Of a DNA stretch of 39,062 bases, positions 1 to 39,062 are shown piece by piece; position 1 is the first letter of the stretch; the number at the start of each line of letters is the position of its first letter. Made by a program: the position numbers and the translations under genes. The notes beneath the pieces were generated by a model, which was given only the letters and a program-made list of their open reading frames with translations, was not told the DNA's origin and searched no databases. The DNA is from a virus (lineage: Duplodnaviria > Caudoviricetes), in the IMG/VR virus record IMGVR_UViG_3300036768_000895, positions 1 through 39,062 of that record; one strand, written 5' to 3'.

Positions 1-127
1 GGGAACCCGGCGCCCGAAGGGCACGCGGGGACGGAGTCGTTCAACTGGAAGGAGTACCGCTGCCAGCGATACGCCTATCCGGTCACGTTGGGCGATTTGA
101 CCGTCGATCAGGCCACGTGGCCGATCC
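1..127. repeat. Terminal direct repeat (circular assembly overlap), copy 1
   Basis: 1-127 is identical to 38936-39062, and the capsid ORF reads in frame through the join. Confidence 0.95.
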
Positions 128-819
128 TGGAAACGCACCGCCGCATCAAGGCGCAGCAAGCCATGACGGCGCGCGTTCAGGCCATTATGAACGTGGCCCT
201 TTCCATTTCGAGCTATCCGACAAATCACGTGATCGACGTAACCACGCTGCCCGGCAACACGGGCAACTGGGCGGCGGCCACGACCGCGAACGGCAACATC
301 AAGCGCTCGATCAATACGGCGGTGGCCCGGATCAAGCAGGACACGTTTTCGGCGGTGCGTCGCCAGGATATGGTGCTTGTCGTGAGTCTGGAGCTTGCGC
401 AGGCGATGGCGGAATCGCAGGAAATCGTGGACTACCTGAAGAGCTCGCCGTATGCCCTGCCGGCCCTCCAGCAGCAGGCCCCGCAGTTCGTCGAGATGGG
501 CTTGCCGCCCGTGCTGTACGGCGTGCGCGTGGTGATCGAGGACACCTACAAGGTCACGTCGCGCAAGGGCGTTACCAGCACCGTGCGCTCGCCCGTGCTC
601 CCGAAGGCCAACGCGCTTTTGGTATCGCGGCCTGGCGGGCTCGAAGGCGTTGCCAACACGCCCAATTTTTCGACGCTGGCCATCTTCGCCCAGGAGGAAA
701 TGACCGTCGAAAATCAGGAGGACCGCATCAACCGGCGCATGCTCACGCGCGTGGTCGATACCATTGGTGCCGCAGTGCTTGCGCCGGCCAGCGGCGTTCT
801 GTTCACTGCGTGCGCCTAG
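1..819 (+). CDS. Major capsid protein, C-terminal part (joins 38714-38935; 346 aa total)
   Basis: Open frame from position 1 continues the ORF starting at ATG 38714. Lies after protease/scaffold and decoration genes and before the head-tail adaptor; size fits an HK97-fold capsid protein. Confidence 0.8.
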   Translation, partial: GNPAPEGHAGTESFNWKEYRCQRYAYPVTLGDLTVDQATWPILETHRRIKAQQAMTARVQAIMNVALSISSYPTNHVIDVTTLPGNTGNWAAATTANGNIKRSINTAVARIKQDTFSAVRRQDMVLVVSLELAQAMAESQEIVDYLKSSPYALPALQQQAPQFVEMGLPPVLYGVRVVIEDTYKVTSRKGVTSTVRSPVLPKANALLVSRPGGLEGVANTPNFSTLAIFAQEEMTVENQEDRINRRMLTRVVDTIGAAVLAPASGVLFTACA

Positions 820-826
820 GTGAGCT

Positions 827-1333
827 ATGCTTTACTGCGACGCGCCGACGCTAACGCGGTTTTTCGACGAGCGGTCGATCCGCGACCTGCTCTCGGACGA
901 CGGCGCACCGTACGACGGCGACCTGGCGCTCCATGCGACGCTTCAGACGCTGCTGCAAGCGGCCAGCGGTCGGCTGGAGGCGGCCTGCTATTTCGGCGGC
1001 TTGTACACTGCGGACGACCTGGCAAACCTGCCGGCCAATTCGCAGGCCCTGGCCGCCGAAATCTGCGCGCGACTGGCGATGGCCGCTCTTTTGTCGCGGC
1101 GGGCCAAGGACGCAGAGCTCGCCACGAAGTTAGAGGAGTCGGCCGAGGAATACCTGGGGCAGCTCCGCGACGGCAAGCGGCTTTTCGATTTGCCGGCGCA
1201 GAAAGCGGCAGGCCACCCTTTCGTCGCGTGGCCGAGTATCCGCTGGCTGACCACGCGCGAGGCCGTCACGGACCGCACGCCGCATTTCTACCCGCGCGCG
1301 GCGGATCGCCTGCCTGCGGATCGAAGGGGGTAA
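827..1333 (+). CDS. Head-tail adaptor, Mu gp36/DUF1320-like
   Basis: Follows the capsid gene; N-terminal YC...L.RF and AASG.LEA...GLY pattern and C-terminal A..YL..LRDGK resemble DUF1320. Confidence 0.6.
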   Translation: MLYCDAPTLTRFFDERSIRDLLSDDGAPYDGDLALHATLQTLLQAASGRLEAACYFGGLYTADDLANLPANSQALAAEICARLAMAALLSRRAKDAELATKLEESAEEYLGQLRDGKRLFDLPAQKAAGHPFVAWPSIRWLTTREAVTDRTPHFYPRAADRLPADRRG

Positions 1334-1336
1334 GCA

Positions 1337-1828
1337 ATGCCAATCGAACCTATCGCCTATGGGCTCGCGACCGTGAAGGTCGGCTTCGGCGCCAGCGGGG
1401 CGTTGCAAACGCTCGGCTATACGCGCAACGGGGTGCAGATCAGCTTGCGGCCGATCCTGATCCCGGTGCCTGGAGACGCGGGCGGCGGCGACGGCGGGAC
1501 GCCCATCGACTATCAGTACCTGGGCGAAGAGGGCACCATCCGCGCCGAGCTCACGTCGGTGGACATGGCAGTCTTGGAAGCCATCAAGGGCATCTGGGCC
1601 AAGACCGCGGGCGAAGTCACGGTCCATATCGGGAAGTTTATTTTCGGCCCTGGGAATTACCTGCGCGTGAACATCGAGACCCCCACGAAAATCCACACGT
1701 TTCCGCGGTGTACGCTGCTCAATGAACCCATCGAGATCACCAAGGGCACGCGATACGCTGTCCATGTGGTCACCTTCCATGCCCACCCGTACACGGGAAG
1801 CTTGTACTCAGTCAGCAACCCGAGCTGA
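1337..1828 (+). CDS. Probable tail tube (major tail) protein
   Basis: 163 aa, beta-rich, LGYTRNGV motif, directly upstream of the frameshifted chaperone pair. Confidence 0.55.
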   Translation: MPIEPIAYGLATVKVGFGASGALQTLGYTRNGVQISLRPILIPVPGDAGGGDGGTPIDYQYLGEEGTIRAELTSVDMAVLEAIKGIWAKTAGEVTVHIGKFIFGPGNYLRVNIETPTKIHTFPRCTLLNEPIEITKGTRYAVHVVTFHAHPYTGSLYSVSNPS

Positions 1829-1834
1829 TGCCCG

Positions 1835-2293
1835 ATGATCGCTGGCCTGATTGCGAAAATCGCGGACTGGTGGCGCCGTATCCGACCGCCGAGCAAAGCG
1901 GAGCGGTACCTGTTCCGCTACTGGGACGGGCGGCGCTTCCGCTGGGCGGACCCGCTGGTCGTGTTCCAGCGCCTCACGCACGACCCCGAGTTCTGCTACG
2001 GCAACGGCCCCGACGATCCGCGTTCGGAAATCGGCCCGGCCCTGGAGTTTCAAGAGCCGCATTTTTCGCGTCTGGTGGGCGCGGTGCATCGTGCGTTCGG
2101 CACGCATCCTTTCGACGGGCGCTACGGGCTCACCCACGCGGAAGCGCTGCACCTGTTCAGCGGCTTTGTGCATTGGGTCGATGCCCTTGTAAAAAAAAAC
2201 AGCCCGTCATCGACCTCATCGCCACGTATGGACTCGCAGTGCTCGACCTGCCAGGAGTCGCCAGACGGGACTACGAGCTCACCATCGCCTTGA
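1835..2293 (+). CDS. Tail assembly chaperone (gpG-like)
   Basis: Between tail tube and tape-measure-position gene; contains A9 slippery run at 2191-2199. Confidence 0.6.
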   Translation: MIAGLIAKIADWWRRIRPPSKAERYLFRYWDGRRFRWADPLVVFQRLTHDPEFCYGNGPDDPRSEIGPALEFQEPHFSRLVGAVHRAFGTHPFDGRYGLTHAEALHLFSGFVHWVDALVKKNSPSSTSSPRMDSQCSTCQESPDGTTSSPSP

Positions 2294-2565
2294 CCCTCTT
2301 GGCGTGGCGTGTTGAACGGCGTAGGGCCTATCGGGTGCTGCTGGGGGCGCGCGGCGCCTTCAGCTCCGACGATGCGTTCTGGAATGTGGCCCTCTATGAC
2401 ACGCCCGAGGAGGCGCAGTTCTGGACGGAACTGACGGCCAGCCGTCGGGCCGCCGCGGCGGCCAAGCCGCCACCGCTGGCCGATGTGGACCTGGCCGACG
2501 CCGAAGCGGCGGCTGCCCAGATGGAGCGCTTCGCGGCCGCGGCAATGCACGCAGCGGGAGGGTAA
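2191..2565 (+). CDS. -1 frameshift extension of tail chaperone (gpGT-like)
   Basis: GTA AAA AAA AAC; the -1 frame is open to 2565 (KKQPVIDLIATY...) and ends just before the next ATG at 2569. Confidence 0.6.
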   Translation, partial: KKKQPVIDLIATYGLAVLDLPGVARRDYELTIALTLLAWRVERRRAYRVLLGARGAFSSDDAFWNVALYDTPEEAQFWTELTASRRAAAAAKPPPLADVDLADAEAAAAQMERFAAAAMHAAGG

Positions 2566-2568
2566 GCG

Positions 2569-3594
2569 ATGCCAGCGCCTGCACTAGCTGCCATCGCCCG
2601 CGTGCTGGCGGGCCTCGCGGTCCGAGCTGGAGCCCCTGCCGCAGGGCGAGCGCTTGCGGCCACGACGGGCGTTGCCGGGACGCGGGCCGCCTCCGCCGCC
2701 ACGGCCGGCGGCGTGCGCCAGGTGCTTGAAGACACGGGCCTGACCAACGTGCGGCAGATTCTGGCGGCCGTGATGCAAGGGCCGCAGGCCGGCGGACGGC
2801 AACAGCAGCCGCAGCCACCCCAGCAGCCGGCGCAGCAGGCCGCGCCAGCGCCCCCACCGCCACAACCGCCGCAGGCGCCGCAGGCGCCGCCACCGCCGCC
2901 ACCGCCTCCCCCGGCCCCGCCACAATCGCCTCCACCGCCACCGCCGCCACCGCCACCGCCTCCGCCGCCCCCGCCTCCGCCTCCGCCACCTCCGCCGCCG
3001 CAGGGGCCACCGCAGGGCCAGGCCCCGGGTATTCCCGACCTGGGCGACATGCTCAAGCAATTGGGCGGTTCGCTGCTATCGAGCGCCCGGGGTTTCGTCA
3101 CGGGCAGTCTGACATCGCCCGTCGGGATGGCAACCGCCGCCCTGACGTTGCCGATTGCCGCGGACCGGCTGGCGAATAAGTTCGAGCAGCTCGCGAGGCG
3201 AGTTGCCGAAGCGAACGATCAGTTTGGGGAGTTTTCGGGGCAGATTGCGGCATCGACCGCCAGGCGTCAGATGGCCGAGCGGATGCAGCGTCGCAGCATT
3301 GCGCTGGCCACGTCCAGCAGCGCCTCGCTGCTCAATCAACAGCTCGCGTCACTCACGCGCGAAGTAACGCCGATCAAAGAAGCGGTCGCGTCCACGATGA
3401 ACTACGTCGCGACGGGGATGACGCTGCTTGCGCGAGCCGCCGTGCTGTTCGTCAAATTGTGGCCGACGTTCATTCTTTGGCATCGGACGATGCAAAAGGC
3501 CGAGGGCCGCGGGAGCGCCAAGCCCGAGGAAACGCCGCTGCATGAGTTCCTGCGTGACGTGCGCGCTGGCCTTTTTCGGAACCGCGAACGATGA
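2569..3594 (+). CDS. Tape-measure-position protein with polyproline tract
   Basis: Directly follows the G/GT pair; Ala-rich helical C-half with a hydrophobic segment; Pro/Gln tract at ~2805-3015. Confidence 0.45.
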   Translation: MPAPALAAIARVLAGLAVRAGAPAAGRALAATTGVAGTRAASAATAGGVRQVLEDTGLTNVRQILAAVMQGPQAGGRQQQPQPPQQPAQQAAPAPPPPQPPQAPQAPPPPPPPPPAPPQSPPPPPPPPPPPPPPPPPPPPPPPPQGPPQGQAPGIPDLGDMLKQLGGSLLSSARGFVTGSLTSPVGMATAALTLPIAADRLANKFEQLARRVAEANDQFGEFSGQIAASTARRQMAERMQRRSIALATSSSASLLNQQLASLTREVTPIKEAVASTMNYVATGMTLLARAAVLFVKLWPTFILWHRTMQKAEGRGSAKPEETPLHEFLRDVRAGLFRNRER

Positions 3595-5345
3595 CCGACG
3601 TGATCTACAACGGCGTGCGCATCAGCAACTGCACCACGCGGCAGTTCCGGCAACTGGTGCGCTACGACGAAAGCGGCACCGACCTATTGGGAACCGAAAT
3701 CCATCTGGTGGTCGAAGGCTATATCCACGGCCAGCACAGTCTGTCGTTTCACGGAATCGGCCGCGGCACCTATCGCAACGTGGCGGACGAGTTCGCGGCC
3801 GTGTCGATGGCCTTGTCGCAACCGCGAAAAGAGCTCCGCGTCTATTGGCAGACCGAAGCGGGCATGGTGCTTGTGCTGCATGCGGTCCCGGGCACCACGG
3901 AAAACACGGCCACCAATACCGACGTGGACCACGGCCCGAAACCGACCGAGCTGGAAGTGGTGCGTGTGACGCCGCGGGCGGTGCTGGTGCGCTGGGGCGT
4001 CAAGACGACGGTGAGTTTCTGCGCCGATAGCCAGCAGGTGCGCGGGCCCGCGAAAATCATCTACAACAAGTGGCACGTGGAAGAAACGCTCAACGCCGAC
4101 TGGTACACCAGCCGCCGCATCACGGGGCGCATCCGATTTTCCGAGGGGCTGACCGCCAAGCATGCGCTGCGTGGGGCCATTACGCCGATTCTGGAGCAGG
4201 GGTTTCGGCGCGAAATGGTGCAATACAGCGTCAGCGAAAACGGCCTGGAGGCCAGCTATATCATTGACGACCGCCAGGTCCATTACTCGGCCCCGCCGCC
4301 CGCAACCGACATGCGCGTGACGCACACGGATTCCAGCAACGACGGCATAACCTGGCTAAGCAATGTGACGATTGAGCTGACCGGTTCGCCCGCGGCCAGC
4401 CGGCAAGCGCTGCTCCAGCGGCTTGTCGAAATCATGGACCAGCGAACGCGCATCCTGTCGGGCACGGACCAGCAGCGGAAAAACCTGAAGATTGAGCATG
4501 TGGCCATCACGGAGGAGTTCGGCGAAACGAACCGCGTCCGGGGCGACATCACGGTGAAATACTTCTACGAAAAGACCTCGGACGTGACCTATACGCTGCG
4601 CGACCGGCAGATTGGCCAGCCGCTGGAGCTGCGCAGCTACAACCGCACGCAAAGCCAGACGCCGCCGCTGTTCGGCGAGCAGCCGCACGGCAGACGGCGC
4701 GATCCGTCAACGCTCTTCCTGCTGGAGTGCTACGTCCAGGACCCCTGTTCGACCGTCAAGACAATCGGCCGCAATCAGCCGTCACGGTCGCAGCTCTACC
4801 AGCCGCAGCAGGACAACCCGTCGCCCTACGTCGAGGAAACGCCCCGCAGTCCGAGTCAGTCACGGCCGCAGCTCAGCTACAATCAATCGCACGAGCAGGC
4901 CATGTACACGCTGGCGACGGTGCGTGTCACCTTCGACGCAGACTTTGGGCGCCCCGTCGTTCCGCTCGGAATCGACCGCGTGAACATCGACGGAAACCCC
5001 GACGCCCTCGTGGCAAAGCTTGTCCCCACGTTGCACGTGCCGGTGTATCGTCGCATGGTCGATTGCGTGCTGGAGCGCGTCGGGGCGCTTCCGGAACTGC
5101 CGCGCCTCGATCAAGCCATCGTCGAGCACGACGGAGCATACTTCATCCGCAATCGCTGGAAAGTGATCGCGGAGCCGCCGCGTCCGGACCCCAGCGGATC
5201 GCAGCTCGTCATGCGGGTCCGCGTCCTGATTTGGGAAACGCTGTTGGGGACCAACTTGCAGCAGCTCTGGATCGGGACCAACCCAATCGTGAACGTCGAG
5301 CCCGCGCGGCTGCCCTTAAGCGGCCGCAACCCGCTCAACTTGTAG
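3591..5345 (+). CDS. Putative tail/virion protein (584 aa)
   Basis: Long ORF with ATGA overlap with the upstream gene, in the tail module; no recognised domain. Confidence 0.5.
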   Translation: MTDVIYNGVRISNCTTRQFRQLVRYDESGTDLLGTEIHLVVEGYIHGQHSLSFHGIGRGTYRNVADEFAAVSMALSQPRKELRVYWQTEAGMVLVLHAVPGTTENTATNTDVDHGPKPTELEVVRVTPRAVLVRWGVKTTVSFCADSQQVRGPAKIIYNKWHVEETLNADWYTSRRITGRIRFSEGLTAKHALRGAITPILEQGFRREMVQYSVSENGLEASYIIDDRQVHYSAPPPATDMRVTHTDSSNDGITWLSNVTIELTGSPAASRQALLQRLVEIMDQRTRILSGTDQQRKNLKIEHVAITEEFGETNRVRGDITVKYFYEKTSDVTYTLRDRQIGQPLELRSYNRTQSQTPPLFGEQPHGRRRDPSTLFLLECYVQDPCSTVKTIGRNQPSRSQLYQPQQDNPSPYVEETPRSPSQSRPQLSYNQSHEQAMYTLATVRVTFDADFGRPVVPLGIDRVNIDGNPDALVAKLVPTLHVPVYRRMVDCVLERVGALPELPRLDQAIVEHDGAYFIRNRWKVIAEPPRPDPSGSQLVMRVRVLIWETLLGTNLQQLWIGTNPIVNVEPARLPLSGRNPLNL

Positions 5346-5354
5346 GAGGCGACG

Positions 5355-7004
5355 ATGGCCCTCATCTATACCCGCCCGCAAGGCGACGGCATTTTCGACG
5401 TGCTAGGCAAACTCATCGGCGCGATCGAGCAGGCGCACGAGTGCTTTCGCACGCACGAGAGCGGAAGCCACCGCACCGCCCTTGACCAGTACAAGACCGA
5501 CGAGGACTACACGGACGACACGGAGCGCGCCATTGCGCCGATGGTGGACGCGCTCTTGGGGCTCGAAACGGCCACGACGGACTACGCCGAGCGCGTGCGC
5601 CGAGTCGCCGCCAATTATCTGATCGCGGCCATCGAGCGCGGCTTGAACCTGACCAGCGGGTCGCTGTCCCTGCCGGATGCCTTGCGCCTGCTCATCCAGG
5701 AAATGCGCAAGGACGGGCAGACGGTCAAACGCGATGCGCCATTTATCACGACGCCGCTGTTGTCGAATATCGGTTACAACGGGCGGTTGTGGGTCGAGGA
5801 AGTCGGGCCAAATAACGCGATGCGCGAGCGCATGATCGGCGAAACGCTCGACGTGACCTGCGTGTCGCAGCAGCCGGTACGGTTCGAGATTCGATCCCGG
5901 CGCCCGCTGCTGCCAGCGATGGCGCCCAATTGGCCGGGCGGCAGCGGAGCGGCCCTGACCCTCAAGGAAACGACGGAAACCGACGGCCGGCTGCTGAACG
6001 CGGGTTTCGAGCTCGTGGACCCGACCGGCGCCCCCACCGACTGGTCGGTGGTCGATGGGTCATGGCATCTGCACTGGGAAGTGACGCACTACGAAGTGCA
6101 GTCCATCGTCAAAAGTACGATGACCACGGGCCAGTATCGGCTGAAGTTCCAGCCGCCCAGCGGCGGGCTGCTCGTGACGCGGTGGCTGGCCTACGACGCC
6201 GACATCGTCGCGGCGGCTGCCGCGCTGCGTGAGTTGCCGGGGCTGGAGCGCGTCGAAGTGACGGAACCCATCGCCGGGGCGTGGTACGTCCATTTCGTCG
6301 GCGTTCCTGGAAACCTGGCCCTGCTCACGGTGGACAATCAGACCGACGGCACGTTCTCGATCAACACGATTTCCGATGGGTCGAGTATTTTCTGGCGCGG
6401 GCGCACGTTGACCGTCTTCGGCAACGGTGCGCAAGACCGGCGCATCATGCAGCGCATCGAGCCCGGCACGCTGGAACCGGGCCGGTTGTATTTCCTGCTG
6501 GCGCGCCTGCGGAAAAGCGCCACCACGACGGGCGGCCTGCTGGTGGCCGGCCTGTACGACGCGCTGGACAAGCCGGCCCTGCCCCAGCACTACGAGGCGG
6601 GCCAGTACGTCTGGCCCCTGAACGAAAACGGTGCACCGATTGACAACGACCTGCTGGTCCCGACGGACGGCTTCGCGGGCGTCAAGCTGGCGACATTTCG
6701 CGTGCGCGAAACGGACGCCAAACGTCCCATGTACTTCGTGCTAAACGTCAAGGACCTGGCAAACGGCGTGACGCTTTTCATTGACGACGTGCTGCTGGTG
6801 GAGGGCGTGGAACTCTATCCGGACGGCCCGCTGGTCGTGCTGCAAAGTGGAAGCAATTTTCCGGACCTGGGCGCGAGTTTGCCGCTGACCGTCGCCGTGG
6901 ACCAAACGCAGGGCAAGTGGCAGAAGTGGTTCGGGCGGCTGTTCGGCGGCCCGCAGCTTCCCTCGCATTCCAGCCCGACGATTCCCGATTCCTTGATCCC
7001 GTAA
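5355..7004 (+). CDS. Putative tail/virion protein (549 aa)
   Basis: AGGAGG RBS; LLNAGFE...W and FIDDV.L motifs suggest a carbohydrate-binding-like beta sandwich. Confidence 0.5.
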   Translation: MALIYTRPQGDGIFDVLGKLIGAIEQAHECFRTHESGSHRTALDQYKTDEDYTDDTERAIAPMVDALLGLETATTDYAERVRRVAANYLIAAIERGLNLTSGSLSLPDALRLLIQEMRKDGQTVKRDAPFITTPLLSNIGYNGRLWVEEVGPNNAMRERMIGETLDVTCVSQQPVRFEIRSRRPLLPAMAPNWPGGSGAALTLKETTETDGRLLNAGFELVDPTGAPTDWSVVDGSWHLHWEVTHYEVQSIVKSTMTTGQYRLKFQPPSGGLLVTRWLAYDADIVAAAAALRELPGLERVEVTEPIAGAWYVHFVGVPGNLALLTVDNQTDGTFSINTISDGSSIFWRGRTLTVFGNGAQDRRIMQRIEPGTLEPGRLYFLLARLRKSATTTGGLLVAGLYDALDKPALPQHYEAGQYVWPLNENGAPIDNDLLVPTDGFAGVKLATFRVRETDAKRPMYFVLNVKDLANGVTLFIDDVLLVEGVELYPDGPLVVLQSGSNFPDLGASLPLTVAVDQTQGKWQKWFGRLFGGPQLPSHSSPTIPDSLIP

Positions 7005-7007
7005 TCC

Positions 7008-7487
7008 ATGCCGACCGAATCCGAAATCCTGCAAGGCGTGCTGCGACACTACCGCGAGCGCTCCGGCCTTCCGGCCGATGCGGTCCACCTGGCCATCGAG
7101 CCGTTGGCCCCGCCCATGATTCCCAAGGGCGGCGGCTACTGGCTGACGGTCGCGCCCGGCGCGTCGCATTTTCCGCACGACGAAGTTCACGACCCGGTCA
7201 CGATCCGCCAAATCCTGGACCTGCACGTGACCGGCTACGTGCGGATGCGCTTGGATCGCCCCGACCGCGAAACGTCCCTTATCCTTGACCCGGACCGCGG
7301 CGTGGGAAAGGTCAAGCGCCTGATCCTGACGCTGTGCCAGGTTGCGATTTACGACGAGTCTGATCTGCCGATCAACGTCAACATTTCGCCCATCGGGGCC
7401 AGTGCTCCGACCTATGACCCCGAGCAGGGGATCGGCTGGCTGTCCGTCCAATTCGCCGCGGAGTTCGACTGGTGCCTGCCTTCGTAG
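7008..7487 (+). CDS. Hypothetical virion protein (possible tail terminator/completion)
   Basis: 159 aa, tightly packed in the tail operon. Confidence 0.4.
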   Translation: MPTESEILQGVLRHYRERSGLPADAVHLAIEPLAPPMIPKGGGYWLTVAPGASHFPHDEVHDPVTIRQILDLHVTGYVRMRLDRPDRETSLILDPDRGVGKVKRLILTLCQVAIYDESDLPINVNISPIGASAPTYDPEQGIGWLSVQFAAEFDWCLPS

Positions 7488-9490
7488 CGTGGAACGGCCA
7501 GGCGCTGCCCATGATCGGGGCGTCGCCTGAGCTCCACCAGTGGCTAGCGCTGCTGGATTTTCCGGCGGCCGTGTGGCCGACGCGGCCGCGAACCGCGCCC
7601 TTTCCGGGCGCTGTGCACAGTGACCCGCAGTACCCGCAAAACCCGTATCCGCTACCGACCCACCCGCCCGAAGTGCGCCTCAACTCGCTGTGGTGGCCTT
7701 CGGGCCTGGGCCGCTGGTCCGTCGGATACTTTGCGATCCCGCCGCAGGACGACCAGGAGCAGTCGCAATCGCCGATCAAGCAAGCCGAGGCCAGCCGCGA
7801 AATCGGCGTGCTGACGATGGGCGACGGCATCCAAGCGGTGCAGTTTTCGCCGATGGTGATCGTGCGCCGGATCGGATTGACCGGGAGCGCGACGCGGGAC
7901 GGAGGATTCCAGCACGGCCCGCTGCAAATCGCCTGCGTCACAGACGTGCGGTATTTCTGGAATCAGCTTCCGATTCCGACGCACCGCCTGGCCTATGGCA
8001 TGAACTGGGAAGAGTTTTTCACGGCCCTGCTCATGCCGCTGCTGCGCGACGCAGACTTTGCGAAAGACTGGGCGCAGTATTTCGTCGGCAAGTCCAAGTC
8101 CGCGCATCGCGCGAAAATCCGACCCGACATCACCTATTACAAGACCGCGACGCTGAGCATCGGCCAAGCGCTCGACCTGGCCGCGGCGACCATCGGCGTG
8201 TCGCTGCTATTGATGCCAGAGGCCGTGATCGACAAGGAACCGCAGGACGCCTTCAAGGGCGAAAAAATCGAGTATTCCATCGTGGCGACCGATTACGATG
8301 ACACGCAGCGCCTGGAAAATCAGCCGCTGCTGTGGAGCGCGGGCATTGGGTTCAGCCGCGAGGGGGGACAGTACCCGGACGAACAGATTCCGGTCCGCGT
8401 GCTGTTTCCGTACTCACACGGCGGCGCGCTGCATGGTGACGGTCGATACTGGGCAAGCGACTGGCAGAACCTTCCGCAGGATGAGCAGGAGCCCACCGAG
8501 GACGAAGACGACCAAGAGGACCAGCAAAGCCAGAGCGGGAACCCACAAGAGGAGGAGCTGAAACAGCCGCCCATCGAAGAGTCGGACGACCCGCTGTTTC
8601 CCGTCGCCGTGTGGTGTACCTACCCGGCCCTGCGCGAGCGCCCGCTGCCGCAGCTCGGCGTGCGCGACCCCGACAACCGAGAAGACCTGCTCCAGGTGGT
8701 CGAGCATGTGCAGGAAATCTACAAGCACCGCGCCCGGCAGTGCGCATGGGGTGCGCTTGTGTACTCGGGCGTGCCCTTCAATCACGGCATCGACTGGCAA
8801 CGATTCCCGCAGCAGCGCGGATTTTTCCCGAACGACCTGGACCACACGGGATCGGAGGAGTCGTTCTGGATGCTGCTGGGCGTCCCTGGCCCGACGGTGG
8901 CGCATGGCACGGCCGGGGGCCTGCGGTGCCAGACGTTGGTCCGCGCGCTGCCCGCGCCCTACGTGCCGACCGTCTGGCCGATCATCCCCGCGGACAATCA
9001 GGAGCAGTCGCAGAATCCCGACAATCAATCGCAGAGCGGGCCGGGAAATCCTGATGAGCAGTCTTCGACGCGCCCGGTGCATCGCGTGCGCCCCTCGGAA
9101 ATCGTCGCCGCCCAGCTCGTCGAAGGATGGAAGTTCGAGCGCTCGAAGAAGCGCACGGCCTACGCAATGGCGCGCCTTGTGTACGACGAAAAGGGCGACG
9201 GCAAATACGTCCCGATGGGCAAGGACAAGGTGCGCGTGTACGACCCGATGGGGCTGAGGCACGGCACCAAACCCAATGACATCGTGTGGGTCGCGGTACT
9301 GCCGCCCGATACCAGCCGGCTTGTGCTGGTCAGCCGCCACGCGGACACGCTGGTCGTTCGGACGACAAACCCGATCCCCAACGACGATGGATACTACGAG
9401 GGGATCATCCAATTCTGGAACGCGCGCAAGAAGCGCTGGGAAGATGGTCCGAGCTGCTACGTGCTCGACGCCAACGATCCAAGAAGGTGA
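7472..9490 (+). CDS. Putative tail tip/hub protein (672 aa)
   Basis: Long ORF in the tail module with acidic Gln/Ser insertions. Confidence 0.45.
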   Translation: MPAFVAWNGQALPMIGASPELHQWLALLDFPAAVWPTRPRTAPFPGAVHSDPQYPQNPYPLPTHPPEVRLNSLWWPSGLGRWSVGYFAIPPQDDQEQSQSPIKQAEASREIGVLTMGDGIQAVQFSPMVIVRRIGLTGSATRDGGFQHGPLQIACVTDVRYFWNQLPIPTHRLAYGMNWEEFFTALLMPLLRDADFAKDWAQYFVGKSKSAHRAKIRPDITYYKTATLSIGQALDLAAATIGVSLLLMPEAVIDKEPQDAFKGEKIEYSIVATDYDDTQRLENQPLLWSAGIGFSREGGQYPDEQIPVRVLFPYSHGGALHGDGRYWASDWQNLPQDEQEPTEDEDDQEDQQSQSGNPQEEELKQPPIEESDDPLFPVAVWCTYPALRERPLPQLGVRDPDNREDLLQVVEHVQEIYKHRARQCAWGALVYSGVPFNHGIDWQRFPQQRGFFPNDLDHTGSEESFWMLLGVPGPTVAHGTAGGLRCQTLVRALPAPYVPTVWPIIPADNQEQSQNPDNQSQSGPGNPDEQSSTRPVHRVRPSEIVAAQLVEGWKFERSKKRTAYAMARLVYDEKGDGKYVPMGKDKVRVYDPMGLRHGTKPNDIVWVAVLPPDTSRLVLVSRHADTLVVRTTNPIPNDDGYYEGIIQFWNARKKRWEDGPSCYVLDANDPRR

Positions 9491-9492
9491 GC

Positions 9493-10440
9493 ATGGCCAA
9501 AGATTTCCCGCAGCGGATACTGGCTCGCCCCTTTGGCTGGCATGACGGCAAGCTGATTGTGGCCAGGTCGTGCGCGGCCCCCGACGAAACGGGCAAGCGG
9601 TGGCTGGGAGTCATTGGCAGTGCCAGCGGACAGAGCGACAAGCCGATTGTGATCGGTACGGAGTGCGAGTTCCCGTCGCTGCTCCGCCAGCTCGGCCGCT
9701 GGGTATCGTGGCCGCACGGCCAGCGCCCGATCTACGCCATCGCCTGCTGCCAGCACGGGTCGAGCGCTGGATCGAGCGGGCCTTCGAGCGGTCCGAGTTC
9801 CGGACCCAGCAGCGGCCCCTCCAGCGGCCCCAGCAGCGGTCCCAGCAGCGGGCCATCGAGCGGGCCGAGTTCCGGCCCCTCCAGCGGTCCCAGCAGCGGG
9901 CCGTCGAGCGGGCCACGCGGCGGCTGCCGCCTCTATCCGTGGTGGTTCGTCACTGCTGGCGGGGCGCAAATCCTCTCGGACCCCGATGAGTGGACCGTGC
10001 GCTGGAAAACATCGCCGTTTGCCGGCGCGCAGCATGCCGCCGGCGACCGCTATATCCACTGCTGGGGCAGCTACAATCGCCGCTTCCGCATTACCGCTAC
10101 CGCAGACCTTACCACAGCGCATCACGGGTCGCTGGTGGTATACGTTGAAGTTTGCGGCAGCCCGCTAACGCCCGAAGACCCATACATGCTCTCGTTCGAT
10201 ACTTCGCCCGATCCGCCTCAGTGTCATTGGAGTTTTCTCGACACAGCGACGCGCGAAGGCGAAGTGAACACGCAGCAATGTGGTGCAGACGAAGAGCAGC
10301 ATTTGCCGCCGACCATTGAGGACTTCGAGTTCCCGCCGTCGATCCGCATCCATTGGGAGTATCACCTGCTGTTCGCGGGTCCCGAGTATTGCAGCCCGGA
10401 GAACGAAAGCCGATTGACCTTCACGTTTGAGTGGCTCTAA
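9493..10440 (+). CDS. Putative virion/receptor-binding protein with (SSGP)12 linker
   Basis: ATG 9493 just after the upstream stop; Cys-containing domains flank a Ser-Ser-Gly-Pro repeat. Confidence 0.6.
   Translation: MAKDFPQRILARPFGWHDGKLIVARSCAAPDETGKRWLGVIGSASGQSDKPIVIGTECEFPSLLRQLGRWVSWPHGQRPIYAIACCQHGSSAGSSGPSSGPSSGPSSGPSSGPSSGPSSGPSSGPSSGPSSGPSSGPSSGPRGGCRLYPWWFVTAGGAQILSDPDEWTVRWKTSPFAGAQHAAGDRYIHCWGSYNRRFRITATADLTTAHHGSLVVYVEVCGSPLTPEDPYMLSFDTSPDPPQCHWSFLDTATREGEVNTQQCGADEEQHLPPTIEDFEFPPSIRIHWEYHLLFAGPEYCSPENESRLTFTFEWL
9772..9915 (+). repeat. 12 x 12-nt coding tandem repeat (SSGP)
   Basis: 144 nt encoding SSGP twelve times with varied synonymous codons. Confidence 0.9.
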
Positions 10441-10443
10441 GAA

Positions 10444-13400
10444 ATGAGAAGGTGTTCCGAAGCGCACTGTGGCATGACGCCGGAGGAAATGGTGGCCCTG
10501 ATCGAGGCCGCACCGCCCGGCCCGTGGCCCGAAGGATGGCGCGGCTGGCCGTGCGTGTGCGAAGCGCATCGCATCATGTTCCGACGCGAAGCGCAGCGGG
10601 TCGCGGCGCTCGTCGATCCGCCGATGGACTGGCAGCAGCCGCGCGGCATCGTGACATGCGGCGGCGGCTTGAAATACTTCCCGGGCGTGTGGGTGCTGGC
10701 GCACGTGCTGCGCGACCTGGGGTGCACGCTGCCAATCCAAGTCTGGTATTTGGGCAGCGCGGAGATGGACCCGGGCATGGCGCGACTGTTGGAGCCGCTG
10801 GGCGTCGAGTGCGTGGACGCCTTCAAGGTCGCGGAGCAATACCCGGCCCGCATCTTGTGCGGTTTTGAGGTCAAAATCTACGCCACGCTGTTTTCGCCGT
10901 TCCAGGAGGTGCTGTTTCTGGACGCGGACAACCTGCCGAACCGCGACCCGTCGGACCTGTTTTCGTGGCCGCAATACCTGCGCACGGGCGCGGTATTCTG
11001 GCCCGATTATGCCTGCTGGAAGCTCAAGTCCGACGTGTGGCATATCTGGGGCATGGAAGACATCCTCGAAGACGTGATCGACGATACGGCCTTCGAGTCG
11101 GGGCAGTACCTGATCGACAAGCGCCGGGCCTGGCGCGAGCTGATGCTGAGCAAGTGGCTGGGCGATCATTCCGACTATGTTTTCGGCACGGTGTACGGCG
11201 ACAAGGAATGTTTTCACCTGGCCTGGCGACGGCTCGGGCGAGAATATGCCATGCCAAGATATGCGCCGGGCTGGGCGGGGCGGTGCTGCATTGTGCAGCA
11301 CGATTTCGATGGCAAGCCGATTTTTTTCCACCGCTGCCAGGACAAGTGGCGGCTGGATGGGCGCAATCGGCTAGAAGGACTGCCGCATGAGGACCGGGCC
11401 TTTGCGCTGCTCAAAGAGCTGCGGCAGAAGTGGTCGGGCGTCCCGTGGCGGAATAATCACCCGACGCCGCAGGAGCAGGAGGTGATCGCGCAGCTCCAGG
11501 GCAAGCGGTACATTTACCAGCGGGTCGGGCATGATCAGCGGGTGCTGGTGCTCGAAAAGGATCAGTGGATCACGGAAGGTTCGGCGGACTGTGAACGACG
11601 CTGGGACGTTCATATCGTGGACGGCGAGCCGGTGCTGACCATTTCGGCGTATGACGGGCCGACCTGCCACCTGCGCCGTGACGAAGTGGGCATTTGGCGC
11701 GGCCGATGGCTGCACCACGAGCGCATGCCGATTGTGCTGGCGCCGACTGACGTTTTCGGGACGTTGGCGTGGCTGCCCCCGCCCGACCCGGCCGCGCCAA
11801 TGACTGACGAGGAACGGGCCGTGTTTCAGTCGGTCGCGGGTCGGCGGCTGTTGTACGAGCGCGTGGGATACGACCAGCGCCCGATCAAGCTGGAGCCCGA
11901 CGGCACGATCAGCGAAGGGGCCGGCGGCATGGAACGCACCTGGCACGTCCGCATTGTCGATGGTGCGCCGGTGCTGACGATCACAGACGGCCTGCGTCCG
12001 ACGTGCCACCTGCGCCGTGGGGACGACGGCCGCTGGCGCGGCCAGTGGCTGCGGCATGAGCGGATGCCGATCCTGCTCAGTCCGATGGCGGACGACGGCC
12101 AGAGCGCATCATCGCCCCGGGAGGGCGAGAGCGCCCCATCGCCGCCCAGTGGTAACAGTGCGGAGTCGGCCGACGAGGAGGACGAGGACCCGGACGCAGA
12201 CGGGCGCGGCGACCTGGCCGCGCTGGTCACGGTCGCCGTCGTCAGTTTTCGCCGATTCGCCTGCCTGGTGGAGCTGCTGCGGTCGATTCGCGCCCACTAC
12301 CCGGACCTGCGCGTGATCGTGGCCGACCAGTCGGGGCCAGACGCCCAGACGGACGAGCGGGCGCAGTGGTGCCGCCGGCATCCGCAGGTGCAATGGATCG
12401 ACCTGCCCTACGACTGCGGACTGTCGGCTGCGCGCAACGCGGCCATCGCCCACGTGCGCACGCCGTACGTCTGGCTGATGGACGACGATTTCCGGGTTTT
12501 GCCATGCACGGACGCTGTGGCCGCGCTGCACCTGTTCCAGGAGGTGAGCGGGACCGAGATCGTCGCTGGTCCGCTGTACGACCTGGCCGCTGGCCGCATG
12601 ATCGACTGGGCGGCCATGCTCACCATCGAGCCCGGGACGCCGCCGGTCGTGAGCGCCAGCGCGCCCGGGCCGTGGCGGCGGTCGAAGCGAGGGGCGCTGT
12701 GGCGGCCCGTCGGCCGGTTCCTGAACTCGTTCATCGCGCGGACCCAGACGCTGCGGCGGGTGCCGTGGCGCCACGATCTGAAAATCCGCGGCGAGCATCG
12801 GGTGCACGTGGCCGACCTGGTGCGCCATCGCGTGCCCTGCATCGAAACGCCTGCCCTGACGCTGGCGCATCAAGCGCAGCGGCGCGGCGATGCGACCTAC
12901 CAGCAGATGCGCTCACGCCGCGACTGGTACGAAACGCCGCTGTATCGGTTCGCGGGCGATTGGAAGCTATCGGAGGACCCGGTGCCGCCTCCAGCCGTGG
13001 CGCATCCATGCCGCGGGGTCGTGGTGCTGACGCCTGGCCATACGGGCTCGCGTGTGGTGGCGCGTCTGCTTGATGCGCTGGGGTGGCGGATGCCGGAGCT
13101 GGACGTCGTGTTTGGCGAACCCGCCGACGTGCGCGCGGTCAATCAGCGCCTGCTGCGTGGCGAGCGCCTGCGAGGACAAGAGCTGCGCGCGCAGGTCGCG
13201 GCCTGGCCGCGGCCCTGGTGCATCAAGGACCCGCGGCTGTGCGAGACGCTCGACGCATGGCTGCCGGCGCTGGCCGATGATGCCCCGCTGCTCGTTGTCG
13301 TGGACCGCGACCTGAACGCCACCCGCGAAAGCTGGCGCCGTCGCGGCGAGGCATTGGAACGGCTTCAACGGCGGCTGGAGGGCGTCGGCTATCATTGGAC

Positions 13401-13512
13401 CTATTGGCCCTGGGAACGCCGCCGCGTGGCGTTTGAGGCCATCTGCGCGGCTTGGCAGCGTATTCCCGAGCCCGGGCGGGAAGGCGAGTCGATGAACAGT
13501 GGCCCCTCGTGA
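10444..13512 (+). CDS. Multidomain glycan-modifying enzyme: GT71/MNN2-like mannosyltransferase + 2 repeated domains + GT2 + sulfotransferase-like domain
   Basis: RGIV..GG, SPFQEVLFLDADN, GAVFWPDY, ESGQ, GDKE (Mannosyl_trans3-like); VTVAVVSF.R, IVADQS, GLSAARN, LMDDD (GT2); VVLTPGHTGS...WCIKDPRL (sulfotransferase-like). Confidence 0.8.
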   Translation: MRRCSEAHCGMTPEEMVALIEAAPPGPWPEGWRGWPCVCEAHRIMFRREAQRVAALVDPPMDWQQPRGIVTCGGGLKYFPGVWVLAHVLRDLGCTLPIQVWYLGSAEMDPGMARLLEPLGVECVDAFKVAEQYPARILCGFEVKIYATLFSPFQEVLFLDADNLPNRDPSDLFSWPQYLRTGAVFWPDYACWKLKSDVWHIWGMEDILEDVIDDTAFESGQYLIDKRRAWRELMLSKWLGDHSDYVFGTVYGDKECFHLAWRRLGREYAMPRYAPGWAGRCCIVQHDFDGKPIFFHRCQDKWRLDGRNRLEGLPHEDRAFALLKELRQKWSGVPWRNNHPTPQEQEVIAQLQGKRYIYQRVGHDQRVLVLEKDQWITEGSADCERRWDVHIVDGEPVLTISAYDGPTCHLRRDEVGIWRGRWLHHERMPIVLAPTDVFGTLAWLPPPDPAAPMTDEERAVFQSVAGRRLLYERVGYDQRPIKLEPDGTISEGAGGMERTWHVRIVDGAPVLTITDGLRPTCHLRRGDDGRWRGQWLRHERMPILLSPMADDGQSASSPREGESAPSPPSGNSAESADEEDEDPDADGRGDLAALVTVAVVSFRRFACLVELLRSIRAHYPDLRVIVADQSGPDAQTDERAQWCRRHPQVQWIDLPYDCGLSAARNAAIAHVRTPYVWLMDDDFRVLPCTDAVAALHLFQEVSGTEIVAGPLYDLAAGRMIDWAAMLTIEPGTPPVVSASAPGPWRRSKRGALWRPVGRFLNSFIARTQTLRRVPWRHDLKIRGEHRVHVADLVRHRVPCIETPALTLAHQAQRRGDATYQQMRSRRDWYETPLYRFAGDWKLSEDPVPPPAVAHPCRGVVVLTPGHTGSRVVARLLDALGWRMPELDVVFGEPADVRAVNQRLLRGERLRGQELRAQVAAWPRPWCIKDPRLCETLDAWLPALADDAPLLVVVDRDLNATRESWRRRGEALERLQRRLEGVGYHWTYWPWERRRVAFEAICAAWQRIPEPGREGESMNSGPS

Positions 13513-13519
13513 GGGAGTT

Positions 13520-14335
13520 ATGGACGACGCGCACCGAACCGACCGACAATCACTGGAGCAATTCGCGGCCGCGCGTGCCAAGGCCGTCGGCTACGGCGAC
13601 GGCGTGCTGTGCCGCGTCCTGGGCGATCTGTTGGCCATCGTGGACCCTGCGGACCTGACCGTCGGGCCGCGGCTGGCGATGGACGGGTATTGGGAGGCGT
13701 GGGTGACAGCCGCCCTGCTGCGGCACCTGCGCCCCGGGATGGCGTGCGTGGACGTAGGGGCGCACGTCGGATACTACACGCTGGCCATGGCGCGGGCCGT
13801 CGGCCCCGAAGGCCGCGTGCTGGCGGTCGAGCCGTACCCGGTCAGCGCGCATCGTCTGCGACAGAACCTGGCCCTGAACGGTTTGTCGTGGGTCGAGACG
13901 GCCCAGGTCGCCGCGTCAGACGCCGCAGGAACCGCCACCCTGCGCGTGCCGCGCTGCAACGTGGGCGGGGCATCGTTGCACCCTGCCGAAAGGCCGGACT
14001 ACGCCGAAGACTGCGAAGTCCCCACAATCGCGCTGGACGACCTGCTGGGAGAGTGGACCCAGCTCGATCTCGTGAAAGTCGATGTCGAGGGCTGGGAGGG
14101 CAAAGTCTGGCAAGGCACCGAGCGCCTGCGGCAGCGGTTCCCGGGGGCCGTGCTGGTCGTTGAGCTACACGTCGCCCTGGACCGGCGCGTGGTGGCGGAA
14201 TTGCTGCCGGAGATCGAGCGCTGCGGCTACGTGCTGCGGCACGTGCGGTACGACGGGACGGTTGCGCCGATCACCCCCGATGCGATCTTGTCCCGCCCGG
14301 AGAGCGGATGCACCCTGTGGCTGACGCGACGCTGA
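13520..14335 (+). CDS. FkbM-family SAM-dependent methyltransferase
   Basis: VDVGAHVGYYT, VLAVEP, LVKVDVEGWE motifs; RBS GAGGGAG before ATG 13520. Confidence 0.9.
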   Translation: MDDAHRTDRQSLEQFAAARAKAVGYGDGVLCRVLGDLLAIVDPADLTVGPRLAMDGYWEAWVTAALLRHLRPGMACVDVGAHVGYYTLAMARAVGPEGRVLAVEPYPVSAHRLRQNLALNGLSWVETAQVAASDAAGTATLRVPRCNVGGASLHPAERPDYAEDCEVPTIALDDLLGEWTQLDLVKVDVEGWEGKVWQGTERLRQRFPGAVLVVELHVALDRRVVAELLPEIERCGYVLRHVRYDGTVAPITPDAILSRPESGCTLWLTRR

Positions 14336-14348
14336 AGGGAACAGACCG

Positions 14349-14723
14349 ATGGCATGGATGCTGGCGGTGGTGGTGGCGGTGGCCGCGCACCCGGTCGATG
14401 ACGTGCTGCGCGATCGGGTTGACGTAATCGAACTCAATCATTTTTTTAACGACCACGGCGAGCTGATCTTCGATCAGCTCATCTTCTGGGACTGGTGCCC
14501 CGCCACGGGGCGGCTGAAGGTGCGGGCGTGGCGACTGGTCAAATCGGCCTGGCAGATTCCTGAGCGGGACTGGCGGCGCGGGGGCTGGTCGGCCCTGTGG
14601 CTGGATGGCGACCGGCTGCGGGCGGTTTATGCCGGGGCGTACCGCGAAACGTGGACGCAGTACGACCCAGAGCTTGAGGACCGCCGGCTGCATGACCCGA
14701 CGCAGCGGCGGAAGCTCCGCTGA
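14349..14723 (+). CDS. Small secreted hypothetical protein resembling a planctomycete-type family
   Basis: Signal-peptide-like N-terminus; VD.IE.NHF, FDQLIFWDW, VRAWRLVK, RETWTQYDPE motifs recalled from Pirellulales proteins (not searched). Confidence 0.65.
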   Translation: MAWMLAVVVAVAAHPVDDVLRDRVDVIELNHFFNDHGELIFDQLIFWDWCPATGRLKVRAWRLVKSAWQIPERDWRRGGWSALWLDGDRLRAVYAGAYRETWTQYDPELEDRRLHDPTQRRKLR

Positions 14724-14740
14724 CCGCCAAGGCCGCGGCC

Positions 14741-14938
14741 AGTCCCATTTTCCGAAGTGTCCACCCTCCAGGGCCGCGGATTTTTTTCGAGATTTTTTCC
14801 CCAAGGCCGGCCGCCGCTATTGACGAGTATTTGCCACGCGGTATAATAAAGGCGTCATCGGTGAGGGACCGATGACGGCAAGCCGCGGCCGACGCGGCGA
14901 CAATCAGCGGGCCGGTTAGACCGGCCGGGGAGGTTCCG
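14741..14938 (+). promoter_or_regulatory. Cassette leader copy 1 (conserved box, T-tracts, sigma70 promoter, 3 hairpins, RBS)
   Basis: TTGACG 14820-14825, 16-nt spacer, TATAAT 14842-14847; GGAGG before ATG 14939. Confidence 0.9.
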
Positions 14939-15211
14939 ATGGCGTTTACGACTGGCGAACTGCGGAAAGCTGTCAAGCGGGCGCGGCAAGAAATTGGGGC
15001 TCAGCCGCTGGTGGTGGCCAAAGGATCGTTGTCGATCCACCTGCTGCGGCGGCTGAAGCGCAACGCCAAGGGCGACGGCGACGGGTGGCGCGAGCTCGGC
15101 TACGCCGTCTGGTCGTGCGTGTCCCAGTCGTGGGTCTTTGGCGGGTGGGACTCGCCGGTGACGCTCCAGGAGGCCGCGCGTTACGTGTCGGAGGCCAGCT
15201 ACTACGCCTGA
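14939..15211 (+). CDS. Cassette 1 hypothetical protein (90 aa)
   Basis: Exactly fills the space between the leader RBS and the pseudoknot element. Confidence 0.75.
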   Translation: MAFTTGELRKAVKRARQEIGAQPLVVAKGSLSIHLLRRLKRNAKGDGDGWRELGYAVWSCVSQSWVFGGWDSPVTLQEAARYVSEASYYA

Positions 15212-15219
15212 TGGCGGCG

Positions 15220-15292
15220 GCCGCCGCCGTGTGCCCCCGAGCGGCGGCGGCGAGTGCTCTATCGGGGGCGTTTCCGGCGCACGCAGCGCCGG
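15220..15292 (+). repeat. Post-gene pseudoknot element copy 1 (+ hairpin)
   Basis: GCCGCCGCCG/CGGCGGCGGC stem; loop GCCCCCGA complementary to TCGGGGGC 15262-15269; CCGGCGC/GCGCCGG hairpin. Confidence 0.85.
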
Positions 15293-15315
15293 GCATTGGG
15301 GCCTGGACGGCGACC

Positions 15316-15512
15316 AGTCCCATTTTCCCAAGTGTCCACCTTCCCGGGGCCGCGGATTTTTTTCGAGATTTTTTCCCCAAGGTCAGCCGCGGCTCTTGAC
15401 GAGTATTTATCCTGCGGTATAATTAAGGCGTCATCGGTGAGGGACCGATGGCGGCGGCCGCGGCCGACGCGGCGACAATCAGCGGGCCGGCAAGGCCGGC
15501 CGGGAGGTTACG
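15316..15512 (+). promoter_or_regulatory. Cassette leader copy 2
   Basis: TTGACG 15396-15401, TATAAT 15418-15423, same hairpins and RBS. Confidence 0.9.
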
Positions 15513-15905
15513 ATGAGCGGCGACGAACTGATTCGGAAGGTTTGCGACTTGGCGGTTGCCGGGAAGGGCTCCCCCAAGGACGGGGGCATCACGATGCGGG
15601 GCGACGGGCCGCAGTTTCCGCGGGGCCTGGTCCATACGCGGTACGAGCATATCGTCCACCGCCGCGTTTGGCGGGATGGACAATGGGTGCCGATTTCGAC
15701 GCGCAAGCGCAATCGCTTTGACCGCGTCCATGCGGGGGAGCTGGTCATCGAGTGGGTCGATAACTGGGCGATCCAGACGGCCTATTTGATTCTGGGCTCG
15801 TTCACCCCGGGCTTCCGCAAGTTGGAAGTCCGGGACCATGGTGATCTGCTGTCGATCTATTTGCCGGACGGGCGGGTCGTCGTCCGACCGGGGCCGCGGG
15901 CGTAA
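15513..15905 (+). CDS. VWR-GE-LPDG family paralog 1 (130 aa)
   Basis: RRVWRDGQW...AGELV...TAYL...LPDGRVVVRP. Confidence 0.8.
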   Translation: MSGDELIRKVCDLAVAGKGSPKDGGITMRGDGPQFPRGLVHTRYEHIVHRRVWRDGQWVPISTRKRNRFDRVHAGELVIEWVDNWAIQTAYLILGSFTPGFRKLEVRDHGDLLSIYLPDGRVVVRPGPRA

Positions 15906-15912
15906 CTAGTAC

Positions 15913-15985
15913 GCCGCCGCCGTGTGCCCCCGAGCGGCGGCGGCGAGTGCTCTATCGGGGGCGCTTCCGGCGCGCGGAGCGCCGG
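15913..15985 (+). repeat. Pseudoknot element copy 2 (+ hairpin)
   Basis: Same stem and loop; TCGGGGGC at 15955-15962. Confidence 0.85.
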
Positions 15986-15988
15986 GTG

Positions 15989-16152
15989 ACGGCTGGTCCC
16001 CTTTTGCGAGTGCAGCACGCCCACGGACGACCGCGTGGAGGCGCCAACGCGACCGTGGGGGAGGTCCGGGAGGGGAGGAGCTCGGGGCGGGAATTGACCC
16101 GCAGTGGGGCGGCGGTGCCCAGCATCGCTGCCCCACGGGCCGGCTGTTTTTT
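15989..16152 (+). ncRNA. Candidate structured RNA, copy A
   Basis: Homologous to 20188-20355 with compensatory changes; closing stem followed by a T-tract. Confidence 0.55.
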
Positions 16153-16160
16153 CATAGACC

Positions 16161-16358
16161 AGTCCCATTTTCCCAAGTGTCCACCTTCCGGGTCCGCGGA
16201 TTTTTTTCCAAGATTTTTCGCCCAAGGTCGGCCTCGGCTCTTGACGACTATTTGTCCTGCCGTATAATAAAGGCGTCATCGGTGAGGGACCGATGGCGGC
16301 GGCCGCGGCCGACGCGGCGAAAGATCAGCGGGCCGGCAGGGCCGGCCGGGAGGTTGCG
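16161..16358 (+). promoter_or_regulatory. Cassette leader copy 3
   Basis: TTGACG 16241-16246, TATAAT 16263-16268. Confidence 0.9.
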
Positions 16359-16703
16359 ATGAACCGGGTACTGACAAGCGAGAATGCTGAGGCGTGCCGC
16401 GCGGCCGCGAACGGGACGCCATTTGGGCGCCCGCACTGGGAGGCGACGGCGGGCAACGACCGCTGGCGGGGAAGCTGGTATTTGCTAGTGTGGCGCGACG
16501 GCCGCTGGCAGCGCTTCGAGCATTCCCTGGACCGCGTCTGGCCGGGCGAGGTCATGCTTTACGTCGAGCAGCAGCAGCTCGCGATGGCCTACGTCGCCCT
16601 GCGGGACGCCGTGGTGCAAATTGAGTTCTCCCAGAGCGGCCCGGTCGTCCTGCAATTGCCCGACGGAACAGCGCTGACGCGGCCCCTGCCTGCTCTGGAC
16701 TAG
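16359..16703 (+). CDS. VWR-GE-LPDG family paralog 2 (114 aa)
   Basis: LVWRDGRW...WPGEVM...MAYV...LPDGTALTRP; ATG follows GGAGG. Confidence 0.8.
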   Translation: MNRVLTSENAEACRAAANGTPFGRPHWEATAGNDRWRGSWYLLVWRDGRWQRFEHSLDRVWPGEVMLYVEQQQLAMAYVALRDAVVQIEFSQSGPVVLQLPDGTALTRPLPALD

Positions 16704-16712
16704 TCTTCCCCT

Positions 16713-16763
16713 GCCGACGCCGTGTGCCCCCGAGCGGCGGCGGCAGCGCTGAGCTATCGGGGG
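16713..16763 (+). repeat. Pseudoknot element copy 3 (subtype with GCGCTGAGCTA linker)
   Basis: Stem with one mismatch, invariant loop, TCGGGGG at 16757-16763. Confidence 0.8.
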
Positions 16764-16793
16764 ATTTTCTTTTGCACACAAGGCCGCGCGCTT

Positions 16794-16835
16794 GTCGCGG
16801 CTGGGGACTGCCGCCCCCAGCCGCGACCGTTTCTT
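16794..16835 (+). terminator. Intrinsic terminator-like hairpin, copy 1
   Basis: GTCGCGGCTGGGG/CCCCAGCCGCGAC 13-bp stem then TTTCTT; repeated at 17461. Confidence 0.6.
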
Positions 16836-16840
16836 GCGCG

Positions 16841-17033
16841 CCCCATTTTCCCAAGTGTCCACCTTCCCGGGCCGCGGTTTTTTCGACATTTTTCGACCCA
16901 TGGCGGCCGCGGCTCTTGACTAGTATTTATCCTGCGGTATAATTTGGGCGTCATCGGTGAGGGACCGATGGCGGCGGCCGCGGCCGACGCGGCGACAATC
17001 AGCGGGCCGGCAGGGCCGGCCGGGGAGGGTGAG
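16841..17033 (+). promoter_or_regulatory. Cassette leader copy 4
   Basis: TTGACT 16916-16921, TATAAT 16938-16943. Confidence 0.9.
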
Positions 17034-17429
17034 ATGAACGAGACAGCGACGGCGGGAATCCCGGAAGACGTGCTGGTGGCGTGCGAGATTGCGGGGGCCG
17101 ACGCGGCGCCGGTGGGCGACCAAGTCATCATCACAGGCTGCGGGCACCTGAAATACGGGCGCGTTGGCGAATCCCCCACGCGCTGGTATCGGTACGTGTG
17201 GCGCGACGGCCGCTGGGTAAAGGTCGCCCGCACGCTGCGGCAGGCGGTCGGGCCGGTGCGCCCGGGCGAAGTGCTGGTCGATGTAGTCGAGCGCCGGCCG
17301 ATTTCGGCCGGTTGTCTGGTGACCGCGAAGGGCTTCGTTCAGCTCTTCGTGCGTGAGGCCAGCCCCAATACGATCTACGTGTACCTGCCGGACGGGCAGA
17401 TTCTCATTCGTCCGAACCCGCGGAAGTAA
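17034..17429 (+). CDS. VWR-GE-LPDG family paralog 3 (131 aa)
   Basis: YVWRDGRW...RPGEVL...LPDGQILIRP. Confidence 0.8.
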   Translation: MNETATAGIPEDVLVACEIAGADAAPVGDQVIITGCGHLKYGRVGESPTRWYRYVWRDGRWVKVARTLRQAVGPVRPGEVLVDVVERRPISAGCLVTAKGFVQLFVREASPNTIYVYLPDGQILIRPNPRK

Positions 17430-17460
17430 TTCCGGGTGCGGCCGCACCGCGGGCCGTCTG

Positions 17461-17499
17461 GTCGCGGCTGGGGACTGCCGCCCCCAGCCGCGATTCTTT
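17461..17499 (+). terminator. Intrinsic terminator-like hairpin, copy 2
   Basis: Same sequence as the 16794 hairpin; lies between convergent genes. Confidence 0.6.
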
Positions 17500-17519
17500 G
17501 CGCGATGCGCCCCCAGTCC

Positions 17520-17744
17520 CTAGGACACCAAATCGGCGGGCTCGCACCCGATGGCGGCAGCGACCGACGCGAGCCTAGAAAGGCTGGGCAGCGTCCGGCC
17601 GCGCTCGAAGGCGGACCATGCCGCGGCCGTGATCCCGGCACGCGCGGCCGCTTCCTGGAGTGTGAGCCCGGCGGCCAGGCGGCGTTCGCGCAGGCGCTCA
17701 CCCAGTATCTGGTGCAGGCGTGATGGGTATTTGGGCGGCGGCAC
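17520..17744 (-). CDS. Xre/Cro-family HTH regulator (candidate repressor)
   Basis: GERLRERRLAAGLTLQEAAARAGI...WSAFERGRTLPSL..L..VA.A.G; GTG start inferred from the promoter position. Confidence 0.85.
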   Translation of the reverse strand: MPPPKYPSRLHQILGERLRERRLAAGLTLQEAAARAGITAAAWSAFERGRTLPSLSRLASVAAAIGCEPADLVS

Positions 17745-17771
17745 CTGGCGCCCGCCGACGCCCAGTCTCGG

Positions 17772-17800
17772 ATTATGCGGTCGAAAGTGGTGCTGTGCAA
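17772..17800 (-). promoter_or_regulatory. Sigma70-like promoter for the HTH gene
   Basis: Minus strand TTGCAC-17 nt-CATAAT. Confidence 0.65.
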
Positions 17801-17883
17801 TCATCTTACGCTGCATTGTAGCGCCCGCCCATCGGAACGTGGACCGGTTGCCCCAGCCTGCCCTAGGCTGAGGTGGCAAAGTG

Positions 17884-17912
17884 CGCAACTTCCGACTGCT
17901 GCGGAAGTTGCG
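17884..17912 (-). terminator. Hairpin downstream of tRNA fragment
   Basis: CGCAACTTCCG/CGGAAGTTGCG perfect 11-bp stem. Confidence 0.55.
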
Positions 17913-17921
17913 ATTCGCCAA

Positions 17922-17970
17922 GGTGGAGACGACCGGGATCGAACCGGCAACCCCAGCCTTGCAAAGGCTG
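17922..17970 (-). other. tRNA-Ala(TGC) 3' fragment, probable attP core
   Basis: Minus strand CAGCC TTTGCAA GGCTG (anticodon arm), GCCGG TTCGATC CCGGT (T arm), CGTCTCC-A-CC acceptor 3' strand with U70; no 5' acceptor strand or complete D arm. Confidence 0.8.
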
Positions 17971-17980
17971 TGGCGCTCGT

Positions 17981-18176
17981 GTCCCATTTCCCAAGTGTCC
18001 ATCTTCCTAGGTCCCCGGATTTTTTCGGCAATTTTCGCCCAAGGTCGGCCGAGTCTCTTGACGACTATTTATCCGGCGGTATAATAAAGGCGTCATCGGT
18101 GAGGGACCGATGGCGGCGGCCGCGGCCGACGCGGCGAAAGATCAGCGGGCCGGCAGCGCCGGCCGGGGAGGTTCCG
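17981..18176 (+). promoter_or_regulatory. Cassette leader copy 5
   Basis: TTGACG 18058-18063, TATAAT 18080-18085. Confidence 0.9.
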
Positions 18177-18545
18177 ATGGTCGAGATTATCCGGCAATTG
18201 TGCGACGTGGCGGTGCGTGAGGGCGACCCGGTGGGCGGGTCGATCTACATGCTGGCCTGGAGCGAGTGCCCGGGCGAAGATTGGCAGCGCCGGGTATGGC
18301 GCCATCGGCGGTGGCGCCAGTTCGCCTTCGGCGACGATCCGATGGGCTGGCTTCGTGCGGGCGAAGTCGTGGTCGAGTTCGTCGCTGATCTCCCGATCAA
18401 GACGGCCTATCTGGTCACGGGCGAAGTGGCCAACGGCTACATCCGTCTGGAGGCGCGGCAGACGGAGTCGGGGACGGTCAAAATCGACCTGCCGGACGGG
18501 CGCGTGATTGAGCGCCCCGACCCGCGGGACTGGTGGCGGGACTGA
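18177..18545 (+). CDS. VWR-GE-LPDG family paralog 4 (122 aa)
   Basis: RRVWRHRRW...RAGEVV...TAYLV...LPDGRVIERP. Confidence 0.8.
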   Translation: MVEIIRQLCDVAVREGDPVGGSIYMLAWSECPGEDWQRRVWRHRRWRQFAFGDDPMGWLRAGEVVVEFVADLPIKTAYLVTGEVANGYIRLEARQTESGTVKIDLPDGRVIERPDPRDWWRD

Positions 18546-18572
18546 TCGCCCCGGCGGCAATGACCGCCAACG

Positions 18573-18645
18573 GCCGCCGCCGTGTGCCCCCGAGCGGCGG
18601 CGGCCAGTGCTCTGTCGGGGGCGCTTCCGGCGCGCGGAGCGCCGG
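18573..18645 (+). repeat. Pseudoknot element copy 4 (+ hairpin)
   Basis: TCGGGGGC at 18615-18622. Confidence 0.85.
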
Positions 18646-18696
18646 GCCTCGTCACGTAATCACAGCGGGCCGGCAGGGCCGGCCGGGGAGGGAGCA

Positions 18697-19059
18697 ATGA
18701 ACGAGATCAGGTTTGACCTATCATCGGTGCCTTTCGCGTGGGTGGTGCATGCCGCGCGCCTGCGTGGGCGCGTGCTGGCGTGCGAAGACGTCAGCGACCC
18801 GGGCGCCGAGCTTGTGCTGCTGCGGCGGTTCGACCCGCCGATCAAGATCAAGCGCAGCGGGTCGGGCCGGGTGAACGAACAGTTTGCCCGGCGGCTGCGC
18901 GTCAACGTAATCGTTGAGGGTATGGGCGACGGCCAGGTCGTCGTCCGTGCCAGCCCGCGCAACCTGCGGGCCATCCAGGCCACCCTGCGCGACAAGGCCG
19001 AGTGGCAGCAGTTTCTCGAATCGTCGCGGCAGCCGCGGCAGCCGGGCCAGACGTGCTGA
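18697..19059 (+). CDS. Cassette hypothetical protein (120 aa), promoterless short leader
   Basis: Preceded by GTCACGTAATCACAGCG, the leader's third hairpin and an RBS. Confidence 0.7.
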   Translation: MNEIRFDLSSVPFAWVVHAARLRGRVLACEDVSDPGAELVLLRRFDPPIKIKRSGSGRVNEQFARRLRVNVIVEGMGDGQVVVRASPRNLRAIQATLRDKAEWQQFLESSRQPRQPGQTC

Positions 19060-19067
19060 CGGTAGGG

Positions 19068-19141
19068 GCCGCCGCCGTGTGCCCCCGAGCGGCGGCGGTT
19101 CAGCGGGCCATCGGGGGCGTTTCCGGCGCACGCAGCGCCGG
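19068..19141 (+). repeat. Pseudoknot element copy 5 (+ hairpin)
   Basis: Different linker but TCGGGGGC retained at 19111-19118. Confidence 0.85.
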
Positions 19142-19183
19142 GCCTTGTCACGTAATCACAGCGGGCCGGCCGGGGAGGTTTCG

Positions 19184-19537
19184 ATGGTCGAGGTTATCCG
19201 TGAGCTGTGCGACATCGCCTGGACCGAAGGCGATCCTGTCTGCGCGTCGGTGCCCATGCTTGGATTTGTGGACGTGACCACAACGTACGAACGCCGGGTA
19301 TGGCGCCGTGGGCGGTGGCGGGAGTTCGCCTCCGGCGATAACCCAGTCGGACGAGTGCGCGCCGGTGAAATCGTCATCGAGTACACGGAGGGCGCCCCCG
19401 TGACTACCGCGTATCTGATCACGGGCGAGGTCGCTTGTGGCTACATCCGTCTGGAGGCGCGGCAGACGGAGTCGGGGACGGTCAAAATCGACCTGCCGGA
19501 CGGGCGCGTGATTGAGCGCCCCGACCCGCGGGACTGA
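19184..19537 (+). CDS. VWR-GE-LPDG family paralog 5 (117 aa)
   Basis: RRVWRRGRW...RAGEIV...TAYLI...LPDGRVIERP; close paralog of the 18177 gene. Confidence 0.8.
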   Translation: MVEVIRELCDIAWTEGDPVCASVPMLGFVDVTTTYERRVWRRGRWREFASGDNPVGRVRAGEIVIEYTEGAPVTTAYLITGEVACGYIRLEARQTESGTVKIDLPDGRVIERPDPRD

Positions 19538-19545
19538 TCGCCGCG

Positions 19546-19618
19546 GCCGCCGCCGTGTGCCCCCGAGCGGCGGCGGCCAGTGTTCTATCGGGGGCGGTTC
19601 CGGCGCACGCAGCGCCGG
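19546..19618 (+). repeat. Pseudoknot element copy 6 (+ hairpin)
   Basis: TCGGGGGC at 19588-19595. Confidence 0.85.
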
Positions 19619-19641
19619 GCATTGGGGCCTGGACGGCGACC

Positions 19642-19838
19642 AGTCCCATTTTCCCAAGTGTCCACCTTCCCGGGGCCGCGGATTTTTTTCGAGATTTTTT
19701 CCCCAAGGTCGGCCGCGGCTATTGACGACTATTTATCCGGCGGTATAATTAAGGCGTCATCGGTGAGGGACCGATGGCGGTGGCCGCGGCCGACGCGGCG
19801 GAAATCAGCGGGCCGGGAAGACCGGCCGGGAGGGTCCG
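19642..19838 (+). promoter_or_regulatory. Cassette leader copy 6
   Basis: TTGACG 19722-19727, TATAAT 19744-19749. Confidence 0.9.
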
Positions 19839-20099
19839 ATGAACGACAATCGCACGCTTGATCAGGTCCTGTATGCTCGGGGGAGCGCCCTGCCGAAGGG
19901 TTGGCGCTGGGGGGCGCAGTTTTCCATCCGCGGCGGAGCAATCGCGGGGCACTACGCTATCCGTGAAAGCGATGGGTTTTCGGTCATGGTCGCCGAGTCC
20001 GGCGAATCGGACGCCCCGAGCCCGGCGGCCGCGATTCGGGCCGCCATCGCCGACGGCGTGATTCCGCGGGCGCAGCGGCGGGCCCGGGCGCAGCAGTAA
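19839..20099 (+). CDS. Cassette hypothetical protein (86 aa)
   Basis: Fills the leader-to-pseudoknot slot. Confidence 0.75.
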   Translation: MNDNRTLDQVLYARGSALPKGWRWGAQFSIRGGAIAGHYAIRESDGFSVMVAESGESDAPSPAAAIRAAIADGVIPRAQRRARAQQ

Positions 20100-20109
20100 G
20101 CGGGCCGCG

Positions 20110-20182
20110 GCCGCCGCCGTGTGCCCCCGAGCGGCGGCGGCCAATGCTTGATCGGGGGCGCTTCCGGCGCGCGGAGCGCCGG
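20110..20182 (+). repeat. Pseudoknot element copy 7 (+ hairpin)
   Basis: TCGGGGGC at 20152-20159. Confidence 0.85.
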
Positions 20183-20187
20183 GCAAA

Positions 20188-20355
20188 GGTCGGTCCCCCT
20201 TCCTGCGAGTGCAGCAAGCCTGCGGACGACCACGCTGAGGCGCCAGCGTGACCGTGGGTGAGGTCCCGGAGAGGCCGGAGCCGGGGCGCGGGAATCGACC
20301 CGCAGTGGGGCGGCGGCGTGCGCGTTGCCTAACCCCTAGGGGCCGACCGTTTTTT
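20188..20355 (+). ncRNA. Candidate structured RNA, copy B
   Basis: Homolog of 15989-16152; GGTCGGTCCC/GGGGCCGACC closing stem then T6. Confidence 0.55.
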
Positions 20356-20370
20356 CTAGGAGCTACGACG

Positions 20371-20856
20371 ATGAAAGAGGATCGCAAATGCCCTACATGC
20401 GGGGCGCAGTGGACCGTGGAGATCGAACGTGTCCGGGGCGATTCCGTGCCGAGCCCGGACGAAATGGGCACGCGCATCCAGTCGTGGACGGTCGAGCGCG
20501 TGGTCGATGGCACGCCGTGCGATTGTGCCCGGCGTGCCGAAGAGGATGCGGCGCGCCGGGCCAAAGAGTCGCGCGAAGCGGCTGCCCAGCGCCAACGCGA
20601 TGCTGCCGCCCTGTATCGCGAGCTGATGAGCTATGGCGGTCCGCTGCCAGAGGACACGCCGATGCGGCTGCCCGACTACGACTGGGGCGGCTGGAGCGAC
20701 CCGCGGCCGCTCGGGCGGTTTTCGTCGCGCTTCTGGACGTGGCATGGCGATCTGTACTACGTATCGCCCAGCGAGCAAACCGCGGTCAAATTGGACCGCG
20801 GCGCGAAGCTCATTGACGGCGAGCTGCGGGTGTCCGACCCGTGGCTGCTGATGTAG
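20371..20856 (+). CDS. Hypothetical protein with CxxC...CxC (possible Zn ribbon), 161 aa
   Basis: AGGAG RBS, MKEDRKCPTCG...PCDC. Confidence 0.7.
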   Translation: MKEDRKCPTCGAQWTVEIERVRGDSVPSPDEMGTRIQSWTVERVVDGTPCDCARRAEEDAARRAKESREAAAQRQRDAAALYRELMSYGGPLPEDTPMRLPDYDWGGWSDPRPLGRFSSRFWTWHGDLYYVSPSEQTAVKLDRGAKLIDGELRVSDPWLLM

Positions 20857-20864
20857 TCTTCCCC

Positions 20865-20917
20865 CGCCTTCGCCGTGTGCCCCCGAGCGGCGATGGCGGC
20901 GCTGAGCTATCGGGGGC
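20865..20917 (+). repeat. Pseudoknot element copy 8
   Basis: Altered stem CGCC-T-TCGCCG/CGGCGA-T-GGCG still pairs; TCGGGGGC at 20910-20917. Confidence 0.8.
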
Positions 20918-20957
20918 GCTGTGGGCGGGCGCACCGCCCAGAGGATTGCCAGCGCAC

Positions 20958-21010
20958 GTGCTGGCTGAGCTGCTGTCGCTAGTGCCCCAGGACGCCTTGC
21001 ACCGCACGCG
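20958..21010 (+). pseudogene. Remnant of the C-terminus of a 22329-23093-like gene
   Basis: VLAELLSLVPQDAL matches LLAEILALVPQDAL at ~22932-22973. Confidence 0.6.
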
Positions 21011-21035
21011 CGGCCGGCGTCGGGGCTTTGATATT

Positions 21036-21542
21036 ATGTGGCAAGAAAGCTTCATTAAGAACGACACGGCAGTTCTTTCGCGGGCTGATGTTCAGCACCA
21101 GGCGAACGCCGAGTTCCTGCGTCGGGCTGCCGCTATGGCTGTCAGCCGTAAACACCCGTCGGGGGATGCGCATTCGATGTATTCGATTCGCGCTGCGTTC
21201 AAACATTACAGCCTCCGCGACAACTGCCATGAACACTGGGCGCGGGCGGTGTGGCGTCCGCACTGCGGGCGCTGGCGGTGGCAGTATTTCGGCCATCGCT
21301 CATTGGCCGTCAACAAGCGGAAAGATTACGTCCTGGGCGTCGTCTGGCCCGGCGAACTCATAGCACAGTATGAGTTCACGGGCCTTCTTACGGGCCCAGC
21401 AACTGTCACAGCCGCGCTTCTTGTGCTTGAAAACGGTCTTCTGTGCCCGTTGCGATTTATCTCGCGACGGCCCGAGTTGCGTGTTCAGTTGCCGGGAGGG
21501 AGAGTTCTTGTCCTGCCGGCCGTCCGCACGAAATGGAGCTAG
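21036..21542 (+). CDS. VWR-GE-LPDG family paralog 6, divergent (start uncertain)
   Basis: RAVWRPHCGRW...WPGELI...AALLV...LPGGRVLVLP. Confidence 0.65.
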   Translation: MWQESFIKNDTAVLSRADVQHQANAEFLRRAAAMAVSRKHPSGDAHSMYSIRAAFKHYSLRDNCHEHWARAVWRPHCGRWRWQYFGHRSLAVNKRKDYVLGVVWPGELIAQYEFTGLLTGPATVTAALLVLENGLLCPLRFISRRPELRVQLPGGRVLVLPAVRTKWS

Positions 21543-21544
21543 GC

Positions 21545-22192
21545 ATGAAACACCTGACAACACGAAACGCGGCTGAAAAGTATCTGCGGGAGCTGCTCGG
21601 CCCGTATCATCGGGCCATTGAGGCGCTGCTCAAAGAAACAGCACCCGACCGTCACGCGCGGCGCGTGATCGCCGCACGGGAAGCGGCGAGGGCGTGGGTT
21701 ATCGCCCATCACGGGCAAGGCTTGTCGCAGCCGCTTAGCGATGAGGTGTTAGCGGCCTACACCAACGCTGTTTTGATCGCCGAGTGCTTTGGCGTCGGCG
21801 GGCGGGACGGCGTATCCGGGGCCAGCACCACGCGGCATCCTGCTTTCGTCGCGCTCGGCCGCGGCAGGAAGCACGCTGCCGACGGCGCCGCGTGGGACGC
21901 CGCCATCCGCGATGCCGTCGATTCGTCCCCTGGCCATTTTCGGCCCGGCGGCAGTGGCACCACGTCGCTGTTTTTCGAGGCAGGGCCTATCCTGATTTGC
22001 CCCGGAGCGGCGATTATCCCGCATGCCTGGCAGCGCACAATCGCGCGCGAAGGCTTGCGCCGATCTGTCGGCCTTGACCCGTGGTTCCCGGAGCTGGTCG
22101 GCTACGTGCTGGCCAACCAAGACAATTGCGCGGATTGGGCGCGCGTGGTTGAATACCTTGAGCTCAGCACCGGTGCCACCGGTGGCAAATAA
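21545..22192 (+). CDS. Hypothetical protein (215 aa)
   Basis: ATG 2 nt after the upstream stop; ends at pseudoknot copy 9. Confidence 0.65.
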   Translation: MKHLTTRNAAEKYLRELLGPYHRAIEALLKETAPDRHARRVIAAREAARAWVIAHHGQGLSQPLSDEVLAAYTNAVLIAECFGVGGRDGVSGASTTRHPAFVALGRGRKHAADGAAWDAAIRDAVDSSPGHFRPGGSGTTSLFFEAGPILICPGAAIIPHAWQRTIAREGLRRSVGLDPWFPELVGYVLANQDNCADWARVVEYLELSTGATGGK

Positions 22193-22240
22193 CCGCCGTG
22201 TGCCCCCGAGCGGCGGCGGTAGCGCTGAGCTATCGGGGGC
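22192..22240 (+). repeat. Pseudoknot element copy 9
   Basis: Shortened stem, invariant loop, TCGGGGGC at 22233-22240. Confidence 0.8.
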
Positions 22241-22328
22241 GCTGTGGGCGGGCGGACCGCCCAGACGATCACCAGCCCAGGTGCTGGCGGCGCGCCGGCT
22301 TGGCCGAGACGACCGGAGGAGTGTTGCC

Positions 22329-23093
22329 ATGTGTGCAGTCGTTAAAGTGACCGTTCAGAGGACGGCGGACTGGGTGCGTGCGCGGCGGATCGAAACCGGC
22401 GCGAATGTGCCCGAACGGATCGAGGTTGCGGTGCCCGTGGATCAGCTCCCGCGCGAAGTGCGGGAGCTGCTGATCGAGGCGGGCGGCGGGAAGTATCCAT
22501 CGGATTTCGCGGGCGATTTTCGGCAAGACTTCCGGTGGATGTATCGCTCCGATTTGCGGTACGGGCGCGTGCCGATCATCCTGGACGTTGACCAGCCGAC
22601 GCCCGCGGAGATTGCCGCGGCGATTCTGGCTGCCGACGCGGAGCGCCGGCGGATGAAGAGTGAGGCGGAGGAAAAGGCCCGCCAGATTGCCCAGCGAGAA
22701 CGGGCCCGTGCCGAAGAGTGGGCGCGGCTGCCGCTACAGCAGCGGGCCAGCGCGGCGGGCGTGTGCGTCGCCCGCGACCCGCAGACTGGCGCCATGAGCG
22801 CTTGCGGTGCGCAAGTGTACGATGTGTCGGCGCTGCGGAAGTACGTTCCCGAGGCGCTAAACGAAGCGATGCGCGAAGTCGAGCGGCTGCGCGAGATTGA
22901 GCGCGGCAAAGAAGCGATCCAGCATCGCGCGCTGCTGGCTGAGATACTGGCGCTGGTGCCGCAGGACGCGCTGCGGCACGCGCTGAAACTGGCGGCCGCC
23001 AGCGGAATCGGCGGCAAGCCGGCGCCCATCGAGGACGTGCGGCGGCAAGTCCGAAAGGCGTGTGAAGCGGGCGGCGTCGAGGTGACGCTGTAG
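22329..23093 (+). CDS. Hypothetical protein (254 aa) with coiled-coil-like segment
   Basis: GGAGGAG RBS before ATG 22329. Confidence 0.7.
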   Translation: MCAVVKVTVQRTADWVRARRIETGANVPERIEVAVPVDQLPREVRELLIEAGGGKYPSDFAGDFRQDFRWMYRSDLRYGRVPIILDVDQPTPAEIAAAILAADAERRRMKSEAEEKARQIAQRERARAEEWARLPLQQRASAAGVCVARDPQTGAMSACGAQVYDVSALRKYVPEALNEAMREVERLREIERGKEAIQHRALLAEILALVPQDALRHALKLAAASGIGGKPAPIEDVRRQVRKACEAGGVEVTL

Positions 23094-23186
23094 GCCGCGT
23101 GGCGTTTCTTGCGAGGCGGCCGCTGCGCGAGCGAGCGGCGGCCGCCGTATCGGGAGCGAGTGAGCAGGGCGAACGGAGTCGGCCGA

Positions 23187-24020
23187 ATGCGTCGCAAGCT
23201 GTGTGCATTTCCGTATTTCGGGGGCAAGTGGTACCAGCTCAAGGATATTCTGCCCCTGCTGCCTGACTGCCACCATTACGTCGAGCCGTTCTGCGGGTCG
23301 GCGGCGGTGCTCATCAACCGGCCGCCCGCACCTATCGAAACCGCCAACGACATCAACGAGGACCTGGTAACGTTCTTTCGCGTCTTGCGGGAGCAGCCGG
23401 ACGCGCTCGTGGAAGCGCTGCGGCTGACGCCGTACGCCCGCGCCGAGTTGTGGGACTCGCACGCCGAAATCCTCGACGATTTACCGCCGGTGGAGCGGGC
23501 CCGGCGGTTTTTCGTGCGCACCATGCAGACGCGCTCCGGGCTGGGCGGCGGCGGCCGATACCGGAACTCGTGGAGCTACGGCGTGACAAGGTCGCCGGTT
23601 TCAAGGTGGCTGTCGCATGTGGAGTCGCTGCACAAGCTGGCCAAGCGACTGCGGCGAGTGCAAATCGAGTGTCGCGACGCGCTCGACGTGATCGCGGCGT
23701 ATGACGCACCTGGGACGCTGTTTTTCGTTGATCCGCCGTATGCGTTCGATGCGCGCGAAGACAAGTCACGCAACGTGTATGCGGTCGAGTTCACGGACCA
23801 GTGCCATCGAAAGCTCGCCGACGTATTGGGTCGCGTGGCGGCCAAAGTGGCGCTGACCACGTACGAGTCTCCGCTGATGCGCGCGCTGTACCCAGAGGAC
23901 CGCTGGCAGTGGATCGAATGCGGACGGAATGTCGTCTATGCCAGTTCGGACCGGAGCAAGCCGCGCAAATCCGAGTTCCTTGTGACGAACTACCCGCCGC
24001 CGCAGCGATTGCTCGTATGA
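23187..24020 (+). CDS. DNA adenine methyltransferase (Dam/D12 class)
   Basis: FPYFGGK, YVEPFCGSAAV, NDIN, FFVDPPY, EFLVTNY motifs. Confidence 0.92.
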   Translation: MRRKLCAFPYFGGKWYQLKDILPLLPDCHHYVEPFCGSAAVLINRPPAPIETANDINEDLVTFFRVLREQPDALVEALRLTPYARAELWDSHAEILDDLPPVERARRFFVRTMQTRSGLGGGGRYRNSWSYGVTRSPVSRWLSHVESLHKLAKRLRRVQIECRDALDVIAAYDAPGTLFFVDPPYAFDAREDKSRNVYAVEFTDQCHRKLADVLGRVAAKVALTTYESPLMRALYPEDRWQWIECGRNVVYASSDRSKPRKSEFLVTNYPPPQRLLV

Positions 24021-24106
24021 CGGCGCGACGCGGTACGATCCACCAAAGCGGCGCGCGGCGAAAGTACGCGGGCCGCGCAGCGGATACGTGGACCTGCGGT
24101 CGGAGC

Positions 24107-24135
24107 TTGCACCAGAATATGACCCGCTGTATAAT
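24107..24135 (+). promoter_or_regulatory. Sigma70-like promoter
   Basis: TTGCAC-17 nt-TATAAT in an intergenic gap. Confidence 0.7.
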
Positions 24136-24188
24136 CCGCTGGGCGGCGTGGGCTGCCCGTTTCGCATGTCATTATGGGAGGCGCTGGG

Positions 24189-25145
24189 ATGACGCTGTAT
24201 GTAATCTTTGGTGCGCCGGACCCGGAGGCGCAGGCGGCCAGGGAGCTGTGCGAGTCGTGCCGCGTGTCGTACGGTCAGGCCGTGTCGTTTCTGACGAGTC
24301 GCGACGTTTCGGCCGCCGACGCCTACGAGGCGGAAAACTGGCGGTCGCAATTTGGGTTGCCGCTGCGGGCGGGGTCGCGCGTCCTGCTGTTCGAGTGTGA
24401 CGGGGACGGGCTCCGCAAACATTTTCCAGCAGGATGTTATGCCGTGCGGCTAGACCATCATCGGCCGCTTGACCGCGGCTGGGGCAAGCCGCCGGCCGAG
24501 TTCTGGCCGGCATCGTCGCTGGGGCAATTGGTCGCCGAACTGGCCCGGGACGGCTTGCTGAAAGGCGAAGGGCCAGAGGCGGGCGACCTGAAACCTGGCA
24601 CCAGCGTCTGGGACGCGCCGAGCGCGACGTGGCGCGTCGCCACGCGGCAGCGCACGTGGTGGACCGTCCCGACCGATTACGTGCTCGCGGCAGCCGCCGA
24701 TCATTGTCTGGCGGCGGCTTACCGGGGGGAGTGCCCGGGCGTCGAGCCCGACCAGCTCATGGCCTGGCGGATCAAGTCGCGGGCGGAGTTCCAGGGACGG
24801 CCGGTTGAGGCGCTCATGGCGGACGTGGAGCGAGCCCGCGAGGCGTTGCGCCAGGCCCCCAAGATTGACCTGGGCGGCGAGCTGGTGGCCGACCTGCGAG
24901 GCCAGGTCGTGCCGGAGCTCCCGGAGGCGGCCGCCCGGGAAGGCGTTGCGTTTCTGGCCACGCCGCCCGTGCGGGCCGGCGAGCGGCGAAAGGTGGTCTT
25001 GCAGTGCGCTGGCCCGGCGGCCCTGACCGCGTGGCGCCCATGGGCGATTGCGCAGGGGCTGGTGGACCTGTACGGCGGCGACGCCAGCCGCGGTTTTGCT
25101 GGAGGATATATCCCAGATGGCCAAACGGGCAAAACACAAGCCTGA
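24189..25145 (+). CDS. Hypothetical protein, possible DHH-family phosphoesterase
   Basis: GAPDPE, LLFECD, RLDHHRP, AADH, C-terminal GG...RGFAGG; GGGAGG RBS. Confidence 0.5.
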   Translation: MTLYVIFGAPDPEAQAARELCESCRVSYGQAVSFLTSRDVSAADAYEAENWRSQFGLPLRAGSRVLLFECDGDGLRKHFPAGCYAVRLDHHRPLDRGWGKPPAEFWPASSLGQLVAELARDGLLKGEGPEAGDLKPGTSVWDAPSATWRVATRQRTWWTVPTDYVLAAAADHCLAAAYRGECPGVEPDQLMAWRIKSRAEFQGRPVEALMADVERAREALRQAPKIDLGGELVADLRGQVVPELPEAAAREGVAFLATPPVRAGERRKVVLQCAGPAALTAWRPWAIAQGLVDLYGGDASRGFAGGYIPDGQTGKTQA

Positions 25146-25416
25146 CAAGTCGCGTGTGGGGACGAGTCGGGCAGGGATTGGTCGGCCGCGGGCGCTGGCC
25201 CCGAAGTATCGCTCGCCGCTGCATGCGACGTTCTGCGAGCGCTTGCTGGCGGCACGCCTGGCCGCCGGACTGACGCAGAAGCAGGCCGCCCAGCGCGCGA
25301 AAATTGCCGTCATCATGTGGTGCTTCTACGAGACGGGCAGGCGCCAGCCAAGTTTGGGGGCGCTGGAGCGGCTGGCGGCAGCGGTGGAGTGCGAACCCGC
25401 CGACCTGCTGCGGTAG
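25117..25416 (+). CDS. Xre/Cro-family HTH regulator
   Basis: RLAAGLTQKQAAQRAKI...YETGRRQPSL..L.RLA.A. Confidence 0.85.
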   Translation: MAKRAKHKPDKSRVGTSRAGIGRPRALAPKYRSPLHATFCERLLAARLAAGLTQKQAAQRAKIAVIMWCFYETGRRQPSLGALERLAAAVECEPADLLR

Positions 25417-25460
25417 GCGATTGCCGGGCGACTGCCTCGTTTTCGTCGTGGCAGTTCCGC

Positions 25461-25488
25461 TTGACGAGTTTCAAGTAAAAGGTAAGAT
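25461..25488 (+). promoter_or_regulatory. Sigma70-like promoter upstream of recombinase
   Basis: TTGACG-16 nt-TAAGAT. Confidence 0.6.
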
Positions 25489-25604
25489 GTAGGACACAGG
25501 AGGACCACGAAGGACCATGGCGGGGCAGCGGCGCATGGACGGTAGGCATGAGGCCAGATCAAACAGCCGCGCCCGTCTTTTCGCGCGGGGATCGGGAGTG
25601 ACAG

Positions 25605-26588
25605 ATGGGCAGTCTGCGTGTCGTGTTCGGCGACCAAGACTGCATGGACGCGCCGTCGCCGCGATGGAGTCTCACGGAACTATTCGAGCGGTGGTTTGTG
25701 CCAGTCGTCGCTGCGGCGGAGGGGCACGCACCCCATACGCTGGAGCTGTACCGCGTGGCGCTGGCACACTGGGTACGCCACACGGGCGACCCGCCGCTTT
25801 CCGCGATCGACCAAGCAACGCTGGCCCGTTTCGTCGCATCCCTGCGGACCTGGCGGTATCGGCGCGGACTGTCTGGTGCGTGGCGCATGCTCTCGGCGCA
25901 ACGCATCGCCATTGTCGTCAAGCAGATCCGGTCGCTGCTGGCCCGTGCGGGCCACAGGCCGCCCGGGGGCGGTCTGTGCGCCGGCATCGACCTTCCGCCC
26001 GTGGCATTTCCCCAGATTCGGTTGGTGCGGCCCTGCAAGCTACCGTTTACGCTCGACGAGGCGCGACAGATCGTGGCGGCGGCCGACCGTTTCCCGCGGC
26101 GCTGCGGTCGCTCCGACTGGCCCGCGGTCTGGCGAGGGCTTTTGTCGGCGCTGTATGTGACAGGGCATCGGATCGGCACGGTGCTTGCCGTCGAGCGGTC
26201 GATGTTTCGTCCGATGGGGACCGACTACCAGCTGCATCTTCCGGCGGCGCTAGTGCCCAAGACAGGCAAAGCCGCCGTGCAGCGCGTGCCGGCGTGGTGT
26301 GCTGGGGCGATCCTGGCCTTGCCCGGGCATCGGCCGCTGTCGCTGGGGATCGACCGCCGCCACCTGGCGCGCCTGCATGCGGAGCTGCAGCGCCTGGCAG
26401 GCGTCACGCCGCTGTCGTGGCAGGCGTGGCGCCGCACGCATGCGGCGATGATGCAGCGTCTGGGCCTGGGTTTCGCGCTAAACTGTGCCGCGGCGTCGTT
26501 GCAGCATTCGGACTGGCGCACGACGGCCACGCACTACTGGGACATCACCGAGGAAGTGCGGCTCCGGTTGCCGCCTTTGTGGGACTGA
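25605..26588 (+). CDS. Tyrosine recombinase/integrase
   Basis: SAM-like N-domain (HTLELY); catalytic pattern TGHR, KTGK, QAWRRT, LQHS, THY. Confidence 0.85.
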   Translation: MGSLRVVFGDQDCMDAPSPRWSLTELFERWFVPVVAAAEGHAPHTLELYRVALAHWVRHTGDPPLSAIDQATLARFVASLRTWRYRRGLSGAWRMLSAQRIAIVVKQIRSLLARAGHRPPGGGLCAGIDLPPVAFPQIRLVRPCKLPFTLDEARQIVAAADRFPRRCGRSDWPAVWRGLLSALYVTGHRIGTVLAVERSMFRPMGTDYQLHLPAALVPKTGKAAVQRVPAWCAGAILALPGHRPLSLGIDRRHLARLHAELQRLAGVTPLSWQAWRRTHAAMMQRLGLGFALNCAAASLQHSDWRTTATHYWDITEEVRLRLPPLWD

Positions 26589-26590
26589 CG

Positions 26591-26671
26591 GGCGCCCCGC
26601 TACCGCGGCTATGCCTACCCGCGGATAGGCCGGCCTTGGGACAAGCTGGCGGTGGGGCGCCGTTTTTTTTT
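26591..26671 (+). terminator. Structured terminator after recombinase
   Basis: GGCGCCCC/GGGGCGCC closing stem followed by T9. Confidence 0.5.
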
Positions 26672-26748
26672 CTGTTCGGGGGTCGGTCTGGGACTGGGAA
26701 ACGCGCATGCCTCTGCGGACCGACCGGCGGCGTTGGATGGGGCGTCTA

Positions 26749-26795
26749 GACCGGACGTGGCGGCCACGCCGCCCCGCTGCGTCCGGTCGTCTTTT
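26749..26795 (+). terminator. 15-bp hairpin with short T-tract
   Basis: GACCGGACGTGGCGG/CCGCTGCGTCCGGTC. Confidence 0.4.
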
Positions 26796-26812
26796 CGCGC
26801 TGGGGTTCATCC

Positions 26813-27244
26813 ATGCCTGCGATCCCGCGATCTAACGTGCCCGGTGGCACGATTCGCCTGGGGGCTGTGAGCCGGCCCGTGCCGGCCCCGCCGCTGCCGA
26901 TGGTGCTCGAAGTCTGGCGGGATGGCTGGGTCGTGCTGCGCGCCCCGCCCGATGCCCGGCTTCGCGTCCACGTGGCGCACTGCGTCTGGTCCCCTTATCC
27001 GTCGGTGCAGAGGCTGGGCGAAGAGCTGGCCTGGCTGGAGACGCCCACCTGGGCCAAGCCGGCGATCAAGGTTGTGGCGACGGGGCTTGCGGCGCTGTGC
27101 CCGACGGTCGAGGAGTACGCCTGGCGGCAGATGGAAACGGGCGTCGTGTTGCCGGCGCTCGTGGAATGCCTTCGTCGGTCCCAAGCACAAGCGCACAAAC
27201 GCCATGAACCGGGTCAACGGGTGGACGCTGGATTGGGCGGCTGA
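26813..27244 (+). CDS. Hypothetical protein
   Basis: ORF fills the gap before the replication gene and overlaps its start. Confidence 0.45.
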   Translation: MPAIPRSNVPGGTIRLGAVSRPVPAPPLPMVLEVWRDGWVVLRAPPDARLRVHVAHCVWSPYPSVQRLGEELAWLETPTWAKPAIKVVATGLAALCPTVEEYAWRQMETGVVLPALVECLRRSQAQAHKRHEPGQRVDAGLGG

Positions 27245-28673
27245 TCGGGTCGGTCGCCGCGCCATCTTGCTGCTGCGTCGCAATGGGCAGGCGGTCGAAA
27301 GCCAGCGATGCGACGTGTTCGACGGGCAGCAGGTGCGCGACCTGGTGGGCACGTGGTGCCAGCGGTATCGCATCCCGCAGGAGGACCTTCAGGCCGCGCT
27401 GACCGCGGCCGCGGCCGAGTGCTTCGCCGCGATGCGCTCGGGGAGGCCAGCGGGCCGCGAATCGTCGCCCCCGCCGGATGCGGCCGCGTCGCTGGGGCTC
27501 ACGTGGCCGGAGCCGTGGCCCGACCCGGTCGCGCTGGCCGATGTGCTCGATGAGGGGATGCGGTACGTGCAGCGGTACGTCTGGCTGACAAGGCCGCAGG
27601 CCGCGGCCGCCGTGCTGTGGTCGGCGTGGACCTACACCGTGGAGCGGTCCGACGTGGCCCCGATCCTGATCGTCAATTCGCCCACGAAGCGCTGCGGGAA
27701 GACAACACTGGTCCGGGTGGTGGCGTCGATGCTGCCGCGGGTGCTGGCGGCGGTTTCGATTTCGCCGGCGGCCCTGTATCGCGTGGTGGAACTGGCGCAG
27801 CCGACGCTGGTGATTGACGAAGTGGACGCCTTCCTGGCCGACAGCGAGGAGCTCCGCGGCCTGGTCAACGCTGGCCACACACGGGACACGGCCTATGTGG
27901 TGCGCCTGGACGGCGAAAGTCTGTTGCCGCGCCGGTTCAGCGTGTTTGGCCCGAAGCTGCTGGCCGGGATCGGTCGGCTGCCCGCGACCATCGAGGACCG
28001 GGGCATCATCCTGACCCTACAGCGCAAACCGCCCGGGGCGCACTGCGTCCGGCTTGACCGGGACGCCCTGGCCCGAGGGGCGATCATCGCCCGCAAGCTG
28101 CGGCGGTGGTCGCTGGATGAGGGCGAGCGGCTGAAGCCGACGGACGATCCGCCCTGCCCGGAGGCGCTCAACGACCGGGAAGCGGATTCCTGGCGGCCGC
28201 TGTTGGCCCTGGCCGACGTGGCCGGGGCGTGGTGGGGGCTGACGGCCCGGCAGGCGGCGATGGCCCTGGCTGGGGCACAGCAGGACGAGCAGGACCTGGC
28301 TGTGGCCCTGCTGCGGGACGTGGCGGGACTGGTCGCCGACGATGCCCGCTGCCGGTGGACGCCGGCCGATCTGGCCGTGGCCCTGGCCGAGATGGACGAC
28401 CGCCCGTGGCGCGAGTATCGGCACGGCCGGCCGATCAATGGGTTCCAGGTGTCCAAAACCCTTTCCCAGTTTGGACTTGCGACGAGGCGCAGCGACGGTC
28501 GGAGAGTGTTTGACGCGGCCGAGCTGCTGGCCGTGGCCGAGCGGTACGCCCCGGGGGTGTTCGCAAAACGCGCCCCTGGCGCCCCTGTCCAGCGCAACCT
28601 GTTCGAGGGCAACGAGTTACGCAGGGGCGCGTGCGATGGAGACTGGGGTGAGTGTGGCGCGGCCTGCGGCTGA
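27204..28673 (+). CDS. DUF3631-type P-loop NTPase replication protein (helicase/initiator-like)
   Basis: PEPWPDPV...L, SPTKRCGKTT Walker A, LVIDEVD Walker B, DREADSWRPLLALAD, C-terminal winged-helix-like RPW.EY..G.P. Confidence 0.8.
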   Translation: MNRVNGWTLDWAADRVGRRAILLLRRNGQAVESQRCDVFDGQQVRDLVGTWCQRYRIPQEDLQAALTAAAAECFAAMRSGRPAGRESSPPPDAAASLGLTWPEPWPDPVALADVLDEGMRYVQRYVWLTRPQAAAAVLWSAWTYTVERSDVAPILIVNSPTKRCGKTTLVRVVASMLPRVLAAVSISPAALYRVVELAQPTLVIDEVDAFLADSEELRGLVNAGHTRDTAYVVRLDGESLLPRRFSVFGPKLLAGIGRLPATIEDRGIILTLQRKPPGAHCVRLDRDALARGAIIARKLRRWSLDEGERLKPTDDPPCPEALNDREADSWRPLLALADVAGAWWGLTARQAAMALAGAQQDEQDLAVALLRDVAGLVADDARCRWTPADLAVALAEMDDRPWREYRHGRPINGFQVSKTLSQFGLATRRSDGRRVFDAAELLAVAERYAPGVFAKRAPGAPVQRNLFEGNELRRGACDGDWGECGAACG

Positions 28674-28740
28674 CGCGCCCCTGTGCAAGTCGTGACTGGG
28701 CAACGAGTTAGAATCGAGAGGGGCGCGAGGGGCGCGTTTT
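28565..28740. repeat. Nested inverted/direct repeat cluster, candidate replication origin
   Basis: 22-nt inverted repeat with one mismatch (28565-28586/28719-28740), six GCGCCCCT octamers, two GGGCAACGAGTTA copies. Confidence 0.65.
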
Positions 28741-28754
28741 CCAGGGAGGGTGGC

Positions 28755-29243
28755 ATGGCTGCTGACAGGGACGAGTCGGCGGGGCCGGTGGAGCTGGTGA
28801 TCGAGGGGCCGAAGCCGAAGACGCAAGGGAGCATGCGGGCATTCCCCTTCCGGCGGCGTGATGGGTCGCTGGGCGTGCGAGTGACGCACGATGGAGGCCG
28901 GCAGGTCGAGGACTGGCGGCTGGCGGTGCGACTGATTGCGCGCGGCCAGTGGCAGCGGCCGCCGACGCGCGGCCCGGTCAAGCTGGCCGTGCTGATCCGC
29001 GTCCCGCGGCCGAAATCGCACTACCGCCGCAGCGGCCTGTCCGCGCAAGGTCGGAGGCAGCGGCGCCCGGGCCGGCTGGCGGGCGACGTGGACAAGCTGC
29101 TGCGTGCGGTCTGCGATGCCCTGACGGGCATCGTCTATGAGGACGACGCCCAGGTGGTCGAGGCGCTAGTGCGCAAGGTGTGGGCGGAAGAGCGGGACGA
29201 GACATGGCGGACGGCGATTTGGATTGCGCCGGCCGAAGACTGA
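28755..29243 (+). CDS. rusA: RusA-family Holliday junction resolvase
   Basis: PKTQGS, PRPKSH, DVDKLLRAVCDALTGIVYEDDAQVV. Confidence 0.9.
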   Translation: MAADRDESAGPVELVIEGPKPKTQGSMRAFPFRRRDGSLGVRVTHDGGRQVEDWRLAVRLIARGQWQRPPTRGPVKLAVLIRVPRPKSHYRRSGLSAQGRRQRRPGRLAGDVDKLLRAVCDALTGIVYEDDAQVVEALVRKVWAEERDETWRTAIWIAPAED

Positions 29244-29397
29244 CAGTGGCAGACTGAAACGGGCAGCGTGTGGGCAGCGGTCAAAACCGGGGGCATTTAT
29301 CACGCTGTCGGGGTGAGCAGGCAGTAAATCGTAGCGGCTTACAGTGGGGCGCGCTGCGGTCGTTATAATGGGGCAACACGGACAGGGAGGTCAGGTC

Positions 29398-30204
29398 ATG
29401 CTTGCAAGGGATGCCATCTATCGGCTGGTGGAAGTCGTCAAACCGACGGCGGACGAGGGAGAGGCGGCTACGCTGGCGCATCGGATCGGCGGCCGGCTGC
29501 TGCTGGCAGTGAACGAGTCGCGCGGGCTGGGGTCGGCCCGCTGGTCCGGTATCGTCGAAGAGGTGCACGAAATCGCCGCCGATCAGGGCGGGCCGCCGCC
29601 GCACGTGGTCGAGGCCGTCTGCGCGCTGGTGCGGTACATGGCGGTGGGTTTCGTGCTGCTGCTGGCTGTATCGACGGCTGCTGCCGCGGCCGAGCATGCC
29701 GCCACGATGGACATCCCGCCGGAGTATCGGGCGTGGTTCCGCAACCCGGACGGGTCGTGCGTCCAATGCAGTATCGGCATGGTCGGCATGTGGAATAACC
29801 TGCCGAGCTGGACCTACATCCTATGGGACACGGAATATGGACCGGCACAGCGGGGCGGGTCGTGGCCGGGCCGCGTGGCGAAGTACGCCCGCGAGCGCGG
29901 GATGAAGCTGTACAACGTCACGGGCACCAGCTACGAGGACACGCGGCCCTGGATGATCTGGGCGGCGCAGACCGGGCGTTTCGCGGCTATCGGGGCTGGC
30001 CGCGCGCATTTTCAGACGCTGTACGGATACGTGCCGGGCGATGCAAAGCCTTGGAAAGTCTGCAACAATAACAGCACCTGGCGGGTGGACGAGTACACCG
30101 AAGAGGAGTTCCGGCGGCTGCATATGGCGAGCGGGCCGTGGGTCGTGATTCCTGACGAGCCGCCGGGACCGCCGCCGCCGAAAATCGTCGCGTGGTGGCA
30201 ATAG
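29398..30204 (+). CDS. Putative membrane/secreted papain-fold (C39-like) cysteine peptidase
   Basis: Hydrophobic segment, then GSCV...AHFQTL...CNNN in Cys-His-Asn order; GGGAGG RBS, TATAAT at 29364. Confidence 0.5.
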   Translation: MLARDAIYRLVEVVKPTADEGEAATLAHRIGGRLLLAVNESRGLGSARWSGIVEEVHEIAADQGGPPPHVVEAVCALVRYMAVGFVLLLAVSTAAAAAEHAATMDIPPEYRAWFRNPDGSCVQCSIGMVGMWNNLPSWTYILWDTEYGPAQRGGSWPGRVAKYARERGMKLYNVTGTSYEDTRPWMIWAAQTGRFAAIGAGRAHFQTLYGYVPGDAKPWKVCNNNSTWRVDEYTEEEFRRLHMASGPWVVIPDEPPGPPPPKIVAWWQ

Positions 30205-30268
30205 GGGAGGCACGCGCTGGCGCTGTCCAGGTCGCCAGCAGCGAGCGCAAACGCAGGGAGGGCAGACA

Positions 30269-31276
30269 ATGAGCGCGATCTGGGCGTCGGTGCTGGTATG
30301 GGCGGCGGTGGCGAGCCAGCCGGAGGGCCGCGACGTGCCGCCGGCCGCCGTGGACGAGATTTTGCGGCGCGGGGCGATGGTGGAGCATGTGGCAGGAACA
30401 CAAGGGATCGAGGACGAGGGGACCCTGGCGTTTGTCGAGGCGGTGGCCCCGCCGCCAGACGATAGCCATAAGTGGTTTTTTTCGCTGGTGGTGACGCGGG
30501 GCTGCCCGTGGTGCGAAAAGATGCGCGCGGATTTCGCGTCGAGCCCGTACCTGAAGCCGTGGGTGAACGTCAAAGAGCCGAAGGAGTCGTGGGCGCACTG
30601 GCAAGTCTTCCAGTTCGAGGACGAGTCGCAAAAGTGGCGGTGGAAGGGGCTCGAGCTGAAGCAGTTTCCGGTGCTGATCGTACAGCCGCCGCTGAACCGG
30701 GCGTTTGGCGACCCCGCGACAGTCGTGTACCTGCGCCAAGGATACCTGGAGCCGCAGAAGCTCGATCAGGAAATCCGGGCGGCCATCCGGGCATACACGA
30801 AAAAAGTCGCGCCGCAGTATCGCGCGTGGAAGCAGACGCAGCAAAGCAAAGAGCATGAGCAGGGGCTGGCGAAAGGCGGTATCGGTCAGGCGAGCGACGC
30901 ACCGCCCAGCGGTGCGACCGGGCAGACGGAAGGCGGCTGGCGTCCGCCGGCCACGCCGCCGTCCCCCTTGCCGGAGCCCACGATCCCTTTTCAGGTGCCG
31001 CCGATGCCCAGTCCACCGCCGAGCCCAACGGGTCCGCAGGACGCGCTGGCACCGCTGATCGTGGCCCTGCTGCGCAACATGCTGCCCAGCGCGCAGACGG
31101 TGCTGCTGCTGCTGCTGACGCTGAGCAACGTGTGGATGCTATACCGGGACCTCGCGAAGCAAAGCGGCGTCCGAATGCTGATCGACGACCAGACAGCGGA
31201 CCGGATCGTGGCCCTCGTCCGCAAGGTGGCGGGTGGATCGGGCGGGCAGCCGCCGCCGTCGCCGCCTTCTGCCTGA
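30269..31276 (+). CDS. Secreted/membrane thioredoxin-like protein
   Basis: Signal-like N-terminus, CPWC, FPVL cis-Pro-like motif, Pro-rich linker, C-terminal hydrophobic helix. Confidence 0.6.
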   Translation: MSAIWASVLVWAAVASQPEGRDVPPAAVDEILRRGAMVEHVAGTQGIEDEGTLAFVEAVAPPPDDSHKWFFSLVVTRGCPWCEKMRADFASSPYLKPWVNVKEPKESWAHWQVFQFEDESQKWRWKGLELKQFPVLIVQPPLNRAFGDPATVVYLRQGYLEPQKLDQEIRAAIRAYTKKVAPQYRAWKQTQQSKEHEQGLAKGGIGQASDAPPSGATGQTEGGWRPPATPPSPLPEPTIPFQVPPMPSPPPSPTGPQDALAPLIVALLRNMLPSAQTVLLLLLTLSNVWMLYRDLAKQSGVRMLIDDQTADRIVALVRKVAGGSGGQPPPSPPSA

Positions 31277-31290
31277 GCGCGTGGCAGTGG

Positions 31291-31392
31291 ATGAGCTGGT
31301 GGCTGTGGCTGCCGATGCGGCTGGAATCGCTGGCCTGGGCGCTTGTGGGCATCCTGGCCCTGTACGTGCTGGTGCGTTTGATTCGCGGGTAA
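31291..31392 (+). CDS. Small single-pass membrane peptide
   Basis: MSWWLWLPMRLESLAWALVGILALYVLVRLIRG fills the intergenic gap. Confidence 0.45.
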   Translation: MSWWLWLPMRLESLAWALVGILALYVLVRLIRG

Positions 31393-31408
31393 ACATGGAG
31401 GACGGATC

Positions 31409-32119
31409 GTGACCGAGGAGCGGCGGCAATTCCTGGCGGCCTTGATTGACGACGTGCGGACGAAATGGGAGCGGTGGCTGGATCAGCCGACGGCGTCTTT
31501 GGTGCCCGATCATCCTTTGCATCGGGCGCTGTCGCTGCTGGCGGAGCAAGCGGAAATGGTGGTCCCGGAGCGGGCCGAACCCATCGAGCGATTGATCGAG
31601 CAGTTTGCCGAGGTGTGGCGGGAGTTCTTGCGCGATCAGGACCTGCTGGGCGACCCGTCGCTGCTTCCGCCGCCCGAGCTCTGGCACGCCCTAGGTCGCG
31701 TCGTGGAGCACCAGACACAGGCGCAACTTCCGGCGCTGAAGTCCGTAGAACCGATTGAAGAACTGCTGCGGCAAAACGTGCCCCGCTACCAAATCTGCCT
31801 GATTTACGGGTTTCTCGATGAGTACGGAAACCCAGACTATGTGAAACTGGCCGAGGAAATCTCGCGGCCGGGGACGCACACGGGGCCGGGGTGGATTGCG
31901 CCGGTCAATCGGCATATTCTCGACCTGCGCCGGAAGATGACCGAGTCGGCATCGCAGCTCAAAGCGAAGGCGGAGCGACTGGCGCAGCCGCGGCCGCCGG
32001 AGCTGGTGGCCATGACCGAGGCGGACGACGTGGAGCCAGAGCCAGACGCGACCGCCGCAGCGCAGGAGGACGTGCCATCTGCCGCGGAAGCGCAAGCAGG
32101 ACGCAAGCGGCGGCGATAG
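31409..32119 (+). CDS. Hypothetical protein
   Basis: GGAGG RBS before GTG; 236 aa. Confidence 0.65.
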   Translation: MTEERRQFLAALIDDVRTKWERWLDQPTASLVPDHPLHRALSLLAEQAEMVVPERAEPIERLIEQFAEVWREFLRDQDLLGDPSLLPPPELWHALGRVVEHQTQAQLPALKSVEPIEELLRQNVPRYQICLIYGFLDEYGNPDYVKLAEEISRPGTHTGPGWIAPVNRHILDLRRKMTESASQLKAKAERLAQPRPPELVAMTEADDVEPEPDATAAAQEDVPSAAEAQAGRKRRR

Positions 32120-32189
32120 TCCGCCCCGGCCGACGAGCAAGGCGAAGCGTAAAGACAACGGGGGCGCTGGTCCACCGCCAGCGCTCACG

Positions 32190-32600
32190 GTGCGCGACTA
32201 CCCGCACCTGCTGGCCGCATGGGCGAAAGGCCGCGGTTTAGCGGCCATCGCGGCGCAGTATGGCGTGTCGCGGTCGAGTGTGTGGCGGCACCTATGCCGA
32301 GCGCGGGCTCTGTACCGCGAGGAAGTGCGGCGGTCGCTGGCCGATTTTTTCTATGAGCTCACGACGCTGCGCCGCACGCTTTGGGAAGCGCTGGACGACC
32401 CGGAGGCCAACCGCGCGGCCCTGGCGCAGGCGCTGGTGAAGGCGATCACGCTCGAGCTGGAACTGGTGCGGGAGCTGACGGCCCGGGAAGCCGCGGACGC
32501 GGCGTTCCGCGTTGCGGGCGCGGAGCCGCAGGCCCTGGCTGCGGAAGCGGCGTCGCGGTTGCTAAGGTTACTCGATGCCAAAGCACGGTCCAAAGATTGA
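32190..32600 (+). CDS. Terminase small subunit (putative)
   Basis: N-terminal HTH (IAAQYGVSRSSVWRHL); overlaps the large subunit start. Confidence 0.65.
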   Translation: MRDYPHLLAAWAKGRGLAAIAAQYGVSRSSVWRHLCRARALYREEVRRSLADFFYELTTLRRTLWEALDDPEANRAALAQALVKAITLELELVRELTAREAADAAFRVAGAEPQALAAEAASRLLRLLDAKARSKD

Positions 32601-34146
32601 GCGAGCGGCGGAGATCGTGCTGGGCGATGCGTGGCTGACCCAGTACGCAGCGCGCAGCCGCGAGCTGGCCTATTTCACCTTTCGGCCGCGGCCGAACCGG
32701 CCGGAATTGGGCGACGAGCAGCAGGCTTTCGTCGAGTCGCGCGACGTGGTGGCGTTTTTCATCGCCGGCAACGGGTCGGGGAAAACCGAGGCCGCCGCCG
32801 CCAAGTGCGCACGATTCCTGCTGGCGCGCCAGCCGCCGCCGAGGCGTGATACGCCCTTCTGGGTCCTCACGGAAACGATGCACGTTGCCGGTGAGGTGCT
32901 TTGGAAGGAAAAGCTGCTCGGCCGCGGCCACCTGCCGCCCTCGGAAATCGACTGGGCGCGGGTGAGCTGGCACGAAAAGAAGGCGAATCATCCGCGGATG
33001 GTCCCGCTGCTTCCGTGGCCCGCGTCCCGAGGAGGGGACGACGCGAAAAACTGGATGATCGAGTTCAAGTCGTTCGAGATGGGCAGGCGCGCGCTCCAGG
33101 GCGCGTCCATCGGCGGCTTCTGGTTCTCGGAGCAGTTCCCAGCCGACCTGTTCACGGAAGTCTTGGTGCGTTGCCGCGACTACCTTTTCCCGGGTGGGCA
33201 GTTCGCCGAGTTCACGCCCTTGGACCCGGACCTGTGCGTCTGGCTGGAGCGGATCATGGAAGAGCCGCCGCCGGGCTGGGGATTTTACCGGGGCAATACC
33301 GAGTGCAATCGCGAAAACCTGGCACCTGGGGCCATCGAGGCGTTCTTAGCCACCACGCCCGAAGAGCTCAAAGAAACGCGGCTGCGCGGCGTTCTGGCGT
33401 CGTTCGAGGGGGCGATTTACCCGAGCTTCAACGTGAAGCTGCACGTGGTGGACGAGTCCGAGGTGCGCATTCCGCCGGGCTGCTGGCATTTTCTGGGCAC
33501 GGACTGGGGATCGTCGGTCGAGCATCCGCACGTGACAGTCTGGGCGGCGATGGACGGCGCGGGCGACTGGATCGTCTATGACGAGCTGTGGGACTGCGAC
33601 CAGTCGCGCACCACGTACGACCTGGCGCAGGAAGTGGTGCGACGCTGTGCGAGCTGGGGCTGGCCTACGTGCGTCGAGCAGGTCGAGGGCCGGGCGGTGC
33701 AGCGGATCATGACGGACGACCCGCACTACGGCATGAACTTCGCCGATCCCAGCCGCCCCGGGGAAATCTACAGTTTCGGGCAGTATGGCGTCCCCACGGT
33801 CCCGGCATCGAATCGGGTTTACGACGGGATCAACGCGGTCCGGCTGCTGCTTAAGCCGCACCCGGTCACGGGGCGGCCGCGGCTGCGGATTTCGTCACGC
33901 TGCCGCCACCTGATCGAGCAGATGCGCAAGTATCGCTGGCGGCGGTCGCGCTCGCCGCTGTCCGGCAGTGCGATCAATCCCGCGGTGGCGTCACCCGTGC
34001 CGCTGAAGCGCGATGACGACGCCTGCGACGCCCTGCGGTACCTGATCGCGTCCTGCGGGATGGGGGAAACCCGGCCCGTGAGTCAGCCGACCTTGGCGCC
34101 CAGGCCCCGGCGGTCCGCGATTTGGCCCGGGCGGCCGCTACAATAG
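32575..34146 (+). CDS. Terminase large subunit
   Basis: AGNGSGKT Walker A, GTDWG, FADPS, DDDACDALRY nuclease motifs. Confidence 0.92.
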   Translation: MPKHGPKIERAAEIVLGDAWLTQYAARSRELAYFTFRPRPNRPELGDEQQAFVESRDVVAFFIAGNGSGKTEAAAAKCARFLLARQPPPRRDTPFWVLTETMHVAGEVLWKEKLLGRGHLPPSEIDWARVSWHEKKANHPRMVPLLPWPASRGGDDAKNWMIEFKSFEMGRRALQGASIGGFWFSEQFPADLFTEVLVRCRDYLFPGGQFAEFTPLDPDLCVWLERIMEEPPPGWGFYRGNTECNRENLAPGAIEAFLATTPEELKETRLRGVLASFEGAIYPSFNVKLHVVDESEVRIPPGCWHFLGTDWGSSVEHPHVTVWAAMDGAGDWIVYDELWDCDQSRTTYDLAQEVVRRCASWGWPTCVEQVEGRAVQRIMTDDPHYGMNFADPSRPGEIYSFGQYGVPTVPASNRVYDGINAVRLLLKPHPVTGRPRLRISSRCRHLIEQMRKYRWRRSRSPLSGSAINPAVASPVPLKRDDDACDALRYLIASCGMGETRPVSQPTLAPRPRRSAIWPGRPLQ

Positions 34147-34171
34147 GGGCAAGGCCAGGGAGGGACACACG

Positions 34172-35230
34172 ATGCCGCTGCCGCGGTACCTACGAGCGCC
34201 CCTGGAGGGGCTGCGGCGGATTGTGCGGGGGATGCGCACCCGCCCCGCGGCGCCGCGCACCAAGGCGGCCAGGTCGCAGCGGCCGGCTGCCGCCGGACAA
34301 GCGGGGCGGGGACAGACAGGCCCCGGGCAGACGGCATCCGGGCAGACGGGGCGTCAGGCCCCGCGGCCGCTCATTCCGGGGGCCAGGGCCGGCGGTGGCG
34401 GTAGCGGCGGCCTGGAGCTACGGGCAGAGGACCTGGAGGCCCTGCTGCGGGCCGTGCTCGACGAGGGCTGGGGGTCCGAGGCGGACCTTGCCGAGTGGAT
34501 CGACCGGTTGATCCGGGGCATCCCGCCCGAAGAACCGCCGCCGATATCCGCGGAAACCGCCCAGGCGCCGCCCCCGCTGCCCCCAAGTGGACCGAGCGGG
34601 ACTGGCGGCGCGGGCGGCGGCGGCGGCTGGCCACCTGGAGGGTTTGGTGGAGTTGGTGGCGGTGGTGCAGGCGGTGGCCGCGGTCCCACGCCGCCGGGCG
34701 GCGGCCGGGGTGGCGTGCCGGTCAACGTGGACGGGCAGTGGATCACGTTTCCGGCGAATCATCCGATTGTCACGGCCGAAATGGTCCCGGTGGCCAGCAG
34801 CAACATCTACAGCATCGGCTACGACAACGACAGTCACACGCTGATGGTGCGGTTCGTGGGGCGCCATAGCCACAAGGACAATTCCCGGCGGCCCGGGTCG
34901 ATTTACGCCTATTTCCACGTGCCGGCGCGGCGGTTCCTGCAATTCCTGGATGCGGCCAGCAAGGGCAAGTGGCTATGGGACAACGTCCGCATCCGTGGGA
35001 CGATCAGCGGGCACCGCTACGACTACGCCCTGGTGGGCATCGAGGCCGGCTACGTGCCGCGGAAGGCCACGCTAACGCCGCTGGGCGAGGCGTACATCCA
35101 GCGGCAAGTATGGACGGACAAAAGCCGCCTGATTTCCAGTCCGCTGCCGGAGCAGCTCGTCCGGCCGCTGGCCCCAGTACTGCGCCCAGGCCGTCCGCCG
35201 AAGGACGGACGCCGCGGCCTAGGAGGATGA
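34172..35230 (+). CDS. KTSC-domain protein with Gly/Pro-rich N-terminal extension
   Basis: VASSNIYSIGYD....LMVRF...GSIYAYFHVP....FL.AASKGKW. Confidence 0.75.
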   Translation: MPLPRYLRAPLEGLRRIVRGMRTRPAAPRTKAARSQRPAAAGQAGRGQTGPGQTASGQTGRQAPRPLIPGARAGGGGSGGLELRAEDLEALLRAVLDEGWGSEADLAEWIDRLIRGIPPEEPPPISAETAQAPPPLPPSGPSGTGGAGGGGGWPPGGFGGVGGGGAGGGRGPTPPGGGRGGVPVNVDGQWITFPANHPIVTAEMVPVASSNIYSIGYDNDSHTLMVRFVGRHSHKDNSRRPGSIYAYFHVPARRFLQFLDAASKGKWLWDNVRIRGTISGHRYDYALVGIEAGYVPRKATLTPLGEAYIQRQVWTDKSRLISSPLPEQLVRPLAPVLRPGRPPKDGRRGLGG

Positions 35231-35233
35231 CCC

Positions 35234-36688
35234 ATGCCGATCATGATGGACCTGGGACAGCTTCTCGCGGAGCAAGACCCGTCGAAACAGCCGGCCAATG
35301 GGCAGATGGTGCTGCCGCACGTGGCGACGTTCGCGGGCATGGCGACCAGTCTTGCCAAGGTGTACCGCATCGCCGACGAGGCCCTGCTGCATTCGCGCGA
35401 AAACGCCCGCGCGATGCGCAACGACCTGGCGATCATGGAATGCGTTGAGGCGAGGCAGCGGGCTGTGGCCCTGCTGAGCTGGCATATCGAGCATGACCCG
35501 TCGGACCCGGTGCAGCGTGCGCTGGCGGCCGACGTGACCCGATGCCTGGAAGCGATCCCGCGGTTTACGGCCTATCGCGAAAACCTGCTGCACGCCGTGT
35601 TCTACGGGCGCTATGCCGTCGCGCAGCGGTGGCGCTGGCGATATGTGCAGTCGCGGCTGCGCCTCGTGGTCGATGCGTGGCGGCCCGTACATGGCGACAA
35701 GATCGTCTATCGCGTGCCAGAGGATGCCGAGGATGAAGCGGACGCCGAAGCGTGGCGAATCGGCATCCTGGTGGGCTCGGCGTACAAGGCGGGCGATATG
35801 GTGGCCGGCAGATGGAAGGTCGAAGCGACCGACCGCGGGCTGGCCTATTTCCTGGAGCCGTGGGAACGGCCGCTGCTGGCGGTCCATACGCACAGCATCG
35901 AGGACGGCGAGTTCGAGGTCCCCTATTCCGCCGACCGGCTGCACGGCGTCGGCTTGCGCTCGCGCATCTACGCCACCTGGTACCAGAAGCAGGAAACGCT
36001 GGCCTGGCTGATGGAATACATGGAGCGCTCCGCGCTGGGGTTCGAGATTTGGTATTACCCGTGGGGCAATCCAGCAGCGCGGGCCGCCGTGGTGAAAGCG
36101 GCCGAAGAGCGCAGAGCAAACATCAATCAAATCCTGGTCCCGAAAATCATGGAAGGGGACAGTTTCACGCCCACCTACGACCGGATCGAGCCGTCAATGG
36201 CCGGAGCCGAGGCCTTGAAGACGATCATCACGGAATACTTCGGGCATCTGATCAAGCGCTACATCATGGGGCAGACGCTGACCAGCGAGGCCGGTTCGAC
36301 CGGCCTGGGCTCGAACCTGGCCGACATCCACCTGGCAACGTTCCTGCAAATCGTGCGGTATGACGCGGTGAACCTGGAGGAAACGATCACGACCGACCTG
36401 GTGCGCCCGCTGCTGGCGTTCAATTTCCGGCGGACCGACCTTCCCCTGCGGTTCAAAATCGACACGGAGAGCGAGGGGGCCGCCGAGCGGCTAGACGCCA
36501 TCGAGCGGGCCGCCAAGCTCGGCCTGCGCATCCGCAGCGAGGACGTGTACCGCACGGTGGGGCTCACCAAGCCGACCATGCAGGACGAGGTGCTCAGCGG
36601 TGCGTATGGCCAGCCGGCCGCCGCAGGGGCCGGAAATCCCGCCGATCAGCCGCCAGGAAGCGGTCCCCCGGAATGGGGAGGCGCTTGA
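35234..36688 (+). CDS. Portal protein, DUF935/Mu gp29-like
   Basis: AVFYGRY.V...W, G.GL, YMER, IMGQTLTS, L..DLVRPL..FNF. Confidence 0.85.
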   Translation: MPIMMDLGQLLAEQDPSKQPANGQMVLPHVATFAGMATSLAKVYRIADEALLHSRENARAMRNDLAIMECVEARQRAVALLSWHIEHDPSDPVQRALAADVTRCLEAIPRFTAYRENLLHAVFYGRYAVAQRWRWRYVQSRLRLVVDAWRPVHGDKIVYRVPEDAEDEADAEAWRIGILVGSAYKAGDMVAGRWKVEATDRGLAYFLEPWERPLLAVHTHSIEDGEFEVPYSADRLHGVGLRSRIYATWYQKQETLAWLMEYMERSALGFEIWYYPWGNPAARAAVVKAAEERRANINQILVPKIMEGDSFTPTYDRIEPSMAGAEALKTIITEYFGHLIKRYIMGQTLTSEAGSTGLGSNLADIHLATFLQIVRYDAVNLEETITTDLVRPLLAFNFRRTDLPLRFKIDTESEGAAERLDAIERAAKLGLRIRSEDVYRTVGLTKPTMQDEVLSGAYGQPAAAGAGNPADQPPGSGPPEWGGA

Positions 36689-36742
36689 CGGAGGGGAGGA
36701 TCAAGCGAGAATGCGAGGCGTAGGAGTCTGGAGTCACGGACG

Positions 36743-38239
36743 ATGCCGACGGCCACCGCCAGCCCGACCGCGACGAAGCAGCGCTGGTATATCCTGCGTG
36801 ACGTGCCGGTATTTGCCGAGCACGTGACCAAGGCCCGCAATGGCCGGACGCTGATTTTCAACCGGGAAAACCTCCAGCGGCTGGCCGAAAGCTGCAACCG
36901 CCGCATCCAGCAGACGGGCGATTATGCCGCAGTGACTATCGGACACACGCCCGACCGGGACGCCTTGGCGGCCGGCGCGACGCCGCCGAAAGTGGTCGGT
37001 TTCGCCGGTCCGTTCCGCGTCGGGCGTCTGGGGGAAGGGGAGGACGCCAAGTGGTGCATCTTCGCCGACCTGCGGATTTTCCCGGAGTTTCGCGGCCTGC
37101 TGAAGCATTATCCGCGGCGCAGCGCGGAGCTCTGGCTGGTAGGTGACTACGATCAGATGTACTTGGACCCAATTGCCCTGCTGGGCGCCGAGACGCCGCG
37201 CCTGGACCTGGGGCTCGTGTACAGCGCCGACCGTGCCGGGGTCGTGGTCGAAAAGTATGCAGCCGCGCATCCCTCGGCGACTAGTACGTGCCTGCCGGCC
37301 CCCATCGCGGCAAAGGCCGGCAGCTCGCCACCATCGAAACGGGAAGCATACGCCATGGCGACGAAGACTATCGCAAGTGGGCTCGACGTGGACGAGATTG
37401 TGCAGGCCGTACTGCAAGCGCTCGACGGCTTGGACTGGGTGCAGGCCGCCAAGCAGAAGGCGCAGGACGACCGAGCCGTCAAAATTGAGCCCGAAAGCCA
37501 GAAGGACGCAAGCGGGACCCCAGCGCCAGAGGACGCGGCGGCCGGCACTGCGGAGGAGGAGCCGGAACCTGCCGAAGAGGAGACGGCGGACGTCGAAGCG
37601 TCCGCTGGCCAGGAAGCGCCGCCTGCGGGACCGGACGCAGCCGGCCGCCGCGCCTCGCCACCCGCGGACGACGAGGAGGACAAGGACAAGGACAAGGACA
37701 AGTCGGAGTCATACGCCGCCGAGGATGCCGCGCCGGCCGAAGCGGTGGCGGAGCTGCCGGCCAATGACCCGGTGGCCAAGCTCCGAGCGGCCCTCGAAGC
37801 GGCGATGGCCCCGCTGATTCGCCGCCTGGAAATCGTCGAGTCCCAGCTCCGCGGCGAAGGGGCCAAGGTGCGGGACCTGGAGCGGTACGCCCGCATCGAG
37901 GCCCTGCGGCGGGAAGGCTACCTGATCGACACGGAAGCGACGTTCCAGCGCCTGCGCTACGAGCGCTGCCCATCCGACAAGGAGTTTGAGCGCTCGCTGG
38001 AGCTGTTGCGTTCGCAGGCGGTGCGGGCTCCGGCCGATTTACCGATGCCGCCGACCGCGCCGCGTGGCGGTGCGACAGCCGTGGCCAACGTGTCGGAGGC
38101 CGTCGCGCGTGCCACCGAACAGCAAGCACGCCAAGCGCGTGAGCTCTGCATGGAAGCGCGCAAGCGCGGTTTGACGCCCGATTTTCACAGCACGCTGGCC
38201 GCGGTCGTTGCCGGCCGGCCGGAAGTGCGCCTCAAGTGA
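36743..38239 (+). CDS. Capsid maturation protease/scaffold
   Basis: After portal; IGHT, YPRRSAEL, IALLGAETP catalytic-like motifs, then acidic low-complexity scaffold region. Confidence 0.7.
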   Translation: MPTATASPTATKQRWYILRDVPVFAEHVTKARNGRTLIFNRENLQRLAESCNRRIQQTGDYAAVTIGHTPDRDALAAGATPPKVVGFAGPFRVGRLGEGEDAKWCIFADLRIFPEFRGLLKHYPRRSAELWLVGDYDQMYLDPIALLGAETPRLDLGLVYSADRAGVVVEKYAAAHPSATSTCLPAPIAAKAGSSPPSKREAYAMATKTIASGLDVDEIVQAVLQALDGLDWVQAAKQKAQDDRAVKIEPESQKDASGTPAPEDAAAGTAEEEPEPAEEETADVEASAGQEAPPAGPDAAGRRASPPADDEEDKDKDKDKSESYAAEDAAPAEAVAELPANDPVAKLRAALEAAMAPLIRRLEIVESQLRGEGAKVRDLERYARIEALRREGYLIDTEATFQRLRYERCPSDKEFERSLELLRSQAVRAPADLPMPPTAPRGGATAVANVSEAVARATEQQARQARELCMEARKRGLTPDFHSTLAAVVAGRPEVRLK

Positions 38240-38252
38240 CGGAGACTAGGCC

Positions 38253-38663
38253 ATGCCGGAAGGTTTTCAGGGAATCGCCGCCAGTACGATCAACCTGGCA
38301 CGTTTCGTCAAGAGCAGCGGGAACGACCATGAGTTCGCGCAGGCGGGCGACAACGACCCCATCGTCGGCATTTCGGGCATCGGCAGTGCGCGTCCGCCGA
38401 TTCCCGACGTGGCAACGCACGTGGCTGCGGAAGCAGGGCAGAGTTTCCGCATCCATCAAGAGGGCGAGCGCTGCCTGCTAACCGCAGGGCAGCCGTTTTC
38501 CGCCGGCGCGCGCCTCAAGTCCGATGCCAATGGCAAGGGCGTTGCGATTGCCACCAGCGGGACGACCCCGCAGCGCTACGGCGCCGTGGCCCTGCAAGCC
38601 GCGACCGCCGCGGACCAACTCGTCGAAGTGGTGGTGGTGCTAGGGGTGGAGTCGCCGGCGTAA
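38253..38663 (+). CDS. Head decoration/cement protein (DUF2190-like)
   Basis: ARFVK, VGIS, AG.RLKSDANGKGV, VALQAATAADQLVEV; directly upstream of the capsid gene. Confidence 0.7.
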   Translation: MPEGFQGIAASTINLARFVKSSGNDHEFAQAGDNDPIVGISGIGSARPPIPDVATHVAAEAGQSFRIHQEGERCLLTAGQPFSAGARLKSDANGKGVAIATSGTTPQRYGAVALQAATAADQLVEVVVVLGVESPA

Positions 38664-38713
38664 CGTGATCGCCGCGACGTGGACACGAACACCTACCGCG
38701 AAAGGATGCTACG

Positions 38714-39062
38714 ATGCCTGCTGCTTATCCCAGCGCGACAAACGTTTTCGTTCGCGATCATGCCGCGACCCAAGGACTGGTCGTGGATTTTGCGCGAAAC
38801 CCGACCGATTTTCCGCTCAATCAATACGTCCAGATCATCCCGGTCCAGAAGGTCGCCGGGTATTACCTCGAAATGACCGTCGAGGAAGCGGGTCGCATCG
38901 TCAACAACGACCTGCGCAATTTCATGTGGCCGGATGGGAACCCGGCGCCCGAAGGGCACGCGGGGACGGAGTCGTTCAACTGGAAGGAGTACCGCTGCCA
39001 GCGATACGCCTATCCGGTCACGTTGGGCGATTTGACCGTCGATCAGGCCACGTGGCCGATCC
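38714..39062 (+). CDS. Major capsid protein, N-terminal part (continues at position 128)
   Basis: AAAGGA RBS, ATG 38714, MPAAYPSATNVFVRDHAATQGLVVDFARNP..., in frame with 1-819. Confidence 0.8.
   Translation, partial: MPAAYPSATNVFVRDHAATQGLVVDFARNPTDFPLNQYVQIIPVQKVAGYYLEMTVEEAGRIVNNDLRNFMWPDGNPAPEGHAGTESFNWKEYRCQRYAYPVTLGDLTVDQATWPI
38936..39062. repeat. Terminal direct repeat (circular assembly overlap), copy 2
   Basis: Identical to 1-127. Confidence 0.95.

Follow-up and report, generated by a model that had tools for sequence, protein, structure and literature searches.

How does a phage come to carry a run of small genes framed by repeated promoter-leaders and pseudoknot-type elements, and is the arrangement an undescribed system? 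The window, that is, the whole 39,062-nt stretch analysed, is the circular 39-kb genome of a tailed phage. The genome encodes a Mu-like portal and an integrase, carries an attP and is not that of a T4-type myovirus; it is a hot-spring phage, likely temperate and likely with planctomycete bacteria (Planctomycetota) as hosts. The 50-nt attP core agrees at every base with the 3' portion of tRNA-Ala(TGC) in two Pirellulales genomes found by genome search. The attP lies within the gene array, and the integrase lies 2.5 kb downstream of the array.

17923..17972, - strand: attP core, 50 nt of the tRNA-Ala(TGC) 3' part
25605..26588, + strand: tyrosine integrase, outside the array

We consider it probable that the array, which spans ~8 kb, is a variable and likely early accessory region in which whole genes are lost, swapped or gained mostly at the repeats, likely by homologous recombination. 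An earlier note had described it as a cassette array, and all the parts were found: six ~197-nt promoter-leaders, nine pseudoknot-type elements (PK), two short leaders and twelve ORFs on the plus strand (86-254 aa). The paralog family that it claimed also held, six of the twelve ORFs being B paralogs. Two blocks said to be nearly identical (15220-15500 and 19546-19830) agree, when taken as 15208-15507 and 19534-19833, at 286 of 300 bases. Sister phages G001 and G002 complete the comparison, which concerns three closely related genomes only.

14939..15211, + strand: cargo A, 90 aa, without family; absent from G001 and G002
15513..15905, + strand: cargo B1, 130 aa, a member of the B paralog family
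16359..16703, + strand: cargo B2, 114 aa, B paralog
17034..17429, + strand: cargo B3, 131 aa, B paralog, no PK after the gene
18177..18545, + strand: cargo B4, 122 aa, B paralog; AlphaFold pLDDT 94, no fold match
18697..19059, + strand: cargo C, 120 aa, without family
19184..19537, + strand: cargo B5, 117 aa, 67% identity to B4
19839..20099, + strand: cargo D, 86 aa, common to all three genomes
20371..20856, + strand: cargo E, 161 aa; an unrelated 217-aa gene instead in G001
21036..21542, + strand: cargo B6, 168 aa, the B paralog farthest from the others
21545..22192, + strand: cargo F, 215 aa
22329..23093, + strand: cargo G, 254 aa, common to all three genomes

Near-consensus sigma70 promoters, as had been claimed, are present in all six leaders (TTGAC[G/T]-16-TATAAT, 11/12 consensus), at positions 14820, 15396, 16241, 16916, 18058 and 19722. 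The region 13000-26000 contains eight promoter-like sites against 1.3 +/- 1.2 in shuffled sequence. Two T-tracts lie ~20-45 nt upstream of the -35 box, and each leader ends in a GGAGG-type RBS. The truncated, promoterless leader described for two genes (at 18697 and 19184) retains the 3' hairpin-RBS part only.

14742..14938, + strand: leader P1, with upstream motif, T-tracts, sigma70-type promoter (14820-14847), three hairpins and RBS
15317..15512, + strand: leader P2
16162..16358, + strand: leader P3
16841..17033, + strand: leader P4
17981..18176, + strand: leader P5
19643..19838, + strand: leader P6
18659..18696, + strand: short promoterless leader, hairpin and RBS, before C
19155..19183, + strand: short promoterless leader before B5

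No covarying pairs were found in leader hairpins 1 and 2, whose invariance could reflect sequence recognition or recent gene conversion. The promoter regions of 11 leaders cluster by genome, not by position (support 96/95), and this grouping suggests concerted evolution of the leader copies within genomes. A 19-bp palindrome immediately downstream of the predicted start site shows no variation, even in its loop, across 12 of 12 leaders. The palindrome and the upstream motif might be XRE operators, with the repeats serving mainly as DNA control, the PK as a terminator and gene loss as a by-product. Temperate phages can have scattered operators; an XRE-type HTH gene, whose product is likely a prophage repressor, and the attP lie mid-array, and six strong promoters would need silencing in a prophage.

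17520..17804, - strand: XRE-type HTH gene, 94 aa (HTH_31, E 2e-14)

However, the palindrome was not found, with up to 2 mismatches, at the repressor's own promoter or at that of the integrase. The PK further speaks against this reading, as it has no U-tract, stands ahead of five promoterless genes and shows covariation in stem 1 and the 3' hairpin (see below). We regard operator control as an unlikely main role, and it could in any case coexist with recombination at the repeats.

Nine copies of the pseudoknot element, the number given previously, were found to share an invariant core; the pseudoknot fold itself is predicted.

15220..15293, + strand: PK1, predicted H-type pseudoknot with 3' hairpin
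15913..15986, + strand: PK2
16713..16763, + strand: PK3, without 3' hairpin
18573..18646, + strand: PK4
19068..19142, + strand: PK5
19546..19619, + strand: PK6
20110..20183, + strand: PK7
20866..20941, + strand: PK8
22193..22264, + strand: PK9; in G001 a C5 methylase gene is inserted before this copy

A strict H-type scan of the whole window on both strands, with stem 1 and stem 2 each of at least 7 bp, gave nine matches on the plus strand, eight of them inside the array, and none on the minus strand. Thirty shuffles of 14700-23100 yielded 0 matches (21 times) or 1 (9 times) versus the 8 real ones; the copy at 16713 misses the strict scan owing to a mismatch. Among 17 PK copies, changes on both sides were observed in 5 of 10 pairs of stem 1, with G-U intermediates, and in 3 of 7 pairs of the 3' hairpin. 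These two parts therefore show the RNA-structure behaviour that had been proposed for the repeats, and the G-U pairs point to a role as RNA. Stem 2 has no covarying pair among its 8, and 2 departures, in the same 17 copies. Its two strands are both 99% conserved versus 61% for the loop between them, and here too sequence recognition or recent gene conversion could account for the invariance. With pseudoknot loop penalties left out, a nested fold outscores the summed stems in 2 of the 17 copies.

In seven of the nine copies the PK follows the stop codon by 7-10 nt. Viral read-through signals lie similarly close behind the stop codon, and with its two long stems the PK might be imagined to recode translation by stop-codon read-through. 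The spacing is 0 and ~28 nt in the other two copies, however, and all three frames occur, with extensions ranging from 1 to more than 80 residues. We rejected read-through, which is very improbable given the mixed frames and the lack of a shared extension peptide.

A U-tract is missing from the PK, and each of five genes that have no promoter of their own (C, B5, E, B6 and G) lies directly downstream of a copy. For this reason, and because separate terminator-like hairpins exist, the predicted PK would likely serve as an exonuclease barrier rather than as a terminator. If so, it would stabilise mRNA in a compact, GC-rich form, and this would account for the recurrence of such elements between accessory genes of phages.

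16794..16827, + strand: hairpin T1, terminator-like
17460..17494, no strand assigned: hairpin T2, likely a terminator, where the B3 and HTH genes converge

HDV-type, pistol and other ribozyme topologies are incompatible with the 12-nt stem 1 loop. Over 10-12 nt the PK core is complementary to the L027 CRISPR repeat, which had suggested a tracrRNA mimic, but this was treated as chance; the repeat was not found in 11 host-family genomes, and none of the four L027 spacers matched any of the three phages.

A third kind of repeat, element X, occurs twice in the array. The antisense XRE gene, the attP inside the array and both element X copies had been overlooked in the earlier note.

15988..16152, + strand: element X copy 1, ~165-nt predicted multibranch RNA with a long-range closing helix, then a U-tract
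20189..20355, + strand: element X copy 2

Rfam 15 covariance models, run over the whole window with E up to 1, returned a tRNA fragment only; the three RNA modules (leader, PK and element X) are uncatalogued. Exact-pattern scans of viral and metagenome contigs identified G001 and G002 as the only carriers of the repeats, and matches in L007, L011 and L015 were dismissed as chance, being unrelated coding DNA. A loose PK pattern gave 73 matches, in which stem 1 exceeded 5 bp only in those of G001 and G002. PK and element X models found nothing convincing outside the three genomes among the 27 sources searched, and element X was not found in 101 Pirellulales genomes. Matches in G120:C19 lay within an IS and were likewise put down to chance.

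The proposal that the repeats act as exchange points is borne out by chimeric repeats and repeat-bounded gene gains and losses in the two sister phages. Six of the seven gene-content differences between the window and G001 or G002 are bounded by repeats; the exception, in G002 (14765-17309), ends within gene B3. The single leader of G002 has P5 alleles on the left and P6 alleles on the right, with a clean switch near the -35 box. Similarly, a G002 PK has PK8 alleles to the left and PK9 alleles to the right of the invariant core. Both G002 joints (18037>19702 and 20870>22194) recur in one 27.6-kb contig of runs X3/X4 at a depth of 54; in these runs, for which a different assembler was used, the skipped DNA has little or no cover. 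G001 is collinear through the array and differs by four cassettes. Of the variation expected in content and order, only that in content was observed across the three genomes: the order of shared genes is constant in all three, and reshuffling is therefore not seen.

The array or its variants could also be assembly artefacts, produced by near-identical repeats where several phages are mixed. Runs X1/X2, possibly the window's own source, contain several related phages, and no piece in them spans the whole array. Coverage by their contigs nevertheless extends to 30 of 30 bins, and exact pieces cross several repeat borders. Misassembly, which had been named as a possible objection, is unlikely because of these pieces and the collinearity of G001, which comes from another record. 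The different assembler placed the deleted form in a single long contig, most of the skipped DNA is missing from those runs, and the repeat copies diverge by 5-24% and group by genome; overall, we judge an artefact the least probable of the readings.

The array had also been likened to an integron. Integrons possess attI/attC sites, IntI and single-gene units of variable content, and the array resembles them in its single-gene units and variable content. The tyrosine integrase, or another phage enzyme, would then recombine the folded single-stranded PK as attC-like sites. The invariant PK core, the PK8/PK9 crossover inside it, the ability of the element to fold as a single strand and the nearby integrase are all consistent with such a scheme. 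The tRNA-Ala attP, however, accounts for the integrase, for which neither Pfam nor NCBIfam gave an IntI match. The integrase gene is frameshifted in G002, and integrase and attP are both gone from G001, in which four cassettes differ all the same. Leaders and short leaders also hold crossovers, the crossovers lie in long homologies, the G-U pairs indicate RNA and the gene order is fixed; in contrast to integrons, the promoter is repeated per cassette and there is no link to IntI. The integron analogy is thus not supported, and recombination of this kind is decidedly improbable.

The host-takeover region of SPO1, a large lytic Bacillus phage, has strong repeated early promoters, structured leaders and small genes; neither 3' pseudoknots nor the exchange of cassettes is known to us from that region. 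No description of the promoter-leader/pseudoknot combination was found in the literature searched, which comprised main texts and few subscription journals. At the level of mechanism, the suggestion of an undescribed system is not supported, as PeSL (promoter-early stem-loop) cassettes do likewise in T4-type phages (Arbiol et al. 2010, PMC2839356; Comeau et al. 2014, PMC4122927). A PeSL unit is described there as an intergenic repeat with a consensus sigma70 promoter, an AT-rich upstream tract, a stem-loop and an RBS, followed by an orphan gene; sister phages differ by the genes between two units, of which one chimeric unit remains, and promoter activity and mini-circles have been demonstrated (PMC2839356, PMC4122927). 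As far as these accounts go, the array is alike in its repeated near-consensus sigma70 promoter before orphan genes, T-tracts and RBS, and in gene gain or loss between sisters at units, with chimeric units. By the same accounts it differs in that its units exceed PeSLs in length and fall into three kinds (leader, 3' pseudoknot and element X), its stem-loops lie within the predicted transcribed leader, and the PK precedes promoterless genes, being a second exchange point without a promoter and likely not a terminator. The array thus appears to work like PeSLs and yet is filed separately because it comes from a 39-kb, likely temperate Planctomycetota phage and not from a T4-type myovirus. Halovirus HF2, in the portion of the source used (Russ et al. 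2021, PMC8707807), likewise has repeated intergenic promoters (class I/II repeats) among genes of unknown function and a truncated tRNA as attP; its units are of 29-58 bp with archaeal TATA promoters, and that portion does not mention pseudoknots.

For the array as a variable accessory region, we propose that host sigma70 polymerase would fire the six promoters immediately upon infection or induction and so produce mRNAs starting with a 10-bp hairpin. The pseudoknot would block exonucleases, thereby steadying and partitioning the mRNA. Crossovers between copies would delete, insert and homogenise cassettes, leaving genes unbroken and the RBS retained. The cargo would adapt the phage to the defences of its hosts, a role to which the methylase acquired by G001 points. 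Cassette exchange of the PeSL type, together with its crossover footprints, is thereby shown at a distance from T4 phages, in a likely host phylum with poorly known phages; the three uncatalogued RNA modules offer natural variation sufficient for testing.

The counter-defence cargo that had been postulated is partly supported: one cargo gene, the C5 methylase of G001, has a known function, and no function is assigned to any of the twelve window cargo genes. None of the twelve proteins matched Pfam, NCBIfam or PADLOC; PHROG gave a weak match for one of them, and an Atlas search with cargo G gave no usable match. The G001 insert, flanked by one decayed and one intact PK, has DrmMII (PDLC02654) as its best PADLOC match (E 8e-90, full length). 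Homologs 50-55% identical are present in two of 11 candidate host-family genomes. In contrast to DrmMII-type C5 DNA methyltransferases of DISARM class II, which adjoin drmABC and drmE, the G001 copy stands alone in a phage cassette, in which these genes were not found. A search at E 1e-15 of 16 long ORFs neighbouring the methylases in two host-family genomes gave no other DISARM gene either. According to a review, DISARM continues to block phage methylated by DrmMII. The methylase would likely shield G001 from host restriction.

The B family comprises ~100 sequence clusters and was not found in the 11 host-family and 401 phylum genomes searched. No match was obtained in PHROG for 59 members, above the Pfam cut-off for 23 members, or among PDB sequences. 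Foldseek at E 0.001 gave no match, and in structure comparison the best VIA Z scores were 4.1 and 3.5 and Atlas scores were below 0.9; the family is thus without a fold match among these models, and a new fold is not thereby proven. Two distant B-family loci showed no comparable array. It is a doubtful, though possible, extension of our reading that the six B paralogs form a growing family of counter-defence proteins whose fold is new, that the PK is a general, undescribed phage RNA punctuation guarding mRNA ends and a promoter-free docking site for host-gene capture, as of the defence-island methylase, and that element X is excised from the early transcript as a new small RNA of phages. Likely counter-defence genes can be shortlisted from the cargo, among them this ~100-cluster family with a confident model (B4, pLDDT 94). 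A prophage fragment in G083 is related to the phage, with 42-62% identity in head genes; the array region falls outside the fragment.

The array of promoter-leaders, small ORFs and pseudoknots described in the earlier note was found to be real, with six leaders (P1-P6) and nine predicted H-type pseudoknot (PK) elements arranged in ordered cassettes. Its first part runs P1-A-PK-P2-B1-PK-X-P3-B2-PK-T1-P4-B3-T2-(HTH, antisense)-attP, and the part after attP runs P5-B4-PK-s-C-PK-s-B5-PK-P6-D-PK-X-E-PK-B6-F-PK-G. Here A, B1-B6 and C-G are cargo genes (B being a paralog family), T1 and T2 are terminator-like hairpins separate from PK, one after B2 and one after B3, s is a short leader (the 3' hairpin-RBS part without promoter), and X is a repeat that was absent from the earlier note's list of parts.

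14741-23093: cassette array
15988-16152 and 20189-20355: the two copies of element X
17520-17804 (-): antisense XRE-type gene (HTH)
17923-17972: tRNA-derived core, putative attP
25605-26588: integrase gene

Each leader is ~197 nt long and has an upstream motif that is conserved, followed by two T-tracts, TTGAC[G/T]-16-TATAAT, three hairpins and an RBS; early expression of the array would be driven by host sigma70. Hairpins 1 and 2 show no variation, loops included, and hairpin 3 is the only leader hairpin with any covarying pair, namely one. The invariant leader palindrome might also serve as an operator of the XRE protein, but this candidate site is an unlikely one, the palindrome not being found at the repressor or integrase promoters. 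Element X is predicted to fold into a ~165-nt multibranch structure with a long closing helix and a U-tract (folding z of -3.6 and -2.0 for the two window copies), and 9 of its 54 predicted pairs covary among five copies. An invariant self-complementary hexamer within one of its hairpin loops is a possible kissing loop, chance being the alternative. Leader, PK and element X gave no match in Rfam.

All nine PK elements lie 3' of a stop codon, with a spacing of 7-10 nt in seven. They have a stem 1 of at most 10 bp, a loop of 3 nt and an 8-nt strand whose potential pairing partner, completing stem 2, is found 10-12 nt behind stem 1; a 7-bp hairpin stands at the 3' end. A strict pseudoknot scan returned eight hits in the array versus 0-1 per shuffle (30 shuffles). 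Across 17 copies from three genomes, pairing held in 97% of cells. Two-sided changes affected 5 of 10 pairs in stem 1 and 3 of 7 in the 3' hairpin; this covariation, among copies that are related to each other, exceeded that in 500 of 500 shuffles and in all slid controls. Stem 2 had no covarying pairs, six of its eight pairs being invariant and two having one unpaired cell. Its strands are 99% conserved versus 61% for the loop between, which favours the pairing without proving it; stem 2 is probably real. The PK would be a barrier to nucleases and not a terminator, given that five genes without a promoter lie behind a PK and that separate terminator-like hairpins follow B2 and B3; the barrier role has about even odds. 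Behind gene G, a hairpin at 23114-23179 weakly matches the PK model (E 0.43) and is perhaps a decayed tenth copy. In an unrelated large phage (L001, 10001-10040), an 18-nt PK core with stem 2 partner just 5' of a tRNA-Ser gene is likely a chance match, its stem 1 having only 3 bp.

Two complete sister genomes, G001 (37,953 nt) and G002 (33,272 nt), differ from the window by seven gene-content changes, six of which are repeat-bounded and one not. G001 lacks A, with the joint within a leader, and B4, with the joint in the hairpin-RBS common to full and short leaders; in it E is replaced by a 217-aa gene, bordered by X plus short leader on one side and by PK on the other, and a 322-aa C5 methylase is present between two PK copies, one decayed (E 0.003) and one intact. 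G002 lacks B4-C-B5 across a chimeric leader (left P5, right P6), B6-F across a chimeric PK (left PK8, right PK9), and A to most of B3, with a joint from the leader upstream motif to inside B3. All three G002 joints occur in long contigs at depth 54 in two runs (X3/X4) that are of equal size, probably one data set and possibly the source of G002. Repeats behave as the exchange points that had been proposed; content varies among relatives, and shared genes keep the same order in all three genomes. The promoter regions of 11 leaders (six window, five G001) split by genome into two groups (support 96/95), with mean identity of 86-87% within versus 80% between genomes, the signature of recurrent exchange between the copies. 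The exchange of cassettes at RNA-type repeats is real and well supported. Of its mechanism, the repeats and crossover footprints are observed directly; homologous recombination would drive the exchange, since the joints are spread over three kinds of repeat and are still seen in G001, a genome without integrase, and we consider repeat-mediated exchange very probable. Low-depth contigs of two further runs (X1, X2) over 14300-23300 join the element X end to a short leader and C-like or D-like genes, a weak hint, given the short sides, at other cassette combinations in co-occurring phages. Upstream of B6, a 51-nt piece (20959-21009) resembles the 3' portion of gene G (22933-22983) at 78%; G001 has a strong RBS at this place instead.

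SPO1, integrons, read-through pseudoknots and ribozyme topologies were considered as comparators. The likeness to integrons drawn previously is not supported: the array fails the integron test on an IntI-type integrase, and joints occur in three repeat types and also in the integrase-less G001. It performs the same job, gene exchange at repeated units, as the promoter-early stem-loop (PeSL) cassettes of T4-type phages, for which promoter activity, terminator activity and mini-circles have been demonstrated (PMC2839356, PMC4122927). It is not a member, given the other phage type, the other parts and a doubtful terminator role. The exchange logic is thus known, and the suggestion of an undescribed system narrows to new parts and a new host phylum. 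Another parallel is offered by the intergenic repeats of HF2 (PMC8707807). The pseudoknot-cassette combination was not found described in the literature searched.

None of the 12 window cargo proteins matched Pfam, NCBIfam or PADLOC; E had a weak PHROG match. The six B proteins share 25-67% identity, and their profile retrieved 100 cluster representatives (E <= 0.001), including a few long repeat proteins that match the C-terminal motif only. Two distant B-family loci are single genes without a window-type array. Structure searches gave no fold match for the confident B-family model (pLDDT 94) or for the first model. Counter-defence as the main role of the cargo is a tentative reading. The G001 methylase best matches DrmMII; within the candidate host family, 2 of 11 genomes carry homologs (50-55% identity), with no other DISARM genes nearby. 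As DISARM still blocks phage methylated by DrmMII, according to a review (PMC10286901), a shield from ordinary restriction would be the likelier use. A homolog of G at 77% identity (P0030) is encoded by a 164-kb contig and may belong to an integrated prophage. On a 70-kb phage contig (L240, 6459-7197), decayed hairpin repeats of CRISPR-like appearance stand behind a distant member of the B family. Another phage contig (L027, 6721-7040) ends in a CRISPR array (36-nt repeats, 30-nt spacers) and is probably a chimera that includes a host array.

The window is a 39-kb tailed phage, as its circular record (127-nt terminal repeat) and profile matches to large terminase, Mu-type portal, RusA, Dam-type methylase and tyrosine integrase indicate. 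Runs holding it came from hot springs and microbial mats. Relatives of the gene preceding the array occur at 76 genome loci, 71 Planctomycetota by title, mostly Pirellulaceae. The tRNA fragment within the array recurs with <=3 mismatches in 8 of 401 Pirellulales genomes, exactly in two, the core shared with tRNA-Ala(TGC) being 50 nt from anticodon stem to 3' end. We infer that this fragment would be attP and the host a Pirellulales member. With 7.6 kb between it and the integrase, integration would cut through the array. Both attP and an intact integrase are present in the window; G002 retains attP with a frameshifting 146-nt deletion in the integrase, and G001 lacks both yet retains the repressor-like gene, which may represent three lifestyles within one lineage. 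Downstream of the Dam-type methylase, a 318-aa gene (24189-25145) contains the tripeptide DHH in surroundings reminiscent of DHH phosphoesterases; Pfam, NCBIfam and PDB sequence searches gave no support for that assignment. CTGCAG is strongly under-represented in all three genomes (1, 1 and 2 seen versus 9-12 expected), which may point to a restriction site of the host. Adjoining the structural genes, 10444-14335 encodes a glycosyltransferase of 1022 aa, with mannosyltransferase-3 and GT2 domains, as well as an FkbM methyltransferase.

Follow-up and report, generated by a model that had tools for sequence, protein, structure and literature searches.

The early region of this phage genome raises the question of what kind of element recurs just past its stop codons and which role it could have for the surrounding genes. 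The window, i.e. the whole stretch of 39,062 nucleotides that was analyzed, represents a complete temperate phage genome of 39 kb, which encodes an integrase and a Mu-type portal. From the analyses described below we conclude that the repeat is a member of a family of predicted H-type pseudoknots of about 35–50 bases, which recur between genes of many uncultured phages.

Repeat copies within a cassette array

The sequence TGTGCCCCCGAG was found in nine exact copies, all of them on the + strand (positions 15230, 15923, 16723, 18583, 19078, 19556, 20120, 20876 and 22199), as stated in a preliminary description of this DNA, compared to a mean of 0.02 and a maximum of 1 exact copy under a first-order Markov null (200 runs). 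Also in agreement with that description, every copy starts shortly after a same-strand stop codon (0–26 nt, 9/9), the stem beginning 6–10 nt past the stop in most of them, and in each copy a GC stem flanks the loop and a complementary TCGGGGG(C) is located 10–12 nt past the 10-bp stem register. Adjacent copies are 478–1860 nt apart, with ORFs in between. The claim that both pairings persist requires correction: P1 is shortened to 6 bp in copy 9 and interrupted by a mismatch in both copy 3 and copy 8, and P2, although essentially invariant, forms 7/8 pairs in copy 3. According to crude energy estimates, seven of the nine copies favor the knot or place it no more than 0.5 kcal above the best nested fold. 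For copies 3 and 9, an extended P2 hairpin is estimated to be the better fold.

On their 3' side, six copies are followed by the previously described CCGGCGC/GCGCCGG hairpin; what had been missed is that another 7-bp hairpin (TGGGCGG/CCGCCCA) occupies the equivalent position after copies 8 and 9, a compensatory variant that brings the hairpin to eight of nine copies. This hairpin covaries within the subtype of this phage, with two-sided changes at 5/7 pairs, and is not significant in 25 distant lineages, referred to as type B. The reported lack of a U-tract applies to eight of the nine copies, the exception being copy 3, in which P2 runs into TTTTCTTTTG. Copies 2 and 7 lead into a structured RNA of about 165 nt, which ends in a U-tract.

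The cassettes of the early region are ordered as sigma-70 promoter, hairpin leader, small orphan gene and repeat (Table 1). The repeat is one module of promoter-leader-ORF units, a context absent from the preliminary description, as were its kin in other phages. Copies 1, 2, 3 and 6 have no ORF 3' of them before the next promoter, and copies 4, 5, 8 and 9 are located between genes without their own promoter. The ORF behind promoter 4 (17034–17429) is followed by a terminator-like hairpin at 17461–17493 instead of a pseudoknot. Six of the twelve cassette ORFs belong to one paralogous family, whose model gave no clear fold match; of the nine copies, only four have a family member 5' of them, and one member lacks a copy. 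Searches with Pfam and PADLOC revealed no toxin match for any of the scanned ORFs, including those of the cassettes.

Between close relatives, the repeats mark sites of cassette gain and loss. In the relative L002, a single copy joins the 5' flank of copy 8 to the 3' flank of copy 9, and the two intervening genes are missing. The junctions of L002 were mapped to the knot repeat and to the promoter repeat, and L001 and L193 differ in cassette content.

Table 1 Features of the cassette array in the window.
Feature	Position	Strand	Remark
Promoter 1 and leader	14820..14938	+	sigma-70-type, 11/12 consensus matches; three-hairpin leader
Cassette array	14939..23093	+	twelve small-to-medium orphan ORFs, starting at 14939, 15513, 16359, 17034, 18177, 18697, 19184, 19839, 20371, 21036, 21545 and 22329
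Pseudoknot copy 1	15220..15269	+	P1 10 bp, P2 8 bp; 8 nt past stop of ORF 14939-15211
7-bp hairpin after copy 1	15274..15292	+	
Promoter 2 and leader	15396..15512	+	
Pseudoknot copy 2	15913..15962	+	
7-bp hairpin after copy 2	15967..15985	+	
Multibranch RNA, about 165 nt	15987..16152	+	U-tract end; palindromic GGCGCC loop 16038-16046
Promoter 3 and leader	16241..16358	+	
Pseudoknot copy 3	16713..16764	+	A.G mismatch in P1; U-tract directly 3', no 7-bp hairpin
Hairpin 3' of copy 3	16794..16827	+	intrinsic-terminator-like
Promoter 4 and leader	16916..17033	+	
Helix-turn-helix ORF	17520..18002	-	repressor-like domain; longest frame, start probably later
tRNA-Ala(UGC), 3' part	17922..17984	-	likely attP core
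Promoter 5 and leader	18058..18176	+	
Pseudoknot copy 4	18573..18622	+	
7-bp hairpin after copy 4	18627..18645	+	
Pseudoknot copy 5	19068..19118	+	
7-bp hairpin after copy 5	19123..19141	+	
Pseudoknot copy 6	19546..19595	+	
7-bp hairpin after copy 6	19600..19618	+	
Promoter 6 and leader	19722..19838	+	
Pseudoknot copy 7	20110..20159	+	
7-bp hairpin after copy 7	20164..20182	+	
Second multibranch RNA copy	20185..20355	+	U-tract end; palindromic loop 20237-20245
Pseudoknot copy 8	20866..20917	+	P1 remodelled
7-bp hairpin after copy 8	20922..20940	+	compensatory variant
Pseudoknot copy 9	22193..22240	+	directly after TAA
7-bp hairpin after copy 9	22245..22263	+	compensatory variant

Pairing evidence from related contigs

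Since P2 is essentially invariant among the copies, the window alone provides no covariation for this helix and the evidence comes from homologs. Pattern scans of viral and metagenome contigs resulted in 59 distinct instances, of which nine belong to this phage, 16 to its close relatives and the remaining 34 to further phage-like contigs. In the family consensus, P1 covaries freely, the UGU(G) loop is conserved and the P2 helix reads GCYCCCGA/UCGGGRGC; two-sided changes were observed in homologs at 4/4 pairs of P1 and 2/8 pairs of P2, the latter showing 11 further changes from C-G to U-G. In the pairing alignment, 98.4% of 432 cells were paired, including 48 two-sided changes, a level that none of 500 shuffles reached (slid controls: 32–49%). 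The members for this count were picked for having P1; therefore, scans in which one part of the motif was left free weigh more. With TC unspecified, TC preceded GGGRGC in 20/20 distinct matches. With GAG and P1 unspecified, all 12 matches with GAG or GAA had a P1 of 3 bp or more in register, compared to none of the seven matches without them. With the 5' loop unspecified, UGUG appeared in 11 of 15 distinct matches, ten of which contained a P1 of at least 4 bp, compared to 0/4 of the others. Covariation and these three scans together support the earlier reading of the repeat as a pseudoknot, and the excess of wobble cells (21) over unpaired cells (7) in the pairing alignment favors an RNA of the sense strand. 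Conserved is the 3' half, i.e. P2 with the short loop, and variable are the 5'-facing P1 and the last loop of 5–18 nt.

The comparison with Rfam, which had been suggested in the preliminary description, gave no match for the repeats at E values up to 10, including ribozyme families. At family thresholds, a tRNA was the sole Rfam 15 match in the whole window, and at 33 member loci tRNAs were the only matches, with no ribozymes nearby. A pattern scan of GTDB yielded 12 matches, none of which was a canonical member, so that the family is apparently restricted to viruses.

Gene context and possible roles

In the type-B lineages, most of which carry a single copy at varied places, a same-strand ORF ends up to 140 nt upstream in 20/25 cases (heuristic gene calls, judged by eye), the knots being located 30–140 nt from the upstream stop. 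An ORF or tRNA starts up to 80 nt downstream in 22/25, often nearer than the upstream stop, with the knot ending 8–60 nt before the start codon or tRNA and no significant structure 3' of it (mean z −0.22). Lineages L204, L235 and L236 have no close downstream gene, and in L178, a close kin of L204, the knot faces a convergent gene. In L240 the element and the end of the preceding ORF overlap, and in L237 and L215 promoter-like hexamers were noticed by eye just upstream of the knot. The knot follows portal, terminase, capsid or SSB genes, without a consistent high-demand gene upstream.

Judged from sequence, we tentatively favor, at somewhat less than even probability, a candidate intercistronic 3'-end barrier, which would guard the upstream message and perhaps also act as a pause site. 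P1 (4–12 bp, probably closed by a U.G pair) would stack on the 8-bp P2, and the GU(G) loop of 2–3 nt would form base triples in the P2 major groove, which would account for the fixed loop and junction-side P2 pairs as well as for the free P1 and last loop. The long early transcript would be cut, pause or end downstream of the repeat, and 3'-to-5' exonucleases would stall at the triple-braced P2, with help from the following hairpin in this phage, which would leave a stable message for each small cassette gene. In copy 3 and a few homologs, which are followed by a U-tract, this stem may act as a terminator as well, and as a by-product identical repeats would permit loss and gain of cassettes through recombination. 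The same-strand stops upstream, the conserved 3' half and the copies lacking a downstream ORF make such a barrier the tentatively preferred explanation. The close downstream genes in type B, the mostly single type-B copies at varied places without a consistent high-demand gene upstream, the context of L237, L215 and L240 and the better hairpin fold of copies 3 and 9 hint against it.

Moreover, a plain hairpin suffices to block 3' exonucleases, so that the near-invariant sequence of phages without relationship to each other may instead reflect specific recognition or chemistry. A possible, although doubtful, explanation is that the GU(G)/P2 surface represents an active site or a binding surface, i.e. 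that the repeat either belongs to a new class of minimal self-cleaving RNAs or serves as an RNA ligand by which the phage addresses a conserved host machine. The latter would be RNA polymerase, Rho, the ribosome or a defense protein, and a ninefold element behind strong early promoters would then be an RNA takeover or anti-defense device. Such a device would act beside the second RNA, which carries a kissing-type palindromic loop.

It is rather unlikely that a conserved protein or machine binds the repeat, either as a translational operator or enhancer or as a decoy, in which RNA cut from abundant transcripts would titrate a host defense or RNA-metabolism protein and nine copies behind strong early promoters would raise the dose. 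The constant loop and P2 bases across unrelated contigs, the six 11/12 promoters that drive the array and the apparent restriction to viruses are consistent with this explanation, as is the type-B position before a start codon or tRNA with an unstructured 3' side, which resembles the gene 32 operator (PMC3014915). However, the genes 3' of the type-B knots are unrelated (head-tail adaptor, RecA-like, DNA polymerase, tRNA), the knot of L181 is located after the SSB gene and before a RecA-like gene, and no common candidate binding protein emerged, the paralogous ORF family preceding too few copies.

Control of transcription, by a pause or partial terminator with P2 in the exit channel or by a Rho roadblock, which would sit where ribosomes leave the message, appears unlikely. 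U-tracts directly 3' of P2 in copy 3 and L204, at least six T within the 12 nt 3' of the knot in 5/25 type-B lineages and the short distance to stops in this phage would fit, but eight of nine window copies lack a U-tract and upstream C-richness is modest (C>G in 21/34). Since copies 4, 5, 8 and 9 are flanked by promoterless genes, strong termination is unlikely.

A self-cleaving RNA or a signal for endonuclease processing, by which polycistronic phage RNA would be split into units, is still less probable, despite the small, compact element with invariant loop bases, its sense intergenic position in both gene-order contexts and the short distance from the end of the knot to a tRNA in L237 (4 nt) and to a tRNA cluster in L199 (57 nt). 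Known small ribozymes have a third helix or a nested P3/L3, whereas the predicted pseudoknot consists of two helices only; in addition, no flanking base is conserved beside it, where a cut would fall. Hammerhead, twister, pistol, hatchet and HDV-like ribozymes were rejected because of the two helices, the missing room for a nested P3/L3 and the negative Rfam result.

We consider a 5'-to-3' exonuclease block, an xrRNA-like element which would protect the downstream gene against RNase J, very unlikely. The knot with its following hairpin resembles the coremin layout (PMC10321173), a flavivirus xrRNA stops RNase J1 according to PMC5760640, and close downstream genes are frequent in type B. On the other hand, ordinary frameshift pseudoknots do not stall Xrn1, as stated in PMC10321173. 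Furthermore, the 5'-facing P1 has only 4–5 bp and is variable in type B, the flanking hairpins are not significant there, the coremin loop and spacer consensus is absent and the units of four window copies lack a downstream gene.

That the repeat influences ribosomes arriving at the stop codon, either through readthrough or through insulation against re-initiation, is highly improbable: the stem of most window copies begins 6–10 nt past the stop, close to the spacer of retroviral readthrough knots, but the stop-to-loop gap ranges from 6 to 37 nt in all three frames and with all three stop codons, several extensions meet a second stop at once and type-B knots are far from the stop, so that a readthrough pseudoknot was rejected for lack of a fixed spacer and an open conserved extension frame.

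The motif adds a covariation-supported RNA that is missing from Rfam, and with a minimum of about 35 nt it is short enough for direct probing and for cleavage, nuclease and pull-down assays. Should it cap messages, it would exemplify how phages tune gene dosage in long transcripts and provide a portable mRNA stabilizer; binding of a host factor or self-cleavage would make it a new RNA device.

Comparison with known systems

REP elements and terminator hairpins are stabilizing intercistronic or 3'-terminal stem-loops of bacterial and phage mRNAs. They share with the repeat the same-strand position just past stops and a GC helix that faces 3' exonucleases; the repeat differs in its pseudoknot topology, its near-invariant bases across unrelated phages and the U-tract that is mostly absent. 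An intrinsic terminator was rejected, since a U-tract directly past the stem is present in 1/9 window copies and at least six T within 12 nt in 5/25 type-B lineages.

The T4/T2 gene 32 operator, a coaxial H-type phage knot before an unstructured ribosome-binding region (PMC3014915), resembles type B, whereas the repeat recurs after stops in this genome; an operator of this type was rejected in view of L181 and the diversity of downstream genes. The coremin elements xrRNA-C and xrRNA-WCC combine a small knot with an immediately subsequent hairpin, the shape of which is conserved, in intergenic or post-stop positions, as does the subtype of this phage (PMC10321173 and PMC10520033). The following hairpin is, however, missing in most distant members, and the family is known here from phage-like DNA contigs. 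Coremin was rejected because the 4-bp hp1 with its YGAD/YGNNAD loop and the CUAC spacer (PMC10321173) are absent, the repeat having a 12–13-nt loop and a P2 of 8 bp.

The type III antitoxin RNAs ToxI, AntiQ, CptI and phage pseudo-ToxI are H-type pseudoknots of similar size in several copies, arranged as a head-to-tail array that is followed by a terminator and the toxin gene (PMC5086642). The H-type monomer was recovered here as a covariation-supported prediction. The comparison drawn in the preliminary description nevertheless fails, since the array layout differs and the toxin gene is missing: the copies are separated by genes and GC-rich, without a terminator-toxin unit or an Rfam match.

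PeSL (promoter-early stem-loop) cassettes of T4-type phages were reportedly treated by Arbiol in 2010. The array described here is similar to them in layout, its carrier being a 39-kb temperate phage and not T4-like, and shows PeSL-like cassette shuffling outside T4-type phages. In place of the PeSL terminator hairpin (Comeau 2014, PMC4122927), the array contains a predicted pseudoknot with a fixed loop, mostly without a U-tract, which is also present as a single copy in other phages and is not always accompanied by a promoter. In both systems, small orphan genes are enclosed by repeated modules of promoter and RNA structure, and whole cassettes distinguish close relatives, the junctions being located in the repeats (PMC4122927).

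Pairing pattern of the repeated predicted pseudoknot

The 12-base loop of the knot, a predicted H-type pseudoknot, occurs in nine exact copies in the window, located where the preliminary description had placed them (Markov null mean, 0.02 copies), and the stem together with its downstream complement is present in every copy. Indeed, all nine start 0-26 nt past a same-strand stop codon, which bears out the proposed position. The additional downstream 7-bp hairpin, previously ascribed to six copies, was retained as a feature but its count was revised to eight of nine, with a compensatory version in copies 8 and 9, and in 19 related copies of type A, i.e. the window-like members, it covaries at five of its seven pairs. 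The claim that the copies lack a U-tract does not hold for copy 3, which leads directly into one. Copy 9 has a truncated first stem (P1), and in copies 3 and 8 this stem contains a mismatch. A crude energy sum that includes a pseudoknot penalty favors the knot over the best nested fold in six copies, places the two within 0.5 kcal of each other in one, and favors the nested fold in copies 3 and 9. In copy 7 (20110-20182), the predicted knot would shield GCCCCCGA and UCGGGGGC from structure-probing reagents.

Pairing was computed on 36 aligned members, and 98.4% of the 432 cells were paired. Two-sided changes were found in four of four P1 pairs and in two pairs of the 8-bp second stem (P2, GCYCCCGA/UCGGGRGC), where direct covariation is thin, with such changes in three sequences and five pairs invariant; in eleven sequences, U-G replaces a C-G pair of P2. 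The first loop U pairs with the G preceding the 3' strand of P1 in 36 of 36 members (35 U.G, one U-A), which would result in a 2-3-base loop and coaxial stems. Since the scan patterns fixed much of P2 and members were selected for P1, three part-freed scans were run. With TC free, it preceded GGGRGC in all 20 distinct matches; with GAG and P1 free, P1 comprised at least 3 bp in 12/12 GAG/GAA matches compared to 0/7 others; and with the 5' loop free, UGUG appeared in 11 of 15 matches, P1 comprising at least 4 bp in ten of these 11 and in none of the other four. P1 covariation and the part-freed scans in homologs support the pseudoknot pairing suggested earlier.

Family members and their gene context

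An exact scan matched close relatives only, and further members came from less stringent scans of contigs of viral and metagenomic origin. With a family descriptor that required in-register P1, we kept 59 distinct instances, nine from the window, 16 from close relatives and 34 from elsewhere; the latter include four of type A, with this phage's 3-base loop and a long P1, and 30 of type B, distant phage members with a 4-base loop and a P1 of 4-5 bp, which represent 25 lineages once five close kin are dropped. A model scan of ten other viral records gave a single site in eight (in one of these it appeared at either end of the contig), and the remaining two records had two and three sites, respectively. 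Three type-A knots follow small genes in a phage without BLAST similarity to the window (loci L219 and L220), each knot being accompanied by the downstream hairpin and by additional structured sequence.

A relaxed scan for P2 only (120 loci, 25 of 64 collection parts) was set aside because it returned mainly chance matches; it yielded the first two distant members. In GTDB, scanned with the C-variant pattern only, none of 12 matches was canonical: 11 were without in-register P1, and the remaining one had 3 bp and a non-canonical loop. The RNA model gave no clear member among 21 terminase-related loci except a close relative. When two members were compared by BLAST with 50,697 phage records, one gave nothing and the other weak partial matches; of these, one in a gap of a Streptomyces phage and one in an unannotated record were rejected, being without the loop and the P2 partner. 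Rfam returned nothing on the repeats, and the 33 member loci contained no ribozyme or Rfam RNA other than tRNA. A pistol-like reading, in which the linker pairs with bases after the hairpin, was dropped because it fits copies 1 and 6 only, an HDV-like reading leaves no room for P3, and no known ribozyme was identified by Rfam.

The distant members occupy same-strand gaps, with a capsid gene, portal, terminase or SSB gene upstream and head-tail adaptors, a RecA-like gene, DNA polymerase or tRNAs downstream. According to heuristic gene calls assessed by eye, an ORF ends at most 140 nt upstream in 20 of 25 type-B lineages (in the other five, the end of the contig is near in three, the distance is 184 nt in one, and there is an overlap in one), and an ORF or tRNA starts at most 80 nt downstream in 22 of 25. 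A close downstream gene is missing in three lineages and in four window copies, and two distant members may be promoter-proximal. Type B gave no support for a conserved flanking hairpin, with z below -1.5 in 5/25 upstream and 4/25 downstream. One knot (L237) is separated by 4 nt from the tRNA-Asn gene that follows it, and another (L199) by 57 nt from a six-tRNA cluster downstream.

The cassette array and its surroundings

The region of 14.8-23.1 kb is made of cassettes. Its six promoters have 11 of 12 sigma-70 consensus bases (seven sites found vs 1.1 in shuffles), and all are followed by a three-hairpin leader of identical type and then a small ORF. Each promoter-leader repeat combines conserved upstream blocks, which may be repressor operators, with a sigma-70 promoter close to consensus and a leader that extends to the ribosome-binding site; in locus L191, the first leader hairpin has compensatory changes.

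Features in the window and in other loci
Feature	Coordinates	Strand	Remarks
Knot copies 1-9	15220-22240	plus
Promoter-leader repeats (n=6, ~200 nt)	14726-14938, 15301-15512, 16146-16358, 16824-17033, 17980-18176, 19627-19838
Paralogous orphan family	ORFs at 15513, 16359, 17034, 18177, 19184, 21036		114-168 aa; motifs VWR..W, GE, LPDG
Multibranch RNA (~165 nt)	15987-16152, 20185-20355		basal stem and U-tract; also L001 (two copies), L002, L185
tRNA-Ala fragment	17922-17984	minus	3' part; likely attP
Helix-turn-helix gene and likely attP	17520-17984	minus	mid-array
Glycosyltransferase and FkbM-type genes	10444-14335		just 5' of array
Low-complexity repeats	9763-9930, 2687-2996		in-frame
Three type-A knots (L219, L220)	G001:C1:22767-24679
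Knot before tRNA-Asn	L237:1423-1531	minus
Knot before tRNA cluster	L199:83-241

None of the twelve cassette ORFs had a Pfam or PADLOC match, and one had a weak match to a PHROG family of unknown function. Six form one paralogous family, whose 18 homologs, all named 'hypothetical protein', occur in related contigs only. Its model is confident (pLDDT 81) and beta-rich; no fold was assigned, since no Foldseek match reached E 0.001 or better and the best VIA Z was 3.6. Only four of nine knots are preceded by a member of this family, which means that the knot does not belong to the family alone. Cassette content varies between close relatives: L002 has one knot, whose 5' flank is that of copy 8 and whose 3' flank is that of copy 9; the two genes between these copies are missing.

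Beside knots lies a multibranch RNA, in whose six copies 12 of 61 predicted pairs are changed on both sides, and which had no Rfam match. One of its loops harbors a palindrome with flanking purines that reads GGCGCC in five copies and, in locus L185, GGUACC, a double change that keeps self-complementarity. This loop is similar to the dimerisation loop of HIV-1 and is a candidate site for a kissing interaction.

We infer that the window represents a complete temperate phage; the record (39,062 bases) has 127 identical terminal bases at both ends and includes genes for terminase, Mu-type portal, integrase, RusA and DNA methylase. The tRNA-Ala fragment and the adjoining helix-turn-helix gene fit an attachment site and a repressor, and because the likely attP sits in the array middle, integration would split the array. 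The stretch from L001, a close relative, is without the tRNA fragment. The genes upstream of the array encode an FkbM-type methyltransferase and a protein of 1022 aa that has two glycosyltransferase domains, possibly for virion or surface glycosylation. The low-complexity repeats consist of 12-nt Ser-Ser-Gly-Pro-type and proline-rich units, and the genes holding them are likely structural.

Possible function and relation to known systems

What we observe is a family, its pairing pattern, strand and position, and the cassette junctions. As a tentative explanation, we favor the knot as a 3'-end barrier protecting the upstream message, because a gene precedes all window copies and most other knots, several knots are not followed by a gene, and conservation is found in the 3' half. 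Base triples from the short GU(G) loop would brace the junction end of P2, the 3'-facing, triple-braced P2 would stall 3'-to-5' exonucleases and the upstream message would thereby be protected; where a U-tract follows the knot, termination could occur. Our preference for the barrier is limited because a plain hairpin would suffice and the invariant sequence might just as well indicate a surface for binding or catalysis. A protein-binding site or decoy appears unlikely, a transcription pause or Rho control somewhat less likely still, and self-cleavage or processing improbable. A 5' exonuclease block is even harder to credit, as P1 is short and variable and, according to the available part of PMC10321173, Xrn1 is not stalled by frameshift knots of the ordinary kind. 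A ribosome effect at the stop codon is very improbable; readthrough fits poorly, as frames and gaps vary.

The motif is undescribed in the literature searched, including the accessible portions of PMC5737381 and bioRxiv 10.64898/2026.09.22.753630; it was not found in the examined supplementary files of the viral structured-RNA catalogue PMC10690425, whose candidates may still include it. The coremin motif and the gene 32 operator were excluded against the consensus and the account in the parts of PMC10520033 and PMC3014915, respectively, that were at hand. The earlier comparison with type III antitoxins fails as well: in the layout in the available text of PMC5086642 these have a tandem array and a toxin, whereas the window knots are without both. 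The PeSL elements of T4-type phages, as far as described in the part of PMC4122927 available, show gene gain and loss as in L002, and at the cassette level the window array behaves alike. Based on sequence comparison, the knot is a real, covariation-supported RNA motif that is missing from Rfam and lies, with a predicted function, in a PeSL-like early cassette array.
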